The notes under the pieces were generated by a model that saw only the letters and a list, made by a program, of their open reading frames with translations, was not told the origin of the DNA and searched no databases. A DNA stretch of 64,000 nt from positions 1,363-65,362 of the forward strand of contig JBOGTG010000103.1 of NCBI GenBank assembly GCA_050692175.1, in the 5' to 3' direction. This document shows positions 1-64,000 of this stretch, piece after piece; position 1 is the first letter of the stretch; each line of letters starts with the position of its first letter. The DNA comes from Candidatus Limnocylindria bacterium. GTDB taxonomy: Bacteria; Chloroflexota; Limnocylindria; P2-11E. The translations under genes were made by a program, and so were the position numbers.

Positions 1-613
1 AGTGGGCGCCGACGCCGACGGAGCCGGCGTCGCTCTCGACGATGTCCCAGATCGCGGCGAGGTTCACGCGGGTTCGCACGACCGCCACGACCACGTTGTT
101 CGCGGCGACCGGCGACGAAAAGAAGAGAGCGGGCCTGTTGGTGATCACCGAGTAGGAGGGGTCGCTCACGTACGGCGTGCCTCTGGTCGCGGTGAGGAAG
201 TACTCGCGGAAGGCGATGCTCGTGCCTTCGTCGGTCAGAAGCGAGGCCGCGACGATGGTGCCCTTGAGGTCCACGACGGCGACGGATTCGTACTCCGGCG
301 ACCGGGCCGCCGCCGCCGAGAGCGCCGTGCGCGCGGCGGCGCGTGCTTCCTGGTCGCCGAGGTTCGTCGCGTAGCGGACGATGTCCGGCAGCTTGGCCAC
401 GAGAATGATGTCGCCGAGGCGGCTCGCCAGGTATGCATCGATGGCGTTCGCGGTGGAGGTGGAGCGCTGGCGGATGTTCGTGACGCCGAGCGCGGTGAGG
501 TCGTTACGGGTGTTGTTTGTGGAGACGACGCTGACCAGCCCTATCGGCGCCACCCCGACGATGACCAGCGCCGCGAGGACCTTCTGCCAGAACCGGACAC
601 GTGGCCGACCCAT
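1..613 (-). CDS. Sensor protein N-terminus (TM helix plus Cache-like extracytoplasmic domain). Only the 5' part is present; the gene continues off the left edge.
   Basis: Not in the ORF track because there is no stop inside the window. The reverse complement from ATG (613-611) reads MGRPRVRFWQKVLAALVIVGVAPIGLVSVVSTNNTRNDL...VVDLKGTIVAASLLTDEGTSIAFREYFLTATRGTPYVSDPSYSVITNRPALFFSSPV and stays open to position 1. Listed + ORF 2..700 is its antisense shadow. Confidence 0.6.
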   Translation of the reverse strand, partial: MGRPRVRFWQKVLAALVIVGVAPIGLVSVVSTNNTRNDLTALGVTNIRQRSTSTANAIDAYLASRLGDIILVAKLPDIVRYATNLGDQEARAAARTALSAAAARSPEYESVAVVDLKGTIVAASLLTDEGTSIAFREYFLTATRGTPYVSDPSYSVITNRPALFFSSPVAANNVVVAVVRTRVNLAAIWDIVESDAGSVGVGAH

Positions 614-811
614 ACCGCCGCTCCCCTGCCCCGCGCGCCCGAATCGCCACCTTCGCGCGCGAGTAAGCGCATCGTCGGCGGCCTAGAGCCAACGGCCTAG
701 TCACAGGCTGGCACGCGCTCGTACCGGAAAGGTCCTAGTACCGCCGAGCCGCTCTGCCCTACCATTCCTCCAAACAACACACGAAGACGTGCCCGCGCAC
801 GTGGAGGACAA

Positions 812-1018
812 GTGGCCAACGGAACGATCAAGAAGCTCGTCGGCGACAGGGGCTTCGGCTTTATCCAGACCGAGGACGGCTCAGACATCTTTTTCCACCG
901 GTCGCAGGTGGAAGGCGACGCGTTCGATACCCTCCGTGAGGGTCAGAGCGTGACTTACGAGAAGGGGATGGATCCCCGCCGCGGCAAGCCGCAGGCGGAG
1001 AAGATCACTCCGGCCTAG
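812..1018 (+). CDS. cspA: Cold-shock protein (CspA family, CSD fold)
   Basis: The 68 aa product has KGFGFI-like (RGFGFI) and DIFFH (RNP-2-like) motifs. GGAGGA lies just upstream of the GTG start. A leader of about 200 nt precedes it. Confidence 0.92.
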   Translation: MANGTIKKLVGDRGFGFIQTEDGSDIFFHRSQVEGDAFDTLREGQSVTYEKGMDPRRGKPQAEKITPA

Positions 1019-1530
1019 GTTCTCGCGGGCAGGCTCCGGAAGCCGCCGCTTCGCCTAGCGTCGCGCAGCAGACCACGAAGGAGACGCTTCGACGTTTCCA
1101 GCTGCTCGCGATCGTCCGCCGTCAGACCCGCACGCGCGGCGTCGACGCGCCACCAGCACTCGAAGCCCCAGAGTCGCTCGTCGCCCAGGCGGAGCCGTGG
1201 GATGCCCCCGTCGCTTCGGCGCGGGTCGCCCGTCTCGAAGTCGAAGAACCCTTCGAAGAGCGCCGCCGCCCCGGTCCGGTCGGGCTCGCCCTCGCGGCAG
1301 TCGAGAAGGATGACGCACGGCGTCCCAGGGCGGAGCTCGTCTCGCGCGCGCAGCGGCCGGCGACCGCGGTCACCTCGCCCTTGCGGGATACGGCCGGGGG
1401 TACGGCGGTCGGATCGCGGCTCGATCCGACGCTGCGGACCACGGGCCGGAGCCGGCGACGACGAGGTCGGTCGCGGCTCCGCTTTCGGCCTGCGCGATCG
1501 GAAACGGCGCCGTCGTGGACGCTCTCGCAT
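1015..1530 (-). CDS. Hypothetical protein. Only the C-terminal ~100 aa look convincingly coding, and the 5' end is unresolved.
   Basis: High GC3 in this frame from about 1325 down to 1015 (..PCVILLDCREGEPDRTGAAALFEGFFDFETGDPRR..WGFECWWRVDAARAGL..). Upstream, the best GC3 moves to two other frames (see findings). Confidence 0.3.
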   Translation of the reverse strand: MRERPRRRRFRSRRPKAEPRPTSSSPAPARGPQRRIEPRSDRRTPGRIPQGRGDRGRRPLRARDELRPGTPCVILLDCREGEPDRTGAAALFEGFFDFETGDPRRSDGGIPRLRLGDERLWGFECWWRVDAARAGLTADDREQLETSKRLLRGLLRDARRSGGFRSLPART

Positions 1531-1572
1531 CCGAGGAGTCTACGGCGCTCGACGCCTTTACCATCGACGTAG

Positions 1573-4266
1573 ATGCGTGACATCCACGACGTCTATGACG
1601 AGTTCAAGCAGCAGCTGCCCGATATCGACACCGAAGAGACGCAGGAGTGGATCGAGTCGCTCGACGCGCTCGTAAAGCAATCGGGCGGCGACCGCGCTCG
1701 CTTCGTCCTCTACAAGCTGCTCAAGCGGGCTCGGATGCTGCACGTCGGGCTGCCGCCGCTGACGCAGACGCGCTACATCAACACCATCTCGCCGGAGCAG
1801 GAGCCCTACTTCCCGGGCGACGAAGAGATGGAGCTCCGCATCCGGCGGCTCATCCGCTGGAACGCGGTCGCCATGGTCGTCCGCGCGAACCATCACTACG
1901 AGGGGATCGGCGGTCATCTGGCGACGTACGCCTCTGCAGCGAGCCTGTACGAGGTGGGCTTCAACCACTTCTTCCGCGGAAAGGACGACGACGCATCCGG
2001 CGATCAGATCTTCTTCCAGGGACACGCCGCGCCAGGCATTTACGCACGAGCGTTCGTGGAGGGTCGCCTCAGCGAATCGCAGCTCGACCACTTCCGGCGG
2101 GAGGCCGTTCCGGGCGAAGGTCTGTCGAGCTATCCGCACCCGAGGCTGATGCCTGAGTTCTGGGAGTTCCCGACCGTCTCGATGGGACTCGGCCCACTCG
2201 CCGCGATCTACCAGGCGCGCTTCAACCGCTACCTGCACAACCGTGGCATCAAAGACACGTCGACGTCGCGAGTCTGGGCATTCATCGGCGACGGCGAGTG
2301 CGACGAGCCCGAGTCGCTCGGCGCGCTCCACGTCGCGGCGCGCGAGGGCCTCGACAACCTGACTTTCGTGGTGAACTGCAACCTCCAGCGTCTCGACGGC
2401 CCGGTCCGCGGCAACGGCAAGATCATCCAGGAGCTCGAGTCGGTCTTCCGCGGGTCAGGGTGGAACGTGCTGAAGGTCCTCTGGTCGCGCGAGTGGGACG
2501 AGCTGCTCGCGCGCGACGTCGAGGGCGTGCTCGTGAACCGTATGGCCGAGACGACCGACGGCGAGTCGCAGCGTATGACGATCGCCGACGGCGCCTACAT
2601 CCGCGAGAAGTTTTTCGGAACGGACCCGCGGCTGCTCAAGATGGTCGAGCATCTCTCCGACGAGCAGCTGCGCGGCCTGCGGCGCGGCGGTCACGACTAC
2701 CGTAAGGTCTACGCCGCGTACCACGCCGCGGTTCGTCACTCCGGCGCGCCGACGGCGGTCCTGGCGCAAACCGTGAAGGGCTGGGCGCTCGGGCCATCGG
2801 TGGAGGCGCGCAACATCACGCACCAGGCGAAGAAGATGAGCTTCGAAGAGCTCAAGATCTTCCGCGACCGCCTCCAGCTTCCGATCTCGGACGACAAGCT
2901 CACCGAAGACCCGCCCTACTACCACCCCGGCCTTGACTCGCCGGAGGTGCGGTACATGATCGAGCGCCGTCGCGCCCTCGGCGGCTTCGTGCCGAGGCGC
3001 GTCGTCCGCGCGAAACCGCTTCCGCAGCCGGAGGCCTCAGCCTTCGCCGAATTCCCCCGCGGCTCGGGCACCGCCGCCGCGTCGACGACGATGGCGTTCA
3101 CCCGTCTGCTCCGGAACCTGCTGCGCGACAAGAACGTCGGCAAGCGCGTCGTGCCGATCATCCCGGACGAGGCGCGCACGTTTGGCATGGACCCTCTCTT
3201 CAAGGAAGTCGGGATCTACTCGCCACTCGGGCAGCGTTACGAGCCCGTCGATGCGGAGACGCTCCTTCCCTACCGCGAGGCGATCGATGGTCAGGTGCTC
3301 GAGGAGGGCATAACCGAATCGGGCTCCATGGCGTCGTTCACGGCCGCCGGCACGAGCTACGCGACGCACGGCGAGCAGATGCTCCCCTTTTACGTCTTTT
3401 ACTCGATGTTCGGGCTGCAGCGGACCGGCGATCAGGTCTGGGCATTCGGCGACGCGCGCGGCCGCGGCTTCCTCTGCGGCGCGACCGCCGGGCGCACGAC
3501 GCTCAACGGCGAAGGCCTGCAGCACGAGGATGGGCACAGCCAGCTCCTCGCGACATCTGTCCCGAACATCCGCGCCTACGACCCGGCGTTCGCGTACGAG
3601 ACCGCAGTGATCGTGCGCGACGGCATCAAGCGGATGCTCGGCGACGGCGAGGACATCTTCTACTACCTCACCCTGTACAACGAGAACTACCCGCAGCCGG
3701 CGATGGCCGACGGTGTCGAGGAGGGGATCGTCCGCGGGATCTATCTCTTCCGCCCCGGCGAGGAGGGTCGGCGGCGGCGGGTCACGCTCCTCGGATCGGG
3801 CTCGATCATGCAGCAGGTCCTGCGCGCGCAGGAGCTCCTCCAGGGGAAGTACGACGTGGGCGCGGACGTCTACAGCGTCACGAGCTACCAGCAGCTGCGC
3901 AACGAGGCGCTCGAGGTCGAGCGCTGGAATCGGCTCCACCCTGAGGCCGAGCCGCGCCTCCCGCACGTGACCAGCGTTCTCGGCGGGCATTCGCCGATCG
4001 TCGCGGCCTCGGACTGGCTCAAGGCCATCCCCGATCAGGTCTCGCGCTGGGTGGGTAGTCCTTTTGTATCGCTGGGCACCGACGGCTTCGGCCGGAGCGA
4101 CACGAGAGCGGCGCTGCGCCGCCACTTCGAGATCGACGCGGAGAGCGTGGCCACCGCCTCGCTGCACGCCCTCGCCCTGTGCGAGCAGTACGGGACCGCG
4201 GACGTCGCGAAGGCCATCGCCGAGCTCGGGATCGACCCGAACAAACCGGAGCCGCGAACCGCTTAG
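1573..4266 (+). CDS. aceE: Pyruvate dehydrogenase E1 component, homodimeric type
   Basis: The 897 aa product shows full-length resemblance to AceE (..RWNAVAMVVRAN..GGHLATYASAASLYEVGFNHFFRG..FFQGHAAPGIYARAF..). Size and order are typical. Confidence 0.95.
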   Translation: MRDIHDVYDEFKQQLPDIDTEETQEWIESLDALVKQSGGDRARFVLYKLLKRARMLHVGLPPLTQTRYINTISPEQEPYFPGDEEMELRIRRLIRWNAVAMVVRANHHYEGIGGHLATYASAASLYEVGFNHFFRGKDDDASGDQIFFQGHAAPGIYARAFVEGRLSESQLDHFRREAVPGEGLSSYPHPRLMPEFWEFPTVSMGLGPLAAIYQARFNRYLHNRGIKDTSTSRVWAFIGDGECDEPESLGALHVAAREGLDNLTFVVNCNLQRLDGPVRGNGKIIQELESVFRGSGWNVLKVLWSREWDELLARDVEGVLVNRMAETTDGESQRMTIADGAYIREKFFGTDPRLLKMVEHLSDEQLRGLRRGGHDYRKVYAAYHAAVRHSGAPTAVLAQTVKGWALGPSVEARNITHQAKKMSFEELKIFRDRLQLPISDDKLTEDPPYYHPGLDSPEVRYMIERRRALGGFVPRRVVRAKPLPQPEASAFAEFPRGSGTAAASTTMAFTRLLRNLLRDKNVGKRVVPIIPDEARTFGMDPLFKEVGIYSPLGQRYEPVDAETLLPYREAIDGQVLEEGITESGSMASFTAAGTSYATHGEQMLPFYVFYSMFGLQRTGDQVWAFGDARGRGFLCGATAGRTTLNGEGLQHEDGHSQLLATSVPNIRAYDPAFAYETAVIVRDGIKRMLGDGEDIFYYLTLYNENYPQPAMADGVEEGIVRGIYLFRPGEEGRRRRVTLLGSGSIMQQVLRAQELLQGKYDVGADVYSVTSYQQLRNEALEVERWNRLHPEAEPRLPHVTSVLGGHSPIVAASDWLKAIPDQVSRWVGSPFVSLGTDGFGRSDTRAALRRHFEIDAESVATASLHALALCEQYGTADVAKAIAELGIDPNKPEPRTA

Positions 4267-4821
4267 AGCACACCGACCTCGAGTGGGTGCTCGCCAAGCG
4301 CGTCGACGCGGAAGGCGCGACCCCAGGCCGCGCGCTCACGATCTCGACAAGTCGCTCGTCGTCGTACCTCGCGGCGACCCCGTCGTCCAGCGCGATCCCA
4401 GGCGGGAGGCCCGCCGCGATCTCGCGCGCATAGACCGGACGTCGGCGCTCCTGCGAGTCGTAGTGCGGGCACGCGCTTCCTTCGAGCAGCTCGAGGCCGT
4501 CGCGCAGCTTACCGAGCTCGAGCGTGAACGAGTCGGTGATCCCGGCCTCGAACCAGCAGATGCATCCGGCCGACCATCCGGTGAGGATCGTCCCGTTCCG
4601 GTACGCACTGCGAAGCGCGTCTTCCACGCCGTGCAGACGCCAGATCGCGAGCATGTTCGCGGTGTTCCCGCCGCCGACCATCACGACGTCCTGTGCCCGA
4701 ATGATGCAGTGGGGACGAACAGCACCTTCGGCCGCGGCCGCCTGGTCAGGCCGAGGACGTAGCGCGTCAGCGCGTGGTAATGGAGCTGCTCGCCTCCGCA
4801 GGCGACGACGCGTCTTGGCAT
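4263..4821 (-). pseudogene. Peptidase S51 (dipeptidase E / cyanophycinase-like), disrupted by an internal deletion plus two frame changes
   Basis: The N-terminal 46 codons (4821-4681, MPRRVVACGGEQL..KVLFVPTAS..) stop at a TGA. The core lies in a second frame (..QDVVMVGGGNTANMLAIWRLHG..TGWSAGCICWFE..CPHYD..). The natural C-terminus (RAFRVDALGEHPLEVGVL*) lies in a third frame and ends at 4263. About 45 aa expected between PTAS and VGGGNT are absent. Confidence 0.7.
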
Positions 4822-4859
4822 CGGCGCTCACTCTGCCAGAGCACGCCGGCGCTCAGTCG

Positions 4860-5795
4860 CTACGCACCAGCGTCGGCGAAGTACTCGAGCGGCCCGGCGT
4901 CACTCGTCACCGCCGACAGCCTCTCGACGGGGATGCGCAGGAACGCGCTCACAATGACCGGATCGAACTGCTTCCCGCTGCAACGCTCGATCTCGGTGAT
5001 GGCATCCTCGAGGCTCATGGCGCGGCGATACGGACGGTCGGACGTCATCGCGTCGACTGCGTCGGCCAGTGCGAAGATTCGAGCTCCGAGCGGGATGTCT
5101 TCGCCGGCCAGCCCGTCGGGATAGCCGCTGCCGTCGAAGCGCTCGTGATGGTGGCGCACGATCTCAGCGGGGCCGCTCAGGTATGGGATGCCGGCCAGGA
5201 TCCGCGCGCCGTACGCGGGATGACGCTTCATGATTCGCCACTCCGAGCCGTCAAGCTCGCCGGTCTTTCGCAGGATCTCGTCCGGAATGCCGATCTTTCC
5301 GAGATCGTGGAGCAGCGCACCACGCCGGAGCGTCCGTATGTCCACCTTCGGTGAGCGCAGCTCGCGGGCCATGAGATCCATGTAGCGCGCGACACGCTGC
5401 GCGTGCCCCTCGGTCTCGCGATCGCGGACATCGAGCGCCAGCGAGAGCGCCCGGAGCGTCGAGTCGTACGCGCTCTCGCTCTCGCTCAGCGCGGCTTCCA
5501 GCGCGCGCGCCTGGGCGCCCATCTGGTCCGAGGTGCGGCCGTAGGCGCGCTTGAGCACGAGCCAGAGCACCGCCGCTTCCGCGGTCATGATCCCGGCGGT
5601 CGTGAGCTGCACATCTCGCACGAGGCCGTCGAGTGACTGCCCGCCCCCCAGAGTCAGCGAGTACAGGGCTCCCAGACCGATCGCGACCGCGATGGCCAGT
5701 AGGACCGCGACGATCGCAAGTGCGACGCGGATCGGGTTCCCCGGGCGCGGCGGCGCCAGCGGAAAGTCGCGTACACCCACCACCGGTGCGGCCAT
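4860..5795 (-). CDS. Membrane-anchored HD-GYP domain protein (putative c-di-GMP phosphodiesterase)
   Basis: N-terminal hydrophobic segments are present. Motifs GHAQRVARY, LLHDLGKIGIP and HHHERFDGSGYPDGL are intact. Confidence 0.85.
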   Translation of the reverse strand: MAAPVVGVRDFPLAPPRPGNPIRVALAIVAVLLAIAVAIGLGALYSLTLGGGQSLDGLVRDVQLTTAGIMTAEAAVLWLVLKRAYGRTSDQMGAQARALEAALSESESAYDSTLRALSLALDVRDRETEGHAQRVARYMDLMARELRSPKVDIRTLRRGALLHDLGKIGIPDEILRKTGELDGSEWRIMKRHPAYGARILAGIPYLSGPAEIVRHHHERFDGSGYPDGLAGEDIPLGARIFALADAVDAMTSDRPYRRAMSLEDAITEIERCSGKQFDPVIVSAFLRIPVERLSAVTSDAGPLEYFADAGA

Positions 5796-5900
5796 CAGTA
5801 GGGCGAATTGTAGGAAGCGCCGACGGCAAAAACCCGCCCGAAAACCGCCCGCAGGAGGGTCCCCCGTCGCAACTCGTTAGCAGTGCGGCGCGCAGGCCGG

Positions 5901-7607
5901 TTAGTTCACTGTCGTGGTGCGGTGTCCCTGCGCGAGCCAGGCCGGGATCGCCGTCGCGACCATGGGGCGTCCGACGAAGAAGCCCTGGGCGCTGTCGCAG
6001 CCGACGGCCGCGCAGGCATCGTACGTGGCCTGGTCTTCGATCCCTTCGGCGACGACCTTCATCCCGAGCGCGTGTCCGAGATTGGTGATCAGCTTCACGA
6101 TCTCGGCGCTGCCGCGGTCGCGCGTCATCCGGCCCACGAACGAGCGGTCGATCTTCACGGCATAGGCCGGAAGGCGTTGCAGGTAGGCGAGCGAGCTGTA
6201 ACCGACACCGAAATCGTCGATGGCGAGCTGAACACCCAGGTCACGGAGCTCGGCGAGCGTGCGCAGGACCCGGTTGGGCTCGGCCATGAGCATCGTCTCG
6301 GTGATCTCGAACCCCAGCCACCCCGGCGGGATACCGGCACGCTCGAGCGCCTGAGCGACGACGCGGGGAAGCTCCGGATCGAGCAGGTTGCGTATCGAGA
6401 GGTTCACTGCCGCCTGAACCGGTATGTTCGCCTCACGCCACGCGGCGCACTGCGCGAGCGTCATCGCGAGCACGCGGGCGAAGAGCGACTTCACGAGACC
6501 GGACCGCTCGGCGAGCGGGATGAATTCCCCTGGCGCGACAAGGCCGCGGTCCGGATGACGCCAGCGCGCGAGCGCCTCGACGCGCGTCACCTCGCCCTCC
6601 GCGAAGCCAACGATGGGCTGATAGACGACCTGCAGCTGGTCCGTTTCGATGGTGTGGCGAAGCTCGGCCACAAGGGCGAGCCGATCGGATCCTTCGGGAT
6701 CGGCTTCCTCCGCGTACACCGCGGACCCGCCTGGGGTCCGCTTCGCGACGTACATGGCGATATCCGCCCGTCGCATGAGAGTCTCGACATCCTCCCCGTG
6801 CTGCGGGCTGACGGCGATGCCAATGGAGATGGCGATCTCGTGAGCGCCTCCCTGAATGTCGAACGGCCGCTGCAGCGCGGCGATGATCTTCTGCGCGACG
6901 TGTCCCGCGCCGCCTTCGTCGGCGCCAGGAAGGAGTACGGCGAACTCGTCACCGCCGAGGCGCGCGACGGTGTCGGTCTCGCGCAGATCAGCGGTGATCC
7001 GCTGCGCGACCTCGCCGATGAGAAGGTCACCGGCCGGGTGCCCGAAGGTGTCGTTGATCTCCTTGAATCGATCGAGGTCCATCACCAGGAGGGCGAGCGG
7101 CGTCGCAAGACGGCGCGCGGTCCGGAGCGCCTGCTCGAGACGGTCGAGCAGCAGCGAGCGGTTGGGAAGACCGGTCAGGGGATCGTGGAGCGCCAGCCGT
7201 TCGAGCTCGTGCTCGGCCTTCTTGCGGTCGGTGACGTCGGTGAAGCTCGAGACGACCTCGCGGACCCTGCCGAAGGCGTCCGCGATCGGGACCGCATCGA
7301 CGAGAAGCCAGCGCACGTAGCCGTCCGCGCGGACCATGCCCATCATCACGTTGCGGATCGGCACGCCCCGGACCTGCGCCGCGACGTTCGGGACCTCGTC
7401 GTCCGGCATCGTCGTGCCGTCCTCGCGGATGCGGCGGTCCTCACCTGGTGCCTCCGCGCCTTCGAGCTCCTCGGGCGGTCGCCCGAAGATGCGCGTCGCC
7501 GCGGCGTTCGCGTAGACGACGCCGCCGGCTGCGTTGCGGACAACGACGCCGCACGCCATCGCGTCGTATATCTCGGCGAGGTCGCTCTCCGATCGCGGGA
7601 TACCCAT
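5901..7607 (-). CDS. PAS-GGDEF-EAL protein (diguanylate cyclase/phosphodiesterase)
   Basis: A PAS-like N-terminus is followed by RLGGDEFAVLL, QPIV..EALARW, EITE and DDFGVGYSSLAYL motifs. Confidence 0.9.
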   Translation of the reverse strand: MGIPRSESDLAEIYDAMACGVVVRNAAGGVVYANAAATRIFGRPPEELEGAEAPGEDRRIREDGTTMPDDEVPNVAAQVRGVPIRNVMMGMVRADGYVRWLLVDAVPIADAFGRVREVVSSFTDVTDRKKAEHELERLALHDPLTGLPNRSLLLDRLEQALRTARRLATPLALLVMDLDRFKEINDTFGHPAGDLLIGEVAQRITADLRETDTVARLGGDEFAVLLPGADEGGAGHVAQKIIAALQRPFDIQGGAHEIAISIGIAVSPQHGEDVETLMRRADIAMYVAKRTPGGSAVYAEEADPEGSDRLALVAELRHTIETDQLQVVYQPIVGFAEGEVTRVEALARWRHPDRGLVAPGEFIPLAERSGLVKSLFARVLAMTLAQCAAWREANIPVQAAVNLSIRNLLDPELPRVVAQALERAGIPPGWLGFEITETMLMAEPNRVLRTLAELRDLGVQLAIDDFGVGYSSLAYLQRLPAYAVKIDRSFVGRMTRDRGSAEIVKLITNLGHALGMKVVAEGIEDQATYDACAAVGCDSAQGFFVGRPMVATAIPAWLAQGHRTTTVN

Positions 7608-7710
7608 CGTGGCACGGCCCTCCTCGCGACACGCGGTCGAGGCGGACGCTACGCGCCGTGGATTTCGCGCGAGGAGTGCAAGGGGTATCGGGCTTAATGA
7701 GTCGGAAGTA

Positions 7711-8037
7711 CTAGAGGCGGACTCTTGTCAGTCGATCCTTCTCTTTGTCGCTCACGTTGCCATCCGCCCGTCTGTAGGCGATCGCGCGATCGAGGCTGAC
7801 GCGCCAGTCCAGAGGAGCGAACTCACCGAGGAAGGCTCGCACGAAGCGATCGCGAAGCCACGAGAGCGGCGGCCCGACCGGCGCGCCCGCCAGCACGACT
7901 GCGGTGAGGGCTACATCGAACTCGCCCTCGCCGCGAGCCGCGTTCGCCCAATCGATCACCACCGGACCGCACCGCGTCAGCATCACGTTCGCGGGATGAA
8001 GATCCAGATGCAGGATCGAAGGGCCATCGCCGGTCAC
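7711..8037 (-). CDS. Orphan C-terminal lobe of an APH/choline-kinase-like phosphotransferase (108 aa)
   Basis: The GTG start overlaps the upstream stop (GTGA). The catalytic-loop motif HLDLHPANVML and VIDW are present. No N-lobe is encoded upstream in any frame. Confidence 0.5.
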   Translation of the reverse strand: MTGDGPSILHLDLHPANVMLTRCGPVVIDWANAARGEGEFDVALTAVVLAGAPVGPPLSWLRDRFVRAFLGEFAPLDWRVSLDRAIAYRRADGNVSDKEKDRLTRVRL

Positions 8038-8647
8038 CGGGACTCGCGACGGAATTCCACAACCCTCCCCTGCTCGCAGCGGTAGGTGGCGACCGAGGTC
8101 GACGATTCGATCCGGCCGGTGACGACGCCGTCGGGTGTGACGGATGCGCTGCCAGTGATGTGCTGCACCCCTGCGCCACCCCAGCGGCCGCTCGAGGTTC
8201 CGCCGCCGTTCACGCGGCACTCGACGGTGGCTGGAACGATCAACGCGATGTAGAGCAGGATCGCTCCGTAACCGGCGAGCGCGCCCCCGATCGCGGCCGG
8301 GCGACCCGCAGAAAGCGGCCGTCGGTGCAATGCCCGGTACAGCAGGACGATCGCCACGATCCCTACCGGGAGGACGGCGAGCCCGATCCCGAACGCACCC
8401 AGGACCCCAAAGAGAAGCGCCGCGCTGCCCAGCAGCGCGAGGAACGCGATGTATCCAGCGCGGCTCCACGGAACGAGCTGCGCGCCGACCGCTATGGCGA
8501 ACGTCGCGACCGCGACGAGCGCGAAGTCGAACGGATGTGGTTCGAAGACCTTGTTACCGCCGGCGCGGAGCGACAGGTAGAGCGGAAAGAGGAGAGTGGC
8601 GGAAGCCGCTGCGAAGATCGCGGCGATCGCGACGCGAATCGCCGGGT

Positions 8648-8651
<4 letters not shown>
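8034..8651 (-). CDS. Integral membrane protein (about 4 TM) with a Cys-containing C-terminal tail
   Basis: The GTG at 8651 overlaps the ettA stop (GTGA). The N-terminal 150 aa are strongly hydrophobic. The longer track ORF (to 9104) is an ettA shadow. Confidence 0.55.
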
Positions 8652-10327
<1,676 letters not shown>

Positions 10328-10360
10328 GCAAAAACCGTAACAGGTACGCTTTACAGCGTC

Positions 10361-12934
10361 GTGGGCGGGGACAAGCGCAATTTCAGACTGTCAAAGGATG
10401 TCCTGCCGAGCCGCTACGAGCTGCGGTTCGAGCTCGAGTTCGACACATGGACATCGAATGGCTCGGAGCGGATAACGCTGCGCTCGGCGCGGCCGTCGCG
10501 GGAGATCACCCTCCACGCCCTCGAACTGGAGATCGTCACCGCGATGATCGACGGAAAGAACAAGCTCGAAAAGGCCATCATGGACACCGAGCAGGAGACC
10601 GCGACGCTCCGGTTCGCGAACGACATCCCAGCCGGCGAGCACATGCTCGAGATCTCGTGGAAGGGCGGCATCCGGGACTCGCTCCGCGGCCTTTATCGCT
10701 CTCTCCGGGGCGAGGAGCGCTACGCCGCCACGCAGTTCGAGGCCGCCGACGCCCGGCGAGCCTTCCCCTGCTTCGACGAGCCGGAGTTCAAGGCCCGTTT
10801 CTCGCTCGAGCTCCTCCACCCGGCGGGAAACGCGGCGATCGGAAACATGCCCACCACGTCCCAGGAGGAGCTCGACGAGCGACGCACCCGTACGCGTTTC
10901 CGCGAGACACCCAAGATCTCCTCGTACCTCGTCGCGTTCAGCGTCGGGCCGTACGAGTTCACGCCGACGGTCACCACCCCGTCCGGGATCCCCGTCCGCG
11001 TCTGCCTCCCACCGGGACTCGCCGAGCAGGGCATCTACGCGCGCGACGCGCACGTGCGATCGGTGGAATGGCTTCAGGACTACACCGCGATCCCCTATCC
11101 GTATATCAAGGTCGACGCGATCGGGATCCCCGACTTCGAAGCGGGCGCGATGGAGAACCCCGGCGCGATCACCTACCGCACGCGGCTCCTCGCGGCGGAC
11201 GATCGCAACGCCTCGATCCAGACCCTGAAGGGCATCTTCAGCACTGCCGCGCACGAGCTCACCCACATGTGGTGGGGCGACCTCGTCACGATGCGCTGGT
11301 GGACAGACCTCTGGCTGAACGAATCGTTCGCTTCATTCGTCGGCGAGAAGGCTACGGCCGCGCTCAATCCGGAGTGGCGCTACTGGCGCGACTTCGTCGC
11401 CGACAACACAAGCGCGTTTAACCTCGACGCCCTCGCCTCGACCCACCCGATCTCCGTCGAGGCAAAGAGCGCGGAAGAAGCGTCGCAGCGATTCGATGCG
11501 ATCTCGTACACGAAGGGCGCAGCCGTGCTCCGCATGATCGAGGGCTACCTTGGCGAGGAGGCCTTCCGCGAGGGCGTTCGGATCTACCTGAAGCGTCATG
11601 CTGAGGCGAACGCATCGGCCGACGACTTCTGGCGCGCTCTCGACGAGGCGTCCGGGCAGGACGTGACAAGGGTCGCGAACGCGTGGATCAAGGAGCCCGG
11701 GCACCCGCTCGTTCACATCCGCGCGCAGCAGACGGGCGGCGGGCTCGAGCTCGAGCTCACGCAAGCGCGGTACTTCTCGGACTCGAACGCGAAGCCGACC
11801 GGCCAGGTGTGGCCCGTGCCGATGGTTCTCAAGTACGGCACCGCCGACGGCACCCGCGAGCACCGCTTCGTGCTCCGCCGCGCGCGCGAAACCCTGCGGC
11901 TCGAGGGCGCGCGTTGGTTCTTCCCCAACGGCGGCGGCCGCGGCTTCTACCGATTCCAATTCGCCTCGGCGCTCGAAGGCGATCTCCTTGATCAGGGCGT
12001 CGCGCAGCTTTCAGCGGAGGAACGGCTCGCGCTGCTCGACGATCTCTGGGCACTGGTCCGTCACGGCAAGGACAAGCTCGCGACGTTCCTCCACCGCGTG
12101 GAGACGCTCCGCGGCGAGCAGGACCGCGCGGTCCTCGCTTCGATCGCCGACGCGCTCACCTGGCTCGCGAACTACGCGGTCCGCGACGCGACGGAACGGC
12201 CCTTCGCCCGTCTGGTCGAGGATCTCTTCCGTCCGATCCTGGATACGACCGGCTGGCGGACGGCGGACGGCGAAGACTCCGACATCCGCGAGAAGCGGAC
12301 GCGGGCGATCGGCATGCTCGGGCTGTACGCGCGAGCTGAGGACGTCCGTGCGGAGGCGCAGCGTCTGGTCCGCGCGCATCTGGATGACGACGAGCGGCTG
12401 CACCCGGACGTGGCCGGCATCGTGGTCGCGGTCGCGGCCACGATCGGTGACGACCGGCTGTGGGAGCGGTACGTCGCGCGCATGCAGCAGGCGCAGGCCA
12501 CCGACGCCCAGGAGGAGACGCGGTTCCGGCAGGGTCTGGTCTTCTTCGAGGACCAGCAGCTCGCGCGCCGGACCGGCGACGCCATCTTCTCGCCGCTCAT
12601 CCGCGTCCAAGACCGCGGGATCATGCTCGGGCCGATGCTGCAGTTCCGTCGCGCGCGGCCGGTGGCTTGGCAGGTCCTGAAGGAGCATTGGGACGCCGAT
12701 GTCGCGAACGCCGAGATCGCGCCGCTCCTGAAGCAGTCGATGGTCAACGCGGTCAGCCAGCTGGCTCAGCGTGGCCTCGCCGATGAGGCGGCCGCCTTCC
12801 TCGAACAAAAGAAAACTCCGGACGTCGCCGAGACCGTCGCGCAAGCCCTCGAGCGCCTCCGCGTCAACACCGCCGCCGCGGAGCGCCTCGCGGACGAGCT
12901 CGAGAACGAATTGCGAGTGGCGACGCCGAGCTGA
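10361..12934 (+). CDS. pepN: M1-family aminopeptidase N
   Basis: GAMENPG and HELTHMWWGD..WLNESFA (HEXXH-E) motifs are present. The start is set at GTG 10361, because track ORF sequence upstream of it is antisense to ettA. Confidence 0.9.
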   Translation: MGGDKRNFRLSKDVLPSRYELRFELEFDTWTSNGSERITLRSARPSREITLHALELEIVTAMIDGKNKLEKAIMDTEQETATLRFANDIPAGEHMLEISWKGGIRDSLRGLYRSLRGEERYAATQFEAADARRAFPCFDEPEFKARFSLELLHPAGNAAIGNMPTTSQEELDERRTRTRFRETPKISSYLVAFSVGPYEFTPTVTTPSGIPVRVCLPPGLAEQGIYARDAHVRSVEWLQDYTAIPYPYIKVDAIGIPDFEAGAMENPGAITYRTRLLAADDRNASIQTLKGIFSTAAHELTHMWWGDLVTMRWWTDLWLNESFASFVGEKATAALNPEWRYWRDFVADNTSAFNLDALASTHPISVEAKSAEEASQRFDAISYTKGAAVLRMIEGYLGEEAFREGVRIYLKRHAEANASADDFWRALDEASGQDVTRVANAWIKEPGHPLVHIRAQQTGGGLELELTQARYFSDSNAKPTGQVWPVPMVLKYGTADGTREHRFVLRRARETLRLEGARWFFPNGGGRGFYRFQFASALEGDLLDQGVAQLSAEERLALLDDLWALVRHGKDKLATFLHRVETLRGEQDRAVLASIADALTWLANYAVRDATERPFARLVEDLFRPILDTTGWRTADGEDSDIREKRTRAIGMLGLYARAEDVRAEAQRLVRAHLDDDERLHPDVAGIVVAVAATIGDDRLWERYVARMQQAQATDAQEETRFRQGLVFFEDQQLARRTGDAIFSPLIRVQDRGIMLGPMLQFRRARPVAWQVLKEHWDADVANAEIAPLLKQSMVNAVSQLAQRGLADEAAAFLEQKKTPDVAETVAQALERLRVNTAAAERLADELENELRVATPS

Positions 12935-12945
12935 GTCGGAGGGTG

Positions 12946-13950
12946 CTAACCCCCGATGAAGCTCATCTCGATCTTGTGAAGACCGGCAGTCTCCTCGGAG
13001 CGAAGGTCAGAGTAGCGATCGGTCCGCTCCGTCCACACCGCCGCGATGGCTTGGGTGATCTCGTCGTCGGTAGCTTCGCTCCGCACGAGCGCGCGCAGGT
13101 CGTGACCCTGCGTCGCGAAGAGGCACGTGTACAGCGAGCCGTCAGCTGAGAGTCTCGCTCGGGTGCAGTCCGCGCAGAAAGGCTGGGTCACGGATGAGAT
13201 GACCCCGATCTCGCCGCTCCCGTCCTTGTACCGGTAGCGTGCGGCGACCTCGCCGCGATAGCCCGCCTGAACGGGCTCGATCGGCATCTCGCGGTCGATC
13301 ATCGCAACGATCTCGCGCGCCGGTACGACATCGTCGAGCCGCCAGCCGTTCGTTGAGCCCACGTCCATGAACTCGATGAAGCGGAGCGTCATGCCGGTGC
13401 CTTTGAAGTAGCGGGCCATCGGCACGATGCTCGACTCGTTCACGCCGCGCTTGGTGACCATATTGATCTTGATCGGCGCGAGCCCCGAGGCGCGCGCCGC
13501 CTCGATCCCGGCCAGCACCTTCGCGACTGGGAAGTCGGCGTCGTTCATCGCGCGGAAGGTGGCATCGTCGAGCGAGTCGAGGCTGACGGTGACGCGCCGG
13601 AGGCCGGCGTCGGCGAGTGAGCGCGCCTTCTGGGCGAGGAGCGAGCCGTTCGTGGTCAACGTGAGGTCGAGATCGCCGATCCGTGCGAGCTTTTCGACGA
13701 GGCGTTCGAGGTCTCGACGGACGAGCGGCTCGCCGCCGGTGAGGCGGATCTTCCGCACGCCGAGCGCGACAAAGAGGCGCACGAGGCGCTCGATCTCCTC
13801 GAAGGTCAGGATCTCGGCGCGCGGCAGGAACTGGTAATCCTTGCCGAAGATCTCCTTGGGCATGCAGTAGACGCAGCGGAAGTTACATCGATCGGTGACG
13901 CTGATCCGGAGGTCATGCAGCGGTCGGCCGAACGTGTCGAGTGGCTTCAC
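12946..13950 (-). CDS. moaA: GTP 3',8-cyclase (molybdenum cofactor biosynthesis, radical SAM)
   Basis: [10 protein letters not shown] radical-SAM motif, C-terminal [13 protein letters not shown] cluster, 334 aa. Confidence 0.93.
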
Positions 13951-14047
13951 AGACGAAAAGTATGAGGCCCCGGCGCGCCCAACTTCGCTAGGCCGACGTG
14001 ACCGCGAACAGATCGAGGTTTTCCGGAGCTTTTGTGCGTGGCCGCTG

Positions 14048-14230
14048 CTACCGCATCCCAGGCGTCGTCATCTGTGGCATCCCGCCCATCATCGGAACGC
14101 AGCTCGCCGCCATCGTGGTCCACATGAAGATCCACGGGAGCGCCGCGATAAGCCCAACTACCACAAGCGCGATGAAGAGCGCCCTAGCCCACGCTGGCCA
14201 AACCTCTGGGGAAGCGGTCTGAACTGTCAC
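14048..14230 (-). CDS. Small single-TM protein with a Met-rich C-terminal tail
   Basis: AGGAGG lies 7 nt upstream of GTG 14230. One TM segment ([19 protein letters not shown]) is followed by [16 protein letters not shown]. The track start (14290) would overlap the extended upstream ORF. Confidence 0.45.
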
Positions 14231-14241
14231 CGGCGAACCTC

Positions 14242-14754
14242 CTATTGGGGCGGAAGCGGGGTATTGGTGCCCGGCCCGCGGCCGCTCCACTTCTCGTCGA
14301 CCCTGCGGCGAATCGCGAGGAGCGTCATGCCCTGGGCTTTCAAGTCGATCACGTCACGCGTGATCCCCGTGCAGATGTCTCAGCCAAAGCTCATCGTGTC
14401 CAGCCGCACACGGCCATCGGCCAGAACCTCGCGCACATAGCAGTCGAAATTCGAGCGGTGGCCGCCGGCGACGCAACCGCAATAGCACGGGAACCACTTG
14501 AGAGTCGCCTCGTTCACAGCGGCGTAGCGATACATGGCTTGTGTCTCTGCCGGCAGCTGCAAGAACTCGGCAGGCCACTCGTTCGTAGTCGGATTCGCGT
14601 AGAGCGGCGCGAGCGCATCCCCAGGCCGGGATGTGCCTCCGACACACGCGCCACCGATGGCACCAGCGGCCAGGAGCAGGAACTTGCGGCGCGACAGACT
14701 CACGGCGCTATTCTCGCTCATGTCTTTCCACGCGGAGCTTCGTTGGGATCCCAA
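14242..14754 (-). CDS. Tat-signal PCYCGC-domain protein. The canonical ORF stops at TGA 14382-14380; the proposed Sec read-through runs to TAG 14244-14242.
   Basis: SRRKFLLLAAG twin-arginine signal and WFPCYCGC motif. After the TGA the frame stays open for 45 codons (DICTGITRDVIDLKAQGMTLLAIRRRVDEKW...) with 39/45 G/C at third positions. A hairpin follows the TGA. The likely start is ATG 14721 or 14754. Confidence 0.55.
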
Positions 14755-14791
14755 CGCTTGACCACGCGATCAGAGCGAGCGTCGCGCCTCG

Positions 14792-15259
14792 TCACTCGGG
14801 ATCGTCGATGAAACCCCAGGCGTCGATTTCGATGAGTAAGTCCTCCCTTGCGAGGCCAGCTACGACCCCCGTCTGACAGGGTCGGATGCCGCCTTCGAAG
14901 TATTTGCGAATCACGGGGTAAGTCTCCTCGCGATACCTGATATCCGTCACATAGACCGTGAGCTTCACGACGTCCGACATGCTCCCACCGGCCATTTCCA
15001 TCAACGTCTTGATGTTCTCGCACGCTTGCCGGGCTTGAGCGGCAGGGTCGCCGGCACCGACAAACCTACCGTCCAGCGTGATTCCTGTCTGGCCCGTCAT
15101 GTAGACGAAGTTGCCCAAGCGATAACACTCAGCGCGTAATCCCCGGCTACCCAGAAGGCCGAGATGGCTCGCGTCGACAGAGTGAATCAGTTGCTTCTTG
15201 ACGCGGATGTACCTAAGAGGCGATCGGAGAGTTGCGGAGGCGGAGTTCGGGCACCGCAA
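14792..15259 (-). CDS. RidA/YjgF/L-PSP family protein
   Basis: ..[32 protein letters not shown].. is typical of the family. The start is uncertain, because ATG 15259 overlaps copZ by 47 nt. Confidence 0.8.
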
Positions 15260-15428
15260 CGGGAGCCTCTGCGAAGCGGACGCGCGCCGTTTCCGTCGCC
15301 AGGTTCACGCTGGCGTCGCTCACGCCCGGGTTCGCGAGCGCGCCTTCCACCGTGCGTACGCAGCTCGCGCACGTCATGCCCTCGATTGCGAGGGTGAGCT
15401 CCTGTTCGCGCTCCTTGGCGACTGTCAT
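15213..15428 (-). CDS. copZ: Heavy-metal-associated (HMA) copper chaperone
   Basis: The 71 aa product has the GMTCASC metal-binding motif. Its start abuts the stop of the upstream gene. Confidence 0.85.
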
Positions 15429-15847
15429 GTTCCGTGCGACTCCGCGGTCTCGCAGATTCCGGCGTCAGCCGGAGCTTGCGCGGTGGCGACACGCTCGCGG
15501 TCGAGCACCTCGACGATCTGAGGATGGGCATCGGACAGGCAGCAACGACACGACTTGTACCAGGCACGGATCCCGGCATCGATCGTGGGCGCGGCGGTGC
15601 CAGCGCCATGCGCATGCGCGCTCCCGCCGCTTTCGTGACCGTCGCCGTGGGAATCGCCCCCTTTGGCGAGCCAGGCCTCAACCTTCGGGATGTACGTGCT
15701 GGGACTCTTCGCGAACTTCTGCTGGCAACCGGCTGAGCAAAAGCCATACTCACGTTCCGCATATTCAAGGGTCAGTCCCTCTTCGCGCGCCCCGTCGAGG
15801 TCGACGATCATGTCGCAGATCGGATCGAGAATCTTTCCACTAGCCAT
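15425..15847 (-). CDS. YHS/TRASH-domain metal-binding protein with a His-rich linker and Cys-rich C-terminal half
   Basis: N-terminus [18 protein letters not shown] (YHS-like), then [18 protein letters not shown], then KSCRCC. Confidence 0.75.
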
Positions 15848-15875
15848 TTCTGCAGTTCCCCTTTTATCTAGCGAT

Positions 15876-16136
15876 CTAGCGACGCGCGAGCTCGAGCACG
15901 TCAGCGAGCTCTTTCAAGACCTCGTCCTTGCGCCCCTCGCGAAGGGCCTGGGGCACGCAGGTGTCCAGATGACCGCGCAGGAGCTCCGACTCGAAGCGCT
16001 TGAACGCACGGTCGACGGCGTAGGTCTGCTTGAGCACGTCGATGCAGTACGTGCCCTCGTCGACCATCCGCCGGATGGCCTTCACGTGCCCTTCGATGCT
16101 GGCCAAGCGCGCGCCGAGCGCCTGCTGTTGCTTCAT
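15876..16136 (-). CDS. csoR: CsoR/RcnR-family metal-sensing repressor
   Basis: The 86 aa product from ATG 16136 reads RLASIEGHVKAIRRMV..YCIDVLKQ..HLDTC, containing the C-H-C ligand pattern. Confidence 0.85.
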   Translation of the reverse strand: MKQQQALGARLASIEGHVKAIRRMVDEGTYCIDVLKQTYAVDRAFKRFESELLRGHLDTCVPQALREGRKDEVLKELADVLELARR

Positions 16137-16164
16137 CTGGAGTCCTCCCGCCGGCGTGACAAGT

Positions 16165-16581
16165 CTACCCCCTCCGGGAGGGGGGTGGGTCGAACGATCT
16201 ACCGGCGCGTACCGGACGCACGAGTCGCGGAGCAGAGGCACAGCTCGTCGCTGCAGCCAACCTCATTGGCGGTGAGCAGGCCGATAGCTCGTGCCGCACA
16301 CTGTCAAGCTCCTGGAGACGAGTCTCGACCGCGGTTAGGTGCGTCCGTAGTCGGGAGACGATGACCCTGGAAGAAGGACGGCAACTGAGCTCTTCGGTGG
16401 CGCGAACGAGCCGAGCAAACTCACCCAATGCGAGCCCCAGCCGCTGCATGCGGCGGACGAAGCGCAGCTGCGTGAGGGCGCCATCGTCGAACAGTCGTTG
16501 TCCTCCCGCTGAACGGCTCGCGGCGCGGATCAACTTGCGGTCCGCGTCATACCGGACGGACACGGCCCTAACCTCCGACAT
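16165..16581 (-). CDS. MerR-family-like protein with an incomplete N-terminal HTH
   Basis: ..GGQRLFDDGALTQLRFVRRMQRLGLALGEFARLV.. matches the MerR wing and dimerisation helix. The first HTH helix is missing, and no alternative frame supplies it. Confidence 0.5.
   Translation of the reverse strand: MSEVRAVSVRYDADRKLIRAASRSAGGQRLFDDGALTQLRFVRRMQRLGLALGEFARLVRATEELSCRPSSRVIVSRLRTHLTAVETRLQELDSVRHELSACSPPMRLAAATSCASAPRLVRPVRAGRSFDPPPSRRG
16166..16187. promoter_or_regulatory. CsoR-operator-like C-tract/G-tract inverted repeat upstream of csoR
   Basis: The sequence is TACCCCCTCCGGGAGGGGGGTG. CCCCCTCC (16168-16175) is the exact reverse complement of GGAGGGGG (16177-16184). It lies 30-50 nt upstream of the csoR ATG. 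Known CsoR sites are GC-rich C4/G4 pseudo-palindromes. Confidence 0.45.
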
Positions 16582-16638
16582 CGGCGACGAGACCCGGCCA
16601 GATGAGCGTTCCCGCGACCGCGAGCGCGACGAGACACC

Positions 16639-16893
16639 TCACCGTGACAGGCGAGCGCGCACCGCGTCCGTGATCGCGGCGTGCTTCGGGAACCCTCCGT
16701 CGCGGTTCATCGAGTGCACCAGATCCCCGTCGACGGAGACCTCGAAGGTCCCGCCGTCCCACGGGATGAGCTCGATGCACGAGAGTCGCGCGCCGAACTC
16801 GAGCATGAGCGCCTTCGCGAGGTCGAGGGTCTGCGTCTCGTAGCCGCATTCGGCGCAGTACGTGATCTTGACCTTGTGCGCGGTCGGGGTCAT
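16639..16893 (-). CDS. Rdx family (SelW/SelT/SelH-like) thioredoxin-fold protein, Cys form
   Basis: KVKITYCAECGY (CxxC at the position that is CxxU in selenoprotein members), ..GGTFEVSVDGDLVHS..GGFP.. 84 aa. Confidence 0.75.
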   Translation of the reverse strand: MTPTAHKVKITYCAECGYETQTLDLAKALMLEFGARLSCIELIPWDGGTFEVSVDGDLVHSMNRDGGFPKHAAITDAVRARLSR

Positions 16894-17489
16894 GCGGCGA
16901 CGCGCGTCGCGATCTCCCGGAGCTCTCGGACTACCTCGGCGTTTGCGAACCTCGTGGTTTCGTCCCGCATCTTCGCGAGCTCGGCCTGCAGCCGAACGCG
17001 GGCGTCTTCCGAGAGCTGATCGACCGGCGCGTCGGGCGATCCGAACTCAGGATGCGCCGCGAAGATCTCCCGCCGGCGCTTCGCTCGCACCTCGGTGACC
17101 GATGCGGGCCGCTCGATCCAGTGCCCGAGCTCGCGGAAGTCATCGTCGAAGAAGGCGAAGACTGGGATCGACTTGAACTGCCCTTGGTTCAGGTAGCGCT
17201 GCATGATGTCGTCGTTCTGATCGCGGAGGAAGATCCGCACATCGAGCTTTCCGCTGTCCTTCGCGAGCCGGCCCAGGACGGGAAGATTCGCGAGAACGTC
17301 TCCGCACCAATCCTCAGCCAGAACCACGACCTTCACCGGGCGCGGCAGCGCGCGAAACGGAGCGAGCTCATCCGTGCCCAGCTCCACGCGGCGTTCGTTC
17401 TCTTCGAGGCGCTCGCGATTCCGCGTCATCTGCGACTTGAATCCGTCGTAGGTCAGGCCTTTATCGAACCGAGCGCGATCGATCGTCAT
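16890..17489 (-). CDS. Thioredoxin-like family protein (single-Cys WCGD motif)
   Basis: VVVLAEDWCGDVLANLPVL. An ATGA-type overlap with the downstream Rdx gene is present. The start is taken at MTIDRARF (ATG 17489). Confidence 0.7.
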   Translation of the reverse strand: MTIDRARFDKGLTYDGFKSQMTRNRERLEENERRVELGTDELAPFRALPRPVKVVVLAEDWCGDVLANLPVLGRLAKDSGKLDVRIFLRDQNDDIMQRYLNQGQFKSIPVFAFFDDDFRELGHWIERPASVTEVRAKRRREIFAAHPEFGSPDAPVDQLSEDARVRLQAELAKMRDETTRFANAEVVRELREIATRVAA

Positions 17490-17561
17490 TAGAACTGCCT
17501 CCCGAGATGCCCGGATGATGGCATCACGGAGCACAACGCGTAGGCAGGCCCGAAGATTCCT

Positions 17562-17810
17562 TCAGCGGCCCGAGCGACGCTTTCTCGCGGTCGCCCCTTT
17601 GCGGCCCGCGGCGGACATGTCACGCTTCGCGCGGGCCCGCTCGCTCGGCGGCTTCGGTTCTTTCGTCTCGCCTTTCGCGGTCCGCGTCTGATTGACCGTG
17701 GCCGCGGCTATCCGCTCCGCGGTTCGCTCGGATCGGCCACGCTTCTTGAGGTTCGACTTGATGTGGTCGTACTGCCGCTCGCGCTTTTCGGTCCAGGCGT
17801 CCTGTGGCAT
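17562..17810 (-). CDS. Small basic conserved hypothetical protein
   Basis: 82 aa and Lys/Arg-rich (MPQDAWTEKRERQYDHIKSNLKKRGRSERTAERIAAATVN..). Codon bias is good. No function is assignable. Confidence 0.5.
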   Translation of the reverse strand: MPQDAWTEKRERQYDHIKSNLKKRGRSERTAERIAAATVNQTRTAKGETKEPKPPSERARAKRDMSAAGRKGATARKRRSGR

Positions 17811-17852
17811 TGCGTCACCTCCCGGATCGGTGCGTGCAAGCGGCGTGCGCGA

Positions 17853-18502
17853 TCAGCCGCGGAATCGCGACGAGTCCAGGGCGAGGAGGTCCGCGATCCG
17901 GTCCACAGTGACGTCGGGCGCCGGGCCGTCGGGACGCGCGGATGCGTAGTGCCCCTGACGGACGTGGATTGTCGTCACGCGGTCACCCAGGGCGAGCTTC
18001 GTCCGCGCGAGAAGCGCCGCCTTGTCTTCGACGTGGACGTATCGGACCGCCGGGAAGCGGCGCTGCACCTCGGCGAGGTGATCCTCTTTGTGCTCGTAGA
18101 CCAGCACGTCCCCGCGCACCGCGACGAGGAGTCCGGCACGATCGATCTTCGCGGGCTGGTAGACACGGTCGCCGTCCGAGAGGATCGCGACGTCGCCGAT
18201 TGTCCGGAGCCGCGCGATCACCTCGAGGGCGAGCGGATAGAGGTACCGCTCGAACGGCACGGTCAGCACCGCGCGATCGACGTCGTCGGTGTGCGGTTCG
18301 TCCGGATAGGCGCGGCGGAAGCGCCGGAGCGTTTCAGGAAAGTCCACGACGCTTTCATCTCTTCGTACTTCCTCGTACAGGGACCAGAAGCGCAGCGCGC
18401 GATCGGCGGGAACCACGCCGGCGATGGCGCGCTCGATGTCCTTCTTGACGCGGTCGTTGTCCACCAGCGTGTTGTCCACGTCGAGGAGGAAAACGAGCTC
18501 AT
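17853..18502 (-). CDS. HAD-superfamily hydrolase with an apparent 1-nt frameshift at the extreme 5' end
   Basis: The body (from 18479) is HAD-like. Motif I (FLLDVDNTL) begins upstream of the only in-frame start. The ATG at 18502 is in another frame across a T/C run. Confidence 0.6.
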
Positions 18503-18516
18503 CAGAATGACGCGTG

Positions 18517-19206
18517 CTAAGCGCTCTTGGCCACCAGACCTCGGGTGGTCTCCGCGAAGGGGCTCTCGCCGAACCAGCGAGCGAACCCGCGCACGGCAGG
18601 CGCCGACCCTTCCAGTGCGATCGCTCCGCTCCGAAGGGCGGCGCTCAGCGCGATGCGGCCCGCGAACAGCCTGTTGAGGGTCACGAGGTCGGTGGTCACG
18701 ACGATGTCGGGATCGAACCCCGGGTCGGCGGTGCAGACGCTCGGCTCGCGCTCCTCGGACAGGAGCCAGTTCGTCGACGGCCGCGCGCCGCGGAAGTCGA
18801 ACCGAACCAGGAACCGCCCTGGCGGAAGCGCCTCACGGCGGACCTCGCGCACGATCCAGGTAAGGAGCACGCGTGCGTCGAGCTCGCGGCGCACGGGATC
18901 GCGTGAGTAATTCCGCACGGCCCACTCACCGAGCGAGAGCAGCGCGGGCCGGAGGTCCAGTCCGACGTCAGTGAGCCAGTACTCGGGGCGTCCGTCCGCC
19001 GCCCGACGGCGCTCGACGATCCCTTCGCGCTCGAGCGAACGGAGGCGCTGCGACAGGAGCGTGCGGGACATTGTCGGTAGACCGGCCGCGAGCTCGCCGA
19101 ACCGATGCGCGCCCTCCACGAGGTCACGGACGACGAGCAGGGTCCAGCGGTCACCAAGCACCTCCGCCGCCTTCGCGACCGGGCAGTACTGGCCATATGT
19201 CCGCAC
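18517..19206 (-). CDS. HxlR-family transcriptional regulator with a C-terminal SCP2-like extension
   Basis: YCPVAKAAEVLGDRWTLLVVRDL..RFGEL..MSRTLLSQRLRSLEREGIV. Divergent from the acyl-CoA dehydrogenase gene. Confidence 0.85.
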   Translation of the reverse strand: MRTYGQYCPVAKAAEVLGDRWTLLVVRDLVEGAHRFGELAAGLPTMSRTLLSQRLRSLEREGIVERRRAADGRPEYWLTDVGLDLRPALLSLGEWAVRNYSRDPVRRELDARVLLTWIVREVRREALPPGRFLVRFDFRGARPSTNWLLSEEREPSVCTADPGFDPDIVVTTDLVTLNRLFAGRIALSAALRSGAIALEGSAPAVRGFARWFGESPFAETTRGLVAKSA

Positions 19207-19328
19207 GCCGCGAGTCTGCCACGCGCCTCGCCGGCCTGCCGGTCCATTTTCTGTACTTCCGGCGTCGGGGTCGCTCCGCTAGCGTCCTTCGTCGAGTAGG
19301 CTCACCGGCCGCAAGGGAGGTTTGAGGA

Positions 19329-20471
19329 ATGGCTATCGCCACTGAGTCCGCTAGCACCACGAAGGATTGGGTCGCTGTCGCCCGAGAGCTGGCGACCGAC
19401 TTCGGCACTCGCGCAGCCGACCACGACGCCAACGACAGCTTCGTCGCCGAGAACTACCAGGCGCTCCGGGACGCGAAGATCTTCTCGGCGCCGGTGCCGG
19501 CCGAACTCGGCGGAGGCGGCGCGGGGTTCGCGGCGCACTGCGAGATCATCCGAACGATGGCGCGGGGATGCGGCTCGACCGCACTCGCGTACTCGATGCA
19601 CTCGCACCTTCTCCAGGGCCTGGTCTGGCGCTGGCGCCACAACGCGACGCCGCCCGCAGAACCGCTGCTCCGGCGGATCGCCGCGGAAGAGCTCATCCTC
19701 GTCTCCAGCGGCGGATCCGATTGGCTCGACGGCTCGGGGACGCTCACCAAGAAGAACGGCACCTATGTGTTCAACGCTCGCAAGATCTTCGGGAGCGGAT
19801 CGCCGTCCGGTGACCTCCTGCTCACGACCGGCATCTACGACGATCCCCAGAACGGCCCGACGGTGCTGCACTTCGGCGTCAACATGCGCGGGCCCGGCGT
19901 CAAGGTCCTCGACAACTGGCGGACGATGGGCATGCGCGGCACGGGGTCCAACGACATCGTCATTGAGAACATCGAAGTCGCCGATGCCACGGTCTCGGTT
20001 CGCCGCCCGAAGGGCAAGTGGCATCGCTTCTTCGATGTCATCTCCCCGATCGTCTGGCCACTTGTGACGGCCGCGTACCTCGGGGTTGCCGAGTCGGCTC
20101 GCGACATCGCGGTCGCGCAGGTCCAGAAGAAGCGCGACGACCCGATCGTCCAACAGCTCGTCGGCGAGATGGACACCGAGCTCGCGAACGCGAGGATGGT
20201 CTGGGAGCAGCTCGTTGCGGGCGGCGCGGCCGATCGCGAGCCCAGCCTGGCCGCCTCCGACGAGATCTACAAACGGAAGACGATCCTCTCGCGCGCCACG
20301 GTCCGCGCCGTGTACCTAGCGATGGAGGTGACGGGCGGGAGCTCGTTCTTCCGGAGCGTCGGGCTCGAGCGCGCCTTCCGCGACATCCAGGGCGTTCGCT
20401 TCCACCCGATGCACGAGCGGCGTCAGTACGAGTTCAGCGGACGCGTCGCGCTCGGCGTGGACCCGACATAG
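19329..20471 (+). CDS. Acyl-CoA dehydrogenase family protein
   Basis: The 380 aa product has an ACAD-like three-domain pattern (..WRTMGMRGTGSNDIVIENIEV..). GGGAGG SD lies upstream. Confidence 0.88.
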   Translation: MAIATESASTTKDWVAVARELATDFGTRAADHDANDSFVAENYQALRDAKIFSAPVPAELGGGGAGFAAHCEIIRTMARGCGSTALAYSMHSHLLQGLVWRWRHNATPPAEPLLRRIAAEELILVSSGGSDWLDGSGTLTKKNGTYVFNARKIFGSGSPSGDLLLTTGIYDDPQNGPTVLHFGVNMRGPGVKVLDNWRTMGMRGTGSNDIVIENIEVADATVSVRRPKGKWHRFFDVISPIVWPLVTAAYLGVAESARDIAVAQVQKKRDDPIVQQLVGEMDTELANARMVWEQLVAGGAADREPSLAASDEIYKRKTILSRATVRAVYLAMEVTGGSSFFRSVGLERAFRDIQGVRFHPMHERRQYEFSGRVALGVDPT

Positions 20472-20491
20472 CCAGCGCGTAGGATCGCCGC

Positions 20492-21814
20492 GTGCCCGAC
20501 ACGCGTTACGCGCGCGCCGGCGAAGACCACATCGCCTATCAGACAGTGGGCGACGGTCCGCGCGACATCATCTTCATGTCTGCGTGGTTCAGCCACGTTG
20601 ATGGCCGCTGGGAAGAGCCGCGCTTCGCTGCGATGCTGCGCCGTCTCGCAGCCATGGGCCGACTCATCGTCTTCGACAAGCGAGGATCGGGCGCATCGGA
20701 TCCGTTGGCCGCGCCCGAACCGACCTGGGAGGACTGGGCGGACGACATCCGCGCCGTTCTGGACGCCGCCGGTTCGGAGCGCGCCACCGTCGTGGGTGTC
20801 GGCGATAGCGGCCCGCTTGCCATCCTCTTCGCAGCGACGCAGCCGCAGCGAGTGACCTCGCTCGTCCTGATCAATACGGGCGCGCGGCTCGTACAGGGCC
20901 CTGACTATCCCTGGGGTCTTCGAGCCGATGAGGTGCAGGACTTCCTGCGCCGGACGCGGGAGACCTGGGGGACCGGCGGCATCGTCGATGTCTTCAGCCC
21001 CTCGGGCGCTTCCGATCAGCGCTATTCCCAGTGGTGGGCACGTTATCAACGGATGGGCGCGAGCCCCGGTCGCAGCACCGCGATGGCCAGGCTGGTCTTC
21101 GCGGTGGACGTCCGCAACGTGCTCTCGACGCTGCATGTTCCGACGCTCGTGATCCATCGCAAGGAGTTCCGCTTCTTCCCTGTCGAGCTTGGCCGATATC
21201 TCGGCGAGCACATCGCCGGCGCGAAGTACGTCGAGGTCCCGGGCGCCGACGGCTTCGTCTACCTGGGGGATTCCGACTCGATCCTGAGCGAGGTGGAGGA
21301 GTTCGTCACCGGCACGCGGCGGGCGCCGGACACCGATCGCGTCCTGGCAACGGTGCTGCTGACGGACATGGTGGGGTCGACCGACCTGGCGGCGCGCCTT
21401 GGCGACCATCGCTGGCGCGCCGTCCTGGACACGCACGACGAGATCGTCCGCGGCCAGCTCGAACAATTTCGCGGCCGCCTCCACAGGGCGACTGGTGACG
21501 GGGTCCTTGCCAGCTTCGACGGGCCGGCCCGCGGCGTCCGGTGCGCGCAAGCGCTGCGCGATTTGTTGCACGACGCTGGTATCGACATACGGTCGGGCCT
21601 CCACGCCGGGGAGATCGAGCTGCGCGGGACCGAGATCGGCGGTATCGCCGTCCACATCGCCGCGCGGATCAGCGCGGAGGCGAGCTCGGGCGAGATCCTC
21701 TGTTCCAGTACGGTGAAAGACCTCGTGACAGGCTCGGACCTCGCGTTCGTCGATCGGGGTCGCCGGCAGCTCAAGGGCGTGCCGGAGGAATGGCAGATCT
21801 ACGCGGTGGAGTGA
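20492..21814 (+). CDS. Alpha/beta-hydrolase - class III adenylate/guanylate cyclase fusion
   Basis: The N-terminal hydrolase fold (..VVGVGDSGP..) is followed by a C-terminal cyclase domain (VLLTDMVGST..ATGDGVLASFDG..GLHAGE..GIAVHIAARI). Confidence 0.88.
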   Translation: MPDTRYARAGEDHIAYQTVGDGPRDIIFMSAWFSHVDGRWEEPRFAAMLRRLAAMGRLIVFDKRGSGASDPLAAPEPTWEDWADDIRAVLDAAGSERATVVGVGDSGPLAILFAATQPQRVTSLVLINTGARLVQGPDYPWGLRADEVQDFLRRTRETWGTGGIVDVFSPSGASDQRYSQWWARYQRMGASPGRSTAMARLVFAVDVRNVLSTLHVPTLVIHRKEFRFFPVELGRYLGEHIAGAKYVEVPGADGFVYLGDSDSILSEVEEFVTGTRRAPDTDRVLATVLLTDMVGSTDLAARLGDHRWRAVLDTHDEIVRGQLEQFRGRLHRATGDGVLASFDGPARGVRCAQALRDLLHDAGIDIRSGLHAGEIELRGTEIGGIAVHIAARISAEASSGEILCSSTVKDLVTGSDLAFVDRGRRQLKGVPEEWQIYAVE

Positions 21815-21822
21815 AACTGGAG

Positions 21823-22776
21823 CTAGCGAGCCTCCGAGGGCGTGACCGTCGCGTGGCGCAGCTCTCCGAAGCGCACGTACGTCAACTCCACAGATCGGCC
21901 GATCCGATCCGCGCCGAGGCTTCGCTGAAGGTCCGAGAGCGTCGCGACCGGCGCACCGTCGAGACTGACGATGAGGTCGCGCGCTTCGAGCCCGGCTCGC
22001 GCTGCGGGTCCGCCCGCGACCACGTCGAGAACGCGAATACCCGAGGGGTTGGTGATCCCAAGCTCGTTCGCGAGCTGGCGGCCGATCGGGGTCGCGGCGC
22101 CGCCGATCCCGAGGTATGCCCGGCGGACCCGGCCGTCTCGGATGAGCATGCCTGCCACCATGCGCGCGGTCGCCGCTGGGATCGCGAAGCAGATCCCCTG
22201 AGCCGTGGGGATGATCGCCGTGTTGATGCCAACCACCTTCGCCTGCGTGTCGACGAGCGGACCGCCCGAGTTTCCGGGGTTGAGCGCAGCATCGGTCTGG
22301 ATGACGTTCTCGATGAGCCGGCCGTCGCGCGCGCTGAGCGATCGGCCGAGCGCGCTCACGACACCGGTCGTGACCGTCGAGTGGAAGCCGAGCGGATCGC
22401 CGATCGCGATGACGAGCTGTCCGACCCGCAATGAGTCAGTCTCGGCGAGCTCGGCGGCCGGGAGGCCCGAGCCGAGGATGCGGATGACGGCGAGGTCCGT
22501 CGCGCTGTCGAAGCCGACGACCGCCGCGGTGAGTTCGGCGCCAGAGTGCAAAGTGACCGCGACCTCGCGTGCCCCATCGACCACATGCGCGTTCGTCAGC
22601 GCGTAGCCATCGGGCGCGACGATCACGCCGCTACCGCCGCTCCGGCCGCGGCGAACGTTGACGACGCTTTGGGAGACCCGCTCGACCACGCGGATGACGG
22701 CCTGCGAGTACGCGTCGAGAAGCGCGCTCGCTGGTTCGGCCTCGGTTCGGAGCGTGTCGCGGACTTCGGTCGCCAC
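21823..22776 (-). CDS. HtrA/DegP-like S1C serine protease with a PDZ domain
   Basis: TNAHVV, DLAV and GNSGGPL catalytic triad contexts are present, with a C-terminal PDZ (GIRVLDVVAGGPAARAGL). The GTG start at 22776 overlaps the upstream TAG by 1 nt. Confidence 0.85.
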   Translation of the reverse strand: MATEVRDTLRTEAEPASALLDAYSQAVIRVVERVSQSVVNVRRGRSGGSGVIVAPDGYALTNAHVVDGAREVAVTLHSGAELTAAVVGFDSATDLAVIRILGSGLPAAELAETDSLRVGQLVIAIGDPLGFHSTVTTGVVSALGRSLSARDGRLIENVIQTDAALNPGNSGGPLVDTQAKVVGINTAIIPTAQGICFAIPAATARMVAGMLIRDGRVRRAYLGIGGAATPIGRQLANELGITNPSGIRVLDVVAGGPAARAGLEARDLIVSLDGAPVATLSDLQRSLGADRIGRSVELTYVRFGELRHATVTPSEAR

Positions 22777-23282
22777 TAGTTGAGCGGTCCCTGCTGTCGC
22801 ACGTCTCCCACCTTTGAGAGCGCGTCCTTCAGCTCGCTGATCCACGAGGACTCGTTCTTGGCGACGAGACGCACGCACCACGCGAGCGCGTGCGAGCGAC
22901 TCCGGGCGACGCCGGAACGAACCAGGGTGTCGAGCAGCTCGCGCTCCGGCAGCCGGAGACGCGTCATCACCGGTACGGCCAGATGCGTGAAGAGCGCGGT
23001 CTGGTCGCCGACCTTCGCGCCCCACGCCAGGTTCTTTCCGAATCGCTGCCGAGCTTCGTCCGCGATCTTGATCCGCTCGTCCCGCGTTCCCTCGCGAAAC
23101 CGCTGGATCGCGCCCTCCCGGGCAGCCTTCAGTGCGTCCCCGCCGCCCGCCGCCTGGACGTCCGGCAGCGTCCCGATAACCCAGATCTCGTCCTCATCCA
23201 TGCGGATCTCGGGCGCTCCGGCGAACCATTCCTTGGGGAGCCGCCCTGTCAGCCAGCCTTTGACCTCATCTGCTGTTGCCAC
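22776..23282 (-). CDS. Hypothetical protein with a C-terminal ribbon-helix-helix-like segment
   Basis: 168 aa. The C-terminus VMTRLRLPERELLDTLVRSGVARSRSHALAWCVRLV resembles CopG/Arc RHH. The gene is coupled to the protease gene. Confidence 0.5.
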   Translation of the reverse strand: MATADEVKGWLTGRLPKEWFAGAPEIRMDEDEIWVIGTLPDVQAAGGGDALKAAREGAIQRFREGTRDERIKIADEARQRFGKNLAWGAKVGDQTALFTHLAVPVMTRLRLPERELLDTLVRSGVARSRSHALAWCVRLVAKNESSWISELKDALSKVGDVRQQGPLN

Positions 23283-23398
23283 CTCAGCCTCCTGTGTTTC
23301 GCTATCAGAAAATATGTAATATCGTTTGCACTTACCGTCAAGCCCCAGATTCCACCTATTTCAGTGCACTGAGGGCCCGGACAGGCAGTTCCCGTAGG

Positions 23399-24568
23399 GT
23401 GCGGGGCGTGCGGGCGACAGGCGTTGCGCTGGCCAGCGTGGGTGCGATCGCCTTCGGCTTCACCTACGCCGACCAGGCCGCTCTACTCCCCCTTCTCAAC
23501 GCGGAGCTCGGGCTCACCGACGTTCAGGCCGGCCTCCTCTCGACCGCTCTCTTCGTGGCCTATTTCGTTGCGACGCTCTTCACGAGCGGGCTCCCCGACC
23601 GACTCGGGCCGAAGCGCGTGATCGCTGCCGGGCTTGTCGCCGCAGCGATCGGGACCGCGCTGTTCGCGACCGGACCGAGCTTTTCGGTCCTGCTCCTCGC
23701 GAAAGCGATCCAGGGGTTCGGTTCCGCGCTCGCATTCGTGGCATCGACGCGCTTTATCGCCGGGCTGTACGGCGAGGCCCAGCCGCATTTCGGTCTTGGG
23801 CTCTACGGCGGCGGATTTCCGCTCGGTTCGGCCTTCGCGTTGCTGTCGACTCCGAGCATGGCCGAAAGACTCGGCGGGTGGCGCGGATCGTTCGCGGCGG
23901 AAGCGGCCGGGCTCGCGGTGATCTTCGTGCTCTGGGTCATCTTCGCGCCATCGGTGCCGGCCGTTCGCCGGGTCGGCAGCATGATCGATGCGCTCCGCAG
24001 CCCTAACGTCTGGCTCCTGAGCCTGCAGCACGCGGCGGGATTCGGGATGGCGCTCGCGGCCGGCTCGTGGATCACGGTGTACCTCCTTCGCGAGTTCGCG
24101 CTGCCGCTCACCCTCTCGGGGGTTCTCGGGTCGCTCCTTCTACTTCTTGCTTTCCTCACGCGGCCGCTCGGCGGCCTCCTCGTCACGAGACAGCTCGGCA
24201 CCAAAGCGGTCATGCGCACCGGCGATCTCGCGGTCGTCCTCGGCGTCGCGCTTCTCGCGGTCCCCGGTCGCCCTCTCCTCGTGGCTCTCGCGGGCGCGGT
24301 GGTGCTCGGCATCGGCGTGGGCCTCCCCTACGCCGCGGTGTTCAACACCGCGGCTGCTTCGCTTCCGCCCGCGCCCGGCGCGGCCCAGGGCCTCGCGGCG
24401 ATCGGCGGCACCGCCGGGGTGATGATCGGTGCGCCGGTCATGGGCTTCGCGGTGCAGACGTGGGGGTTCGGGGCCGCATGGCTCGTCGTCGCCTTCGTCG
24501 GGCTCTGCGCCCTCGTCGGCACGCTACCGATGCTCGGCGAGGAGGAGCTCAGTCCGTCGCGCGCCTAG
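23399..24568 (+). CDS. MFS transporter
   Basis: About 12 hydrophobic segments. The start is moved to GTG 23399, because 23283-23398 is AT-richer and looks like a divergent promoter. Confidence 0.8.
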   Translation: MRGVRATGVALASVGAIAFGFTYADQAALLPLLNAELGLTDVQAGLLSTALFVAYFVATLFTSGLPDRLGPKRVIAAGLVAAAIGTALFATGPSFSVLLLAKAIQGFGSALAFVASTRFIAGLYGEAQPHFGLGLYGGGFPLGSAFALLSTPSMAERLGGWRGSFAAEAAGLAVIFVLWVIFAPSVPAVRRVGSMIDALRSPNVWLLSLQHAAGFGMALAAGSWITVYLLREFALPLTLSGVLGSLLLLLAFLTRPLGGLLVTRQLGTKAVMRTGDLAVVLGVALLAVPGRPLLVALAGAVVLGIGVGLPYAAVFNTAAASLPPAPGAAQGLAAIGGTAGVMIGAPVMGFAVQTWGFGAAWLVVAFVGLCALVGTLPMLGEEELSPSRA

Positions 24569-24580
24569 GCAGCCGCCCGC

Positions 24581-25045
24581 TTGTGTCCGCGGCGCAACCA
24601 GGCGATGCCGGCAGGAAATCTCCTTTGCGCGGCGCCGAAACCCGGGAATGACGCCTTCGTCATGCGTCCTGGCGCCTCGCGGTCCATGCTGATCGCGTTG
24701 CCACGCAATCGAATTCCGCGCAGTCAACGCGTGGCTCCTCTTAGCGTTGCCGATCTTCAGATCGACGCTCTTCAGCCGCGCATCAGTCAGGGGACGCGCG
24801 AGCTCAAGCTCTCTCCGGGCGAGCACGTCATCCTCTACACGCTTGCGGCGAGAGTCGGTGCCGTGGTGGCCTACCGCGAGATTGCGTACGCCCTGGGGCC
24901 TCCCGATGGAGAGGTCCGCAACAACACGCTCGCGCGCCAAATCAGTAGCCTGCGCCGCAAGCTCCGAGACGATGCGGACCATCCCCGCTACATCGAGACT
25001 GTCCGTGGGATCGGCTATCGCTTGCTGGCCGGGCGCGAGACCTGA
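24581..25045 (+). CDS. Stand-alone OmpR/PhoB-type winged-helix DNA-binding domain protein (no receiver domain)
   Basis: LSVADLQIDALQPRISQGTRELKLSPGEHVILYTL..REI..RQISSLRRKL..IETVRGIGYRL. The start is uncertain. Confidence 0.6.
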   Translation: MCPRRNQAMPAGNLLCAAPKPGNDAFVMRPGASRSMLIALPRNRIPRSQRVAPLSVADLQIDALQPRISQGTRELKLSPGEHVILYTLAARVGAVVAYREIAYALGPPDGEVRNNTLARQISSLRRKLRDDADHPRYIETVRGIGYRLLAGRET

Positions 25046-25115
25046 GCGACACGCTCCACGCGCGGTAGACCGATCCGATGACCAATGCGTCATGGCAGGT
25101 GCAGGCCGATCACGC

Positions 25116-25505
25116 ATGCTCCATCGAAGAGTCATGCCAAACGACATTCCGAGACCAATCGATCCCGTCGCCGTCATGACGGCCGAGCAGCAGATGCTGA
25201 CGCCTCGCAACGAGAAGCGGATGCGCGCTCTGCTCGAGGCTCTCTGCGACCCCGCCCGCATCAAGATCGTGCGTGCCCTGCGCGACACAACGCTCGCGGC
25301 AAGTGACCTCGCCCACGTCATCGGCCGCAACCGTTCCGCGACAAGCCAGCACCTCAGAGTCCTGCGGGAACTCGGGGCGATCGTCGCGAGCCGCAAGGGC
25401 AACGTCGTCCGGTACACGCTCTCGACCGATATGTCCGGCTCGATCATCGAAGAGGCCGCGTCCGTCTTCGACCGGCTGCAGCCCGAGACCGCGTCCGCCA
25501 CGTAG
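25116..25505 (+). CDS. ArsR/SmtB-family transcriptional regulator
   Basis: LLEALCDPARIKIVRAL..LAASDLAHVIGRNRSATSQHLRVLRELGAIV. Alternative starts lie at 25134 and 25176. Confidence 0.8.
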   Translation: MLHRRVMPNDIPRPIDPVAVMTAEQQMLTPRNEKRMRALLEALCDPARIKIVRALRDTTLAASDLAHVIGRNRSATSQHLRVLRELGAIVASRKGNVVRYTLSTDMSGSIIEEAASVFDRLQPETASAT

Positions 25506-25603
25506 TCCTCGGGCGGGGCCCTCGCGCGCGCATCCGAGCGCGTCCCCTGGTCTGGTCCTCGTGTCGGCTTGACGGAGGTGGCACCGCGCCCGAGTGTCGG
25601 CCC

Positions 25604-26074
25604 GTGCGGCTCGGCTTGATCGCGCTCGGGGTCCTCGCGCTCGTGATCATCGGGTCGTCGGATGCCTTCGAAAGCACACGCCAGCTTGGCGATCTCTCCG
25701 AGCGCAGCCGGCCGATGCTGACGCCCGCCGGCGCAACGCTCAGCGTCGTCAGCTTCGCGCTTTCGACCGCGGTCTACATCGCGCTCGGGATTGCGCTGGC
25801 GCGATCGCTGTCGACCGAGCGGGCTGCGGTGATCAGCGGGCTGGCCACGGGTCTTGCTGCGGGACTGATCGGAGGAACGATCCGCGCTGTGGCCGCGAGC
25901 GACTACGTCGGCAGGACTGTTAGTCGCTACGGGCTGGGGATGGAATTCCTGGTCGCCGTCCTCGCCGTGTTCGTCCTCGTCTCGATGCTCGTGAGCGCCG
26001 CGGGTGGCGCCACGATTACTTGGCTGAGCTTCCGGGGTGTTCCTCGGCGTCCGATGCCGCGACCTCCGAGCTGA
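25604..26074 (+). CDS. Hypothetical membrane protein (4 TM)
   Basis: Hydrophobic segments only. The 3' end converges on and overlaps the HD-GYP gene by about 59 nt. Confidence 0.45.
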   Translation: MRLGLIALGVLALVIIGSSDAFESTRQLGDLSERSRPMLTPAGATLSVVSFALSTAVYIALGIALARSLSTERAAVISGLATGLAAGLIGGTIRAVAASDYVGRTVSRYGLGMEFLVAVLAVFVLVSMLVSAAGGATITWLSFRGVPRRPMPRPPS

Positions 26075-27002
26075 TCCGCTCGAGCACGCCTTCTTTGGCG
26101 AGGGCGACGAAGCCGGCGACGATCGCGGGATCGAAACGCTCCCCCGCCCCCGACTCGATGGCTCTGAGACCGGCCTCGGCCGACCAGGCGTCCTTGTATG
26201 GACGCTTCGAGGTGAGCGCGTCGAATACGTCAGCGACGGAAACGATCCTCGCTGCGAGCGAGATCTCGTCGCCCTTCTTTCCGTCCGGGTAGCCCTTTCC
26301 GTCCCAGCGCTCGTGGTGCTCGCGCGCGATGGCGCGCGCGGTCTCGAAGAACCGCGCGGTGCCGAGCATCTTCTCGCCGTCGATGCAGTGCTGCTTGATC
26401 ACGCTGAACTCGTCGTCCGACAGGTGGTGCTCGCTCTGAAGGATGTGGTCGGGCGTGTGGATCTTGCCGACGTCGTGCATGACGCTGGAGTAGCCGAACT
26501 CCTCGACCAGCCCGGAGGGCAGATCCAGCCGCTCGGCGATCGCCTCGACATACCGGCGCACCCGCTGGAGGTGCGTACCGGTGGTGCGGTCCTTGATCGT
26601 CGCGGCGAGCAGCAGGTGGCTGATGCCCTGCAGCCCGGTGCGCCGTAGCTCGTCGTTGGCGACTCGCTCCTGCTCCAGAGCGCGCTCCAGCTCCTGACGG
26701 CGCTCGCGCTCGCTGCGAAGCATCCCGGCGAGGTCCTCCGCGTAGCGCGTCGCCTGCTTCTCCATGAGCGTCATCTGCTTGAGCTGGGACTCGAACTCCT
26801 TGCGGACGCCCTGCTCGCGCTCGTAGACCTTCGCGAAGTCCAGGGCCATGCGCATCGCCTGCGAGTTGGCCATGTCGGCCACGCGGACGGCCTGATGGAG
26901 AAGCTGACGGAAGACGTCGGCGCCGGGTGTCTGCGGAACCTCCGCCTCGCGCGGGGACACGTCGACCGTCTCGACCATGTCCTTGGTGTCGTCGTCACTC
27001 AT
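26016..27002 (-). CDS. HD-GYP domain protein (RpfG-like c-di-GMP phosphodiesterase) with a coiled-coil N-terminus
   Basis: HLQRVRRY, VMHDVGKIHTP and EHHERWDGKGYPDG motifs are intact. Confidence 0.85.
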   Translation of the reverse strand: MSDDDTKDMVETVDVSPREAEVPQTPGADVFRQLLHQAVRVADMANSQAMRMALDFAKVYEREQGVRKEFESQLKQMTLMEKQATRYAEDLAGMLRSERERRQELERALEQERVANDELRRTGLQGISHLLLAATIKDRTTGTHLQRVRRYVEAIAERLDLPSGLVEEFGYSSVMHDVGKIHTPDHILQSEHHLSDDEFSVIKQHCIDGEKMLGTARFFETARAIAREHHERWDGKGYPDGKKGDEISLAARIVSVADVFDALTSKRPYKDAWSAEAGLRAIESGAGERFDPAIVAGFVALAKEGVLERISSEVAASDAEEHPGSSAK

Positions 27003-27011
27003 CGCTTGGCC

Positions 27012-27383
27012 TTAGCTGTGCGCCAGGATTCCGCGGATCGTGTCGATGAGCTCGAGCGGTCCGAACGGCTTCGTGAGGTACTGCGTCGCGCCGGCGGCGA
27101 ATCCGATCGCGCGGTCGCTGTCGCTCTCGTGCGCGGTGAGCATCACGACGGGAATGTCCTTGGTGGCTTCGTCGGCTTTGATCTGGCGGCACACGTCGAA
27201 GCCGTTGGGGCCCGGGCCCATGTCAACGTCCAGAAGGACGAGATCGGGCTTCTCCGAGCGGACGAGCTCGAGCGCCTCATTGCCGTTCTTCGCCTCGACG
27301 ATCGTCCATCCCTGAGTGGACAGGGTGATCCGGACCATCTGACGGATGGGCACGAGATCGTCGGCCACGAGCAGTTTCGCCAT
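27012..27383 (-). CDS. Single-domain CheY-like response regulator
   Basis: 123 aa. LVADD..DLVLLDVDM..VVMLTA..TKPF. Confidence 0.88.
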   Translation of the reverse strand: MAKLLVADDLVPIRQMVRITLSTQGWTIVEAKNGNEALELVRSEKPDLVLLDVDMGPGPNGFDVCRQIKADEATKDIPVVMLTAHESDSDRAIGFAAGATQYLTKPFGPLELIDTIRGILAHS

Positions 27384-27446
27384 TTCTTGCGCCTCCGATG
27401 CTAGCGGCGGGTCATAGGTGTTGACCTACACCCGAAAGGGCTGGAT

Positions 27447-28151
27447 TCATGACCGTTCGGGGGAGGGACCCGATCCCCCGCGCGGGGGACCCACGCGGTC
27501 GCGGGTCCACGACTCGAGGGTGACGAGCCCGAGGCGCGCAGCCTCGGCGACGGCCTCGAGACGAGAGTGCGCGCCGAGCTTTCGCAGCACGGCCTGCACG
27601 TGCGCGCGGAGCGTCGCGGTCGATATGCCGAGCGACTCCGCCGCGGCGGTCGTGCTCGTGCCGCTCGCGAGGAGCCTCAGCACCTCGAGCTCCCGGCCGG
27701 TGAGGGGCTCGACGATCTTGCGCGAGGACGCGCTCTCGAGCAGGAGGCGCTGCAGCTCGCTCGGCGCGAACAGGATCTCGCCCGATGCGGCGGCGCGGAC
27801 ACTGTCGACGACCTCGTTCAGCCCACGCCCCTTGGTCATGTGGCCGACCGCCCCGGACCGCGCGACGTCGTTCAGCGTCACGGCGGACGGGTCCGCCGTT
27901 AGGACGAGCACCGACGTCTCAGGGAGCGACCCGCGCACGGCGCGCGCGAGATCGGCCCCGGTACCGTCGGGCAGGTGGTAGTCGGCGATCACGACGTCCG
28001 GACGGTGCTCGTTGAGGGCAGCGATCGCGGACTTCAGGTCGTGCACGACCGCAAGCACCTCGATGCCGTCGGCCGCGCGCAGCGCCACACGCATGAGCTC
28101 GGCAAAGAGCCGCTCGTCGTCGACGATGACGACGCGGATGACATCGGCCAT
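27447..28151 (-). CDS. NarL/LuxR-family response regulator
   Basis: A receiver domain (VVIVDDE..DVVIADYHLPDGTG) is followed by a LuxR HTH (LTGRELEVLRLLASG..ESLGISTATLRAHV). Confidence 0.9.
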   Translation of the reverse strand: MADVIRVVIVDDERLFAELMRVALRAADGIEVLAVVHDLKSAIAALNEHRPDVVIADYHLPDGTGADLARAVRGSLPETSVLVLTADPSAVTLNDVARSGAVGHMTKGRGLNEVVDSVRAAASGEILFAPSELQRLLLESASSRKIVEPLTGRELEVLRLLASGTSTTAAAESLGISTATLRAHVQAVLRKLGAHSRLEAVAEAARLGLVTLESWTRDRVGPPRGGSGPSPERS

Positions 28152-29461
28152 CAGCGCGCCCCGCCCGAGCGAACCTGCGAAGCGAGGGCGGCGACAACCG
28201 CCGCGTCGAGCTCGCCGCGCGCGACCGCGCTCTGAAGGATGCGAACGGCTTCCGCGTCAGAGACGGCCGGTCGGTCGGCGCGGTCCGCGAGGAGTGCTTC
28301 GAATCGGTCGGCAACGCTCACGATGCGCACCTCCAGGGGAATCTGCTCCGCGCGGAGCCCGTCCGGGTAACCCGTGCCGTCGAGCCGCTCGTGATGATGA
28401 CGCACGATCGGAAGGAGCCCCGAAAGGCGCTTGAATCCGGCCAGGATCTCCTCGCCCAGGATCGGGTGGCGCTCGAGCATGGCACGCTCCTCGGGCGAGA
28501 GCTCACCCGACTTGGAGAGCATCGCAGCGGGAAGGCGTGCGTTTCCGACATCGCGAAGCAACGAGCCCAGACGGATCGTCATCCGGGTCGACTCGTCCAG
28601 CCCGAGGGCGCGGCCGATCTGGACCGCGCGCGCAGCGACTCGCTCTCCGTGCCCGGAGCCGGGCCGGTCGTGCGAGCCGATCGCAGACGCGAGCACGATC
28701 AGGGCCTCGGCCGCGGCCTGCAGGTCGTGGTCGAGGCCGCGCTCGCGAATCAGCAGATCGACGATCCGGGGAAGCTGCGCGTCTACCGGAATCAGCTCGC
28801 CCCCGTCGTTGCCACCGCGCCCCGCGCTCAAGCGCACGACCGCGACGTCTTCGGGGACGTCGACAGGGACCGCCGCATTTCCTTCGACGAGCACGACGTC
28901 CGGCGTATCGCTCTCGTCGGCGAGATCGAAGCGCGCAAGGAGGAGCTGCTCGACGTGCTCGCGCAGGGCGGAGTCCGCGATCGCGACGCGCGCCACAAGA
29001 CGCTCGCCGGGTGCGAGCTCGATCGGACGGCCGAGTCGGGGCACACGGGGATTGCGCGCCTGCCCGAGGACAGCGTCGATCCGCGCGAGGAGCTCCGCCG
29101 CCTGGAAGGGCTTCGTGATGTAGTCGGCGGCACCGCAGGAGAGTCCGCGGACTTTGTCCACGACCACGCCGCGGGCCGAGAGGAAGATCACCGGGATCGG
29201 GGATGTCGCGGTGTTGCTCTTGATCCGCAGGCAGACGTCGTAACCGTCGGTGTCGGGGAGCATCACGTCGAGAAGCACCAGATCCGGCAGAAGCTCCTCC
29301 ACAAGCTCGATGCCGCGTCGCCCGTCGTGCGCCACCGAGACGACCATGCCGTTCGCCTGCAAGCGTCGCTGGAGCACGTCGGCGGACGCCTGGTCGTCTT
29401 CGACGACTACCACGCGGGTCGCCGGTGCGTCAGAGTGGACGCCTTCCTCTATCGCCTTCAC
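28151..29461 (-). CDS. Response-regulator receiver fused to a degenerate HD-GYP domain
   Basis: REC (VVVVEDD..DLVLLDVMLPDTDG..ITKPF). The HD-GYP domain has LLRDVGNARLP in place of LHDxGK, while HHHERLDGTGYPDGL is retained. Confidence 0.85.
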   Translation of the reverse strand: MKAIEEGVHSDAPATRVVVVEDDQASADVLQRRLQANGMVVSVAHDGRRGIELVEELLPDLVLLDVMLPDTDGYDVCLRIKSNTATSPIPVIFLSARGVVVDKVRGLSCGAADYITKPFQAAELLARIDAVLGQARNPRVPRLGRPIELAPGERLVARVAIADSALREHVEQLLLARFDLADESDTPDVVLVEGNAAVPVDVPEDVAVVRLSAGRGGNDGGELIPVDAQLPRIVDLLIRERGLDHDLQAAAEALIVLASAIGSHDRPGSGHGERVAARAVQIGRALGLDESTRMTIRLGSLLRDVGNARLPAAMLSKSGELSPEERAMLERHPILGEEILAGFKRLSGLLPIVRHHHERLDGTGYPDGLRAEQIPLEVRIVSVADRFEALLADRADRPAVSDAEAVRILQSAVARGELDAAVVAALASQVRSGGAR

Positions 29462-30246
29462 TTCTTTTTCGTTCTCTTGGTCCCATCAGTCTCGCCGAGG
29501 AGCCAGCGCATCGCCACGATGAACTTCGAGGGCCGTTCTTCGCGGGTGTTCTCCTTGAGATACGCATGGAGGTCGATCGCCCAGTGCGGGAGATCGCCGT
29601 ACCACTTCATCTCGACGATCACGTCCGGTTCCATCGCGAGGAGCGAGCCGAGCGGGGACGGGGGACCATCTGGGTCTCCTCGCGTCTCCCATGGAAGCGC
29701 GAAGTACATGAGGTTGTGGTCGGCGGTGATCCGCAGCGACGAATCGAGTGAGTTGTATGCGAGACGGTTGTACTGGGTCACGGCGACCGGCCGGGCCCCG
29801 TCCCGCAGCAGACGGACGGCTCGCTCGGCGAGCCCGTGCTCGGGATCGGGAAGGGTCGTGCTGCCTCGGAGGAACGACCGCGCGATATCCATCGACACGC
29901 CGAAACGCTCCTTCAGCGAGGTGTCCTGCTCGTCGTCTTTGAACTCGATCCATGCGGTTCCAGGGTTCAGGACCTCGCGCGGCCGGGTGCGGTGGTACTC
30001 CCGGATGCGCAGCTGCATAGCCGAGCCCTTCTCGGCGGCGCGGAAGATCGACCACGCGAGCGTGTCGCAGTAGGTCGTCGTCGACCACTGGTACGGGCGG
30101 TCGTCTCGCGAGAGTGGAAGGTTATTTGCGGTCGTGCGCATGACCAGGCGCGCGATGCTCTCGCTGACCTGGAAACGGTGCTCGTGGCGGCGCTCGGCAT
30201 CCGCCTCGTGTGCCGGGGCGGCGGGGGTCGTCACTGTCGTGCTCAC
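29458..30246 (-). CDS. VTC-domain (polyphosphate-polymerase-like / CYTH-like) protein
   Basis: RHEHRFQV.., TTTYCDTLAW, QLRIREY, AWIEFKDDEQDTSLKERF and VTQYNRLAY..LRITADHNLMYF follow the bacterial VTC pattern. GTG 30246 lies just after the upstream TAG. Confidence 0.72.
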   Translation of the reverse strand: MSTTVTTPAAPAHEADAERRHEHRFQVSESIARLVMRTTANNLPLSRDDRPYQWSTTTYCDTLAWSIFRAAEKGSAMQLRIREYHRTRPREVLNPGTAWIEFKDDEQDTSLKERFGVSMDIARSFLRGSTTLPDPEHGLAERAVRLLRDGARPVAVTQYNRLAYNSLDSSLRITADHNLMYFALPWETRGDPDGPPSPLGSLLAMEPDVIVEMKWYGDLPHWAIDLHAYLKENTREERPSKFIVAMRWLLGETDGTKRTKKK

Positions 30247-30247
30247 C

Positions 30248-31744
30248 CTACTCGGTCGCATCGGCCGCCACCGCGAGGACTCCGCGCCTGGTGAGCGCGA
30301 CGCGCACTCCGTGCTCCACATCCGCGGGGATCGCGCCGTCGAGCGTCCGGAGGAGCTTCTCCGGAACAGCGCCGTGCTCCGTGGAGAGCATTTCCGCCGC
30401 GCTGAACCTCACTTCCGGGTCGATCGAGCTGAGATTCGCGACGATGCGCCGCCCGAACACCCTCATCGTGTGCCACGCGTTGTAGACGTACACGCCGGAA
30501 AACCCAGTCGCAAGGGCGAGGAGGAGCCGGTTGTCCTGCAGCTGGAGGCCGGCAAGCAGCGCAACTGCGGCCGCGAAGTTACCGAAGGCATTGACACCGC
30601 CGGAGAGGAATGCGCGGGCCCGCGGGCGGATCGCCGACTCGACCTGGCTGTAGATGAGCTCGGTCGCCGGGCGGTGTATCGCCGGGATCACGATGCGTTC
30701 GCCGAGCTGGATCGCCACGCCGGCGAGGAAGGCGATGCCCGCTCCGGTGAAGGTCAGTGCGGCTGCGGCGAAGCTCCCGAGATACCAGAGCGGCAGCAGG
30801 AAGAGCACGCGGCTGATCCCCATCCAGCGGAGAAGGCCGCTCGTGATGACGCTCTGGATGAAGATCGCAACGAGCGACGAGCTCGTGTAGATGCCGGCGT
30901 AGAGCTGGCTGAAGAGGTCCTCGCTCTGCGTGCCGGTCCCCGCGGTCTGCTGGTCGAGACCCACGAGGTAGAGGAAGTTCCCGAACTGCATGAGGAAGTA
31001 CCAGAAGAAGACGCCGACGCCAAACGTTCGCAGCATCTTGTCCGACGTAACGGTCCGGTAGCCCTCGACGGAATCCTTGAGCACCGCCCGGGCGCCTCTC
31101 GGGCGCTCCTCATCGGCACGGCTCCCGTGTCCCTCGGGAAGCCTTCGGTAGATCACCAACGCGACGAAGCAGACCAGGAAACCAACTGCCTGCGCGCCGA
31201 TGAAGTTTTCGGCGTGGATGACCGGCGCGATTCCCGTGCCAACCGCGCCGCCAAGTATTTTCCCGACCAGGACGGAGCCGGCGAAGAACGGAAAGAGCCG
31301 CTTCGACTGCTCGGTCCCGTAGAGGTTCCCGGCGTAGACCCAAAAGAGGATGTAGATCGTCTCCTTCACGCCGTGCGCGAAGACGTAGGAGATGGGCTGT
31401 ACTAGCCACCCATTCGAGAGCTGGTCCTGATACCAGACGCCGGCCTGGATCGCGACCGAAAGGAGCGTGACGCCGGCGACGTACCAGAGGAGGAGCGTCC
31501 TGCGGCGGACGCGATCGACGAAGAAGAAGATCATCGCCGAGACGGCGAGCATCGCGATCGGCGTGACGATATACATGACGGGCACGTAGTTGACGCCCCA
31601 GCGCTTCACGAAGAGCGCATCGGCCCCGAGCTTGCCGACCCAGTCGGACGCCACCATGAGCGTCAGCAGGGCGTAGAGGAAGAGGCCGAGGCCCCACTCA
31701 CCACGTCTAAGCGGGAATGCATCGCGGAGGACGCGCCCGAACAT
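30248..31744 (-). CDS. Polytopic transporter resembling ATP/ADP-translocase-like (TLC/MFS) carriers, with a C-terminal HEAT-like tail
   Basis: About 12 TM. The N-terminal pattern resembles TLC-family starts. The C-terminal soluble tail reads ..DPEVRFSAAEML... Confidence 0.55.
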   Translation of the reverse strand: MFGRVLRDAFPLRRGEWGLGLFLYALLTLMVASDWVGKLGADALFVKRWGVNYVPVMYIVTPIAMLAVSAMIFFFVDRVRRRTLLLWYVAGVTLLSVAIQAGVWYQDQLSNGWLVQPISYVFAHGVKETIYILFWVYAGNLYGTEQSKRLFPFFAGSVLVGKILGGAVGTGIAPVIHAENFIGAQAVGFLVCFVALVIYRRLPEGHGSRADEERPRGARAVLKDSVEGYRTVTSDKMLRTFGVGVFFWYFLMQFGNFLYLVGLDQQTAGTGTQSEDLFSQLYAGIYTSSSLVAIFIQSVITSGLLRWMGISRVLFLLPLWYLGSFAAAALTFTGAGIAFLAGVAIQLGERIVIPAIHRPATELIYSQVESAIRPRARAFLSGGVNAFGNFAAAVALLAGLQLQDNRLLLALATGFSGVYVYNAWHTMRVFGRRIVANLSSIDPEVRFSAAEMLSTEHGAVPEKLLRTLDGAIPADVEHGVRVALTRRGVLAVAADATE

Positions 31745-31749
31745 CGGCG

Positions 31750-33300
31750 TTATTGCCCCGCGGGGGCCTGGTCAGCCGCGGGCAGCGTGAACTGGACGAT
31801 GGCGCCGCTCTCGCCGGGGTTGACCACGTTGATGGTGCCGCCGTGGAGCTCAACGGCGAGCTTGCAGAAGGCCAGACCGAGCCCACTACCTCCCCGGCTC
31901 CGACCGGCCCCCTGATAGAAGCGGTCGAAGATGTGCGGGGCATCCTCAGCGGGGATGCCCGGTCCGGTGTCATGGACGCGGATGACGATCGAGCTCTCGA
32001 GCTTGCGGTCGCGCGCGCTCTCGATACGCACCTTTCCCCCGCTCGGCGTGTGTTTGACCGCATTGGCGAGGAGGTTCGTGAGCACCCGCACGATGAGGCC
32101 GTCGTCGACGAACACGTTGACGTCTTGGGGGAGCGCGCTCTCGACTTCAATGCCCTTCGCGAGCGCTTCGGGCGCCACCTGCGCGATGCTCCGTTCGGCG
32201 AGTCCCGCGAGCGCGATCGACTGCGGCATCGCCTCGAGCTTGCCTTCCTCCATCTTGTAGACGTCGAGGAGGGCGTTGACCATCCGCAGCAGCTCGCTGA
32301 TGTTCGACTCCGAGAGTCGCAGGAGCTCGTCGAACTCCTGACGGCCCGGCTGGAGCTGGCCCATCCGGACCAGCTGCATGAACGCGACGACGCTGTTGGC
32401 GAGGTTCCGAATGTCGTGGCCGAGCATGCCGATGAGCTCTTTGCGCGACTGCTCCATCCGCTTGAGATCGCCGGCCGTCTTCCGCAGCTCGTCCTGCAGA
32501 CGCTTGGTGAAGATGGCACTGCGAACGCGAGCGGCGAGCTCGATCGGTTCGAACGGCTTGGTGAGGTAGTCGATGCCGCCGACCTCGAAGCCCTTGCTCA
32601 AGTCTTCATACCGATCCTTCGCCGTGACGAAGATGACCGGAATGTCCGCCGTCTCCGGCTGGGACTTGAGACGGCGGCAGGTCTGCCAGCCGTCGATACC
32701 CGGCATCATCACGTCGAGCAGGATCAGATCGGGTTGCTCGCTCCGCGCAAGCGCGATCGCGCGCTCGCCGGAGCTCGCCACCTGCGTCTGGCAACCGATG
32801 GCCTCGAGGCGTCGCGCCAGAAGCTCCACGTTCGCGATCTCGTCGTCCACGATGAGCACGCGTCCAAGCGTGATCGGCACCGGCCCCCGCACAGGCGGGG
32901 TCGCGCCGTCGCGCGCGAGCGGCACGTGCGCGGCTCCGCCCGGGAAGTACCGGAGGAGGATCGCGCGCAGCTCCGCCGGCGCGAAGGGCTTGGAGACGAA
33001 GTCATCGCAGCCGGCCTCGATCGCGCGGGCCCGGTCCGACGGAAGCGCCAGCGCCGAGACGGCGATGATCGGGATGCTCGCGGCCCACGGCTCGGTGCGG
33101 AGAGAGCGCGTAAGGCTCCAGCCGTCCATCCGCGGGAGCAAGAGATCGACGAGGATCGCGTCGGGCCGCTCGACCCGCGCGAGGTCGAGCCCCGCCACGC
33201 CATCAGCCGCCACCAGGGCCTCGTGACCCGAGGCGCGGATGATTCGCGACGCGACGTCGAGGTTGTTCGCGTCGTCCTCGACGACCAGCACTCTCGCCAT
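31750..33300 (-). CDS. REC-REC-HisKA-HATPase hybrid histidine kinase
   Basis: Two receiver domains (VLVVEDD.., VLIVDDE..DLILLDVMMPGIDG) are followed by the GHDIRN H-box and the GGSGLGLAF G2 box. Confidence 0.9.
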   Translation of the reverse strand: MARVLVVEDDANNLDVASRIIRASGHEALVAADGVAGLDLARVERPDAILVDLLLPRMDGWSLTRSLRTEPWAASIPIIAVSALALPSDRARAIEAGCDDFVSKPFAPAELRAILLRYFPGGAAHVPLARDGATPPVRGPVPITLGRVLIVDDEIANVELLARRLEAIGCQTQVASSGERAIALARSEQPDLILLDVMMPGIDGWQTCRRLKSQPETADIPVIFVTAKDRYEDLSKGFEVGGIDYLTKPFEPIELAARVRSAIFTKRLQDELRKTAGDLKRMEQSRKELIGMLGHDIRNLANSVVAFMQLVRMGQLQPGRQEFDELLRLSESNISELLRMVNALLDVYKMEEGKLEAMPQSIALAGLAERSIAQVAPEALAKGIEVESALPQDVNVFVDDGLIVRVLTNLLANAVKHTPSGGKVRIESARDRKLESSIVIRVHDTGPGIPAEDAPHIFDRFYQGAGRSRGGSGLGLAFCKLAVELHGGTINVVNPGESGAIVQFTLPAADQAPAGQ

Positions 33301-35594
33301 CAGCGTGCCGACCCGGTTCGCGCAAGGAGAGCGGTCTCGCTGCCGGCGCGCACCCGGATCGGCAGGGTGAAGTGGAACGTGCTTCCGCGCCCGACCTCGC
33401 TGTCGACCCAGATGCGCCCACCGTGCAGCGTCACGAGGCGCTTGGAGATCGCGAGGCCGAGCCCGGTGCCGCCGTACCGGCGCGTCGTAGAGCTGTCGGC
33501 CTGGCGGAACTCGTCGAACACGTAGGCCTGCGCTTCGGGGCTGATGCCGACACCCGTGTCGGCAACGGAGACCGTGACCCAGCCTTCGGCTGCGCTTGCC
33601 GCGACCGAGACCGTGCCCCGCTCGGTGAACTTCACCGCGTTGGCCAGCATGTTCGCGAGGACCTGACGGACTCGCGCCCGGTCCGCCCAGACGTTTGGCA
33701 GCCCTTGCGGGATGAGGGCGCGCACCTGCAGGCCCTTCTCGTCGGCGTTCGGGCGGACCAGCTCGAGCGCCTCGTCCGTGACGTCGGTGATGTTGACCTC
33801 CTCGACGTTGAGCTCCATCTTGCCCGCCTCGATCTTCGCGAGATCGAGCAGGCCGTTGATGAGACCGAGCAGGTTGTCGGCGGCCTGCGCGACGCGGAAG
33901 AGGTCGGTCTGCTGCTGCGCGGTCATCTCGCCGTCCAGGCCATCGAGCATCAGCTTCGTGTAGCCGATGATCGCGTTCATCGGCGTGCGGAGCTCATGGC
34001 TCACCGACGCCAGGAACTCGCTCTTCAGCCGGTTCGCTCGTTCGAGCTGCAGGTTGTTGACGCGCAGCTCGCCGACGAGGTCGGCGTTCTCGTTCGCGAC
34101 CGAGACCAGACGAGCGATCGTGCGCAGAGCCCGCGCCTGCGTATCGGTGAGCTCGCGCTGATCGTGAAAGTACGCGGACAGGAGCCCGATCGTACGGCCG
34201 CGCGCCGAGAGCGGTACGTGCGCGACGAATCGCAGCTCGCCCGCCGACACAGCCGAGAGCCGGATACGGTCGGCGTCGGCCTCGGAGCGAACGAGCACGC
34301 GCATCGCGAGCGTCACCGCAATCTCAGCGTCGATGCCCACCGTGGCCGGCGCGGAGAGGCGCCCACCGGAACCGGGCGGCGCTCCGGGCGGATCCTCTCG
34401 GATGACGATGGCGCCACCGTCGGCGTTCAGGAGCGAGACCATGCGGTCGAGGGAGCGCGCGAAGATCCGCTCGGCGTCGGTGACACCGACGACCGCATCC
34501 GCGACCTCGTTGACGGCGCGGACCTCGTCGAGGTACTCGCGCTGCGCGCGCTCGCGTTCATAGAGTGACGCGGCCATCGTGTCGAATGCGCGCTCCAGGG
34601 TGCCGATCTCGTGTGGCGACACCTGCCGCACACGCGCCGCGAGGTCGCCCGCCTCGATCCGCTGCGCGGCGGCAGCGAGGCTCTCGAGCGGCGTGGTGAT
34701 GCTCTTCGCGGTGCGGTAGCTGAGAAACGTGACGGCTCCGATGAGGCCGAACCCGAGGACGATGAGGATGCCGATGAGGGTCCGCTGCGCCTGCTCGACC
34801 GGCTCGGTCGGCACGAGGACGGCCAGCAGGCCGGGGTTGGCGCGCTGGGCTGCGAGTACGCGGAAGATGCCGTAATAGTTTCGGCTGTGGGCTGTGATGT
34901 TCTGGATCAGGACGTCACTCGGCTGGCCGTCGACCTGGAAGGTCGTCGGGAACATGGTGTTCGACCCGAAGTCGACGGTGGACGCCCGAACCTGGCCGTT
35001 CCAGATGAGCGCGAGGTCCGCCGTCGACCGGGCCTTGATGTCTTTGAGGAACTCCGAGTTGAGGCTGTTGCCCACCTCGAGGATGCCGATGTCGTTCGAC
35101 TCGGCGTCGCGGATTAGCGCCATCGCGCGGATCACGAGGCCTTCCGGTTCGTCGTAAAGGAACGCTTGCCCTTGCGCCCCGGCCTTCGCGTACTTGACGA
35201 GCTCCGGCTCGAGGGTGTCGCTCTTGTTCGCCTGGGCGCCGGCGATGATGAGGCCGTTCATGTCGGCGATGTTCATCACGTCGACGTCGAGGCGCGACTT
35301 CACAGGCAGGAGGAAGGCTTGCGTTCCCTCGACATCCCGCCGTTGGGTCAGCTCGCGAGTCGTCGGCAGTCCGGCCGATAGACCCGCGGCCTTGAGAGCG
35401 GCGTCGGACTGGTCCTCGATCTCCTTCAGCGCCACGTCCGCCAGGATCTGCGACTCGTCTTCGAACTGCTTGAGGATGAGCTGGTTCGACTCGTAGATCG
35501 CGACCGCGGTCATGACCACGAGCGCAAGGACGCTCACCAGCACGTTGCGGCTGACGAGCGCCCTGAGCAAACTCGGCGCGAAGAGCTTCTCCAT
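33300..35594 (-). CDS. Sensor histidine kinase (extracytoplasmic Cache-like domain, HAMP, GAF, HisKA, HATPase)
   Basis: Two TM segments flank a domain of about 250 aa. HAMP (..IEAGDLAARV..), SHELRTPMNAI H-box, GTGLGLAISK. Confidence 0.9.
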   Translation of the reverse strand: MEKLFAPSLLRALVSRNVLVSVLALVVMTAVAIYESNQLILKQFEDESQILADVALKEIEDQSDAALKAAGLSAGLPTTRELTQRRDVEGTQAFLLPVKSRLDVDVMNIADMNGLIIAGAQANKSDTLEPELVKYAKAGAQGQAFLYDEPEGLVIRAMALIRDAESNDIGILEVGNSLNSEFLKDIKARSTADLALIWNGQVRASTVDFGSNTMFPTTFQVDGQPSDVLIQNITAHSRNYYGIFRVLAAQRANPGLLAVLVPTEPVEQAQRTLIGILIVLGFGLIGAVTFLSYRTAKSITTPLESLAAAAQRIEAGDLAARVRQVSPHEIGTLERAFDTMAASLYERERAQREYLDEVRAVNEVADAVVGVTDAERIFARSLDRMVSLLNADGGAIVIREDPPGAPPGSGGRLSAPATVGIDAEIAVTLAMRVLVRSEADADRIRLSAVSAGELRFVAHVPLSARGRTIGLLSAYFHDQRELTDTQARALRTIARLVSVANENADLVGELRVNNLQLERANRLKSEFLASVSHELRTPMNAIIGYTKLMLDGLDGEMTAQQQTDLFRVAQAADNLLGLINGLLDLAKIEAGKMELNVEEVNITDVTDEALELVRPNADEKGLQVRALIPQGLPNVWADRARVRQVLANMLANAVKFTERGTVSVAASAAEGWVTVSVADTGVGISPEAQAYVFDEFRQADSSTTRRYGGTGLGLAISKRLVTLHGGRIWVDSEVGRGSTFHFTLPIRVRAGSETALLARTGSAR

Positions 35595-35642
35595 AGCCCG
35601 AGCTAGCCTTCCTCCTCGGCGATCACGCGGGCTCGGTGTGGC

Positions 35643-36506
35643 TTAGAGGCCCGCGAGGATCTTCTGGCCTTCGGGTCCCTTCACGAAGTCCAGGAAGGCC
35701 CTGATCGCAGGCTTGACCGTCGCCGGGTTGTACACGAAGTAGAGGGGTCGACGGACCTGGTACTTGCCGCTGGTCAGGTTTTCGCGGTTCGCCTGCACTC
35801 CGTCGATGGTCACAAAAGCGATCTGCGCGTTGCCAAACGTGCTCGCGTTCATCGTGACCATGCCAATCGACTCCTTGAAAGAGTCGATCGCCTTCACGGT
35901 CTCGTCGATTTTCGTGACCTCGATCGCTGCGGGGGCGTACGTCGGCTTCTTCCCGTCGTAGAAGTACGCCTCGAACGCGCTGCGCGTCGATGACCCGGAT
36001 TCGCGGATGAGCACGCGGATCTTCCCCGCGGTGCCGCCGACATCCTTCCAGTCCGTGATCTGACCGGTGAAGATTCTTGCGACCTGGTCTTTCGTCAAAG
36101 CCTTGACCGGGTTGGACGCGCTCACGGCGACCGCGGTGCCGCTCGCGCCGATGGAGACCGACTCGACCTTGCCCTTCTCCGCGTCGCGGAGATCACGGCT
36201 GATATACCCGAGGTCAGTCTCGCCGCTGACGGCGAGATTGACGCCCGCGTCGGAGCCGACGTCCCCCAGGCCTTGCCAGGTGATCGTCGGGTGGATCTTC
36301 TGGAAAGCGTCGGCGACTGCCCTAACGTTGTCGAGCGCCCCGCCGCCGCCGTTCACGATGTACTGTCCCGCGAGCGGGTCGGCCGTCGCAGCCGTGGGCA
36401 GCCCGGCTCCGCCGCAGCTCACTGCGAAGAGCGCGGCGAAGATGATCAAAGGCAGTGTCCGCAAACGACGCATTCGGGCCCTCCTCATTGGGTCGAATCG
36501 TGACAT
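35643..36506 (-). CDS. PstS-family (PBP-like) phosphate/anion-binding lipoprotein
   Basis: Lipobox FAVSCGG, ..IFTGQITDWKDVGG..IRVLIRESGSSTRSAF.. It is the first gene of the signalling operon. Confidence 0.78.
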   Translation of the reverse strand: MSRFDPMRRARMRRLRTLPLIIFAALFAVSCGGAGLPTAATADPLAGQYIVNGGGGALDNVRAVADAFQKIHPTITWQGLGDVGSDAGVNLAVSGETDLGYISRDLRDAEKGKVESVSIGASGTAVAVSASNPVKALTKDQVARIFTGQITDWKDVGGTAGKIRVLIRESGSSTRSAFEAYFYDGKKPTYAPAAIEVTKIDETVKAIDSFKESIGMVTMNASTFGNAQIAFVTIDGVQANRENLTSGKYQVRRPLYFVYNPATVKPAIRAFLDFVKGPEGQKILAGL

Positions 36507-36652
36507 TAGTCTCTGACCTTTGTATAGGCAGGTCTATCCCTCTGACGGCCGATTCGCGTTACACATTGGGATATTCGTGAGCTAATCCATTTGCTCTAGT
36601 CGACACCGAAAGTGGACCAAAAGCGTCCGAAAGCGCGGCATACTCTCGCGGG

Positions 36653-37729
36653 ATGAGCGAAGGGAGCCCGGCACTGCGAGCGCAAACCGCACCACGCCGC
36701 ATCGCGGACCTCGACATACGAGGGAGTCACCGGGTCGTGCCGCTCACCCTTATCGCGGCCGCCGGGGTCGCGGCCATCTGGCTCGTCGACATCTCGACCG
36801 GACCCGACTTCGGCTTTGCGATCTTCTATCTGATCCCGGTCGGGCTCGCGAGCTGGTGGCTCGGGCGCACGTCCGGGGTGGCGATGGCCCTCCTTTCGGC
36901 GGTCGCGTGGATCTGGGCCGATCTCGTCGCGCATCCGGAGGTTTCTTCCTCGGCGAGCGTCTGGAACGGGCTCACTCGCGCGGCGATCTTCCTGATGCTC
37001 GCTCTGTTGATCGATCAGGTACGCCGCGAGCGCATCGCGCTCCGGAGCGTCGACGCGCACCGGGAGGAGTCGCTCGCCCTGATCGCGCACACGCTCCGGC
37101 GCTCGGCGGGTGAGATCGAGTCGGCGATCCCCGATCTCACGAAAGCACCTGCTCTCTCGGCAGCGGAGCGGAGCGCGATCGACGAGCTGCGCCGGCAGAG
37201 CCGCAACTTCAAGCGCTTCGCGGATGACGTCCTCGAAGTCGGACAGCTCGAGGCGGGGCGCTTCCGGCTTAATCGCGGACGTTTCGATCTCTCGGAATTC
37301 GTCGCAACACTGGTCAAGGAGACCGACCGCGATCGTTTGCAGCTCGTCGCGGAATCCGATCCCGTGTGGGTCGACGCCGATCCGGCACGTCTGCGCACCG
37401 CGATCGAGCACATCCTCAACAACGCGCTGCGCTTCTCTCCTCCGGGGTCGACCGTCCACGTGACGGTGGGGCAGCGCGATAACCGGGCGCGCGTCCTCGT
37501 GAAGGATCAAGGCGTCGGCCTCGCCCGATCGCACGTGCGCGTGATCTTCCGCAAGTACGGTCGGATCGAGACCGCCGCGACGAAGGACAAGATCGGCGTC
37601 GGCCTCGGTCTCTACGTCGCGCGCTTGATCGTCGAAGCGCAGGGCGGCACGGTGGCCGCGAGCAGCGTCGGGCTCGGGCTCGGGTCCACCTTCACGCTGG
37701 ACCTGCCGCTTGCCTCGCACCAAGCCTGA
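36653..37729 (+). CDS. Membrane sensor histidine kinase
   Basis: Four N-terminal TM segments, H-box LIAHTLRRS, C-terminal HATPase (GVGLGLYVARLIVEAQGG). Confidence 0.85.
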   Translation: MSEGSPALRAQTAPRRIADLDIRGSHRVVPLTLIAAAGVAAIWLVDISTGPDFGFAIFYLIPVGLASWWLGRTSGVAMALLSAVAWIWADLVAHPEVSSSASVWNGLTRAAIFLMLALLIDQVRRERIALRSVDAHREESLALIAHTLRRSAGEIESAIPDLTKAPALSAAERSAIDELRRQSRNFKRFADDVLEVGQLEAGRFRLNRGRFDLSEFVATLVKETDRDRLQLVAESDPVWVDADPARLRTAIEHILNNALRFSPPGSTVHVTVGQRDNRARVLVKDQGVGLARSHVRVIFRKYGRIETAATKDKIGVGLGLYVARLIVEAQGGTVAASSVGLGLGSTFTLDLPLASHQA

Positions 37730-37744
37730 TCGCGGGCGGTAGGG

Positions 37745-38113
37745 ATGGCCAAGATCCTCGTGGTGGAGGACGACCCGAACAATCTCGAGCTGGCGCTCCG
37801 AATCGTGAGGCACGCCGGCCACGAAGCGACCGTCGCCACGGATGGTTTCGCCGCGCTGGAGCTCGCCCGCGAGCACCGGCCGCAGCTCATCCTCCTGGAC
37901 CTCCAGCTTCCGAAGCTCGACGGCTGGACCGTCGTCAAGCTCCTGCGCAAGGAGACCTGGGCGAAGCACGTGCCCATCGTGGCGGTCTCCGCCTCGGCCA
38001 CGCCTGGAGACGAAAACAAGGCGCTCGAGGCCGGCTGCACGGCCTTCCTCTCGAAGCCCTACTACCCCGCGGCCCTCCGGGAGATGCTCGCGCAATACCT
38101 GCCGGCGGCCTGA
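37745..38113 (+). CDS. Single-domain response regulator (paralogous to the first REC of 31750..33300)
   Basis: MAKILVVEDDPNNLELA..LILLDLQLPKLDG..LSKPY. Confidence 0.9.
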   Translation: MAKILVVEDDPNNLELALRIVRHAGHEATVATDGFAALELAREHRPQLILLDLQLPKLDGWTVVKLLRKETWAKHVPIVAVSASATPGDENKALEAGCTAFLSKPYYPAALREMLAQYLPAA

Positions 38114-38319
38114 GAAGGGGCCAAGCGACGAGCTGCTTGAGCAGGACGAGCTGCTGGAGAAAGAAAGAAGGAGAAGCGTCGGGACCCTGGCGGTGATTGC
38201 CCCTCAACCCTGCCGGGCCTCGTCGCCTCTCCTTCTAGAAGAGCGCTCGCGCGAGTCTCGGCTCTGGCGGACTCGCAGTAAATTGGCCCGCTGGTGGAGT
38301 GACCTCTACCGCATCTGGA

Positions 38320-38559
38320 TTAGGCGCGAGCGCGGGACGAGCCGGGACTAGGCTCGCTCTGGCCCTTTTCGATGGCCTCCAGGAGGCGCCGCGACGCGCG
38401 GCCGACCTCGGTCACGGCGGCATCGAACGCTTTGGTGTTGCGCTTCGAGGGCGCGCGGTAGCCGCTGACCTTGCGGATGTACTGCAGCGCGGCGGCGGCA
38501 ATCTCCTCCTCGGACGCAGGACCGTCCGGGCGGCGGAGGGTCTTGATCGACCGGCACAT
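38320..38559 (-). CDS. DUF2277-like small protein
   Basis: MCRSIKTLRRPDGPASEEEIAAAALQYIRKVSGYRAPSKRN.. matches my recollection of the DUF2277 N-terminal signature. Confidence 0.6.
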   Translation of the reverse strand: MCRSIKTLRRPDGPASEEEIAAAALQYIRKVSGYRAPSKRNTKAFDAAVTEVGRASRRLLEAIEKGQSEPSPGSSRARA

Positions 38560-38636
38560 GCGTCTACGTTAGCGGCTCCTACCCAAACCTGGGCATCGCA
38601 ATTGACTTCGCCGAGCGCCGGGCGGATGGTCCCGTC

Positions 38637-39653
38637 ATGAGCCCGAACGTCGTGCTCCCGCTCCTTTCCTCGCTCGTCAGCTTCGTCTTCGCGGCCGCCG
38701 TGCTCGCGCAGTGGTCGCGCCGCCATCGCACCTTTCAGCTCGTGTGGGCGGTCGGCTTGCTCTGGTACGGCATCAGTGCCGGCACCGAGTTCCTCGGCTC
38801 GGCGTTCGGATGGAACGAGGGGCTCTACCGGGCGTGGTACCTCATCGGCGCGTTCTTCGTCGCCGCGTATCTGGGCGCCGGCACGATTGTCCTTCTCGCG
38901 CGCACGCGATTCGGCTACTTCGTCGCCGCGAGCTTCGTGGTCGGCGCCCTCTACGCGTTCGCCATCCGCGGACGCTATCCCGAGGACACCACCGCGTTCG
39001 CCAGTGTGTTCGTGGCGTGCCTCGCCGCCGCGATCGCGATAGCGATCGCGACATGGCGCGCGCGGCCCCTCGTTGCCCCGATCACACTGGCCGTCCTTGG
39101 CATCGGCTCGGTCGTCGCCGCCGGGCTTGTGCTGGGCGCGACGCTCGACGCGCCGTTCGCGCTCGACGCCACGACCGGCGTCCCCGTGGGTAGCGCGATA
39201 CCGGGGAACATCCGGATCCTTGCCGGTCCGTTCAACATCATCGGAGCCTTCGCTCTGGTGGTCGGCGCGATCTTCAGCGCCTACGTCTTCATGCCGAAGG
39301 AGCGCGTCCTCGGCCGGCGCGTGCTTCCTCCCGTCGTCGCGCAGATCTACGGAGCGATCGCAGTCGCTGTGAACTTCTTCGCTTCCCTGCCCCGCGCCGC
39401 GGTCGCGCTCGCGCGCGGCGAGCTGCACTCACGTGTACCGGCGACGCTCCTCATCGCGCTCGGCGGCTTCATCCCCGGCGTGACGAGCGGAATGAACCGC
39501 TTCGGCATCACCTGGGCGTTCTACCTCGGCGAGCTCCTCGGCGTCCTGTTGATCTTCGCCGGATTCGTCGTGAGCACGGAAGTCTTCGGCGAGCGATTCC
39601 GTCTCGGTCCGGTGGTCGTGCGCCGCAACGAGGAAGAGGTCCCGGCGACCTAA
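38637..39653 (+). CDS. Polytopic membrane protein, function unknown
   Basis: 338 aa with about 9-10 hydrophobic segments and good GC3. Confidence 0.55.
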   Translation: MSPNVVLPLLSSLVSFVFAAAVLAQWSRRHRTFQLVWAVGLLWYGISAGTEFLGSAFGWNEGLYRAWYLIGAFFVAAYLGAGTIVLLARTRFGYFVAASFVVGALYAFAIRGRYPEDTTAFASVFVACLAAAIAIAIATWRARPLVAPITLAVLGIGSVVAAGLVLGATLDAPFALDATTGVPVGSAIPGNIRILAGPFNIIGAFALVVGAIFSAYVFMPKERVLGRRVLPPVVAQIYGAIAVAVNFFASLPRAAVALARGELHSRVPATLLIALGGFIPGVTSGMNRFGITWAFYLGELLGVLLIFAGFVVSTEVFGERFRLGPVVVRRNEEEVPAT

Positions 39654-39662
39654 CATCGCGCG

Positions 39663-40643
39663 GTGCTCGTCCTCTCGCGGTCGGATGTCGAAGGACTACT
39701 CGATCTGGATCGGCTGCGCGAGACAGTCGCGCGTGCCATGGCGGATCTCTCCGCGGGTCGCGTCTCGATGCCGGCGCGAATCGCGGCGCTCGTGCCTGAG
39801 CGCGATGCGTTGCTGGCTGCGATGCCGGCCTACCTACCGTCGTCGGGCGCGCTCGCGACCAAACTCGTGTCGCTGTTCCCGCGGAACACCGACCGGCCGA
39901 CGCATCAGGCGGTCATCGTCGTGTTCGATGCCGATAACGGCAGTCCGCTCGCGCTGATGGACGGGGAGGCGATTACCGCGGCCCGCACCGCCGCCGGATC
40001 GGCGCTCGCCACCGACCTCCTCGCGCGTGAGGATCCCTATCGCCTCGTCGTCATCGGGACGGGCGTTCAGGCGCGGGCTCACCTGCGCGCCGTGTCGCGC
40101 GTCCGCAGGTTCGGCTCGATCTGCGTGGCCGGGCGCGACCTGGGGAAGGCCAAGGCCCTCGCGCAGGAGTTCGGCGGGGGCAGCTTCCGCCAGGTCGGAG
40201 CCTACGTTGACATCCAGCAGGCGGTGCGCGAGGCCGACGTGGTTTGCGCGTGCACACACAGCGCGGAGCCGGTCGTTCGGCGCGAGTGGCTCAAACCCGG
40301 TGCCCACGTGAACTCAGTGGGATACAACACCGCTGGTCGCGAGGTCGACGGCGCGACGTTCCGCGACGCCCTCCTGGTCGTCGAGTCACGCGCCGCCACG
40401 CTCGCGCCTCCACCCGCGGGGTCGAACGACATCGCCATGGCGATCGCCGAAGGCGCGATGACGCCCCAGCACGTCCACGCCGAGCTCGGCGAGCTGGTGA
40501 GCGGCACGCGGCCGGGCCGCGGAGATCCGGCGCAGCTCACGCTCTACAAATCGGTCGGAGTGGCGGTGCAGGATGCAGCGGCCGCCGCGATGGTGCTCGA
40601 GGCCGCGCGCGAGGGTGGCGTGGGACGGTCGATCGACCTTTAG
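39663..40643 (+). CDS. Ornithine cyclodeaminase/mu-crystallin family NAD(P)H enzyme (candidate pyrroline-2-carboxylate reductase)
   Basis: ..RLVVIGTGVQARAHL.. Rossmann motif, family-typical N-terminus, 326 aa. Confidence 0.85.
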   Translation: MLVLSRSDVEGLLDLDRLRETVARAMADLSAGRVSMPARIAALVPERDALLAAMPAYLPSSGALATKLVSLFPRNTDRPTHQAVIVVFDADNGSPLALMDGEAITAARTAAGSALATDLLAREDPYRLVVIGTGVQARAHLRAVSRVRRFGSICVAGRDLGKAKALAQEFGGGSFRQVGAYVDIQQAVREADVVCACTHSAEPVVRREWLKPGAHVNSVGYNTAGREVDGATFRDALLVVESRAATLAPPPAGSNDIAMAIAEGAMTPQHVHAELGELVSGTRPGRGDPAQLTLYKSVGVAVQDAAAAAMVLEAAREGGVGRSIDL

Positions 40644-41488
40644 GAGACGGCGATCTTGGACCGGCGGCGGCCGATGCGGCAGCCGGTGTCGACGAGAACG
40701 GTGGAGATCCACTCTTCCCCGACCTTTGCCTCGACGCGATATGGCGATGGCGTGCCCGCATCGAGCGCGGCGACCACCTCGTCGCTGACGCCGAGAACGA
40801 CCCACGCGACGCCGTTCGGCTCGCCCTCGATGATCTTGGCGTGGCCCTTCTGGCCTGGCGCCAGCGGGATGAACTTTCGTGTCTCGACCACCTCATCGCT
40901 TCGGTCGAGCATGCGGACGGCGGTCGGAACGAGGTCGGTCGTGCCACCTTCGAGCTGCATCCAATGGCGGTCGCCGTCGTCGTGGATGCAAAAACGGAAG
41001 GGAACCTTCGGCAGAAGCCGTGGCATCGGAAGCGTCGGTGCCGGGGCGACGAGATCGCCGGGAGCCAGCGCACGAACGGCGATGACGATCTTCTCGGCCG
41101 CCTCATGCAGAGCCGGATGCGCGCCGAGGACCTTGGCGCCATACGTGAGCTCCATCGTCGCGCGACCGACGTCGCCGAGCGGGAGCATGAACTCGATGTA
41201 GCGCGCGTACTCGTTCGCGGCACCATCGAGATCGCCGGCATTTGCGAGCATCGCGGCGAGACGACGATGGGCACCGAGGTCGGTCGGCCCGATCGCGACG
41301 GCAGACCACATGACGGCGAGCGCGGCCACGCGATTGCCGGCCTGCGTAAGCATCGCGGCGCCATCCTTGAGAGCGTCGAGGTCGGACCGGTGCATTTCGC
41401 GCACCTCCGCGTCCGCGGGCTCGATCGACTCGACGGAGTCGGTCGGGCCTACAGCACCGATCGCGCGCAGTCGGAGATCGTCGCTCAC
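40640..41488 (-). CDS. Hypothetical protein (TPR-like N-terminus, unknown C-terminal domain)
   Basis: Coding bias is supported from GTG 41488. The upstream part of the track ORF is a shadow of the + gene. Confidence 0.4.
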   Translation of the reverse strand: MSDDLRLRAIGAVGPTDSVESIEPADAEVREMHRSDLDALKDGAAMLTQAGNRVAALAVMWSAVAIGPTDLGAHRRLAAMLANAGDLDGAANEYARYIEFMLPLGDVGRATMELTYGAKVLGAHPALHEAAEKIVIAVRALAPGDLVAPAPTLPMPRLLPKVPFRFCIHDDGDRHWMQLEGGTTDLVPTAVRMLDRSDEVVETRKFIPLAPGQKGHAKIIEGEPNGVAWVVLGVSDEVVAALDAGTPSPYRVEAKVGEEWISTVLVDTGCRIGRRRSKIAVS

Positions 41489-41585
41489 ACTGCCAGTGTT
41501 GGCTAAACCAGAGTCCGGCGCACTACGCCAAATAGGGGATATCGGCCTTGCCCACCCCTGGCAGCCGCCGGCGTCGTGGCGGCGA

Positions 41586-42566
41586 GTGCTCACCGTCGAG
41601 TCGCACGCCGCTGGGGAGCCGCTCCGGGTCGTCACCGGCGGCCTCGACCCCATCCCGGGCGCCACCATCCTCGAGAAACGGCGTTTCGCCAGGGAGCGCC
41701 TGGACGGTCTGCGGCGCGGCCTGATGTTCGAACCGCGGGGGCACGCCGATATGTATGGGGCGATCCCCACCGAGCCGGTGACGCCCGACGGCGACGCAGG
41801 CGTTCTGTTCATGCACAACGAGGGCTGGAGCACGATGTGCGGCCACGGGGTGATCGCACTCGTGACGGTCGCGCTCGAGGTCGGTCTTCTCACGGACCGT
41901 GAGGTCGTCCGGCTCGATACACCGGCCGGCAGGGTGACCGCGCGTCCGCGCCGCGAGGGGGCGCGCGTGCGGAGCGTCGCGTTCGAGAATGTGCCGTCCT
42001 TCGTCGTGTCTCTCGACGACCGCGTGACCGTGCCGGGTATGGGTGAGGTCCGTTACGACCTCGCCTTCGGAGGCGCCTTCTACGCGTTCGTCGACGCGGC
42101 GAGCGTCGGGCTCGAGATGACGAGCGAACGTTTCCGCGATCTCATCGCGGTCGGCAGCGCGATCAAGCGTGCGGTGATGAAGACCCGCGAGGTCCGGCAT
42201 CCGCGCGAGCCAGATCTCTCATTCCTGTACGGGACGATCTTCACTGGACCGGCGCTTGCCGGGGACGCGGATTCTCGCAACGTCTGCGTCTTCGCGGACG
42301 GCGAGGTCGACCGATCTCCGACAGGCACAGGTCTGTCTGCGCGGGTGGCGATCGAGCGGGCGCGAGGGCGCCTCGCTCGGGGTGAAGCGTTCGTCGTCGA
42401 GAGCATCATCGGAACACGCTTTGTCGGTCGCATCGCGCGCGAGCTCCAGTGGGAGGGCTACGAGGCGGTCGTGCCGGAAATCGAAGGGAGCGCGTGGATC
42501 ACCGGTCGGAGCGAACTCCTTATCGCGCCGGACGACCCCCTCGCCGAGGGCTTCATACTCCGATGA
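41586..42566 (+). CDS. Proline-racemase-superfamily enzyme with a Cys/Thr catalytic pair (trans-3-hydroxy-L-proline dehydratase type)
   Basis: SHAAGEPLRVV, STMCGHG (Cys) and DRSPTGTG (Thr where racemases/epimerases have Cys). The start is set at GTG 41586. Confidence 0.82.
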   Translation: MLTVESHAAGEPLRVVTGGLDPIPGATILEKRRFARERLDGLRRGLMFEPRGHADMYGAIPTEPVTPDGDAGVLFMHNEGWSTMCGHGVIALVTVALEVGLLTDREVVRLDTPAGRVTARPRREGARVRSVAFENVPSFVVSLDDRVTVPGMGEVRYDLAFGGAFYAFVDAASVGLEMTSERFRDLIAVGSAIKRAVMKTREVRHPREPDLSFLYGTIFTGPALAGDADSRNVCVFADGEVDRSPTGTGLSARVAIERARGRLARGEAFVVESIIGTRFVGRIARELQWEGYEAVVPEIEGSAWITGRSELLIAPDDPLAEGFILR

Positions 42567-43225
42567 TGCGCATGTCGCACGTTCCCCGAAGACTGGGGCG
42601 CAGCGCCGTTGTCGCGCTCGCCGTTCTGCTACTGGTGAGCGTGCCGGGGGCCGCAGCCGACAATCGGTACCGCGCGTGTCTCGATCCAGGCCACGGCGGC
42701 ACCGACCCCGGTGCGATAAGAGGCACGCTCGTCGAGAAGGAGCTCAACCTCGACATCGCGCTGCGAATACGTGCTCTGCTGGACTCGACCGTCTACAACG
42801 TCACGCTGACCCGCAGCGACAACAACACGACGCTCGGAAACTCCGCGCGAGCGCAGATCTGCAACGCGTCAAGCGCGCATCTCGTCTTGAGCATCCATCT
42901 CAACGCAAGCACCGACCCCACGGTGGACTACGCCTGGTTCTTCTATGGGAAGCCGCACAAGGACAAGGCTTTTGCAGCGACCATGGACGCCAACTACAAG
43001 CTCCTGGATACGAGCGGGAGTGCTTTCCTCCCTCACAAAGCGATCACCAACTTCGCGAACGGGACGCTCCTCAAGAGCAACGCACCCGCCGCGCTCGCCG
43101 AGGGCCTCTTCATGTCGAACACCGAGGAGGAGCGTGCGCTGCTCGCATCGACGGATGCCTCGTCCCGCCGTCAGCAGATCGCGGACCAGCTCGTGGCTGG
43201 GATCAGGGCGTTCGCAGGGCGCTAG
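42563..43225 (+). CDS. N-acetylmuramoyl-L-alanine amidase (Amidase_3), secreted
   Basis: Signal peptide, CLDPGHGGTDPGA, SIHLNA. The ATG overlaps the upstream TGA (ATGA). Confidence 0.85.
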   Translation: MMRMSHVPRRLGRSAVVALAVLLLVSVPGAAADNRYRACLDPGHGGTDPGAIRGTLVEKELNLDIALRIRALLDSTVYNVTLTRSDNNTTLGNSARAQICNASSAHLVLSIHLNASTDPTVDYAWFFYGKPHKDKAFAATMDANYKLLDTSGSAFLPHKAITNFANGTLLKSNAPAALAEGLFMSNTEEERALLASTDASSRRQQIADQLVAGIRAFAGR

Positions 43226-43227
43226 CG

Positions 43228-43986
43228 CTAGCCCAGCTTCACCGCGAGCATCGACACGCCGCCGTTCAGGCCCTCAGTCGGAAAGGAAACCGCGTCGCCT
43301 TCGCGCCGGGCGCCCACCGTGTAAAGGAGCGGGTAGAAGTGGTCGGGCGTCGGCACGCAGAGCTCCGCGTCCGGACCCAGCTGCTCGTAGCTCGCGAGCT
43401 GTTCCGCGTCGCCGGTCACGGTGAGCTCGCGGACTTTCTCGTCGAAGCGCTTCGCCCAGTCGTATTCGGGCGCCTGATCGCCGAACCCGGCACGCAGGTT
43501 GTGCACGACATTGCCGCTGCCAACAAGCAGGACGCCCTTGTCCCGGAGCGATGCGAGCCGCTCACCGAGGGCGCGGTGCGTGTCCGGCGGCGCCGTTCCG
43601 TCGATGCTGAGCTGGACCACCGGGATGTCCGCCTTCGGGAACATCCGCACGAGGACCGACCACGTTCCGTGGTCGAGCCCCCAGTAGCTATCGAGGAGGA
43701 CAGGCGTCGGCGCCAGGATCTCGGTGAGGTCCTTCGCCAGATCGGGATCGCCGGGCGCCGGGTACTGGATCTCGAAGAGTTCGCGAGGGAATCCGCCGAA
43801 GTCGTGGATCGTCCGGGGCGTGGAGACCGCCGTGACGCCCGTGCCGTCGGTGTACCAGTGAGCCGAGATCGCGACGATCGCGCGAGGGCGCGGAAGCGAC
43901 GCGCCGAGCGCCTTCCAGTCCTCGGTCCACTTGTTCGTAACGAGCGCGTTCATCGGGCTTCCGTGTCCGATGAAGAGCGCGGGCAT
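43228..43986 (-). CDS. 4,5-DOPA dioxygenase extradiol-like (LigB/YgiD family)
   Basis: MPALFIGHGSPMNA..ISAHW..GLDHGTWSVL..GSGNVVHNL. The start is set at ATG 43986. Confidence 0.85.
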   Translation of the reverse strand: MPALFIGHGSPMNALVTNKWTEDWKALGASLPRPRAIVAISAHWYTDGTGVTAVSTPRTIHDFGGFPRELFEIQYPAPGDPDLAKDLTEILAPTPVLLDSYWGLDHGTWSVLVRMFPKADIPVVQLSIDGTAPPDTHRALGERLASLRDKGVLLVGSGNVVHNLRAGFGDQAPEYDWAKRFDEKVRELTVTGDAEQLASYEQLGPDAELCVPTPDHFYPLLYTVGARREGDAVSFPTEGLNGGVSMLAVKLG

Positions 43987-44035
43987 GCGGTCGCTCACGA
44001 ATGCCAAACGCGGGAAGGCGCGACAGTATTCCCCC

Positions 44036-44992
44036 ATGAGGGTCTTCGTGACGGGCGCAACCGGCTTCGTCATGGGCGCCGTGGCGCGCGCGCTCCGCGC
44101 GCGCGGCGACGCAGTCACCGCGCTCGTACGAGATCCGTCGCGCGCCGCAGCGCTCACCGCGCTGGGCTGCGACCTCGTCGCCGGCGACGTCGTCGATCCG
44201 ACCAACGCGATCGGCGAGCTCCGTCGCTGCGACGCGCTCGTACACGGTGCCGCGATCTACGAGATCGGCGTCACCCACGAAAGGCGCCTGGTGATGGAGG
44301 CAGCGAACGTCACCGGAACTCGCAGCATCCTGCAAGCTGCGAGAGCCGCCGAGACACCGCGCATCGTGTATCTGTCCACCATCGCGGCGTTCGGCAACAC
44401 GCACGGCGCGGTGGTGTCTGAGGGCTTTCAGCCGACCTCCCCGCCGACATCCGCGTACGAGGACACGAAGCGGCGGGCCCACGAGATCGCGCTCGACGCG
44501 GCGCGGAGCGGAGTGCCGATCGTGATCGTCCAGCCCGGTCAGGTCTACGGACCGAACGACCATTCCGCGGTGGGCGCAAATTTCCGCGCGCTCGCGGACG
44601 GCCGGTTGCGGTATCGCGCGTTCGAGGGGCTCGGACTGAATCTCGTGCACGTAGACGATCTCGCCGACGGCATCCTTCGCGCGCTGGATCGGGGGCGTAT
44701 CGGCGAGTGCTACGTCCTCGGCGGGGAGGTCACGACGCTCGGCGATGCGTATCGCGCGGTAGCACTCGCGACCGGACGCACGCTGCCACGGCTTATCGTG
44801 CCGTCCGCGATCGTGCGCCTGGCGGGCCGCATCATCCCCAGCCTGCGCGAGGCTGTTTCATCCGCGGATGGCGTCACCTTCTGGGCAAGTGACGCCAAGG
44901 CGCGGTCCGAACTCGGCACGAAACCGCGGGATCTGGCGACCGGGATGCGCGACACTTTCGCGCCTGAAGCTAGTCGGGGCGAGACGGCCTGA
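44036..44992 (+). CDS. NAD-dependent epimerase/dehydratase (extended SDR)
   Basis: MRVFVTGATGFVMG Rossmann motif; YEDTK active-site context. Confidence 0.85.
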   Translation: MRVFVTGATGFVMGAVARALRARGDAVTALVRDPSRAAALTALGCDLVAGDVVDPTNAIGELRRCDALVHGAAIYEIGVTHERRLVMEAANVTGTRSILQAARAAETPRIVYLSTIAAFGNTHGAVVSEGFQPTSPPTSAYEDTKRRAHEIALDAARSGVPIVIVQPGQVYGPNDHSAVGANFRALADGRLRYRAFEGLGLNLVHVDDLADGILRALDRGRIGECYVLGGEVTTLGDAYRAVALATGRTLPRLIVPSAIVRLAGRIIPSLREAVSSADGVTFWASDAKARSELGTKPRDLATGMRDTFAPEASRGETA

Positions 44993-45006
44993 CGGCGCAG
45001 TGGGAG

Positions 45007-45030
45007 CCGGCGACCCTGCGTGGTCGCCGG
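45007..45030. terminator. Perfect 9-bp GC-rich hairpin between convergent genes (no U-tract)
   Basis: CCGGCGACC-CTGCGT-GGTCGCCGG lies 15 nt after the epimerase stop. It lacks a T-run, so its function as a terminator is uncertain. Confidence 0.35.
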
Positions 45031-45083
45031 AGGGATCCGCGAGCACGGCAGGCCGTCTCGACCCGACGCATCGCGGTCGCGGG

Positions 45084-45308
45084 CTAGTCGATGCGCTTGG
45101 GAGCGGCACCTCGTCGTGGAAGACGCTGAAGTGAGCCCGGGGGTGGAGTCTCGGTCCTCATCGGCACGTGGTGGTATTGGTGCTCTGCGATCTCGTGCTC
45201 GGTGCGTTTCGCGCTCGCCTCGAGGAGCGATGGATAGGAGTCGCCCCTCTCGACGGAGAAGCGCACATCGCAACCACCGTATCTGCACGGGAAGCCACCG
45301 TAGCGCAC
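45084..45308 (-). CDS. Small C-X4-C-X24-H-X4-H zinc-finger-like protein (paralog A)
   Basis: GGFPCRYGGCDVRF..SLLEASAKRTEHEIAEHQYHHV. GTG start. Paralog of 52440..52742. Confidence 0.5.
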   Translation of the reverse strand: MRYGGFPCRYGGCDVRFSVERGDSYPSLLEASAKRTEHEIAEHQYHHVPMRTETPPPGSLQRLPRRGAAPKRID

Positions 45309-45366
45309 CGGTACGCACGATAGCTGACCACAGCCCGCAGGTCTCTACCTTGCAGCCGCAAGAGTC

Positions 45367-47040
45367 GTGACAGCTCTGGCGGAGCGCGCGCAGCTCATCG
45401 CGTCTCTGGCCGACCGCCGCGCCGCACTCGTGCGCCAAGACGAAGCCGGCGGAGCGAAGGATCGCGCGCGTCAGCTTCGCGATCACGTCCGGGCCTACGT
45501 TCTGCCGCGCGTGACGGCGCTCGAGGCGCCGCTGCTCGTCGTCCTCCTCGGTCCCACCGGTGCTGGTAAATCGACGCTGATGAACACGCTGGCTCGGGCG
45601 ACCGTGAGCCGCACCGGCGTCCTTCGGCCGACGACGAGGGAGGCGGTGCTTCTGGCCACCGACGCCGACGCCGCAACGCTGCGACGCGGCGCCCTGGCCG
45701 GCATCGACGCGGGACGGATCGTCCGCGCGCCGGCGGCGACCGCATCGGCGGGTCTCGCTCTCGTCGACGCGCCGGACCTCGATTCCGTCGAGCGGGCGAA
45801 CAGGGTCATCGCGGACGCGCTCGTCGAGGCTGCGGACCTCGGCATCTTCGTCACATCGGCGACGCGTTATGCGGACAGGGTCCCGTTCGACGTGGTGCAG
45901 CGCATCGCCGCCCGCGGCCTTCCCGTCCTGATCGTGGTGAATCGCATGCCGCCGGATGAGTCCGAGCAGCGCGTCGTCCTCGAGGACCTCCGTCGAGTTC
46001 TAAAGGACACCGCGCTCCGGGGGATCGACGACGCGCGCGTTCAGATGGTGGGCGTCGCCGAGGGGCGTCTCGACACTTCAGGCGAACGCCTCGAGCTCGA
46101 CGCGGCGGCGCCGGTGCTCCAGCGGGTGGACGAGCTCGCCGCCGATCGCGAGCGACGGCTCGCGCTCGCACGCCGCGCGCTCGAGGGCGCGCTCGCCGGC
46201 CTCGACCCGCTCCTGGAGAGCGTCGCCGCCGACGTCGAGCACGGCGCGGCCGAAGGCGAGACGCTCCGCGCCATCGCGGCGAGGGCCTACGACGCCGAGC
46301 TCGCGGCGCTCTTCGAAGAGCTCCGCGGCGGGACGTTCCTCCGCACCGAGGTGCTGCGGCACTGGGAGTCCTACGTGAAGGCCGACCAGATCACGCGCTT
46401 CTTTTCGCGCGGGCTCGGCCGGATCCGCGGGACGATCGTGGCCGCGCTCCGGGGCATGCCGGAGGCTCCGATCGGCGTCGTCGAGAAAGAGGTCACGAGC
46501 GACGTCATCGCCGTCGCGGTCGCACGCGCGACCGAAGCCGCGCGCCGCGTCGCGAGCGCATGGTCCAGCCGTGCGGGCCCCGCGGAGCAGCTCGCCCGAG
46601 ACCCCGCGCTCTGGTCGGCATCGCCGGATCTCGCGTCGCGCGTGCAGCCGCGGCTACGCGATTGGGTCGCGAGCATCGCGACCGACGTGCAGGCACGCGG
46701 TGCCGGAAAGCGCAACCTCGCGTTCGGCGTGTCGCTCGGCGTGAACGCACTCACCGTCGCCGCGATGGTCGGCGTCTTCGCGCACACCGCGGGCGTGACC
46801 GGCACCGAGCTCGGCATCGTCGCGGCAACCGGATTCCTGAATCAAAAGCTGATGCAGGCGATCTTTGGAGAGGCCGCGATGAGGGAGATGATCGCGAACG
46901 CACGCGAGCGCCTCGAAACGCTGCTCGGTGACGAGTTCTCGACGGAACGCTCGCGTTACGACCGCCTGACCGCGGATCCCGTCGAGCTGCGCACGCTCGC
47001 CCAAGAGATGCGCGCCGCGATGGCGCCGCTCGCCGCGTGA
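45367..47040 (+). CDS. Dynamin-like/large membrane-associated GTPase, subunit 1
   Basis: P-loop GPTGAGKST, VDAPDLDS, VVNRMP in place of NKxD, long helical stalk, hydrophobic paddle near the C-terminus. Confidence 0.78.
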   Translation: MTALAERAQLIASLADRRAALVRQDEAGGAKDRARQLRDHVRAYVLPRVTALEAPLLVVLLGPTGAGKSTLMNTLARATVSRTGVLRPTTREAVLLATDADAATLRRGALAGIDAGRIVRAPAATASAGLALVDAPDLDSVERANRVIADALVEAADLGIFVTSATRYADRVPFDVVQRIAARGLPVLIVVNRMPPDESEQRVVLEDLRRVLKDTALRGIDDARVQMVGVAEGRLDTSGERLELDAAAPVLQRVDELAADRERRLALARRALEGALAGLDPLLESVAADVEHGAAEGETLRAIAARAYDAELAALFEELRGGTFLRTEVLRHWESYVKADQITRFFSRGLGRIRGTIVAALRGMPEAPIGVVEKEVTSDVIAVAVARATEAARRVASAWSSRAGPAEQLARDPALWSASPDLASRVQPRLRDWVASIATDVQARGAGKRNLAFGVSLGVNALTVAAMVGVFAHTAGVTGTELGIVAATGFLNQKLMQAIFGEAAMREMIANARERLETLLGDEFSTERSRYDRLTADPVELRTLAQEMRAAMAPLAA

Positions 47041-48647
47041 CGCTCTCCGGGAGCCTCGCCGCACTCGACGACGCGGTCGACGCAGCGGGAACGCTCGGCC
47101 TCGACACCGTTCGCGCCCGGCGCGTCCTCGGCGACGCGCGCCAGCGACTCGGCTTCGAAGGATCCGCATACGTGCTCGCTCTGGTCGGCGGCACCGGAGT
47201 CGGCAAGTCGAGTCTCCTGAACGCTCTCGCCGGGGGCGTCGTGAGTCCCGCGAGCGCCCGGCGTCCTACGACCGACATGCCCGTCGCCTGGGTCGCGGAG
47301 AGCGCGCGAGAGGAGACCGCACCGCTCCTACGGTGGCTCGGCGTACGCGAAGTGCGGGATCACAGGAACGTCGCGTTTGCCGACGTCGCGATCCTGGACC
47401 TTCCCGACGTCGACTCGACCACGCCCGAGCATCGCGCGCGCGTCGACGAGCTGCTTCCCCGCGTCGATGCGGTGGTGTGGGTCGCAGATCCCGAGAAATA
47501 CCGCGACGCGGTGCTCCACGACGACTACCTACGGCACTGGGTGCCGCGCCTCGCCCGTCAGATCGTCGTGTTGAACAAGGCGGACCGCATCGGCCCCGAC
47601 GCCGAACGTGTGCGCGACCACCTTGCCGCCAGCCTTCGCGCGGAGGGGATCGAGAACGTGAAGGTCGCGGTCACGAGCGCAGCCAGCGGCGGCGACGCGC
47701 GCGAGCTGCGCGACTGGATCATCGATGGCGCCGACGCGAAGCGCGTCATGACCGAACGGATCGCGGCTGAGCTCCACGAGGCCGCGCTCGATCTGGCGAC
47801 GCGCGCCGGCGTCGTTACTGACGCGGAGCCGCTCATCACCGCTGAACGGCGGGCGCGCGCGCTGGCCGATGTGACACGGGAAGCCGCGAGCATCGTAGAT
47901 CTCGCCGGGCTCGAGCGTCAGGCGGTCGCCGCGACGCGGCTTGCGGCTCGTCCACGCGGCGCGGGTCCGTTCGGGCCCGTCACCGCATTCCTCTATCGCG
48001 CGACAGGCCGCGACCGGGTGGTCGCTGATCCGGAAGGGTATCTGCGAAGGTGGCGCGAGCGCGGCAGCCTCGCCCGGCCGGCCGAACCGATCCGGATCCT
48101 CGTCGAGGACCTCCTGCCCCGCGTCCCACCAGAGATTCGAGGCGCGATCGCGTCGCTCATCGATGCCGAAGCCCTCCGGGCGCGGCTCGCCGGCGCCATC
48201 GATGCCGCCGTCGCGACCCGCACAGCCGACGTTCGTGCGCCAACGAGCTTCGTGTGGTCCGTCATCGGCGCGCTTCAGTACGTCGTGACGGCGGGCCTGG
48301 TCTTCACGGGACTCTGGGTCGCGGCCGTCTTCTTCCTTCATGCACCTTTCGCGAGCGTCGATGTGCCGATCCTCGGGCCAATCCCAATTCCGCTCGTCGT
48401 TCTCGCAGGGCTCCTGCTCGCCGGCTATCTGCTGGCGCGTCTTCTCGGCACGCATGCCGGCATGCTCGGGAGACGATGGGCCCGCCGCTTGCGCGGCGAT
48501 CTCATGCGCGAGCTCGAGACGCGACTTGGTGATGTGTTATTCGCGCGAATCGACACCATCGACGCTGCGCGCGCGCGGATCGCGCGTGCGCGCTCGACGA
48601 TCGAGACGCTCGGGCATCCGGGTCTCGCCACTTCGTCTTCCTCGTGA
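47037..48647 (+). CDS. Dynamin-like/large membrane-associated GTPase, subunit 2 (two C-terminal TM segments)
   Basis: GGTGVGKSS, LDLPDVDS and VLNKAD motifs. Two C-terminal TM helices. The GTG start overlaps the upstream stop (GTGA). Confidence 0.78.
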   Translation: MTLSGSLAALDDAVDAAGTLGLDTVRARRVLGDARQRLGFEGSAYVLALVGGTGVGKSSLLNALAGGVVSPASARRPTTDMPVAWVAESAREETAPLLRWLGVREVRDHRNVAFADVAILDLPDVDSTTPEHRARVDELLPRVDAVVWVADPEKYRDAVLHDDYLRHWVPRLARQIVVLNKADRIGPDAERVRDHLAASLRAEGIENVKVAVTSAASGGDARELRDWIIDGADAKRVMTERIAAELHEAALDLATRAGVVTDAEPLITAERRARALADVTREAASIVDLAGLERQAVAATRLAARPRGAGPFGPVTAFLYRATGRDRVVADPEGYLRRWRERGSLARPAEPIRILVEDLLPRVPPEIRGAIASLIDAEALRARLAGAIDAAVATRTADVRAPTSFVWSVIGALQYVVTAGLVFTGLWVAAVFFLHAPFASVDVPILGPIPIPLVVLAGLLLAGYLLARLLGTHAGMLGRRWARRLRGDLMRELETRLGDVLFARIDTIDAARARIARARSTIETLGHPGLATSSSS

Positions 48648-48768
48648 CGAAGGCAAACCGGCGTGCGCGCTCCTTCTATAAGCGCCATCGCTACTCGCAC
48701 GTCGGCGATCTCCCCGGATTCGCGCGCCCGTGGATCGCCGAGACGCTCTACCTGAAGAGCTGGCGTAC

Positions 48769-49923
48769 CTAGTTACGCGAGCCCACCGGGCGCGTCGACG
48801 CGACATGCAGCCCGGTCAACACGACCGCCATCGCGACCAGGCACGGACCTAGTACGGCGACATCGATCCATTGCATGAGCACACCGACAGCTGCGGGAAG
48901 CGTCGCTCCGCCGATCATTCCGGCCGCCACTTGGTAGCCGATCGCCCGTGGCGCCGCCGCGCTCCCGATGCGGCGGGGCGTGAGATAAAGAAGGACCGGT
49001 ACGAAAACCGACAGCGCAGCGCCGAGCAACGGGAGCGCGACCAGGGCGGCGAGCGGTGGAGGCAAAACCCAGAAGCCAAGGGCGCTCGCGAGGGTGCCGA
49101 AGACGCTCAGGTCGAACAGGTGTGGCGTCGGAACGCGATCGCCGTATGCGGCTAGCGCCACGCGGCCGGCGGCAAGAGCCGACCAAAAGAGAAAGACGGC
49201 GAGTCCGGCGAGGCCGACGCCGAGCGAGCCGTCCACGGTGAAGCGGGTGTACGTCCACTGCCCCGCCCCAAGCTCGACCCCGACGTACACGAACATCAGC
49301 GCGCACCCGAGGATCACCGTCCGGCCGATGCTTCGCTCTCCCGTCGCGTCGGCCTCGAGCTCGGGTGCGGCGCTGAGATCCGAGCGGACCGCGTACGTGG
49401 CCACGCCGAGCAATGCGAACGCTGCGGCAGCCACGAAATACGTGGGGCGCCACGAGTCGCTTACAACAAGCGTGGCTCCTACGAGTGGAGGACCGAGAGA
49501 TGCTCCGATTGCCCACGCCCCGTGCAGCGCACCCATGAAGCGGATGTCGCCGCGAAGAGCGGCCTCGGTATTTGCCGCGGCGTCCAGCAACCCGAGGCCG
49601 CAGCCGAGGACGGCGGAGGCGAGGATCGTCGCCCACCAGCCGCTTGCGATCGCGAAGATGGCGAGACCTCCAGCGGCCGCGCCGACGGACGCCAGGAGGA
49701 GCGCGATCGTCCCGAGACGCTCGCGCAGGAGGCCGCTGGCGGCGCTGGCCGCGAACTGCGCGACCGTCATCGCGGCGACGAGCAGGCCGAGTCCCGCGAA
49801 AGGCGCATCGAGCGACGCGCGCATCGAGGGCCAGGCGATGCCAAGCATTCCCGTCGGCAGTCCCAGGAACACGAGGCCGATGAACGCGATCGCCGCGGCA
49901 CGCCGACGAACGCGCACGTTCAA
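48769..49923 (-). CDS. MFS transporter
   Basis: 384 aa with about 12 hydrophobic segments. Confidence 0.8.
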   Translation of the reverse strand: MNVRVRRRAAAIAFIGLVFLGLPTGMLGIAWPSMRASLDAPFAGLGLLVAAMTVAQFAASAASGLLRERLGTIALLLASVGAAAGGLAIFAIASGWWATILASAVLGCGLGLLDAAANTEAALRGDIRFMGALHGAWAIGASLGPPLVGATLVVSDSWRPTYFVAAAAFALLGVATYAVRSDLSAAPELEADATGERSIGRTVILGCALMFVYVGVELGAGQWTYTRFTVDGSLGVGLAGLAVFLFWSALAAGRVALAAYGDRVPTPHLFDLSVFGTLASALGFWVLPPPLAALVALPLLGAALSVFVPVLLYLTPRRIGSAAAPRAIGYQVAAGMIGGATLPAAVGVLMQWIDVAVLGPCLVAMAVVLTGLHVASTRPVGSRN

Positions 49924-49955
49924 GAGGCTACGAGAATCGGCTGGCGTGCGAGGAT

Positions 49956-50204
49956 TTGAGAATGTCGTTGCTTCGCCGCCTCGCTCTCTTCGCCGTCATC
50001 TCGATCTTCACGCTCGGGCTCGGTCTACTGACGCTGTTCGATGGAATCGAGATGCTCCTGGCGTCAGCGGGCTACGCGGGGAACGATCGGACCGCGCTGC
50101 TCGGGCTCGGAGCGCTCACGACGGCGGGCGCGCTCGTGCCTATCGCACTCTGGGCACTTGCTGGATGGGCGATTTTCGTCAGGCGTCAGCGCTGGGAGTG
50201 GTGA
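49956..50204 (+). CDS. Small membrane protein (3 TM)
   Basis: 82 aa and hydrophobic. No homology recognised. Confidence 0.4.
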   Translation: MRMSLLRRLALFAVISIFTLGLGLLTLFDGIEMLLASAGYAGNDRTALLGLGALTTAGALVPIALWALAGWAIFVRRQRWEW

Positions 50205-50205
50205 G

Positions 50206-52362
50206 TCACTGGCTCGGGATCGTCCAGTCGACGGGCACGATGTGGATCCAGGTCTGGCCCGGCGACAGGCGCACGGCTTCCCCGTTCAAGTTCCGGAGGG
50301 TGAATACGTCGAAGATGTCGGGGCGCGTCCAGATCACGTCCTGGCGCTTCCCGTCGCGGAACACCGAGCCGACGCCGGTCCCGATGAGGGTCATGTCCAG
50401 CTTGGGGTTGCCGGCCGGATCGAGTCCGAATTCCGTCGTGAAGTGGACCTGTGTCTGGATGACGACGATGTTCCTGGCGGCGACGACTTCGCGCGTCGCG
50501 CCGTCGACCTCGCGAACGCCGGCCTGGAAGCGGGCGTAGCTGCGCGAGGCCGGGTCGTACCGATAACCGACCTCGAACCCCGCGCGGTATGGGACCGTGA
50601 TCCCGGTCGCGTCGATGCTCCCGGTCATACCGCCCGCGAGGGGATCTGTCGCCGTGGGCGGCAGGAAGTCCCACGAAGGGATGCTCACCGGCTGATCGCC
50701 GTCCGGCGCCGCAGCCAGGGAATCGCGCACGTTCCCGTACGTCGTGAAGTAGTTGTAGGGCCCGGGACGGAACCCGACCCGATAGCCCCAGCCGTACGAG
50801 GGCGCGAGATCGATGTACCGATATGTGACGAACGCGTCGTAGTGGATGCGCATGAGCTCCTCGGGGCCGCCACCTGAATAGACGAACGCGCCAGCGAGGC
50901 TCGGGATGATCGGCGCGTCGGTCATGCGCGCGCTCCGCACTGACCCAATGACGTCCGGGTCTTTGGATTGGTAGACCGCGGCGAGGCGCGTGGTGAGCCC
51001 TTCGACAAGCCACTCGTACACCTGATCGGCTTGCGCGATCCCGTAATGGGGGCGGGCCGTCGGGTTGTTGTCGATCTTCACGTAAAGCGGTCGCTTCGAG
51101 GCCGATCCCCCGGCGAGCGGCATCCCAGTGAGCGGCCACCGCGGGCACACGGTCGCCTCGGATGTGGACGTCACCCTGAACGCGCCGCCCATGTTGCGTA
51201 GGACGTTGCTATGCACCTGGACGCCGTCGGCCGGGGCGATTGCATCCGCGTCGATCTTGCGGTCGCCGTTCCAGTCGCCTAGGAGTACCGCGGTGGCACC
51301 GGCGCACGCCGAGCCCGCGGGCAGCGTGGCCCAGCCCGCGAAACCGTTGGCCGGCCGGAAGGAGCTGCTGGAGTCGAACACCTGCACGTTCGCGCTGCCG
51401 TCGGCGTCGCCGTACACCGCGACGAGGTCGTCCTTCGAATCGCCCGTCACGTCTGCGGCGCCGATCGATGCTCGGCCGAGGTCGTACTCGCCCTCGTTCG
51501 TTTCGTACATGTTGTTCGTGAGGACGAGGCCACTCGGGGCTGGATCGAACAGGAGCAGCCGCGCCCTCGCTTTGGGCGCCTGGTACAGCGCGGCGAGCTG
51601 GTCAGCGCCGCTCGTGCGCGTGAACCGACCGACGGCGAAGCGCGCGAGCGAAAGGTCGAACTGCGCGGTGCCCGAGTCGTACGCGCCCTGAGTGCCGCCG
51701 AATGTGAAGGCCGACCCTGTCGACTCGAAATAGTGGATGCGCATCTGGAGACCGTCGTACTGGTACGCAACGAGAACGGCGGTGCGACTGTTTCCGGAGA
51801 AACTCCCTGCGAGGACGGCTCGCGCACGACTCCACGTGTAGCCCTCGCTGCCCCACCACTTCTCGGGCGAGCTGAAGCTGGACCCAGTCGAACGGAAGAC
51901 GAGCAGCGCCGACCTGTTCTCGCTCTCGTCGTAGAGCGCCACGAGGTCGTCCTTCCCGTCAGCCGTGAGGTCGGCGATCGCGAACTTCGCGCGGTTCATC
52001 CGGAAAGTGTTCGCGCCGGTCGTGAGCCACACCGACTCCGAGAATGAGTCGCCGTCGGTGCTCGGCTCGCGCAGGGTGATGCGAAGACTCGCGTCGCCCG
52101 TCGGATCCCCGAGCAGCGCGATCTGCGATTTGCCGTTGCCTTTGAAGTCTCCGCTGGCCGCGAGGCCCGCGCCCACTGGGCTGACCGAGCGGGCGAATCT
52201 GGGTGGCGGGAGTGGTGTCGGCGTCGGCGAGGGAGACGCCTGCGCCTGTTCGGTGGGCGTCGACGTGGGCGGGGTCGACGCGGTGCAGGCGATGAGGGCT
52301 ACGGTCGCGAGTGCGAGCGCTCGCGCAGTGCCGGCTGGACGATGAAGCAACCCGCTTCGCAT
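50206..52362 (-). CDS. Lipoprotein with N-terminal FG-GAP/VCBS-like repeats and a C-terminal DUF3048 domain
   Basis: Lipobox LIACTAS. Repeats of the form ..DLTADGKDDLVALY.., ..DVTGDSKDDLVAVY.., ..GDWNGDRKID... The C-terminus PLTG..RPLYVKIDNNPTARPHYGIAQADQVYEWLVEGLTTRLAAVY..SVRSAR is typical of DUF3048. The start is set at ATG 52362. Confidence 0.75.
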   Translation of the reverse strand: MRSGLLHRPAGTARALALATVALIACTASTPPTSTPTEQAQASPSPTPTPLPPPRFARSVSPVGAGLAASGDFKGNGKSQIALLGDPTGDASLRITLREPSTDGDSFSESVWLTTGANTFRMNRAKFAIADLTADGKDDLVALYDESENRSALLVFRSTGSSFSSPEKWWGSEGYTWSRARAVLAGSFSGNSRTAVLVAYQYDGLQMRIHYFESTGSAFTFGGTQGAYDSGTAQFDLSLARFAVGRFTRTSGADQLAALYQAPKARARLLLFDPAPSGLVLTNNMYETNEGEYDLGRASIGAADVTGDSKDDLVAVYGDADGSANVQVFDSSSSFRPANGFAGWATLPAGSACAGATAVLLGDWNGDRKIDADAIAPADGVQVHSNVLRNMGGAFRVTSTSEATVCPRWPLTGMPLAGGSASKRPLYVKIDNNPTARPHYGIAQADQVYEWLVEGLTTRLAAVYQSKDPDVIGSVRSARMTDAPIIPSLAGAFVYSGGGPEELMRIHYDAFVTYRYIDLAPSYGWGYRVGFRPGPYNYFTTYGNVRDSLAAAPDGDQPVSIPSWDFLPPTATDPLAGGMTGSIDATGITVPYRAGFEVGYRYDPASRSYARFQAGVREVDGATREVVAARNIVVIQTQVHFTTEFGLDPAGNPKLDMTLIGTGVGSVFRDGKRQDVIWTRPDIFDVFTLRNLNGEAVRLSPGQTWIHIVPVDWTIPSQ

Positions 52363-52439
52363 GATGCGGCACGGCGCACGCTCTGTGCCAGCAGACTTGT
52401 GACCAACGGCGAACTCGCCCGCCGGTCGAACAACCAGTT

Positions 52440-52742
52440 CTAGGAAGTCGTGCGCTTCGGTACGAATCGCACCGCGGTCTGTAGACCGCGAGGGTGCTCC
52501 TCCAAACGGACGTGCTGGTAGTTGTGAACGGCGACCTCGTGCTGTGTGCGCAGGAGGCTCGCGGCTGTCAATGCCGGCATCGAGCCCTGGATGCTCACGA
52601 CGAAACACTCACGGCATCCGACGAACCGGCAGGGGAATCCACCTGATCTCACGCGGCCCGCCCTTTCTGGCCGACAAGCGGCCCGCGTCGACATCAAGCG
52701 TACAGCGAAATTGGAGCAATGCGAGTAGCAGATGCGGGCCAC
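52440..52742 (-). CDS. Small C-X4-C-X24-H-X4-H zinc-finger-like protein (paralog B)
   Basis: GGFPCRFVGCRECF..ASLLRTQHEVAVHNYQHV. The start is either 52742 or ATG 52694. It lies 77 nt upstream of the lipoprotein gene. Confidence 0.5.
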   Translation of the reverse strand: MARICYSHCSNFAVRLMSTRAACRPERAGRVRSGGFPCRFVGCRECFVVSIQGSMPALTAASLLRTQHEVAVHNYQHVRLEEHPRGLQTAVRFVPKRTTS

Positions 52743-52800
52743 GCGCTATCGGTATGAGATGATTACGTGAACAAATCGGGGCCCCAGAAGAGATGTGTGC

Positions 52801-52828
52801 CGGGCCGCAATACGCGGCCCGCTTTTTT
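52801..52828 (+). terminator. Canonical intrinsic-terminator-like hairpin plus T6 in the helicase leader
   Basis: CGGGCCGC-AATAC-GCGGCCCG (8 bp, all G:C) is followed by C and TTTTTT (52823-52828). No + strand gene lies upstream within 2.5 kb. The SD (GGAAGGA) and TTG 52856 follow. Confidence 0.5.
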
Positions 52829-52855
52829 GTAGCCAGGGAAGGACCTCCGCTCTAC

Positions 52856-54064
52856 TTGATCACTCTTGCTCCAGACCTTGACCGTGCCACGCAAGACCTC
52901 GGTTGGACGAACCTCACGCCGATCCAGGACCTTGTGATTCCGCACCTTCGTGACGGGCGCGATCTCTTCGCGCAGGCGCAGACCGGCACCGGAAAGACGG
53001 GCGCCTTCGCGCTCCCGATCCTCGAGCGGATCGACGGCCGGCCCTCGGCACCATTCGCGCTCGTGATCGTGCCGACGCGGGAGCTCTGCGCGCAGGTCGC
53101 CGCCGAGTTCCAGGCGCTGGGGCGCCACCGCTCTGCCCGAGTCGTCGCGCTTTACGGCGGCGTTGGCTACCGCGATCAGGAGGTTGCGCTGCGCCGTGGC
53201 GCTCACGTCGCTGTCGCAACGCCGGGTCGCTTGCTCGACCTCGTGGCGCGTCGAACCTGCAACCTCTCCAAGGTTCGAGTCCTGATCCTCGATGAGGCGG
53301 ATCGCCTCCTCGACCTCGGCTTCGCGCCCGACATCGCGAGGATCGTGGCGCTCGTGCCGGCCGCCCGCCAGACGGCGCTTTTCTCAGCGACGCTCACGGC
53401 GGACGTCAAAGCGATCGCGCAGCGTTACACGAAGAACCCCGCGACGGTCGCGGTGAAACCCGAGACGCCGACCGTGGATTCGATCGATCAGGCGTGGATC
53501 GAGGTACGCGAGGTTGACAAGGTCGGCGCTCTCCACGAGCTCCTCGGTCGGTCCGGCGTGGAGCGCACGCTCGTGTTCCGCAGGACGAAGTACGGCGCCG
53601 ACAAGCTCGTAAAGGCGCTCGACCGGCTCGGCCGGCCGGCCCGCGCTCTCCACGGGAACGTCGGTCAGCGCGAGCGCGAGCGCGTACTCGACGGGTTCCG
53701 CCGCGGGAAATTCCCGACGCTCGTAGCGACCAACCTCGCGGCGCGTGGCATCCACGTCGATGACATCGGTCACGTCGTGAACTACGACCTTCCCGAGAAC
53801 GCCGACACCTACGTCCACCGCGTCGGACGGACGGGACGAGCCGGCCGGCGCGGCATCGCGTACACCTTCGTGAACGAGACGCAGCGCAAGGACTTCGAAG
53901 ACATCCGCCGACTGGCCAAGGTGCCGTTCCGGCGGGAGCGGCTGACCCTTCCGGCGACGGCCGCGCTGAGGACCGCGAGCGCCGGATCGCCGACGGCGCC
54001 CGGCCGCCGAATGGCGCACACTCGACGGTGGGCATCAACCCGACGGGCAAGGGGGCAGATCTAG
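52856..54064 (+). CDS. DEAD-box ATP-dependent RNA helicase
   Basis: Q-motif context LTPIQ, AQTGTGKT, PTRELC, LDEAD, SAT, HGN..Q..R and HRVGRTGRAG. The start is uncertain: TTG 52856 is preferred over track ATG 52793, which would place the terminator hairpin inside the CDS. Confidence 0.88.
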   Translation: MITLAPDLDRATQDLGWTNLTPIQDLVIPHLRDGRDLFAQAQTGTGKTGAFALPILERIDGRPSAPFALVIVPTRELCAQVAAEFQALGRHRSARVVALYGGVGYRDQEVALRRGAHVAVATPGRLLDLVARRTCNLSKVRVLILDEADRLLDLGFAPDIARIVALVPAARQTALFSATLTADVKAIAQRYTKNPATVAVKPETPTVDSIDQAWIEVREVDKVGALHELLGRSGVERTLVFRRTKYGADKLVKALDRLGRPARALHGNVGQRERERVLDGFRRGKFPTLVATNLAARGIHVDDIGHVVNYDLPENADTYVHRVGRTGRAGRRGIAYTFVNETQRKDFEDIRRLAKVPFRRERLTLPATAALRTASAGSPTAPGRRMAHTRRWASTRRARGQI

Positions 54065-54283
54065 GTGGGACGAAAGAAGCGAGTCGGCTTCGCCGACCTA
54101 CAGGCGACCCACGCCGAGCTCGATCGGGGCGAGCTTCGCTGTCCGGAGTGCAAGCGGAGCGTGGCTGAGGCGGACGGTCTCAGGTTCGTTCCGGCGCTCG
54201 GGCAGACCGAGTCGTCGCTGGCGACGCTCAGCTGCCCGCGCTGCCGCACGATGATCAGCATTCGCTTCGTCGCCGCGCACTAG
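54065..54283 (+). CDS. Small four-Cys zinc-ribbon protein
   Basis: CPECK...CPRC. The GTG start lies immediately after the helicase TAG. Confidence 0.45.
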   Translation: MGRKKRVGFADLQATHAELDRGELRCPECKRSVAEADGLRFVPALGQTESSLATLSCPRCRTMISIRFVAAH

Positions 54284-54285
54284 CA

Positions 54286-54323
54286 GGGGCAGGGGCCCTG
54301 ATGGGGTAGGGGCCCCAGCGGGG
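54286..54323 (+). other. G-quadruplex-forming motif (five GGGG tracts)
   Basis: GGGGcaGGGGccctgatGGGGtaGGGGccccagcGGGG begins 3 nt after the zinc-ribbon stop and lies 50 nt upstream of the next start. Confidence 0.6.
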
Positions 54324-54372
54324 AACTCCCCCATTTGGACTATATGAAGGACCGCCCTGCCGTAGGAGCCTT

Positions 54373-55014
54373 ATGCCAGCACGCCCGGAGGCGAATGACA
54401 TGAGCTGGATGCCTGAACCCGAGCCGACACCGCTTCGCCTGCGTCTCGGTCCGCGATCCGAGACGGCGCTCCGTCCCGCCTTCGAAGACGCTCTGATCGA
54501 GAGCCCCCTCGACCCCGCCAACGACGACGGTCGGCCCACGGAGATCCCAGCGCCGACCGAGACCTCCGAGGCAAACGCTGTCGTCGCGGCTCCAACCGAG
54601 TCGAAGGATCCGCTGCGCGCGGCGGCGAGCGAAGAGCTCCAGCGCGCGGTCGAGCAGACCTCCGAACGCGTCGAGCGCTGGATGGCGGATCAGCGCCGCA
54701 GACTGGGCCTCGGGATCGATGCGATGGTTGCCTCACTCAAAGAACAGCGCGACATCGAGCTCGCGCGCATCGAGGAATGGAAGGTCGGAGAGCGTGAGCG
54801 CGCCGAGCGTCAGCTCGGCGCGGAAAAGGAAAGGTTCCACGCGCAGCTGCTGGAAGAGCTCGTCGAGTTCGAACATCAGCTGGGCGAGCGCCTTCGCGAA
54901 CAGGAAGAGCGTCTTGCCAAGTGGTGGGACGAGGCGGAGCAGCTCACGAAGCAGCGCTTCGCCGACTTCGGACTGTCGGCATCCTCGGAGGCGAGCGACT
55001 CCCCGAAGACCTAG
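54373..55014 (+). CDS. Hypothetical protein (disordered N-terminus, Glu/Arg-rich coiled-coil C-terminus)
   Basis: 213 aa. The C-terminal 110 aa are heptad-like (..EQRDIELARIEEWKVGERERAERQLGAEKERFHAQLLEELVEFEHQL..). Confidence 0.5.
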   Translation: MPARPEANDMSWMPEPEPTPLRLRLGPRSETALRPAFEDALIESPLDPANDDGRPTEIPAPTETSEANAVVAAPTESKDPLRAAASEELQRAVEQTSERVERWMADQRRRLGLGIDAMVASLKEQRDIELARIEEWKVGERERAERQLGAEKERFHAQLLEELVEFEHQLGERLREQEERLAKWWDEAEQLTKQRFADFGLSASSEASDSPKT

Positions 55015-55224
55015 CCAGAGCGCGCGGCGCGACTACCGTTCGGGATTCACCTGTCCGCACGCCACGGATGACGTCAGGGCGACGCGTGGCGGCTTGCTTG
55101 TCCCCTCCCCGGCCGAATGTCGCGTCACGCCAGTGCCTCATGGAGGAGACTGTCGCTGAACGATCGCGCGGCGTCCGCCGCCAGGCTGACGCCCCGCGAC
55201 GTGCCGCAGGGGCAGGAGGACACG

Positions 55225-55641
55225 ATGAACAACGATCAGATGGCAGAGCGCATCCGCGAGCTGTACGAGAACGGCGATATGGAGAAGTTCGCACAGGCGC
55301 AGCGCGAAATGGCGGCCGATGACATGGTCCAGGAGTGGCCGCAGTCCGGAGAGCGGATCCGGGGCCGCGCCAACATCGAGGCGGTCAACAAGAGCTATCC
55401 GACAAGCACAGGCACCACACCGAAGATGGAGCTACGGCGCATCCTGAAGCCGGGTGAGGCCTGGGTCATCGAAGGGACGATCGATTACGGCGACGGCATC
55501 CCGGTGAGTGCTGTGTCGATCATCGAGACCGGCGCTGACGGCAAGATCGTCAAGCAGACCGACTACTTCGCTAACCCCTTCGAGGCACCGGCCTGGCGCA
55601 GCGAGTGGGTCGAGCACATCGAGCCCGCCGGCGTCCGTTGA
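55225..55641 (+). CDS. SnoaL-like / NTF2-fold protein
   Basis: GGAGGA SD lies 5 nt upstream of ATG 55225. 138 aa. The pattern ..MVQEWPQSGERIRG..ILKPGEAWVIEGTIDYGDG... is family-like. Confidence 0.65.
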   Translation: MNNDQMAERIRELYENGDMEKFAQAQREMAADDMVQEWPQSGERIRGRANIEAVNKSYPTSTGTTPKMELRRILKPGEAWVIEGTIDYGDGIPVSAVSIIETGADGKIVKQTDYFANPFEAPAWRSEWVEHIEPAGVR

Positions 55642-55666
55642 ATAGCTGAGCGGAACACGGGGGGCC

Positions 55667-56623
55667 TTGCACGCGCCGGGCCCCCGGAGTTCCGACGGGT
55701 CGGCACACGGTGCTAGCGTGTCTCGCGTCTCCAGCAGGACCGCTCGCCCCGACAACCTCACCCTTGCTGCGTTCGCCGGCGTGATCCTTCTCGGCGGCGC
55801 GAATTCCGTTGCGATCCGCTTCAGTAACGTCGAGCTGCCACCATTCTCGGGAGCGGCCGCACGCTTTGCGGCCGCGACGCTTCTGATGTTCGCGGCCATG
55901 CTCTTCCTTCGGTTGCCGCTTCCGAAGGGTCGCGCGCTCGTAGGCATCGTCGTCTTCGGGGTCCTCAACTTCGGCCTCAGCTACGCACTCATCTATTGGG
56001 GTCTCCTCGAGGTGCAAGCAGGTCTCGCACAGGTCGTGATTGCGATCGCGCCGCTCGCGACATTCTTCCTCGCTCTAGCCCACCGCCAAGAAAGTTGGCA
56101 ACTGCGCCCGCTTCTCGGCTCCCTCCTTGCGATCGCTGGGATCGCCGTGGTCTTCGGGGAGCAGATCAGTGCGGCCGTCCCGCTCTTGCCGCTGGTCGCG
56201 ATCGTGGCGACTGCGATCTGCGCCGCTGAAGCCACCGTCCTGGCCAAAGGCATTCCACCTGTCCACATCGTCACGCTGAATGCGGTCGCGATGGCGGTCG
56301 GCACGGTGTTTCTCGCTGGGCTGGCGCTGGTCGCAGGCGAACGCGTGACTGTTCCGACACGAGTCGAGACATGGCTCGCGTTCTGGTACCTCGTCTTGGT
56401 CGGTACGGTCGCCGTGTTCCTGCTCTTCCTGTTCGTCCTCCGGCGCTGGACCGCCTCAGGGACGTCCTACACGTTCGTTCTCACGCCGTTCGTCACCGTT
56501 GCGATCGGCGTCTGGCTGGCCCACGAGACCGTGACATGGACGTTCCTCGTCGGTGGCGCGCTCGTCTTACTAGGCGTGTACCTCGGCGCGTTGTCGGCCA
56601 CACCGAAGGGTGCGAAGGCGTAA
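55667..56623 (+). CDS. EamA/DMT-family transporter
   Basis: Ten hydrophobic segments in two EamA-like halves. An alternative start is GTG 55718. Confidence 0.8.
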   Translation: MHAPGPRSSDGSAHGASVSRVSSRTARPDNLTLAAFAGVILLGGANSVAIRFSNVELPPFSGAAARFAAATLLMFAAMLFLRLPLPKGRALVGIVVFGVLNFGLSYALIYWGLLEVQAGLAQVVIAIAPLATFFLALAHRQESWQLRPLLGSLLAIAGIAVVFGEQISAAVPLLPLVAIVATAICAAEATVLAKGIPPVHIVTLNAVAMAVGTVFLAGLALVAGERVTVPTRVETWLAFWYLVLVGTVAVFLLFLFVLRRWTASGTSYTFVLTPFVTVAIGVWLAHETVTWTFLVGGALVLLGVYLGALSATPKGAKA

Positions 56624-56641
56624 CCGCCCTCGACTGAAGCG

Positions 56642-57402
56642 TCAGCCGACGTGAACCGTGTCCCCGACGCGGACGACCCGGCCTGGGCGACGCGTGCCCA
56701 GACGCCAAACGGGAGCGGCTCGCTCGTCACCAACTCCCTGCGATATCTCGCGAGCGCAGCGAGCGTGTCGAGGTCTGACACGCCGGTCGCCGGGTCGAGC
56801 GTCGTCACGGCGCAGCGACCGATGTTCCCGCCCGGAACGACTACCGCCGAGCCGACGTGCACGTCACGGCCGATCCAGCTGTCCTCCACGTGCGCGTCGA
56901 TGCCCGCAATGCCGAAGAGCATGCGGAAGCGGCGAGGATCGACCGGGCCGGACACGCCGGCCGCCTTCGCGATCGCGCGGAGTGATCCCTCCGAGAGGAG
57001 CGACGCACCGGCGCCCTCGTCGGCGCGGGCGAAACCTTCGCCTGGGTTGTCGAAGCGGACCAGAAGCACCGGCCGCTCGGCGAGGGCGGACAGCGCCTCG
57101 GACCACGGGCCCTCGACGATGCGCGCCGGGACATTGCGGCCGTAGATCGAGACGGAGATCGCGCTGCCAAGATCCACCGCGCCATTCACCCTAGTGCCAT
57201 CGGGCATGTCGAGCGCGAGGCCTCGCATGGCGTCGTCAAAATGCGGACGGACCGCGACGAAGCGTTGCACGCGCTTCGCGTTCAGCATTCGGCCGTCGGG
57301 ATCCACGATGCAGAAGCGACGATCGTTCTCGACGCCCTGACGACCGAGTGGAACCTGCTCGAGCTCCTGGATCGCGAGCGCCTCGGAGCGACGTGGATCC
57401 AC
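56642..57402 (-). CDS. MOSC-domain protein with an apparent 1-nt frameshift near the 3' end
   Basis: MOSC core (..GNIGRCAVTTLDPATG..PFGVWARV..). The natural C-terminus VVRVGDTVHVG* is in the adjacent frame after the run at about 56677-56682 and ends at TGA 56644-56642. Confidence 0.7.
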
Positions 57403-57526
57403 GCGACGTGCGGGCTCATGACTACGAGTCTTCCACAGGTAACGAATCGATAAAGCGCTCCGCAGGCCACCGGGTGGTCAGCCGTGGAAGCGCCTCGTGC
57501 TTCAACTTTGGTAAACCATCCGCTCG

Positions 57527-58108
57527 ATGCCGGAATTCGGCTCGCTCGCAGAGGCGAAGTTCGCGCTTGGTGTCGGACTCGGTGTAGCGCTCATCGTGCT
57601 CGCTCGATGGGCCTCGCGAACTCGCGGCACGAAACTGGACTCGTGGGTCGCGCTGCGAATGGGCGATGTCCTTTTCACTGAAGTCGCCGGCGCATTTCTG
57701 CTCGGCTATGGATTGGGCGGCCTCGTTTCGCAACCGGACTCCGGCGGCACGATCGGCCCACCCGGCCGGATGATCGGTGGCCGCTTCGGCGGGTTTGGCC
57801 CGGGGCTGCCCTATTCGCTCGCGATCGTTGGCGCGGCGGTCGCCATACTCACGCGCCTCGATCTAAGCGGCCTCCTCCTTCGCGGTTCCTCTCCCGGCAA
57901 CGGGCTCTCCACATATGTCGGCTGGGACGCGCGCGTCATCGCGCCGATCTCGGCCGGCGGATACGGCCAGATCGCGATGCGTGACGCGATGGGTTACCCG
58001 TTGTCAGCCGTCGCGACCGCGGAGACGGACATCGCCCAGGGGACACCGGTGAAGGTCATCGGCACGAAGGGCCGCAACCTTCTGGTCGCTCCCGTCTCGT
58101 CGGGCTAG
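57527..58108 (+). CDS. NfeD-like membrane protein (C-terminal OB-fold)
   Basis: TM segments are followed by ..GWDARVIAPISAGGYGQIAMRD..AVATAETDIAQGTPVKVIGTKGRNLLVAPV. Confidence 0.55.
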   Translation: MPEFGSLAEAKFALGVGLGVALIVLARWASRTRGTKLDSWVALRMGDVLFTEVAGAFLLGYGLGGLVSQPDSGGTIGPPGRMIGGRFGGFGPGLPYSLAIVGAAVAILTRLDLSGLLLRGSSPGNGLSTYVGWDARVIAPISAGGYGQIAMRDAMGYPLSAVATAETDIAQGTPVKVIGTKGRNLLVAPVSSG

Positions 58109-59226
58109 GCCGCTGCGACCTCGAGTCGCAGCTCACGCCCGAGGATCGTGGAGAGTCGCTTGACCTCACCATGCAAGGCCGTTCGCGGCACCGCACCGGC
58201 TTCCTTAAACCACGCGACCTGAACCCGCTCGCCGGAGAGCTGCCAAGTCCCGCGGACGACGCCGCCGCCGAGGACGACCGGCGCGATCCAACCGGCCTGT
58301 TTGCTGACCGCGGCTCGCCGCCGCGCGGGCACGACGTGACCGTCGCCCGTGCCTGGCCCCATCACGAACTGGTCGAAGCCAGGCAGGAGACGGATCGCCT
58401 TGGTCGGCTTTGTCGATCTCAGCTCATCGAGATCCTCCGCGAGGACGTACGCGCGCTCGCCGCCTACATCGACCGCGGCCAGCCGCGGGCCGAGCGCCTC
58501 GAACCAGGCCCGAAGGCGCCACTTCCCTATCCGCGCTTGGCCGATCCACGTCCCGAACGCATCGGCGTTCGCCGGTCCGTAAGCGCGCAGGTAGGCCGCG
58601 ATCGCAGCGGGCGCGGCCTCCTCGGGGTCGGGCACGCCTGCCCATCGTGAGCTGGCCGAGCGCGGGGTCGTGAATGTGACGCGGTTTCCTTGGCTCGGCC
58701 CGAAGCAGAGGTCGCCCTGCCACGCATAGGGCTTGAGGAGCGTGCCCCACCCCGAGCGGAGCGCGTCCCCAAGGTGACCGAAGCCTCGTCGCGCGGTCAC
58801 CGCGTCGATCAACTCGCCGCGCGTGAGGGCCTTTCCGTGAAGAGTGTCTCGGACGACCTCGCGAAGCGCGTCCAGCTGTTTCGGGGTGACGCCGAAGTAC
58901 TTTTGCCAGCTGGGCAGCTCCCATGATCGGCCGGCGGCGATCAGCGAAAGAAACGTGCCGGCGTCCTCGGGGGCGAGCAGGTGGAGCGTGCCGCGCATCG
59001 CCCACGTCTTGATGAGTCTGCCCTCGCGGAGCGCCCGCGCCACCTCGCCGGCCTTCGAGGTCTGGCGCCGGACGCGCACACAGAGCTCGGCATACGACGC
59101 AACCTGCGACTGCACGCCGCACAGACGGCGGACGACCTCCGCCACCGACTTGTCTCCCACGGGATCGAGGTAGTGCCGGCGCATGCGCCAGGCGAGGGCC
59201 TGCGGCCAGGTCACTTTCGCCGTCAC
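58105..59226 (-). CDS. Winged-helix HTH_42 superfamily protein (YcaQ/AlkZ-like DNA glycosylase family)
   Basis: W..ALAWRMRRHYL.., RRLCGVQSQ (Q-x-Q at the catalytic-motif position), ..LIKTWAMRGTLHL.. The start is set at GTG 59226. Confidence 0.78.
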   Translation of the reverse strand: MTAKVTWPQALAWRMRRHYLDPVGDKSVAEVVRRLCGVQSQVASYAELCVRVRRQTSKAGEVARALREGRLIKTWAMRGTLHLLAPEDAGTFLSLIAAGRSWELPSWQKYFGVTPKQLDALREVVRDTLHGKALTRGELIDAVTARRGFGHLGDALRSGWGTLLKPYAWQGDLCFGPSQGNRVTFTTPRSASSRWAGVPDPEEAAPAAIAAYLRAYGPANADAFGTWIGQARIGKWRLRAWFEALGPRLAAVDVGGERAYVLAEDLDELRSTKPTKAIRLLPGFDQFVMGPGTGDGHVVPARRRAAVSKQAGWIAPVVLGGGVVRGTWQLSGERVQVAWFKEAGAVPRTALHGEVKRLSTILGRELRLEVAAA

Positions 59227-59295
59227 CGCCGGAGGGTAGCGCGAGCGTTGCCCTCGACTGCGCGCCGGTAACGTACGGCGAGTGGGCGCTAGACG

Positions 59296-60054
59296 GTGAC
59301 CGGACGACGGCAGTCGCGCAGTGCGACCGTCGACCGTCTGCTGAACTACCTCCTGGAGGGCGCTCCACGCGATGCGGTCGACGAGGTCGCGGGCGACCTG
59401 GCCGAAAGGCTCAGCGCCTCGGCCCGCTTCGTCTCGTTCGCCGACGCGCACCGTGACAAGATCCGCAAGAAGCTACGCGGCGCCGCAGAGAGCGAGGGCC
59501 GCAGCGACGTCAGAGCCGAGCTCGAAGTGGCGTTCTCGCTGCTAGCCGACCGCCGCATCGAGCTCGCGTTCGAGGCCTACGGGGCCGGCCAGCGCGGGCC
59601 GGACTTCACGGTCACGTTCCGGGCCGTCCACCGCTTCAACTTGGAGGTGACGCGTCCGCGGCTGGACGAGAGCGACCGGCCGGGCCGCGAGCGCGCCAAC
59701 GGGATCGCGAGCGCCCTCCTCGGCAAGCTGCGCCAGCTGCCCGCCGACGCGCCGAACGCGGTCCTGGTCGCGGTCGATGGTCGACCGCCGATCCAGGACG
59801 AGGTCGCCGCGGCGATAGGATCGTTCAGGCAGCGGGCCAATCGTCGCGACGACATCTTCTTCTCCGGTCGCGGCTTCGCGAACGCCCGCCACTTCCACCT
59901 CCAGTACCTACGCCTCGGTGCCCTGTTCGTGGCCAGCCGGCGCGGCGCCGGCGCGTGGGCATGGTCGAACGCGGAGGCGCGCCGTCAGCTCCCCGACGGA
60001 GCCCTGGCCGCATGCCTCGGGTGCCTCGTTCGGCCGGCGGTCACGCCGAAGTAG
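59296..60054 (+). CDS. Hypothetical protein
   Basis: 252 aa with good GC3. There is a weak PD-(D/E)xK-like pattern (GPDFTVTF...NLEVTR). No confident family assignment. Confidence 0.45.
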   Translation: MTGRRQSRSATVDRLLNYLLEGAPRDAVDEVAGDLAERLSASARFVSFADAHRDKIRKKLRGAAESEGRSDVRAELEVAFSLLADRRIELAFEAYGAGQRGPDFTVTFRAVHRFNLEVTRPRLDESDRPGRERANGIASALLGKLRQLPADAPNAVLVAVDGRPPIQDEVAAAIGSFRQRANRRDDIFFSGRGFANARHFHLQYLRLGALFVASRRGAGAWAWSNAEARRQLPDGALAACLGCLVRPAVTPK

Positions 60055-60097
60055 CCGGCGAACGAAACCCGGGTCAGCCACCGATACGATTTCGCCC

Positions 60098-61144
60098 GTG
60101 AACGCGAAGGCAGCGGAGTCACTGCTCGCTTTCGCAGAGCAGACGGTACCGGGCCAGCGCGGCCTGGACGGCAAGGCGATATCCGGCGAGCTCGATCGGC
60201 GATACCGCGATCTGCTCGACGCACTGCAATGGTTCATCGACGAAAGACGAACCGACGACGCGCTTCGCCTCGCGAGCTCGCTCGCTCCGTTTTGGATGAC
60301 GACGAAGCGGCTGGACGAGGGTTCGCACTGGTCCGATCGTGCGCTCGGGTCGCCAGGTGGCACGGAGGTGAACCGCGGAGAGACCTTGTTCCAAGCGGGC
60401 CTTCTTGCGTTCTGGCAAGGCGACGATGACCGCGCGTCCGCACTACACGACCAGGCCCTCGCGATCGGCCGCCGCCTCGGCGACCCCTCGTTGATGGCGA
60501 AAGCCTTGACGGGTCTCGCGCGGATCTCGCTACGGAGGACGGGCGTCGACGACGCGCGGAGACTCTGCCGCGAGGCGCTCGCGATCACCGAAGGCACGGC
60601 TGATCGAGCGGGGCGTTCGAATGCGCTCCACGTGCTGGGCGTCACCGCCCAGATGGCGGGAGAGTTCCTCGAAGCCAGAACGCTGATGAGCGAGCGCATC
60701 GCGCTCGCGCGAGAGACGGGAAACTACGCCACGATCGGCATGGAGGCCAGCAACCTCGCGATGGTCGAGCGTCAGCTCGGGAACCTCGACCAGGCTGAGG
60801 CCCTATCGCGCGAAGCGCTCGACATCAGTTATCGACGTGGAGACGCATGGATGACACCACTCGTGGTCAGCGGCCTCGCGGCCGTTGCCGCGCTACGAAG
60901 CCAGCTCGACCGCGCAGCGACCCTGATCGGAGCGGCCGAGGCGATGATGGAAGCTCAAGGTTTCGCCTGGCCACCCGACGAACGCCCGCACTACGAGAGG
61001 ACGGTGGCCATCCTCACCGACGCGGTCGAGTCCGATGAGCTCGAGCGGGTACGCGCCGCCGGGCGCGCTATGACGCCCCGCGCGGCTGTCGACTTCGCGC
61101 TTCGATCTCGCTCGACAGAAGCGCGTCGGGAGGGCCGCCGATGA
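60098..61144 (+). CDS. Tetratricopeptide-repeat protein (stand-alone, resembles C-terminal TPR arrays of SARP/LuxR-type regulators)
   Basis: Repeated A..L..LG..y...G.......A pattern. The start is set at GTG 60098, because the upstream part of the track ORF overlaps the previous gene. Confidence 0.62.
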   Translation: MNAKAAESLLAFAEQTVPGQRGLDGKAISGELDRRYRDLLDALQWFIDERRTDDALRLASSLAPFWMTTKRLDEGSHWSDRALGSPGGTEVNRGETLFQAGLLAFWQGDDDRASALHDQALAIGRRLGDPSLMAKALTGLARISLRRTGVDDARRLCREALAITEGTADRAGRSNALHVLGVTAQMAGEFLEARTLMSERIALARETGNYATIGMEASNLAMVERQLGNLDQAEALSREALDISYRRGDAWMTPLVVSGLAAVAALRSQLDRAATLIGAAEAMMEAQGFAWPPDERPHYERTVAILTDAVESDELERVRAAGRAMTPRAAVDFALRSRSTEARREGRR

Positions 61145-61500
61145 TCGGAGGCGTGACGATCGGCTCGATCGTCATCCTTTGTTATGAGTTCGATCGGATG
61201 CTGGCGTTCTGGCAGGAAGCCCTCCACTACATACAGACAAGACCTGTCGAGGGCGGCTTCGTGATTCTGCGGGACCCGGACGGGCGCGGACCAAATGTGT
61301 CTTTGGACCAAACTTCAACAAGGCGCTCGGGCAAGAGGAGCCGACTGCATCTAGACCTCTACACAACCGACCAGCAGGGCGAAGTGGAAAGGCTCGTGAA
61401 GATCGGGGCGACTCGTTATCCGTGGCGGTACAAACCGGATGATGACTTTGTCGTTCTGGAGGATCCGGATGGCAACCTCTTCTGTGTGGTCCAAGTGTGA
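61141..61500 (+). CDS. VOC (glyoxalase/bleomycin-resistance-fold) family protein
   Basis: 119 aa. ..ILRDPDG..LHLDLY..VVLEDPDGNLFCVV. ATGA overlap with the upstream gene. Confidence 0.8.
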   Translation: MIGGVTIGSIVILCYEFDRMLAFWQEALHYIQTRPVEGGFVILRDPDGRGPNVSLDQTSTRRSGKRSRLHLDLYTTDQQGEVERLVKIGATRYPWRYKPDDDFVVLEDPDGNLFCVVQV

Positions 61501-62255
61501 GCTTCGCGGTCAGCGCTGATGCGTACGACCGCTTCATGGGCAGGTATTCGGCTCGGCTCGCCCCCCAACTGGCGGACTTTGCCAGCGTACGTTCGGGGCA
61601 AAGGGTGATTGATGTCGGTTGCGGCCCCGGTGCGCTCACAGGCGAGCTCGTCGATCGCCTCGGCGCTACCAATGTGTTCGCGGTCGATCCATCGGAGCCC
61701 TTCGTCGCGGCGGCTCGCGAGCGCTTCCCTACGGTCGACGTACGGCTCGCGGCTGCGGAGCGGCTGCCGTTCCCGGACAATGCGTTCGACGCGGCGCTGG
61801 CGCAGCTGGTCGTCCACTTCATGTCGGACCCGGTCGCGGGGCTGCGCGAGATGGCGCGCGTCGTGCGAAGCAACGGTGTTATCGCGGCCTGCGTGTGGGA
61901 TCACGCCGGCGGGAGTGGGCCGCTGAGTGTCTTCTGGCGGGCCGCGCGCGAGCTCGATCCCGATGTGAAGGACGAGTCGGACCTAGCGGGCGCGAGGGCG
62001 GGGCACCTCGCCGAGCTGTTCGCGAATGCGGGCCTTCGCGGCGTCGAAGCGACGGCACTTGTAGCAACGGTGCCTCACGCGCGTTTCGAGGATTGGTGGG
62101 GGCCCTTCACTCTCGGCGTTGGTCCCGCTGGCGCCTATACCGTGGGACTCGAGGCCAATCGCCGAGCCGAGCTCAGGGAGCGCTGCCGGGAGCTGCTGCC
62201 CAAGGCGCCTTTCGACGTGGCGGCGCGGGCATGGACAGCGCGCGGTCTCGCGTAG
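61497..62255 (+). CDS. Class I SAM-dependent methyltransferase
   Basis: VIDVGCGPGALT motif I, ..FDAALAQLVVHF.., 252 aa. GTGA overlap with the VOC gene. Confidence 0.88.
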   Translation: MSFAVSADAYDRFMGRYSARLAPQLADFASVRSGQRVIDVGCGPGALTGELVDRLGATNVFAVDPSEPFVAAARERFPTVDVRLAAAERLPFPDNAFDAALAQLVVHFMSDPVAGLREMARVVRSNGVIAACVWDHAGGSGPLSVFWRAARELDPDVKDESDLAGARAGHLAELFANAGLRGVEATALVATVPHARFEDWWGPFTLGVGPAGAYTVGLEANRRAELRERCRELLPKAPFDVAARAWTARGLA

Positions 62256-62404
62256 CGGCGCCGCAATAGGGGAGCCCGACGAAGCGATCCGAGCCTGACC
62301 GATGATGTGCTCACGCGGCGGCATCGACCTTGCGCCAGGCCGGGGGTGACCGATTCTGGTTGGAGACCCCCTCCGACCCGACAGCGAGGGTAGCCTGCTC
62401 GGAC

Positions 62405-62872
62405 ATGGCGAAGACGAAGCCTTTCGTAAAGGTCGACCGCGCTGTTGCGTGGGTACTCGCCGCACTTCTGGCACTCATGGCGCTGCCGCTTCTCATCGGA
62501 CCGCTCTTGCCCGAGCCGGAGGGCGCGAGTCGCGACGGGTTCGGTCCTGTTGCTCTCTTCTGGGGTATTGCGTTCGCCTACGGCGCGGCTGCGGTGCTGC
62601 AGAACGAACACCGTTTCTCCAAACAGTGGCGCCCCGGATGGACTCAGGGTTTCGTCATTACATGGCTTGGTGGCTGGACCCTTGGCACTGCAATCACGCT
62701 TAGCCGACTGTTCATGCTCGGTGGCCCTGCAGCAGTCCGGGAGTTCATCGGCGGAGCGTTGACTCTCTGGGGGCTGTTCGTCGTTGCACCTCTCGTCGGA
62801 GGGTGGATGCTCGCGAGACGTCGTGCGCCCTACGGTGGCTGGCGACGGAGCCGTGGCGACCGCCGAGCGTGA
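62405..62872 (+). CDS. Hypothetical membrane protein (4 TM)
   Basis: The start is set at ATG 62405 (MAKTKPFVKVDR..). Hydrophobic segments are present. Confidence 0.5.
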   Translation: MAKTKPFVKVDRAVAWVLAALLALMALPLLIGPLLPEPEGASRDGFGPVALFWGIAFAYGAAAVLQNEHRFSKQWRPGWTQGFVITWLGGWTLGTAITLSRLFMLGGPAAVREFIGGALTLWGLFVVAPLVGGWMLARRRAPYGGWRRSRGDRRA

Positions 62873-63195
62873 GCCCGGTGGGAACCCTGCGAAGACTGGC
62901 GTCCCTGCTTCGTCGCGGCGATCCGCAGGCCGGTCACGTCTTCTACGAAGCCCGTCACGCCGGCGTCGAGCCGACCCATGCGCTTCGCCGTGTCGTAGTC
63001 GAGTGAGAACGGGCCGACGGCCACGTTGCGGTGCTCCTCTGGGCGAGCGTTCTCGGCGTCCTCGTTCCCAGCAGGTTGGGCGAAACACGAAGGGTGTCCA
63101 ACACACGTGGGAGCACGGACACACCCTGATCCGCGCGGGCTGGGTCGCTTATGCGATGGGCAGAAGGTGATCTAAAGGATCACTAGTATCCCGGC

Positions 63196-64000
63196 GTGTC
63201 CCAGGCCGTGGTCGTTCTCGCATATTCGACCGCCGCCTTAGCACTGGCAGCACAGTGGACCGCAGCGAAGATCGCCTTGGGCGCGGTTCCCCCATTCGAG
63301 CTCTCAACGATGCGGTTCGCGATTGCGTCGGCGTTTCTCGTCGTGGTCGCTTTGATCACCCGGACTCCGTTGCCTGTTCGCCGCTGGCGGCCGGTGACAG
63401 CCGCAGCAGCGTTCGGCTTCCTCGGCTTCAACGGCTTGGCGTTTCTTGGGCTTCAATACACGCCCGCGTCGGACAGCGCGCTGATCGTGCCAACGACGAT
63501 CCCCGTCGCGACGGCGCTGTTCGCGACGCTCATCCGCGAGCAGCTGACGTCACAAAAGCTGCTCGGGTTCGCAGTCGCAAGTCTTGGCGCCGCAATCGTG
63601 ATCGCGGGCGGCCAGCAGATCGGCGGGGAGGTCTCGACCACCCGGCTTCTCGGCGATCTCCTCGAGCTCGGTAGCGCCATCTGCTGGGCGGCGTGCCTCA
63701 CCATCAGCGCACTCGTAGTTCGGACGGAGAGCGTCCTGGGATTCGTCACGATGTCGTCGCTACTGGGGACAGCGATGCTGTTTCCGCTCGGGTTCCTCGA
63801 GCGAGGCTACCGTGACGTCCCAACCTGGAGCGGTCAATCGTGGCTGGCGGTGGGGATCCTCGGCGTCGTCTCGACTTTCGTTGCGTTCCTGATCTTCTTC
63901 TGGGCGGTGCGCAACTTCGGCCCGTCGCGCGGGGCACTGATCAGCTACTTCGCGCCAGTTGCCGCTCTGGTCATCGCCTTCGTCGTCCTCGGAGAGCGGC
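63196..64000 (+). CDS. EamA/DMT-family transporter, 5' part only; continues off the right edge
   Basis: Not in the ORF track because there is no stop in the window. From GTG 63196 it reads VSQAVVVLAYSTAALALAAQWTAAKIALGAVPPFELSTMRFAIA...LQYTPASDSALIV...FFWAVRNFGPSRGALISYFAPV... and stays open to position 64000. Confidence 0.75.
   Translation, partial: MSQAVVVLAYSTAALALAAQWTAAKIALGAVPPFELSTMRFAIASAFLVVVALITRTPLPVRRWRPVTAAAAFGFLGFNGLAFLGLQYTPASDSALIVPTTIPVATALFATLIREQLTSQKLLGFAVASLGAAIVIAGGQQIGGEVSTTRLLGDLLELGSAICWAACLTISALVVRTESVLGFVTMSSLLGTAMLFPLGFLERGYRDVPTWSGQSWLAVGILGVVSTFVAFLIFFWAVRNFGPSRGALISYFAPVAALVIAFVVLGER

Follow-up and report, generated by a model that had tools for sequence, protein, structure and literature searches.

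A conserved in-frame UGA, very probably decoded as selenocysteine, in a PCYCGC-domain (PF13798) gene of soil Limnocylindria

The stretch of DNA analysed here (the window, 64 kb in length) contains on its minus strand a run of genes which, in the order of transcription, encode MerR, a CsoR-type repressor, a YHS-domain protein, an HMA-domain protein, RidA, the putative selenoprotein described here, a 60-aa ORF and MoaA. The features of this region are as follows:

15876-16241, minus strand: CsoR-type repressor (Pfam PF02583, 80 bits)
15425-15847, minus strand: YHS-domain protein (PF04945, 25.8 bits)
15213-15428, minus strand: HMA-domain remnant (PF00403, 54.8 bits)
14242-14721, minus strand: full predicted selenoprotein gene, 159 codons plus stop, from ATG 14721-14719 to TAG 14244-14242, with U as residue 114
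14644-14721, minus strand: Tat-like signal S-R-R-K-F-L and hydrophobic region up to Ala25-Cys26 (lipobox-like), with sub-cutoff matches to TAT models
14473-14490, minus strand: P-C-Y-C-G-C motif, residues 78-83, of which the P, C, C, G and C columns are invariant in orthologues and distant Cys forms
14380-14382, minus strand: in-frame TGA, candidate Sec codon, residue 114, first position of U-D-I-C
14347-14365, minus strand: SECIS-like hairpin GAUCACG-CGUGA-CGUGAUC, 7-bp stem and loop CGUGA, 14 nt after the UGA, at codons +5 to +11
14245-14379, minus strand: C-terminal part of the PCYCGC domain, 45 codons, translated only if the UGA is decoded, and holding Cys117 of the UxxC
14048-14230, minus strand: downstream small gene, 60 aa, one transmembrane (TM) helix followed by a Cys and Met-rich tail, coupled via AGGAGG 14238-14243

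Translation of the minus strand from ATG 14721 runs through ..KWFPCYCGCVAGGHRSNFDCYVREVLADGRVRLDTMSFG to the TGA at 14382-14380, and in the same frame through DICTGITRDVIDLKAQGMTLLAIRRRVDEKWSGRGPGTNTPLPPQ to the TAG at 14244-14242. This bore out the description given in the initial annotation, with a short ORF that stops at the TGA (its end reading ..RLDTMSFG) and a frame that stays open for another 45 codons, of which 39 have G or C at the third position. The corresponding count for the upstream part is 88/116, with the other two frames of the tail reaching 26/44 and 24/44, and stops being present inside both. The gene start implied earlier, TTG 14754, was not retained, as ATG 14721 (MSENSAV..) is the likely start. 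The operon-like spacing restored by the extended frame was also found as described, since the TAG is overlapped by AGGAGG (14243-14238), which lies 7 nt ahead of the GTG (14230-14228) that opens the next gene. As noted before, TGA is used as an ordinary stop elsewhere in the window, where it terminates the neighbouring RidA, YHS, Rdx and thioredoxin-like genes, corresponding to 4/9 of the neighbouring genes. Stop-to-stop intervals of at least 45 codons make up 40% of those in the window (67.6% GC), so the 45-codon open stretch is by itself not significant, and single-sequence folding showed the hairpin to be no stabler than shuffled sequence (z = 0.04). Because the open frame and the hairpin energy are each unremarkable when taken alone, the significance of the locus comes from homology and conservation. 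Screening for a second in-frame TGA gene in the window gave no credible candidate, with the GC3-based screen being too permissive at 67.6% GC.

The read-through product, with the U written as C, was aligned to Pfam PF13798, as had been proposed as a check; the match scored 77.1 bits and spanned positions 49-153 of the 153-position profile. The ORF truncated at the TGA scored 47 bits, and both versions passed the gathering threshold of 25 bits. The tail alone gave 17.1 bits over profile positions 111-153, and since the tail matches these positions and the read-through product reaches the end of the model, the 45 codons correspond to the missing C-terminal third of the PF13798 domain. Upstream of the domain, models of TAT signals matched the N-terminus under their curated cutoffs (PF10399, 20.1 bits; PF10518, 12.4 versus 22.7; TIGR01409, 15.6 versus 16.7), and A25 and C26 were invariant across 15 orthologues. 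Judged from these signal features, the protein is probably an exported lipoprotein, likely Tat-dependent, and relatives carry the NCBI name 'PCYCGC motif-containing (lipo)protein', with one copy so named being 107 aa in length.

Gene-finder calls for the best 120 database homologues (60-87% identity) end exactly at ..DTMSF(G/N) in 118/120 cases. We subsequently compared the underlying DNA, using 15 loci from GTDB genomes (Candidatus Limnocylindria, other Chloroflexota MAGs and one Solirubrobacteraceae MAG), 80 soil metagenome contigs and three contigs carrying P0050. A TGA was present at the column in 98/99 related loci (57-87% protein identity), and the tails, of which 74 were distinct, were exactly 45 codons long in 96/99 loci, with two more ending at contig edges. 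Conservation downstream of the TGA was at the protein level and with a shared motif pattern, which answers the question raised earlier of what orthologues carry at and after this position. For the 16 distinct sequences compared first, the tail codons had variabilities of 0.14, 0.12 and 0.30 at their first, second and third positions, respectively; third positions vary most, a pattern indicative of purifying selection on the encoded protein. The sole locus without the TGA (L093, metagenome contig Ga0183260_10028650) has CGA (Arg) at the column, the next codon is changed from Asp to Glu, and the reading frame of the tail shifts after about 30 codons; this locus probably represents either a gene copy in decay or a faulty assembly. 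A locus at 63% identity with TGA and hairpin intact (L015, JBOGYU010000144.1) comes from the MAG labelled Solirubrobacteraceae (Actinomycetota), all other named genomes being Chloroflexota, and its placement reflects either horizontal transfer or a binning artefact. At the positions equivalent to 14242-14244, 81 loci have TAG as the true terminator, with TGA used in 10 and TAA in 5; this preference for TAG may serve to avoid a second UGA near the SECIS element, or may result from the ribosome-binding site of the next gene (AGGAGG) extending into the stop codon.

The wider family was surveyed with an exhaustive HMMER search, in which the part up to the TGA (window 14383-14730, including three codons upstream of the ATG) was the query and which gave 608 relatives. 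Within the best 150 cluster representatives of these, 88 stop precisely at the U column, including many that are only 37-50% identical and have different endings (..HGFG, ..HAFG, ..MAPT and ..MSAG), while 47 run through the column with a Cys and have tails homologous to that of the window. The tails of these Cys forms have the pattern C-x-x-C-[VI]-x-[IV]-[TA]..IR..[IV]D..[WY]..GP.T.TP.PP in common. Across 40 Cys forms, the invariant positions were P-C-x-C-G-C, one His, one Cys and C-x-x-C (including C140 and C143), and it is the first Cys of this last invariant pair whose place is taken by Sec in the predicted product. The proposal that the U lies on a conserved Cys column, making this a UxxC form of a PF13798/PCYCGC protein, is therefore strongly supported, by 47 Cys forms and by invariance of the column in 40. 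An AlphaFold2 model of the closest full-length Cys form (P0123) had a pLDDT of 93-98 over the domain; comparison of this domain model with the PDB using Foldseek gave no match with E below 1, and a profile search of PDB sequences gave chance ferredoxin matches only.

The hairpin downstream of the UGA was confirmed as a 7-bp stem with a loop that begins 21 nt after the UGA, but its stem starts 14 nt after the UGA, and not 13 nt as first described. No Rfam family was matched, either in the gathering-threshold scan of the window or in a permissive scan of 14200-14450, so that the covariance-model check suggested for this region was negative for the families in Rfam. Evidence for the hairpin came from its orthologues. 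Over codons +5 to +11, the entropy of synonymous codons among 79 distinct orthologous sequences is approximately 0, as against 1.2-2.1 bits at codons of four-fold and six-fold degeneracy in the rest of the gene, with Thr encoded by ACG in 79/79, Arg by CGT in 75/79, Asp by GAC in 79/79, Val by GTG in 79/79 and Gly by GGG in 70/79 sequences; CGT is a non-preferred Arg codon at the GC content of the window. An RNA-level constraint overlies the coding sequence at the hairpin codons. Within the clade, the four inner stem pairs are invariant and two pairs vary only by wobble-compatible changes; the outer pair is G-C in 57 sequences and C-G in 5, and 11 have it broken. The lower stem is only partly conserved.

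Four divergent Sec-form lineages (L105, L107, L108 and L110; 37-49% identity) all have the TGA and homologous tails, and a hairpin recurs in them with its codon offset unchanged but with different stem bases and compensatory changes, for instance UAUAGCG-CGUGA-CGCUAAA and CGUCGCG-CGUGU-CGCGAUG. RNAalifold returned the same hairpin as consensus for a gap-free 35-sequence alignment, in which 95.5% of the cells were paired versus 7-60% with the partner slid, and three stem pairs showed double changes. The covariation score was 0.176, compared to a mean of 0.094 for shuffled alignments and reached by 0/500 shuffles, although this covariation is carried by a small number of divergent sequences and by the outer pair (broken in 9/35 rows), with four of the seven pairs near-invariant. 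Synonymous freeze, RNAalifold consensus and covariation above both controls thus show that the SECIS-like hairpin is kept in TGA-carrying orthologues, as the initial annotation had asked. A G is retained at the fourth loop position (CGUGA, CGGGA, CUUGA and CGUGU). The bacterial SECIS consensus of Zhang & Gladyshev 2005 reportedly has the loop 16-37 nt after the UGA and a G in the loop. Like bacterial SECIS elements of the E. coli fdhF type and the bSECISearch consensus, the hairpin is a stem-loop inside the coding sequence just 3' of the UGA, with a loop from 21 nt and a conserved G; it differs from the fdhF type in its short stem (7 bp) and 5-nt loop, and no bulged U was identified. Two Cys forms were compared for the hairpin, which is not strictly exclusive to Sec forms: it is complete in the closest full-length Cys form (P0123, L103 1689-2246, 61% identical, with TGC at the column), where the loop has changed from CGU to CGC, and is lost in L104, a Cys form further removed that shares the GITRDV peptide. 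The former suggests a fossil SECIS element left after a recent Sec-to-Cys conversion.

Genes for the Sec machinery were searched for both in the window and around the related loci. A tRNA scan, a domain search of 28 large ORFs and Rfam detected no selA, selB, selD or tRNA-Sec within the 64-kb window, and SelA, SelB and SelD domains were absent from the searched flanks of related loci. A single tRNA-Sec was found by ARAGORN over all fetched DNA, located at 17-109 (minus strand) of a 1.8-kb soil metagenome contig (L097), with anticodon TCA and a match to Rfam RF01852 (75.5 bits, E = 3e-15). This tRNA gene is upstream of, and divergently oriented to, a PCYCGC orthologue with the TGA (61% identical), at a distance of approximately 400 nt; as the only tRNA-Sec linkage among about 110 loci, it may represent chance proximity. 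The use of Sec in Chloroflexota has been documented for Dehalococcoidia, with 46-49 selenoprotein genes.

On the comparative data above, we consider it very probable that the product of the gene at 14242-14721 (minus strand) is a selenoprotein 159 residues in length, belonging to the PCYCGC/CYCXC family (PF13798), and that the UGA at 14382-14380 is decoded as Sec. The SECIS-like hairpin 14 nt downstream, within the coding sequence, would recruit SelB with Sec-tRNA(Sec), both Sec insertion and SelB binding being what we infer from the conservation of the TGA, the Cys at its column, the selection on the tail and the RNA constraint with covariation. Translation would then run for 45 more codons and complete the PF13798 domain, with Sec replacing the first Cys of the invariant CxxC to give U-D-I-C, and the product may cooperate with the small Cys/Met-rich membrane protein from the adjoining downstream gene. 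An alternative put forward earlier is that a TGC-to-TGA nonsense mutation created a pseudogene, with the product ending after residue 113 and the 45 codons a decaying remnant. This would agree with all copies being annotated by gene callers or NCBI as 105-115 aa, and with TGA being an ordinary stop in the neighbouring genes. However, conservation of the TGA in 98/99 loci at 57-87% identity effectively refutes a nonsense mutation, as do its presence in lineages at 37-49% and the maintenance of frame, length and protein-like substitution pattern in the tail; the sole copy without the TGA is the one that has decayed, by frameshift. We regard a pseudogene as extremely improbable.

Genuine termination at the UGA, with the downstream sequence being a separate small peptide or a regulatory hairpin for the downstream small gene, could account for the database entry in which part of the tail is called as a separate 36-aa ORF, and for an internal ATG at tail codon 13 in many tails, and the hairpin might in principle influence translation of the downstream gene. 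We consider this very unlikely, since in Cys forms the same sequence is a contiguous C-terminal part of the domain that supplies the second Cys of the invariant CxxC, and is folded into the domain in the AlphaFold model (pLDDT 93-98); moreover, codon 13 of the tail in the window is TTG and not ATG, and conservation starts right at the codon after the UGA, including the Cys at +3. Recoding of the UGA as something other than Sec, either by near-cognate read-through (Trp or Cys) or by lineage-wide reassignment of UGA, would fit with the lack of Sec machinery genes within the 64-kb window, and is given a similarly low probability. Reassignment is contradicted by UGA ending at least four Pfam-supported neighbouring genes, and insertion of another amino acid by the nature of the column, an invariant redox or metal-binding Cys that makes a classic Sec/Cys pair, by the conserved stem-loop at a SECIS-typical distance and by the tRNA-Sec gene linked to one orthologue. 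Decoding as Sec is the reading followed below.

The suggestion that this is a new selenoprotein family was not upheld, as the protein is matched by NCBIfam NF041379, 'CYCXC family (seleno)protein (OS_HP4)' (E = 5e-12, 45.7 bits), and reviews list the family: PF13798 is given with a UxxC Sec motif in a 2026 review (PMC13188914) and OS_HP4 with UxxC in a 2022 review (PMC9312934). Both cite Zhang & Gladyshev 2007 (PMC1976440), the main text of which names only OS_HP1 to OS_HP3. The window protein is below the NF041379 equivalog cutoff of 90 bits, and since six other PF13798 members, both Sec and Cys forms, scored only 28-46 bits, the equivalog covers a narrower clade. With CYCXC/OS_HP4 it shares a homologous domain, the C-x-C-x-C motif, one Sec in a UxxC and the absence of an assigned function, but it is longer (159 aa versus a model of 90 positions), has the Tat-like signal and lipobox-like Cys, and is from soil Limnocylindria, whereas OS_HP4 came from a marine Desulfobacterota symbiont. 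The Sec column was equated with that of NF041379 by the UxxC motif, this pair being the only C-x-x-C spacing in the domain, since the cysteines of the PCYCGC motif are spaced C-x-C-x-C. The Cys-form PF13798 protein AOT13_14730 of Parageobacillus (PMC13068155) has the same conserved cysteines, including the lipobox Cys, but one of these invariant Cys is Sec here, export is probably by Tat, and the neighbourhood is one of copper/metal genes and not that of an Fe3+ binding protein as in Parageobacillus; the paper on that protein assigns PF13798 no function. The YHS-domain, HMA/CopZ-like and MerT/MerP-like selenoproteins (PMC13188914) are also small proteins with Sec in place of a metal-ligand or redox Cys and a metal-resistance context, but with unrelated folds, and the gene cluster in the window has YHS and HMA proteins of its own.

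The gene is a member of a mis-annotated clade of a catalogued selenoprotein family, and not of a new family. All public copies of the clade that were found are deposited short (105-115 aa, typically ~107 aa), with one third of the domain and one CxxC cysteine missing. A search with the tail alone found one 36-aa fragment; because this search requires shared 5-residue words, it shows the absence of deposited full-length versions, with either U or C, among close orthologues, and extends no further than that. Extending NF041379 or adding a sister model would correct the truncated entries. The novelty is modest, consisting of a soil Limnocylindria clade under the NF041379 cutoff that is deposited everywhere in truncated form, is found in copper/metal loci and frequently has a Cys/Met-rich partner; no selenoprotein family is added, and the knowledge of Sec decoding is unchanged.

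Neighbouring genes at other loci encode CopC/CopD, multicopper oxidase, cupredoxin, CtaG, cytochrome c, CDF, ZIP, ArsR and HMA/CopA proteins, and at a few of the related loci no metal genes were found nearby. A homologous small ORF (~60 aa) is located directly downstream in 54/92 loci and absent from 38/92. It has no Pfam or NCBIfam match. A Cys and a Met content of about 33% over the final 20 residues are common to all 46 distinct versions, and the small protein has one TM helix ending in ..PW[IL]FM, then MAA-x-C-x-PMM and the Met-rich tail. It resembles a Cu(I)-binding micro-membrane protein, and its gene is translationally coupled to the selenoprotein gene. The six invariant Cys/Sec and one His, together with the copper/metal loci, suggest that, outside the cytoplasm, the selenoprotein binds a thiophilic metal or acts on it by redox chemistry, with Cu(I) the most likely metal given the genomic context, from which a copper-related extracytoplasmic role is plausible. 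We tentatively propose a fuller picture, in which a distinct and abundant clade of soil Chloroflexota (Limnocylindria), uniformly mis-annotated, has a Tat-exported lipoprotein whose extracytoplasmic Sec would either ligate Cu(I) or form the selenylsulfide redox centre of a copper module, and which would work together with the ~60-aa Cys/Met-rich membrane protein, itself hitherto undescribed. If true, this would give the PF13798 domain a role in copper homeostasis. The putative family-specific SECIS element, the copper/metal context and the recurrent Met-rich partner provide a lead on the function of PF13798, for which none was assigned in the literature found.

The HMA-domain gene in the window differs from its counterpart in an 87%-identical relative (L099), which has the same gene order but encodes a full 745-aa HMA/P-type ATPase. 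The two loci are collinear at 82-89% nucleotide identity, except for approximately 2.1 kb (L099 7432-9521) missing at window 15199-15243. The missing sequence is the body of the HMA/P1B-type (CopA-like) ATPase, leaving the 64-aa N-terminal HMA domain as a 71-aa ORF, which represents either a copper pump deletion or a derived CopZ-like protein. Elsewhere in the window, at 16639-16893 (minus strand), is a gene for an Rdx/SelT-SelW-SelH protein (PF10262, 68.6 bits; TIGR02174, 56.6 bits), adjoining the gene for a Thioredoxin_9 protein (16890-17534). The Rdx/SelT-SelW-SelH family has Sec forms in other organisms, and the protein in the window is a Cys form (C-A-E-C).

Follow-up and report, generated by a model that had tools for sequence, protein, structure and literature searches.

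What a relative of yeast Vtc4 and a nucleotide-carrier-like protein might be doing amid two-component signalling genes is the question raised by a minus-strand gene cluster in the 64,000-nucleotide stretch of DNA analyzed here (the window). The original prediction was a seven-gene operon. All seven minus-strand open reading frames exist and belong together, but the unit comprises nine genes, with a receiver gene (27012-27383) and an HD-GYP gene (26016-27002) added downstream, both of which are retained at 55-59 loci. A scan of species-representative genomes turned up the order PBP-HK1-RRHK-(carrier)-VTC-REC-HD-GYP-NarL-REC-HD-GYP at 67 loci, most of them in genomes named Limnocylindria or Chloroflexota, so the arrangement is not unique to one genome. 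The recurrence of the same order and tight junctions at 67 loci is far beyond chance. The locus is a nine-gene two-component signalling operon, conserved in uncultured soil Chloroflexota (class Limnocylindria), in which signalling genes make up eight of the nine. We found no account in the literature of a signalling operon combining a VTC enzyme with a nucleotide-carrier-like protein. We infer its function here, and tentatively, at somewhat under even confidence, read the operon as one conserved functional unit of Limnocylindria that carries out branched two-tier signalling.

Recomputation of the junctions confirmed the tight spacing reported earlier. In the window, a gap of 48 nt separates PBP from HK1, HK1 overlaps RRHK by 1 nt (-1 nt in 31 of 52 loci), and RRHK is followed after 5 nt by the carrier gene (-4 nt in 21 of 41 loci). 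The carrier gene lies 1 nt from VTC, given a VTC start at GTG 30246, and across loci this junction is -4 or +1 nt in 33 of 44; an alternative VTC start, ATG 30261, is the one called in close homologues. The VTC stop and the start of the adjoining REC-HD-GYP gene overlap by 4 nt both in the window and in 62 of 66 loci, which makes this the operon's most constant junction, and the overlap persists across lineages down to 48% identity. The REC-HD-GYP gene in turn overlaps the NarL gene by 1 nt in the window, and in most loci the HD-GYP gene starts 7-10 nt after the single REC gene.

The VTC gene (29458-30246, minus strand) encodes a soluble 262-residue protein that passes the Pfam VTC cut-off (61 bits versus 23), as had been predicted. 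Its AF2 model has a pLDDT of 88 and the top Foldseek match to that model is Vtc4 (3g3q; E 2.5e-13, TM 0.62), while profile comparison with Vtc4 by hhalign gives a Prob of 96.6%. By domain, predicted fold and profile, therefore, the protein is a genuine Vtc4-type triphosphate tunnel metalloenzyme. Weaker structural matches are to triphosphatases and class IV adenylate cyclases (Foldseek E 3e-8 to 1e-5). A 38-sequence alignment shows no variation at the eleven tunnel positions aligned to Vtc4 R264, R266, K281, K294, Y359, R361, R373, E426, K428, S457 and K458, which we take to be catalytic in that enzyme; over about 70 orthologues, counts cover E212, K214, S240 and K241 only, and these are conserved in 69-71. 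However, at the equivalent of Vtc4 Lys200, a residue on which polymerase activity presumably depends, 68 of 68 members have Arg, whereas a canonical bacterial VTC protein has Lys at this position (R-x-E-x-K-Y). Given that Arg in all members, the chemistry of these enzymes may differ from that of Vtc4.

The operon's VTC protein shares Pfam PF09359 and the tunnel fold with the catalytic domain of yeast Vtc4 in the VTC polyphosphate polymerase complex. It differs in lacking the SPX domain, the C-terminal transmembrane domain and a Vtc1/DUF4956-type partner, in having Arg at the Lys200 equivalent, and in its location inside a two-component operon; the operon encodes neither DUF4956 nor any other VTC-type membrane partner. 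Of the partnership of bacterial VTC proteins with DUF4956 or CotH suggested earlier, the DUF4956 part held in all three Paenibacillaceae loci examined, but the further partner there is Cthe_2159 rather than CotH. Like the operon, these loci encode a stand-alone VTC protein of about 250-260 residues and have a two-component neighbour (3 of 3). Since the Paenibacillaceae VTC operons adjoin a divergent kinase/regulator pair, a VTC gene beside a two-component system is not unique to Limnocylindria. The Paenibacillaceae protein nevertheless scores 184 bits, carries R-x-E-x-K-Y and has a DUF4956 membrane protein encoded after it, with its simple kinase and OmpR-type regulator forming a separate unit. 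The operon's protein, by contrast, scores 61 bits and carries R-x-E-x-R-F; its gene has no DUF4956 companion and lies mid-operon among signalling genes, with that of an NTT-like carrier next to it. The Paenibacillaceae clusters, too, seem to be uncharacterized.

The carrier gene (30248-31744, minus strand) encodes a predicted MFS-type protein with about 12 transmembrane helices by hydropathy, related to NTT/TLC-HEAT proteins by phmmer, with a short HEAT-like cytoplasmic tail. It had been called a TLC/HEAT-like transporter; it misses the Pfam cut-offs for TLC (12.9 versus 21) and MFS_1 (22.3 versus 33.4), but phmmer connects it to TLC+HEAT(+cNMP) proteins at E 1.5e-28 to 2.9e-28, and through this transitive homology it is clearly homologous to NTT-HEAT carriers. 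The predicted HEAT-like tail is borne out by a conserved DPExR...A..L...VRLALTRRG segment. The carrier's model is of low confidence (pLDDT 55), with AtNTT1 as its top Foldseek match (E 1.9e-7). Outside its own clade, its closest homologues are NTT-HEAT(-cNBD) proteins (25-30% identity over about 400-430 residues, E 1.5e-28), which score above the Pfam TLC cut-off and contain HEAT repeats. By comparison, the operon's carrier fails that cut-off, has a HEAT-like tail reduced to a vestige of about 55 residues, and has neighbours that are VTC and kinase genes, not a cNMP-binding gene. The NTT-HEAT(-cNBD) family is uncharacterized and linked to signalling domains, and a "reverted, unfused" clade with Chloroflexi among its members is mentioned by Major, Embley and Williams (2017, PMC5381601). 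The VTC-transporter pair is present in 41 of 58 loci with the carrier gene between the second kinase and VTC, but is not an invariant core, as 17 of the 58 lack the transporter. The carrier is thus dispensable and not essential to the core mechanism. The operon tree has it on either side of the deepest split, which suggests that it is ancestral and was lost later.

The remaining domain calls of the original prediction (PBP_like_2, dCache-HAMP-GAF kinase, REC-REC-kinase, REC plus HD and NarL) are all correct by Pfam. HK1 (33300-35594, minus strand) is a membrane histidine kinase with the architecture TM-dCache_3-TM-HAMP-GAF-HisKA-HATPase, in which hydrophobic segments 18-36 and 273-291 flank the dCache region and the H-box reads SHELRTP. 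RRHK (31750-33300, minus strand) is a cytoplasmic REC-REC-HisKA-HATPase kinase of the second tier, with no transmembrane segment by hydropathy, that keeps Asp52, Asp196 and the H-box His295. The phospho-accepting Asp is kept in every receiver and the H-box His in both kinases. No Hpt domain was found in the operon, so that "phosphorelay", the term used earlier, is loose, and the system is better described as a two-tier kinase cascade than as a classical phosphorelay.

Four minus-strand genes encode the outputs. The REC-HD-GYP response regulator (28151-29461; Pfam REC + HD_5) is degenerate, as predicted: RD or KD takes the place of the HD dyad in 65 of 65 orthologues and GN that of GK, with the GYP motif intact. 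The NarL/FixJ-type DNA-binding response regulator (27447-28151; Pfam REC + GerE) has Asp57. The single-domain receiver (27012-27383; Pfam REC 92 bits, borderline cREC_REC 28.2 versus 27) is the cluster's most conserved protein, with 81-100% identity in nearly all loci and 69-73% in two. The stand-alone HD-GYP protein (26016-27002; Pfam HD_5 131 bits) is of the canonical phosphodiesterase type, with a charged helical N-terminus and with HD and GYP motifs in 56 of 56. No GGDEF gene was found among about 30 window ORFs scanned. HD-GYP response regulators of the RpfG type, and the degenerate variant PA2572 of P. aeruginosa, share the REC + HD-GYP architecture. The operon has one degenerate and one canonical copy, and differs in that its HD to RD/KD degeneracy is fixed family-wide and in the coupling of the degenerate copy's gene to that of a VTC enzyme.

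At the head of the operon, the PBP gene (35643-36506, minus strand) encodes a PstS-family lipoprotein (Pfam PBP_like_2, 106 bits) with a lipobox Cys in 44 of 44, presumed to be an extracytoplasmic ligand-binding co-sensor. Translation more likely starts at Met12 (36473), behind a GAGGAGG ribosome-binding site, than at 36506. Its closest solved relative is PstS 4gd5 (E 2.4e-32), and all of its significant solved relatives are phosphate-binding proteins. S85, D105, R168, T174 and R175 are conserved, and the positions aligned with what we take to be Ser38, Asp56, Arg135 and Thr141 of E. coli PstS are among the conserved ones. The protein scores 134.7 bits against the NCBIfam PstS-family model TIGR02136, below the cut-off of 206.6, and its first binding loop reads GGGGA in place of the Ser/Thr-rich GSTS, so the hydroxyl residues are gone; for both reasons, the ligand may not be orthophosphate.

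LuxP-LuxQ, TorT-TorS and AioX-AioS are binding-protein-dependent sensor kinase systems. Like them, the operon has the gene for a periplasmic-type solute-binding protein immediately ahead of a kinase gene whose product has a large extracytoplasmic domain of the double-Cache type, and it includes no genes for an ABC transporter; unlike them, its PBP is of the PstS family, and gene order alone leads us to propose that it interacts with HK1. Phosphate signalling by PhoR/PhoB with PstSCAB-PhoU likewise involves a PstS-family protein, and phosphate status is the signal presumed for the operon too. In comparison, the operon lacks PstCAB and PhoU, its kinase itself carries an extracytoplasmic sensor domain, its regulator is NarL-type rather than OmpR/PhoB-type, and it encodes two kinases plus four outputs with receiver or HD-GYP domains. 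Among the approximately 30 ORFs scanned in the window, none was found to be a pstCAB, phoU, ppk or ppx gene.

Given the gene content, conservation, coupling, fold and residue conservation observed, we infer the ligand, the order of phosphotransfer, the enzyme reaction and an adaptor role as follows, taking the signalling steps from domain architecture. An external phosphate-type oxyanion would be bound by the membrane-anchored lipoprotein, acting as a co-sensor for HK1, which would phosphorylate an RRHK receiver and so set RRHK activity. Both kinases would feed three receivers, namely the NarL-type factor, the single receiver and the degenerate REC-HD-GYP protein, and a cyclic-dinucleotide-type output would come from the separate canonical HD-GYP enzyme. 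From the translational coupling of its gene to VTC only, we propose that the degenerate REC-HD-GYP protein is a phosphorylation-dependent adaptor that switches VTC in a manner comparable to the action of the SPX domain on Vtc4. VTC itself would perform gamma-phosphate chemistry on ATP, triphosphate or polyphosphate, with synthesis of short polyphosphate the most likely reaction. The carrier would be an ancestral, dispensable accessory that supplies, exchanges or senses nucleotide or phosphate. A phosphate or polyphosphate signalling role for the operon is plausible.

The Arg at the Lys200 equivalent, in place of the Lys of canonical R-x-E-x-K-Y proteins, also fits a VTC protein that is not a polymerase but a hydrolase or other triphosphate-processing enzyme (an inorganic triphosphatase, a polyphosphate or NTP phosphohydrolase, or a cyclase) making or removing a small-molecule signal read by the GAF domain of HK1 or the degenerate HD-GYP domain. 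Triphosphatases and class IV adenylate cyclases share the fold superfamily, nearly all of the operon's genes are signalling genes, the cytoplasmic GAF and non-catalytic HD-GYP domains are candidate ligand receptors, and the carrier's relatives are repeatedly linked to cyclic-nucleotide-binding domains (PMC5381601). However, Vtc4, Vtc2 and Vtc3, and not the CyaB or ygiF types, are clearly its nearest relatives in sequence and structure, the remaining Vtc4 tunnel residues are all kept, and Lys to Arg is a conservative substitution; we regard this reading as possible, though on the unlikely side. We consider it unlikely that the carrier is a transceptor, comparable to UhpC of UhpABC, that senses an external phosphorylated compound or nucleotide and, by way of its cytoplasmic tail, signals to VTC or to the REC-REC-kinase, which has no sensor of its own. 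Its DPExR...VRLALTRRG tail is kept even at 46-49% overall identity, its gene is joined by 4-nt overlaps between the cytoplasmic kinase and VTC, a NarL/UhpA-family regulator is in the same operon, HEAT repeats are protein-interaction modules, and in this clade regulatory cNMP-binding domains occur as fusions or as neighbours (PMC5381601). Yet the many basic residues that are invariant in its predicted transmembrane helices (e.g. K38, K47, K127, K162 and R350) fit anion transport equally well, and the cascade works without the carrier, as the gene is lost in 17 loci.

Nor does phosphorus need to be involved, if the PstS-like protein was recruited for another anion or compound and the operon steers an unrelated behaviour through cyclic-dinucleotide turnover and transcription. 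The sub-threshold PstS-family score, the loss of hydroxyl residues from the first phosphate-binding loop and the lack of pst/pho genes among the window ORFs scanned are consistent with this, and PBP (41-43% identity between clades) and the carrier (46-49%) are the most divergent components, as expected for shifting ligand specificity. Against these points, every significant solved relative of PBP binds phosphate, the residues matching those we assign to the PstS site are kept, and VTC and the NTT-like carrier come from families handling phosphoanhydride substrates, making a system unrelated to phosphorus distinctly improbable. That the genes are mere neighbours, with VTC and the carrier as passengers functionally unlinked to the signalling genes, might be suggested by the dispensability of the carrier, but is very unlikely. 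VTC is present in every locus covering its position, always after the kinase or carrier and before REC-HD-GYP, to which it remains joined by the near-constant 4-nt overlap even in distant lineages. Moreover, where the carrier is absent (n = 17), kinase and VTC still overlap, in 16 cases by 4 nt and in the remaining one by 1 nt.

Upstream of the operon, a divergent intergenic/leader region (36474-36652) contains a TATCCC-N27-GGGATA inverted repeat. This region is 75-92% identical among species of the window clade, whereas third codon positions in the genes on either side reach about 60%, indicating that it is under purifying selection. Beyond it, on the plus strand, lies HK3 (36653-37729), a histidine kinase with four predicted transmembrane helices and a DUF4118-like N-terminus (Pfam HATPase_c, weak DUF4118), which is a conserved neighbour of the operon in the window clade. 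It is followed on the plus strand by the single receiver REC3 (37745-38113), whose predicted paralogy to the first RRHK receiver is upheld: REC3 is 57% identical to RRHK REC1 (150 bits), versus 24-34% to the other receivers.

Each of the seven minus-strand open reading frames originally predicted was found where it had been placed: a PstS-like binding protein (PBP, 35643-36506), a histidine kinase (HK1, 33300-35594), a REC-REC-kinase (31750-33300), a carrier (30248-31744), a VTC protein (29458-30246), a REC-HD-GYP protein (28151-29461), and a NarL-type regulator (27447-28151). When we recomputed the six junctions between these genes, we obtained the same values as before, which in that order are a 48-nt gap, a 1-nt overlap, a 5-nt gap, a 1-nt gap, a 4-nt overlap, and a 1-nt overlap. 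Likewise, Pfam bears out the domain calls PBP_like_2, dCache_3-HAMP-GAF-HisKA-HATPase, REC-REC-HisKA-HATPase, VTC, REC plus HD_5, and REC plus GerE, while NCBIfam assigns no equivalog to any of the seven. The seven genes of the proposed operon are real, but the operon does not end with them: a single receiver (27012-27383) and a stand-alone HD_5/HD-GYP protein (26016-27002), both on the minus strand and identified using Pfam, occupy the same positions in related loci and belong to it. The likely start of PBP is Met12 (36473), downstream of a GAGGAGG site that is kept in relatives, and the VTC protein could start at either GTG 30246 or ATG 30261.

We then surveyed other genomes by scanning with the VTC alignment, taking one genome per species, and obtained 67 loci. 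The majority carry the names Limnocylindria or Chloroflexota, with five SMAG-catalogue records filed under other names, and judging from the names of its nearest homologues, the window falls within Chloroflexota, class Candidatus Limnocylindria, alongside soil MAGs of uncultured bacteria. In a tblastn synteny table, the gene order is uniformly PBP, HK1, REC-REC-kinase, carrier (where present), VTC, REC-HD-GYP, NarL, REC, and HD-GYP. The operon is therefore real, conserved, and made of known domain families; as far as we have found, it is undescribed, and as far as detected, it is confined to one class of uncultured bacteria. Its most constant link is that between the VTC gene and the REC-HD-GYP gene, which overlap by 4 nt in 62 of 66 loci. 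By comparison, the commonest arrangement is a 1-nt overlap between HK1 and the REC-REC-kinase (31/52 loci), a 4-nt overlap between kinase and carrier (21/41), and either a 4-nt overlap or a 1-nt gap between carrier and VTC (33/44); most of the 58 loci examined have a gap of 50-60 nt between NarL and REC. The constancy of the VTC/REC-HD-GYP coupling suggests, from gene coupling alone, that the receiver protein controls the VTC enzyme.

Several features of individual loci were also recorded. Operon contigs L006, L010, L061, L062, and L067 were deposited as Udaeobacter, Bathyarchaeia, Acidiferrales, Dormiibacterota, and Saccharimonadales; their VTC proteins are 49-95% identical to that of the window, and the odd names are probably due to contigs that were binned or labelled wrongly in the MAG catalogue. 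In the MAG SMAG_U6255, two separate contigs (L027 and L038) each hold the REC-REC-kinase through the single receiver, carrier and VTC included, a double copy that could be either duplication or strain heterogeneity. One clade has a second PstS-like gene 3' of the last operon gene (L034, 7442-8173; L036, 14357-15142; L037, 14295-15134), the product of which is 42-45% identical to the window PBP.

The VTC protein matches the Pfam VTC profile (PF09359) with 61 bits, relative to a cut-off of 23, and the match covers positions 2-233 of the 235 in the profile. A structural model built from the family alignment has a pLDDT of 88 and the fold of a closed beta-barrel tunnel, and when this model was compared with the PDB using Foldseek, the top 13 matches were all Vtc4, Vtc3, and Vtc2, with E values from 2.5e-13 to 3e-10 and TM scores of approximately 0.6; triphosphatases and class IV cyclases have structural scores well below those of the yeast Vtc matches. 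A profile search of PDB sequences with the VTC family retrieves Vtc4 at E 7e-7, and hhalign, given the sequence of Vtc4 as extracted from the PDB alignment, aligns the family to Vtc4 with a probability of 96.6%. Eleven residues that are invariant in a 38-sequence alignment of the family correspond in this way to Vtc4 residues that we take, from the Vtc4 structure, to be functional residues of the tunnel: R86 (Vtc4 R264), R88 (R266), K103 (K281), K112 (K294), Y159 (Y359), R161 (R361), R172 (R373), E212 (E426), K214 (K428), S240 (S457), and K241 (K458). Invariance of E212, K214, S240, and K241 was counted in approximately 70 orthologues as well. The family departs from Vtc4 at the Lys200 position, which is Arg in 68 of 68 members, within the motif R20-x-E22-x-R24-F25 of the N-terminal strand, for which the bacterial pattern is R-x-E-x-K-[YF]. 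This Lys-to-Arg change leaves both phosphate polymerisation and triphosphate hydrolysis or cyclisation as candidate reactions.

The comparator for this family came from a search of plasmids: the VTC protein itself had no tblastn match among them, and a Vtc4 query identified one canonical bacterial VTC locus. Three Paenibacillaceae loci (L075, 2712-8353; L076; L077) have the canonical VTC-DUF4956-Cthe_2159 operon, with a divergent histidine kinase/OmpR-type pair adjoining it. The canonical VTC protein from Paenibacillus scores 184 bits against Pfam and has the motif R-x-E-x-K-Y, with Lys at the Lys200 position, whereas the Limnocylindria family has Arg. Given the two-component pair beside the Paenibacillaceae VTC genes, such a neighbor is not unique to the operon in the window, a hint that bacterial VTC genes might generally be under two-component control. 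Only here did we find a VTC gene inside a signalling operon combined with its translational coupling to a REC-HD-GYP gene of the degenerate kind, a sensor of the PstS type, and an NTT-related carrier that replaces DUF4956. The VTC protein has no hydrophobic segment by hydropathy analysis, and Pfam detects no DUF4956/VTC1-type membrane partner, either inside the operon or in the neighboring genes scanned. We also considered whether one of two unannotated but conserved membrane proteins encoded close to the operon might be a hidden DUF4956-like partner; neither has a Pfam match, which leaves the idea unsupported.

The REC-HD-GYP protein, whose gene is coupled to that of the VTC enzyme, lacks the HD dyad, which is RD in 61 and KD in 4 of 65 orthologues. 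It also has GN for GK, and it keeps the HHExxDGxGYP motif. From these substitutions, we consider it a fixed variant that is presumably non-hydrolytic. The stand-alone HD-GYP protein is canonical, with both the HD dyad and the HHExxDGxGYP motif in 56 of 56 sequences. The NarL-type regulator (REC, 68.7 bits; GerE, 57.4 bits) is of the NarL/FixJ type and has Asp57. Within the cluster, conservation is highest for the single receiver, with 81-100% identity in nearly all loci and 69-73% in two. Its acceptor Asp is followed by an unusual stretch, DVDMGPGPNG, and its match to cREC_REC ('cyclic-phosphate processing receiver') barely reaches the cut-off (28.2 bits versus 27).

At the input end of the system, the PBP matches Pfam PBP_like_2 with 106 bits (cut-off 27) and the NCBIfam PstS-family model TIGR02136 with 134.7 bits, which is below that model's cut-off of 206.6. 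Its significant solved relatives are all phosphate-binding proteins, including 4gd5 at E 2.4e-32. The lipobox Cys is invariant, and with residues mapped onto E. coli PstS numbering, the protein retains equivalents of the phosphate-ligating Ser, Asp, Arg, and Thr, while the first (N-terminal) loop is GGGGA instead of GSTS. No ABC permease or ATPase gene that would represent pstCAB is found beside the operon, either in the approximately 30 window ORFs scanned or among the called genes of three related loci, and the same window ORFs include no pst, pho, ppk, or ppx gene. The dCache domain of HK1 is bracketed by two TM segments by hydropathy analysis. Both kinases keep the H-box His, and all of the receivers keep the acceptor Asp. 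The original prediction had described a phosphorelay, which in the classical sense does not hold: Pfam finds no Hpt match in any of the 11 proteins, and the lack of an Hpt domain anywhere points to a two-tier kinase cascade in its place. The proposed paralogy between REC3 (37745-38113, plus strand), which is encoded beside the divergent kinase HK3 (36653-37729, plus strand), and the first receiver of the REC-REC-kinase stands, with 57% identity that is far above that of any other receiver pair.

The carrier had been called a TLC/HEAT-like transporter, a description that is right in substance, by homology to TLC+HEAT proteins, but below the formal family threshold. Direct TLC support was sought in Pfam and in PDB sequences and was not obtained: the window carrier scores 12.9 bits against TLC (PF03219; cut-off 21), the window protein and 15 divergent orthologues alike have only sub-threshold MFS_1 and TLC matches in Pfam (the weak TLC match being present in 3 of the 15), and the carrier family profile has no PDB match. 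The homology emerges through intermediates. Using phmmer, the carrier matches two TLC+HEAT proteins over approximately 400-430 residues, P0262 at E 1.5e-28 (TLC, 82.9 bits) and P0263 at E 2.9e-28 (TLC, 49.3 bits). An exhaustive search of cluster representatives yields one full-length cluster above 50% identity, with the next matches at only 25-30%, and these relatives align through the N-terminal 400-430 residues of approximately 900-aa TLC(PF03219)+HEAT(+cNMP-binding) fusions. These fusions are the NTT-HEAT clade, which is monophyletic and uncharacterized (Major et al. 2017, PMC5381601), and one of them has a cNMP-binding gene directly after it, as described in that study. The hydrophobic segments of the carrier number approximately 12 and are arranged as 6+6, and the protein has a conserved tail of approximately 55 residues with a HEAT/PBS-like motif; three of 15 orthologues show a weak HEAT_2 match (E 0.019). 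The top Foldseek match of its AF2 model is AtNTT1 (E 1.9e-7, TM 0.62-0.67), with other MFS folds nearly equal; the carrier alignment is too shallow, which leaves the model poor (pLDDT 55), so this ranking lends the assignment little weight.

The first two distant loci to be found lacked the carrier, which raised the possibility that it is a lineage-specific insertion. The 67-locus survey and a tree led us to reject this idea. Among 58 loci with both a kinase and a VTC gene, 41 have the carrier between the two; in the remaining 17, which lack it, these two genes overlap each other, by 4 nt in 16 loci and by 1 nt in one. In a neighbor-joining tree of four concatenated operon proteins, carrier-bearing loci occur in both deep branches, and absence is limited to one clade that itself has two carrier-bearing members. 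Carrier identity ranges from 46 to 92%, with divergence in step with that of the other operon proteins. Together, the tree distribution and the tracking divergence indicate that the carrier is most simply ancestral, with at least two losses. We regard it as accessory to the system, a candidate for either transport or sensing, and not as part of the core.

The best-supported reading of the operon is a kinase cascade that responds to a phosphate-type anion, orthophosphate being one candidate, and has three outputs: a transcriptional one through NarL, a cyclic-dinucleotide-type one through the canonical HD-GYP protein, and an enzymatic one through VTC. A more ambitious proposal, to which we give only a slim chance of being correct, is that the soluble Vtc4-like enzyme, the receiver-(dead HD-GYP) adaptor coupled to it, and the NTT-like carrier together do in bacteria what the SPX-VTC machine does for phosphate homeostasis in eukaryotes. 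Control by inositol pyrophosphates and SPX would be replaced by a kinase cascade that senses phosphate, phosphorylation of the receiver would activate a synthase of polyP or short oligophosphates associated with the membrane, and the carrier would feed or be fed by that synthase. Were this so, the operon would hold a PPK-independent bacterial polyP route and provide the first function for bacterial VTC-domain proteins and NTT-HEAT-type carriers. Returning to the kinase cascade with three outputs, the enzymatic arm would by itself be a PPK-independent bacterial route under two-component control if the VTC enzyme makes polyP. Given the reported abundance of Limnocylindria in soil and freshwater, a circuit that senses phosphorus throughout the lineage could affect how phosphorus cycles in soils. 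Even if its function has no link to phosphorus, the operon would remain a kinase cascade of unusual complexity and a clean case of an HD-GYP domain fixed in a non-catalytic form.

NTT-HEAT-type carriers and bacterial proteins with a VTC domain ('polyphosphate polymerase domain-containing') are both widespread, and we found no experimentally assigned function for either (PMC5381601). Our literature search returned no functional study of bacterial VTC-domain proteins, NTT-HEAT proteins, or this operon, and on Limnocylindria and polyphosphate or on PstS-type co-sensors, it returned nothing relevant beyond PMC5381601. The operon places one member of each family in a conserved signalling pathway with a recognizable phosphate-type sensor, and this context leads to testable hypotheses on substrate, regulator, and physiological signal.

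The divergent intergenic region at 36474-36652 is 75-92% identical among species of the window clade, compared with approximately 60% at third codon positions of the flanking genes, which indicates that it is a constrained regulatory region. It holds a conserved TATCCC-N27-GGGATA inverted repeat and is likely an operator/promoter region, perhaps for the NarL-type regulator. With the exception of the TATCCC/GGGATA pair, short repeats in this region were discarded because they are too short to tell from chance. Scans for promoters and terminators gave nothing above shuffled expectation, and Rfam and tRNA scans of the window gave no match.

Beyond the 3' end of the operon, a 156-aa, 4-TM protein with no Pfam match (25604-26074, plus strand) is encoded convergently with the last operon gene, HD-GYP, with a 59-nt 3' overlap. 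Homologues occupy the corresponding position in 31 related loci (38-88% identity), where the MFS_1 gene (23276-24568 in the window) usually comes next. The spacer of approximately 1 kb between these two conserved genes (24569-25603) has ORFs at 24524-25501 (minus strand) and 24747-25505 (plus strand) with essentially no counterpart in other loci; elsewhere, it is occupied by a UDG gene in one related locus, and the MFS_1 and small membrane genes are approximately 70 nt apart in another. On the 5' side, a polytopic membrane protein of 338 aa that likewise lacks a Pfam match (38637-39653, plus strand) is 64-90% identical in 14 loci with good coverage, carrier-less clades included. Its gene and the operon lie on opposite strands both here and in L004, the only one of these loci with called genes, and the protein might be part of the system. 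Further along, two tandem plus-strand genes (45367-48647; 557 and 536 aa, 4-nt overlap) with dynamin-N/GTPase matches resemble a bacterial dynamin-like protein pair. Between these and the membrane protein gene, an ornithine cyclodeaminase/mu-crystallin gene and a proline racemase-family gene lie at 39663-42566 (plus strand), and the former is a conserved neighbor of the operon, distant loci included.

Follow-up and report, generated by a model that had tools for sequence, protein, structure and literature searches.

Two small genes around a variable gene module

The window, a stretch of 64,000 nucleotides from a Candidatus Limnocylindria bacterium, carries two small genes on its minus strand, here called A and B. 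Paralogue A (45084-45308) encodes a zinc-finger-like protein of 74 aa (MRYGGFPCRYGGC...HEIAEHQYHH..., followed by a basic tail) and starts with GTG at 45308. Its mRNA may be leaderless, since a conserved TATCGT sits 7 nt upstream of this GTG. Paralogue B (52440-52652) encodes a zinc-finger-like protein of 70 aa (MRSGGFPCRFVGC...HEVAVHNYQH...). The original prediction had A at its correct coordinates but extended B to 52742, i.e., over the maximal ORF of 100 aa (52440-52742). We place the start of B at the GTG at 52652 (MRSGGFPCRF...) because all paralogues and orthologues begin with M/V-R/K-x-x-G-[FL]-P-C-R, protein-level conservation is absent upstream of this codon, and a 1-nt, frame-breaking indel separates the window from its relatives in this upstream part. 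The GTG is kept in 11 orthologues. A and B are 45-48% identical (45% in BLASTP, E = 9e-17), and their alignment is free of gaps in the core. This similarity is well above chance and bears out the two proteins as paralogues of the pattern C-x4-C-x24-H-x4-H, as had been proposed. A third paralogue (C) was found on another contig (G000:C118:4326-4571) and shows a one-codon indel between its two Cys.

All three are genuine protein genes. Orthologues of A within the genus are 85-97% identical, and their differences distribute over codon positions 1/2/3 as 375/143/1560; the corresponding counts for B are 294/118/1302. This concentration at third codon positions shows that A and B encode proteins and evolve under purifying selection. 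Third-position bias and a strong surplus of synonymous codon differences were observed in the orthologue groups of A, B and C alike. A sigma-70 promoter scan found no consensus matches near A or B.

Divergently from A, and separated from it by the predicted gap of 58 nt, run two overlapping genes for dynamin-like/MMR_HSR1 GTPases (45367-48647, plus strand), which are neighbours only, with a linkage at the genus level. B lies 77 nt upstream of the start of a gene for an FG-GAP and DUF3048 lipoprotein (50206-52362, likewise on the minus strand), which is again no more than a neighbour, and this only in the close species cluster. On its other side, B diverges from a DEAD-box RNA helicase gene (52856-54064, plus strand; start approximate), which is directly abutted, with no intergenic gap, by a gene for a 72-aa double-CxxC zinc ribbon (54065-54283, plus strand). 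No Pfam family was found for this ribbon, which was detected solely within the taxonomic family of the window's bacterium (f1) and not in f2.

B and the helicase gene share a common, conserved divergent control region with structured leaders. A GC-rich hairpin in the 5' leader of B (52640-52700, minus strand) extends as far as the start codon and has the SD-like AGAAAGG inside it. This hairpin is kept across the genus, with changes that are compatible with G-U pairs on the sense strand of B. The helicase leader contains a terminator-like hairpin with a T-run (52801-52828, plus strand), in which one compensatory stem change was observed among relatives. No comparable terminator-like leader was found upstream of the genome's single csp gene, its second DEAD-box gene or bipA, and we therefore rejected a common cold-shock leader.

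The module bracketed by A and B is a genus-level synteny of variable content. Within the genus the interval between the two genes measures about 7-13 kb (7.4 to 13.3 kb), with genes inserted or missing. In L047, a more distant relative, a distance of 4 kb separates the GTPase genes from A, to which an epimerase gene remains adjacent.

A small-protein family of one Limnocylindria order

A profile search over 1.84 billion proteins returned 126 representative clusters, which contained small proteins without exception. Except for some phage-like contigs, this unnamed family of proteins of ~70-80 residues is restricted to one order of Candidatus Limnocylindria (uncultured soil Chloroflexota), with 1-4 copies per genome, and orthologues are present in 36 of the 61 related genomes. 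Across 77 diverse aligned members, residues G5, C8, R9, C13, R35, H38, E39 and H43 are invariant, and H43-x3-H47 is found in ~90%. Public records annotate family members as "hypothetical protein". Gene callers often truncate them; the Cys knuckle is missing from public entries of 56-60 aa.

The earlier assignment of A and B to no named family held throughout. Scans of Pfam, NCBIfam and PHROGs with A, B and all 77 aligned members gave only weak matches of the CE4 type (see below), a sequence profile search of the PDB yielded nothing significant, and Foldseek found no significant match of the predicted fold in the PDB or BFVD. A search of the published literature likewise found no work on this small-protein family. 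The family tree is poorly resolved, and the order of duplication events is not recoverable from it.

Two distant relatives are located on phage-like metagenome contigs alongside HNH, RusA and Mom-like genes, one of them directly upstream of a tail-fibre-like gene. A tblastn search against 50,697 phage genomes returned nothing, and a phage origin of the cellular copies was rejected on this ground.

Predicted fold and likeness to known metal sites

The proteins consist of a 48-residue core and a tail of 20-30 residues. The AlphaFold2 model (mean pLDDT 84) contains two short strands (residues 6-7 and 16-17), a helix (residues 25-43) and a tail without secondary structure. In the core, a Cys-x4-Cys knuckle on the predicted β-hairpin is followed by the long helix, which ends in R-x-x-H-E-x3-H-x-Y-x-H. 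From this conserved ligand pattern we infer zinc binding. Most likely, one structural zinc ion is held by two Cys and two His, namely the invariant C8, C13, H38 and H43, with H47 as a possible alternative ligand. The tails are basic (5-7 Lys and Arg versus 2-3 Asp and Glu); they are conserved inside each orthologue group and differ between groups (for example ...RRRGRRRKEEELNVI in paralogue C). The basic charge resides in the tails alone, and the zinc-finger cores are near neutral, which speaks against a role at RNA or the helicase.

The layout had been described as reminiscent of C2H2 fingers with a doubled Cys-His spacer, and the predicted β-hairpin and helix agree with this description. Classical C2H2 fingers (TFIIIA-type, Pfam zf-C2H2) and the family have in common the aromatic-x-C-x2-5-C-x3-aromatic knuckle (here F6-P-C8-x4-C13-x3-F17), and two His in H-x3-5-H spacing on the C-terminal part of the helix (here H38-x4-H43); the β-hairpin and helix that AlphaFold2 predicts would resemble the classical topology. 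However, the Cys-to-His spacer of classical fingers comprises 12 residues, whereas that of the family comprises 24 (C13 to H38) or 29 when counted to H43. Further differences are the helix of ~19 residues, the additional invariant Gly, two Arg and Glu, the third, near-invariant His, and the arrangement as a single domain with a basic tail. In the Pfam scan, A and B gave no match, and the best result among the 77 members was TFIIIA_zf-C2H2 (E = 0.11, in one member); TFIIIA also came up in the PDB profile search, at a non-significant E = 1.8, and no solved zinc finger was significantly matched by the family model in Foldseek. That no known RNA- or DNA-binding domain was matched significantly in sequence or structure counts against an RNA- or helicase-related role. 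Ros/MucR proteins possess a bacterial Cys2His2 zinc-binding domain, as is predicted for the family, but their motif is C-x2-C-x9-H-x3-4-H within a protein of ~140 residues that contains an oligomerisation domain (PMC9779718). Membership in this group was rejected, as spacing and length differ and the ROS_MUCR profile of Pfam was not matched.

A different likeness leads to the CE4 (NodB) polysaccharide deacetylases, whose related models include Pfam Polysacc_deac_1 and DUF2334 as well as NCBIfam TIGR03006. In these enzymes, a strand-helix-motif 2 segment (H-[ST]-x-x-H) resembles the helix-HExxxHxYxH of the family, whose H43 and H47 match the two His that bind metal in CE4. One example is the alignment of residues S24-P49 of A (SYPSLLEASAKRTEHEIAEHQYHHVP) with AYPSLIEEIASEGHEVACHGYRHVP from a CE4 enzyme of Chloroflexota, and where CE4 motif 2 reads H-[ST]-x-x-H after G-H-E, the family has R-x-x-H-E-x3-H-[GQND]-Y-x-H. 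An hhalign comparison of the family with CE4 alignments gave 89-90% probability (P = 2e-6) over 34-57 columns, and weak matches to CE4 models were obtained for 7-10 of the 77 members. Once the number of scanned families is allowed for, this match is of borderline significance, and shared descent and convergence are indistinguishable. CE4 enzymes are (β/α)-barrels of ~200 or more residues, whereas the family protein has 70, ends ~25 residues past motif 2 and has nothing ahead of the Cys knuckle, which itself has no equivalent in CE4. The whole-domain score stays far under the cut-off (12.9 versus 23.1 bits). Because CE4 motifs 1 (TFDD), 3 (RxPY), 4 (DxxDW) and 5 (LxH) are missing, the family cannot be a deacetylase.

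Recurrent gene partners and possible roles

The DEAD-box helicase and the 72-aa zinc ribbon are the only two neighbouring gene families that recur in several groups of the small proteins. They, and not DUF3048, are the recurrent partners of the B lineage across genera, and the helicase link extends to a second family of the order. In L085, L103, L104 and L091, the helicase, the family member and the zinc ribbon follow each other in this order on one strand, 0-38 nt apart, and in G037, which belongs to another family of the order, 6 nt separate the helicase gene from the member downstream of it. Cold-shock proteins and BipA recur less: cold-shock-domain genes overlap or abut members at two loci (L098 and L101), and the BipA gene does so in one group (L064/L065). 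Members linked to a helicase or Csp gene are spread over no fewer than three distinct regions of the family tree; as this tree is poorly resolved, part of the helicase linkage may be a single inherited arrangement. A comparable setting is known for the zf_Tbcl zinc-ribbon/treble-clef proteins (PF13451/PF23477), which resemble the family in their small size, their zinc site and their recurrent position beside DEAD-box helicase and Csp genes, and whose genes adjoin family members in L091 and L023. They are unrelated in sequence and, unlike the family, adopt a four-Cys treble-clef fold.

Many paralogue groups adjoin unrelated genes, i.e., epimerase/GTPase, isopropylmalate-synthase-like, H+-pyrophosphatase, glutamine synthetase or HAD hydrolase genes, and four genomes of the same genus (G009, G010, G014 and G019) have no family member beside the helicase. 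Both observations argue against a role at RNA or the helicase.

Given the recurrence of the helicase and zinc ribbon and, less often, of cold-shock genes and BipA, we tentatively favour the possibility that A, B and C are zinc-binding mini-proteins that act as nucleic-acid-binding, probably RNA-binding, accessory factors of an RNA-remodelling or cold-adaptation machinery, and not as dedicated regulators of the GTPase, MFS or DUF3048 genes. Family members would bind nucleic acid, probably RNA, and their partners would be the DEAD-box helicase, the 72-aa zinc ribbon, cold-shock proteins and BipA. The group-specific tails could let different paralogues serve different partners. Of the original prediction of nucleic-acid-binding regulators, nucleic-acid binding thus stays plausible, while regulation of the bracketed genes does not fit the variable interval, the distant GTPase genes of L047 and the recurrence of B's partners elsewhere.

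We consider it unlikely that A and B are sequence-specific DNA-binding transcription regulators, A of the divergent GTPase pair and B of the lipoprotein unit and/or the helicase. The C2H2-like pattern and predicted topology, the likeness of F-P-C-x4-C-x3-F to TFIIIA fingers with its weak matches, and the position of both genes in short divergent control regions conserved within the genus would suit such regulators. However, a single finger of 48 residues that lacks a dimerisation element is a poor basis for site-specific DNA binding, the neighbours of the paralogue groups are completely different, and A keeps its epimerase neighbour where the GTPase genes have moved off. Moreover, the operon-type coupling to helicase, zinc ribbon, Csp and BipA genes (gaps of -43 to 38 nt) is found more typically among genes whose products work together than between a regulator and the gene it controls.

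Rather improbable, in our view, is a function as zinc modules that bind protein and no nucleic acid, with tails docking on partners as adaptors, inhibitors or assembly factors. The group-wise conservation of the tails, a tight interaction surface as suggested by the near-invariance of A in the genus at 93-97% identity, and the phage-like relative next to the tail-fibre-like gene are consistent with this function, but no partner can be named, and the basic tails and invariant Arg9 and Arg35 suit nucleic acid equally well. It is quite improbable that the proteins buffer zinc or sense zinc or redox state, or that they are domesticated phage or mobile-element genes without a housekeeping role: the several Cys/His-rich paralogues per genome and the homologues on phage-like contigs point this way, but each protein has a single predicted metal site, and the cellular copies occupy stable chromosomal positions under strong purifying selection, without flanking mobile genes or a tblastn match in phage genomes. 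A non-coding repeat or RNA element, as could be suspected from the position of both copies in or near 5' regions of plus-strand genes and from the chance short ORFs expected in 68% G+C DNA, is effectively refuted by the codon-position pattern, the in-frame indel, the invariant Cys/His and the 126-cluster family, and an Rfam scan of the window gave no match.

A more far-reaching scenario, which we regard as doubtful, combines the RNA-related role with the CE4 likeness. The family would have arisen by exaptation of the CE4 strand-helix-HExxxHxYxH segment, a new Cys-x4-Cys knuckle replacing the missing Asp ligand, then expanded to 1-4 paralogues per genome and spread to phages, and would now serve as an RNA-binding cofactor of the cold-adaptation machinery (DEAD-box helicase, 72-aa zinc ribbon, Csp and BipA).

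In bacteria, Cys2His2 fingers are seldom found and little understood, and Limnocylindria are an abundant, uncultured soil lineage. Here, a well-defined, strongly conserved and multi-copy family has been missed by every curated family library; it leaves textbook biology unchanged, its function being one that we infer. Through its likeness to the CE4 metal site, the family provides a concrete and testable example of how a mini-protein could be made from the metal-binding segment of an enzyme. The link to helicase and cold-shock genes, if true, would add a further example of very small zinc proteins whose genes adjoin DEAD-box and Csp genes and would make the family a new type of small RNA-handling cofactor.

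The small proteins encoded by A, B and C

The window has a G+C content of 68% and derives from a 2.7-Mb metagenome-assembled genome, relatives of which carry the label Candidatus Limnocylindria / Chloroflexota. Both predicted ORFs are present on the minus strand, A at 45084-45308 (74 aa) and B at 52440-52742 as a maximal ORF of 100 aa. Their paralogy, as originally predicted, was confirmed by BLASTP (45% identity, E = 9e-17), and their cores align without gaps, each with C-x4-C-x24-H-x4-H and one more His. A third paralog, C, with one additional codon between its two Cys, is found on a separate contig of the same genome (G000:C118:4326-4571). SRP RNA often precedes dnaX, and a structured-looking GC-rich stretch between dnaX and C (1300-1450 of locus L003, on G000:C118) might be SRP RNA. 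The real start of B is a GTG at 52652, yielding a 70-aa protein, because A, B, C and their orthologs all open with M/V-R/K-x-x-G-[FL]-P-C-R, the translation upstream of 52652 shows no conservation, and the window carries a 1-nt indel there relative to its relatives.

As judged from codon-level comparison, A, B and C are protein-coding genes, and an Rfam scan of the window gave no match. Differences among orthologs at codon positions 1/2/3 amounted to 375/143/1560 for A, 294/118/1302 for B and 209/244/943 for C, and synonymous codon differences lay ~2- to 4.5-fold above non-synonymous ones. Within the genus, A shows an identity of 93-97%, which equals that of the best-conserved flanking gene at its locus.

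A profile built from A, B and C and searched against 1.84 billion representative proteins retrieved 126 clusters at E ≤ 1e-3 (48 of them at E ≤ 1e-10), all of them small proteins of 45-182 aa. An alignment of 77 diverse members shows no variation at G5, C8, R9, C13, R35, H38, E39 and H43; A31, Y45 and H47 are kept in at least 90% of the members. An AlphaFold2 model with this alignment as input (mean pLDDT 84) has short strands formed by residues 6-7 and 16-17, a helix (residues 25-43) and a tail devoid of secondary structure; member tails are basic and cores near neutral. Pfam, NCBIfam and PHROGs returned no significant match and no curated family fits, nor did a profile search of the PDB or a Foldseek search of PDB and BFVD yield anything significant. 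No description of the family was found in the literature, and public records annotate its members as "hypothetical protein". Many public entries comprise only 56-60 aa and have lost the Cys-x4-Cys knuckle because gene callers start at an internal GTG or ATG, as is often the case for A- and C-type genes (entries P0046, P0051, P0057, P0164-P0177 and P0193). Such truncated calls probably help explain why the family stayed unrecognized.

Phyletic range and likeness to CE4 deacetylases

Among 61 related genomes, all genera sampled from f1, the taxonomic family to which the window belongs, contain members (1-4 copies per genome), as does one genome of f2, a second family of the same order; three other families of the class contain none (0/22 genomes). 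A second survey, covering a spread of 401 Chloroflexota genomes, gave true matches in f1 genomes only, and two marginal matches were rejected as NodB-type polysaccharide deacetylases (CE4). Two members of a distant subfamily, P0091 and P0134, are encoded on phage-like contigs with runs of small same-strand genes and HNH, RusA, Mom-like and tail-fibre-like genes. Distant members with a ...GRSTL-type tail are located on phage-like contigs at L116 6001-6234 and L117 5502-5762; one resides among small early-type genes, and the other extends into the start of a candidate tail-fibre gene (1032 aa, collagen/pectate-lyase-like). A tblastn search against deposited phage genomes gave no match to the family.

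The CE4 models Polysacc_deac_1, DUF2334 or TIGR03006 were weakly matched by 7-10 of the 77 members, and a JGI entry for a family fragment carries the name PgdA/CDA1-family deacetylase. In A, the segment SYPSLLEASAKRTEHEIAEHQYHHVP has a parallel in AYPSLIEEIASEGHEVACHGYRHVP, which belongs to a CE4 enzyme from Chloroflexota. Alignment of the family to CE4 by hhalign gave a probability of 50% with four sequences and of 89-90% with a broader set (P = 2e-6, 34-57 columns), which is borderline when set against the ~25,000 families scanned. A CE4 fragment may have been the ancestor of the family, or the likeness may have arisen by convergence on a helix-HxxxH metal site. The members themselves are not deacetylases, since the remaining CE4 motifs are absent. 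As predicted metal ligands, H38/H43 are favored by their invariance, including in members without H47, and H43/H47 by analogy to CE4.

The A-B interval and the B/helicase control region

Throughout the genus, A is convergent with an epimerase gene on one side and divergent from two GTPase genes on the other. B is without exception divergent from a DEAD-box helicase gene and has the DUF3048 lipoprotein gene downstream, and A and B always share one strand. The distance between A and B varies, however, from 7.4 kb in the window to 10, 11.9 and 13.3 kb in the related genomes G021, G003 and G005, and so does what lies between them: where the interval is longer, an ABC-transporter cluster, a 600-aa secreted protein or further genes are present in differing combinations. 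A shares 65% identity at locus L047; there the epimerase gene still adjoins it and the GTPase gene is 4 kb off. The "module" bracketed by A and B is therefore genus-level synteny and no fixed unit. At L139 13571-14188 (G003:C29, a genome of the same genus), the helicase gene is missing, so that B and the gene of a 72-aa zinc ribbon are directly divergent.

The intergenic region between B and the helicase gene shows conservation within the genus and contains two structured elements. The B leader forms a GC-rich hairpin (52640-52700, minus strand; MFE ~ -39 kcal/mol for a 91-nt stretch) that ends at the B start codon and encloses an SD-like AGAAAGG. It is kept in 9 genus relatives, in which changes remain G-U pairs on the B sense strand, and could gate translation of B. 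The helicase leader carries a terminator-like hairpin of 8 G-C pairs with a T-run (52801-52828, plus strand), which shows one fully compensatory change at L090 (C-G to T-A); a further change, at L095, pairs as G-U on the plus strand only. Neither the single csp gene of the same genome nor its second DEAD-box gene or bipA has a comparable leader upstream, and the csp upstream region has no leader terminator.

Recurrent neighbors and possible roles of the family

When neighboring genes were clustered for 104 family loci, only the DEAD-box helicase and the 72-aa zinc ribbon recurred across several small-protein groups. The zinc ribbon, which follows the helicase in the window (54065-54283, plus strand), has two CxxC pairs and a basic N-terminus (GRKKR), matches no Pfam family, is found in f1 only and is often encoded directly downstream of a member. 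At four loci (L085, L103, L104 and L091), helicase, member and zinc ribbon or zf_Tbcl protein are encoded in this order on the same strand, 0-38 nt apart. In the f2 genome G037 the member begins 6 nt past the helicase gene, and in G029, G035 and G036 the zinc ribbon comes after a member. Pfam-confirmed cold-shock-domain genes (L098, L101) and a BipA gene (L064/L065) abut members. The only detectable cold-shock-domain gene of the window's genome lies within the window itself, at ~812-1015 on the plus strand (G000:C103:2174-2377), 44 kb from A.

This synteny, together with the basic tails, tentatively points to an RNA- or helicase-associated role. Helicase- or Csp-linked members occupy at least three places of the weakly resolved family tree; other paralog groups have unrelated neighbors, and several same-genus genomes have no member beside the helicase. 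That members act as transcription regulators of adjacent genes, in line with the original prediction, is unlikely, and a role as pure protein adaptors slightly more so. Zinc/redox or mobile-element roles, the latter touching on the phage-like contigs, appear improbable. Taken together, our data support a real, conserved and lineage-restricted family of Cys2His2-type mini-proteins, for which an RNA- or helicase-associated role would rank above these alternatives.
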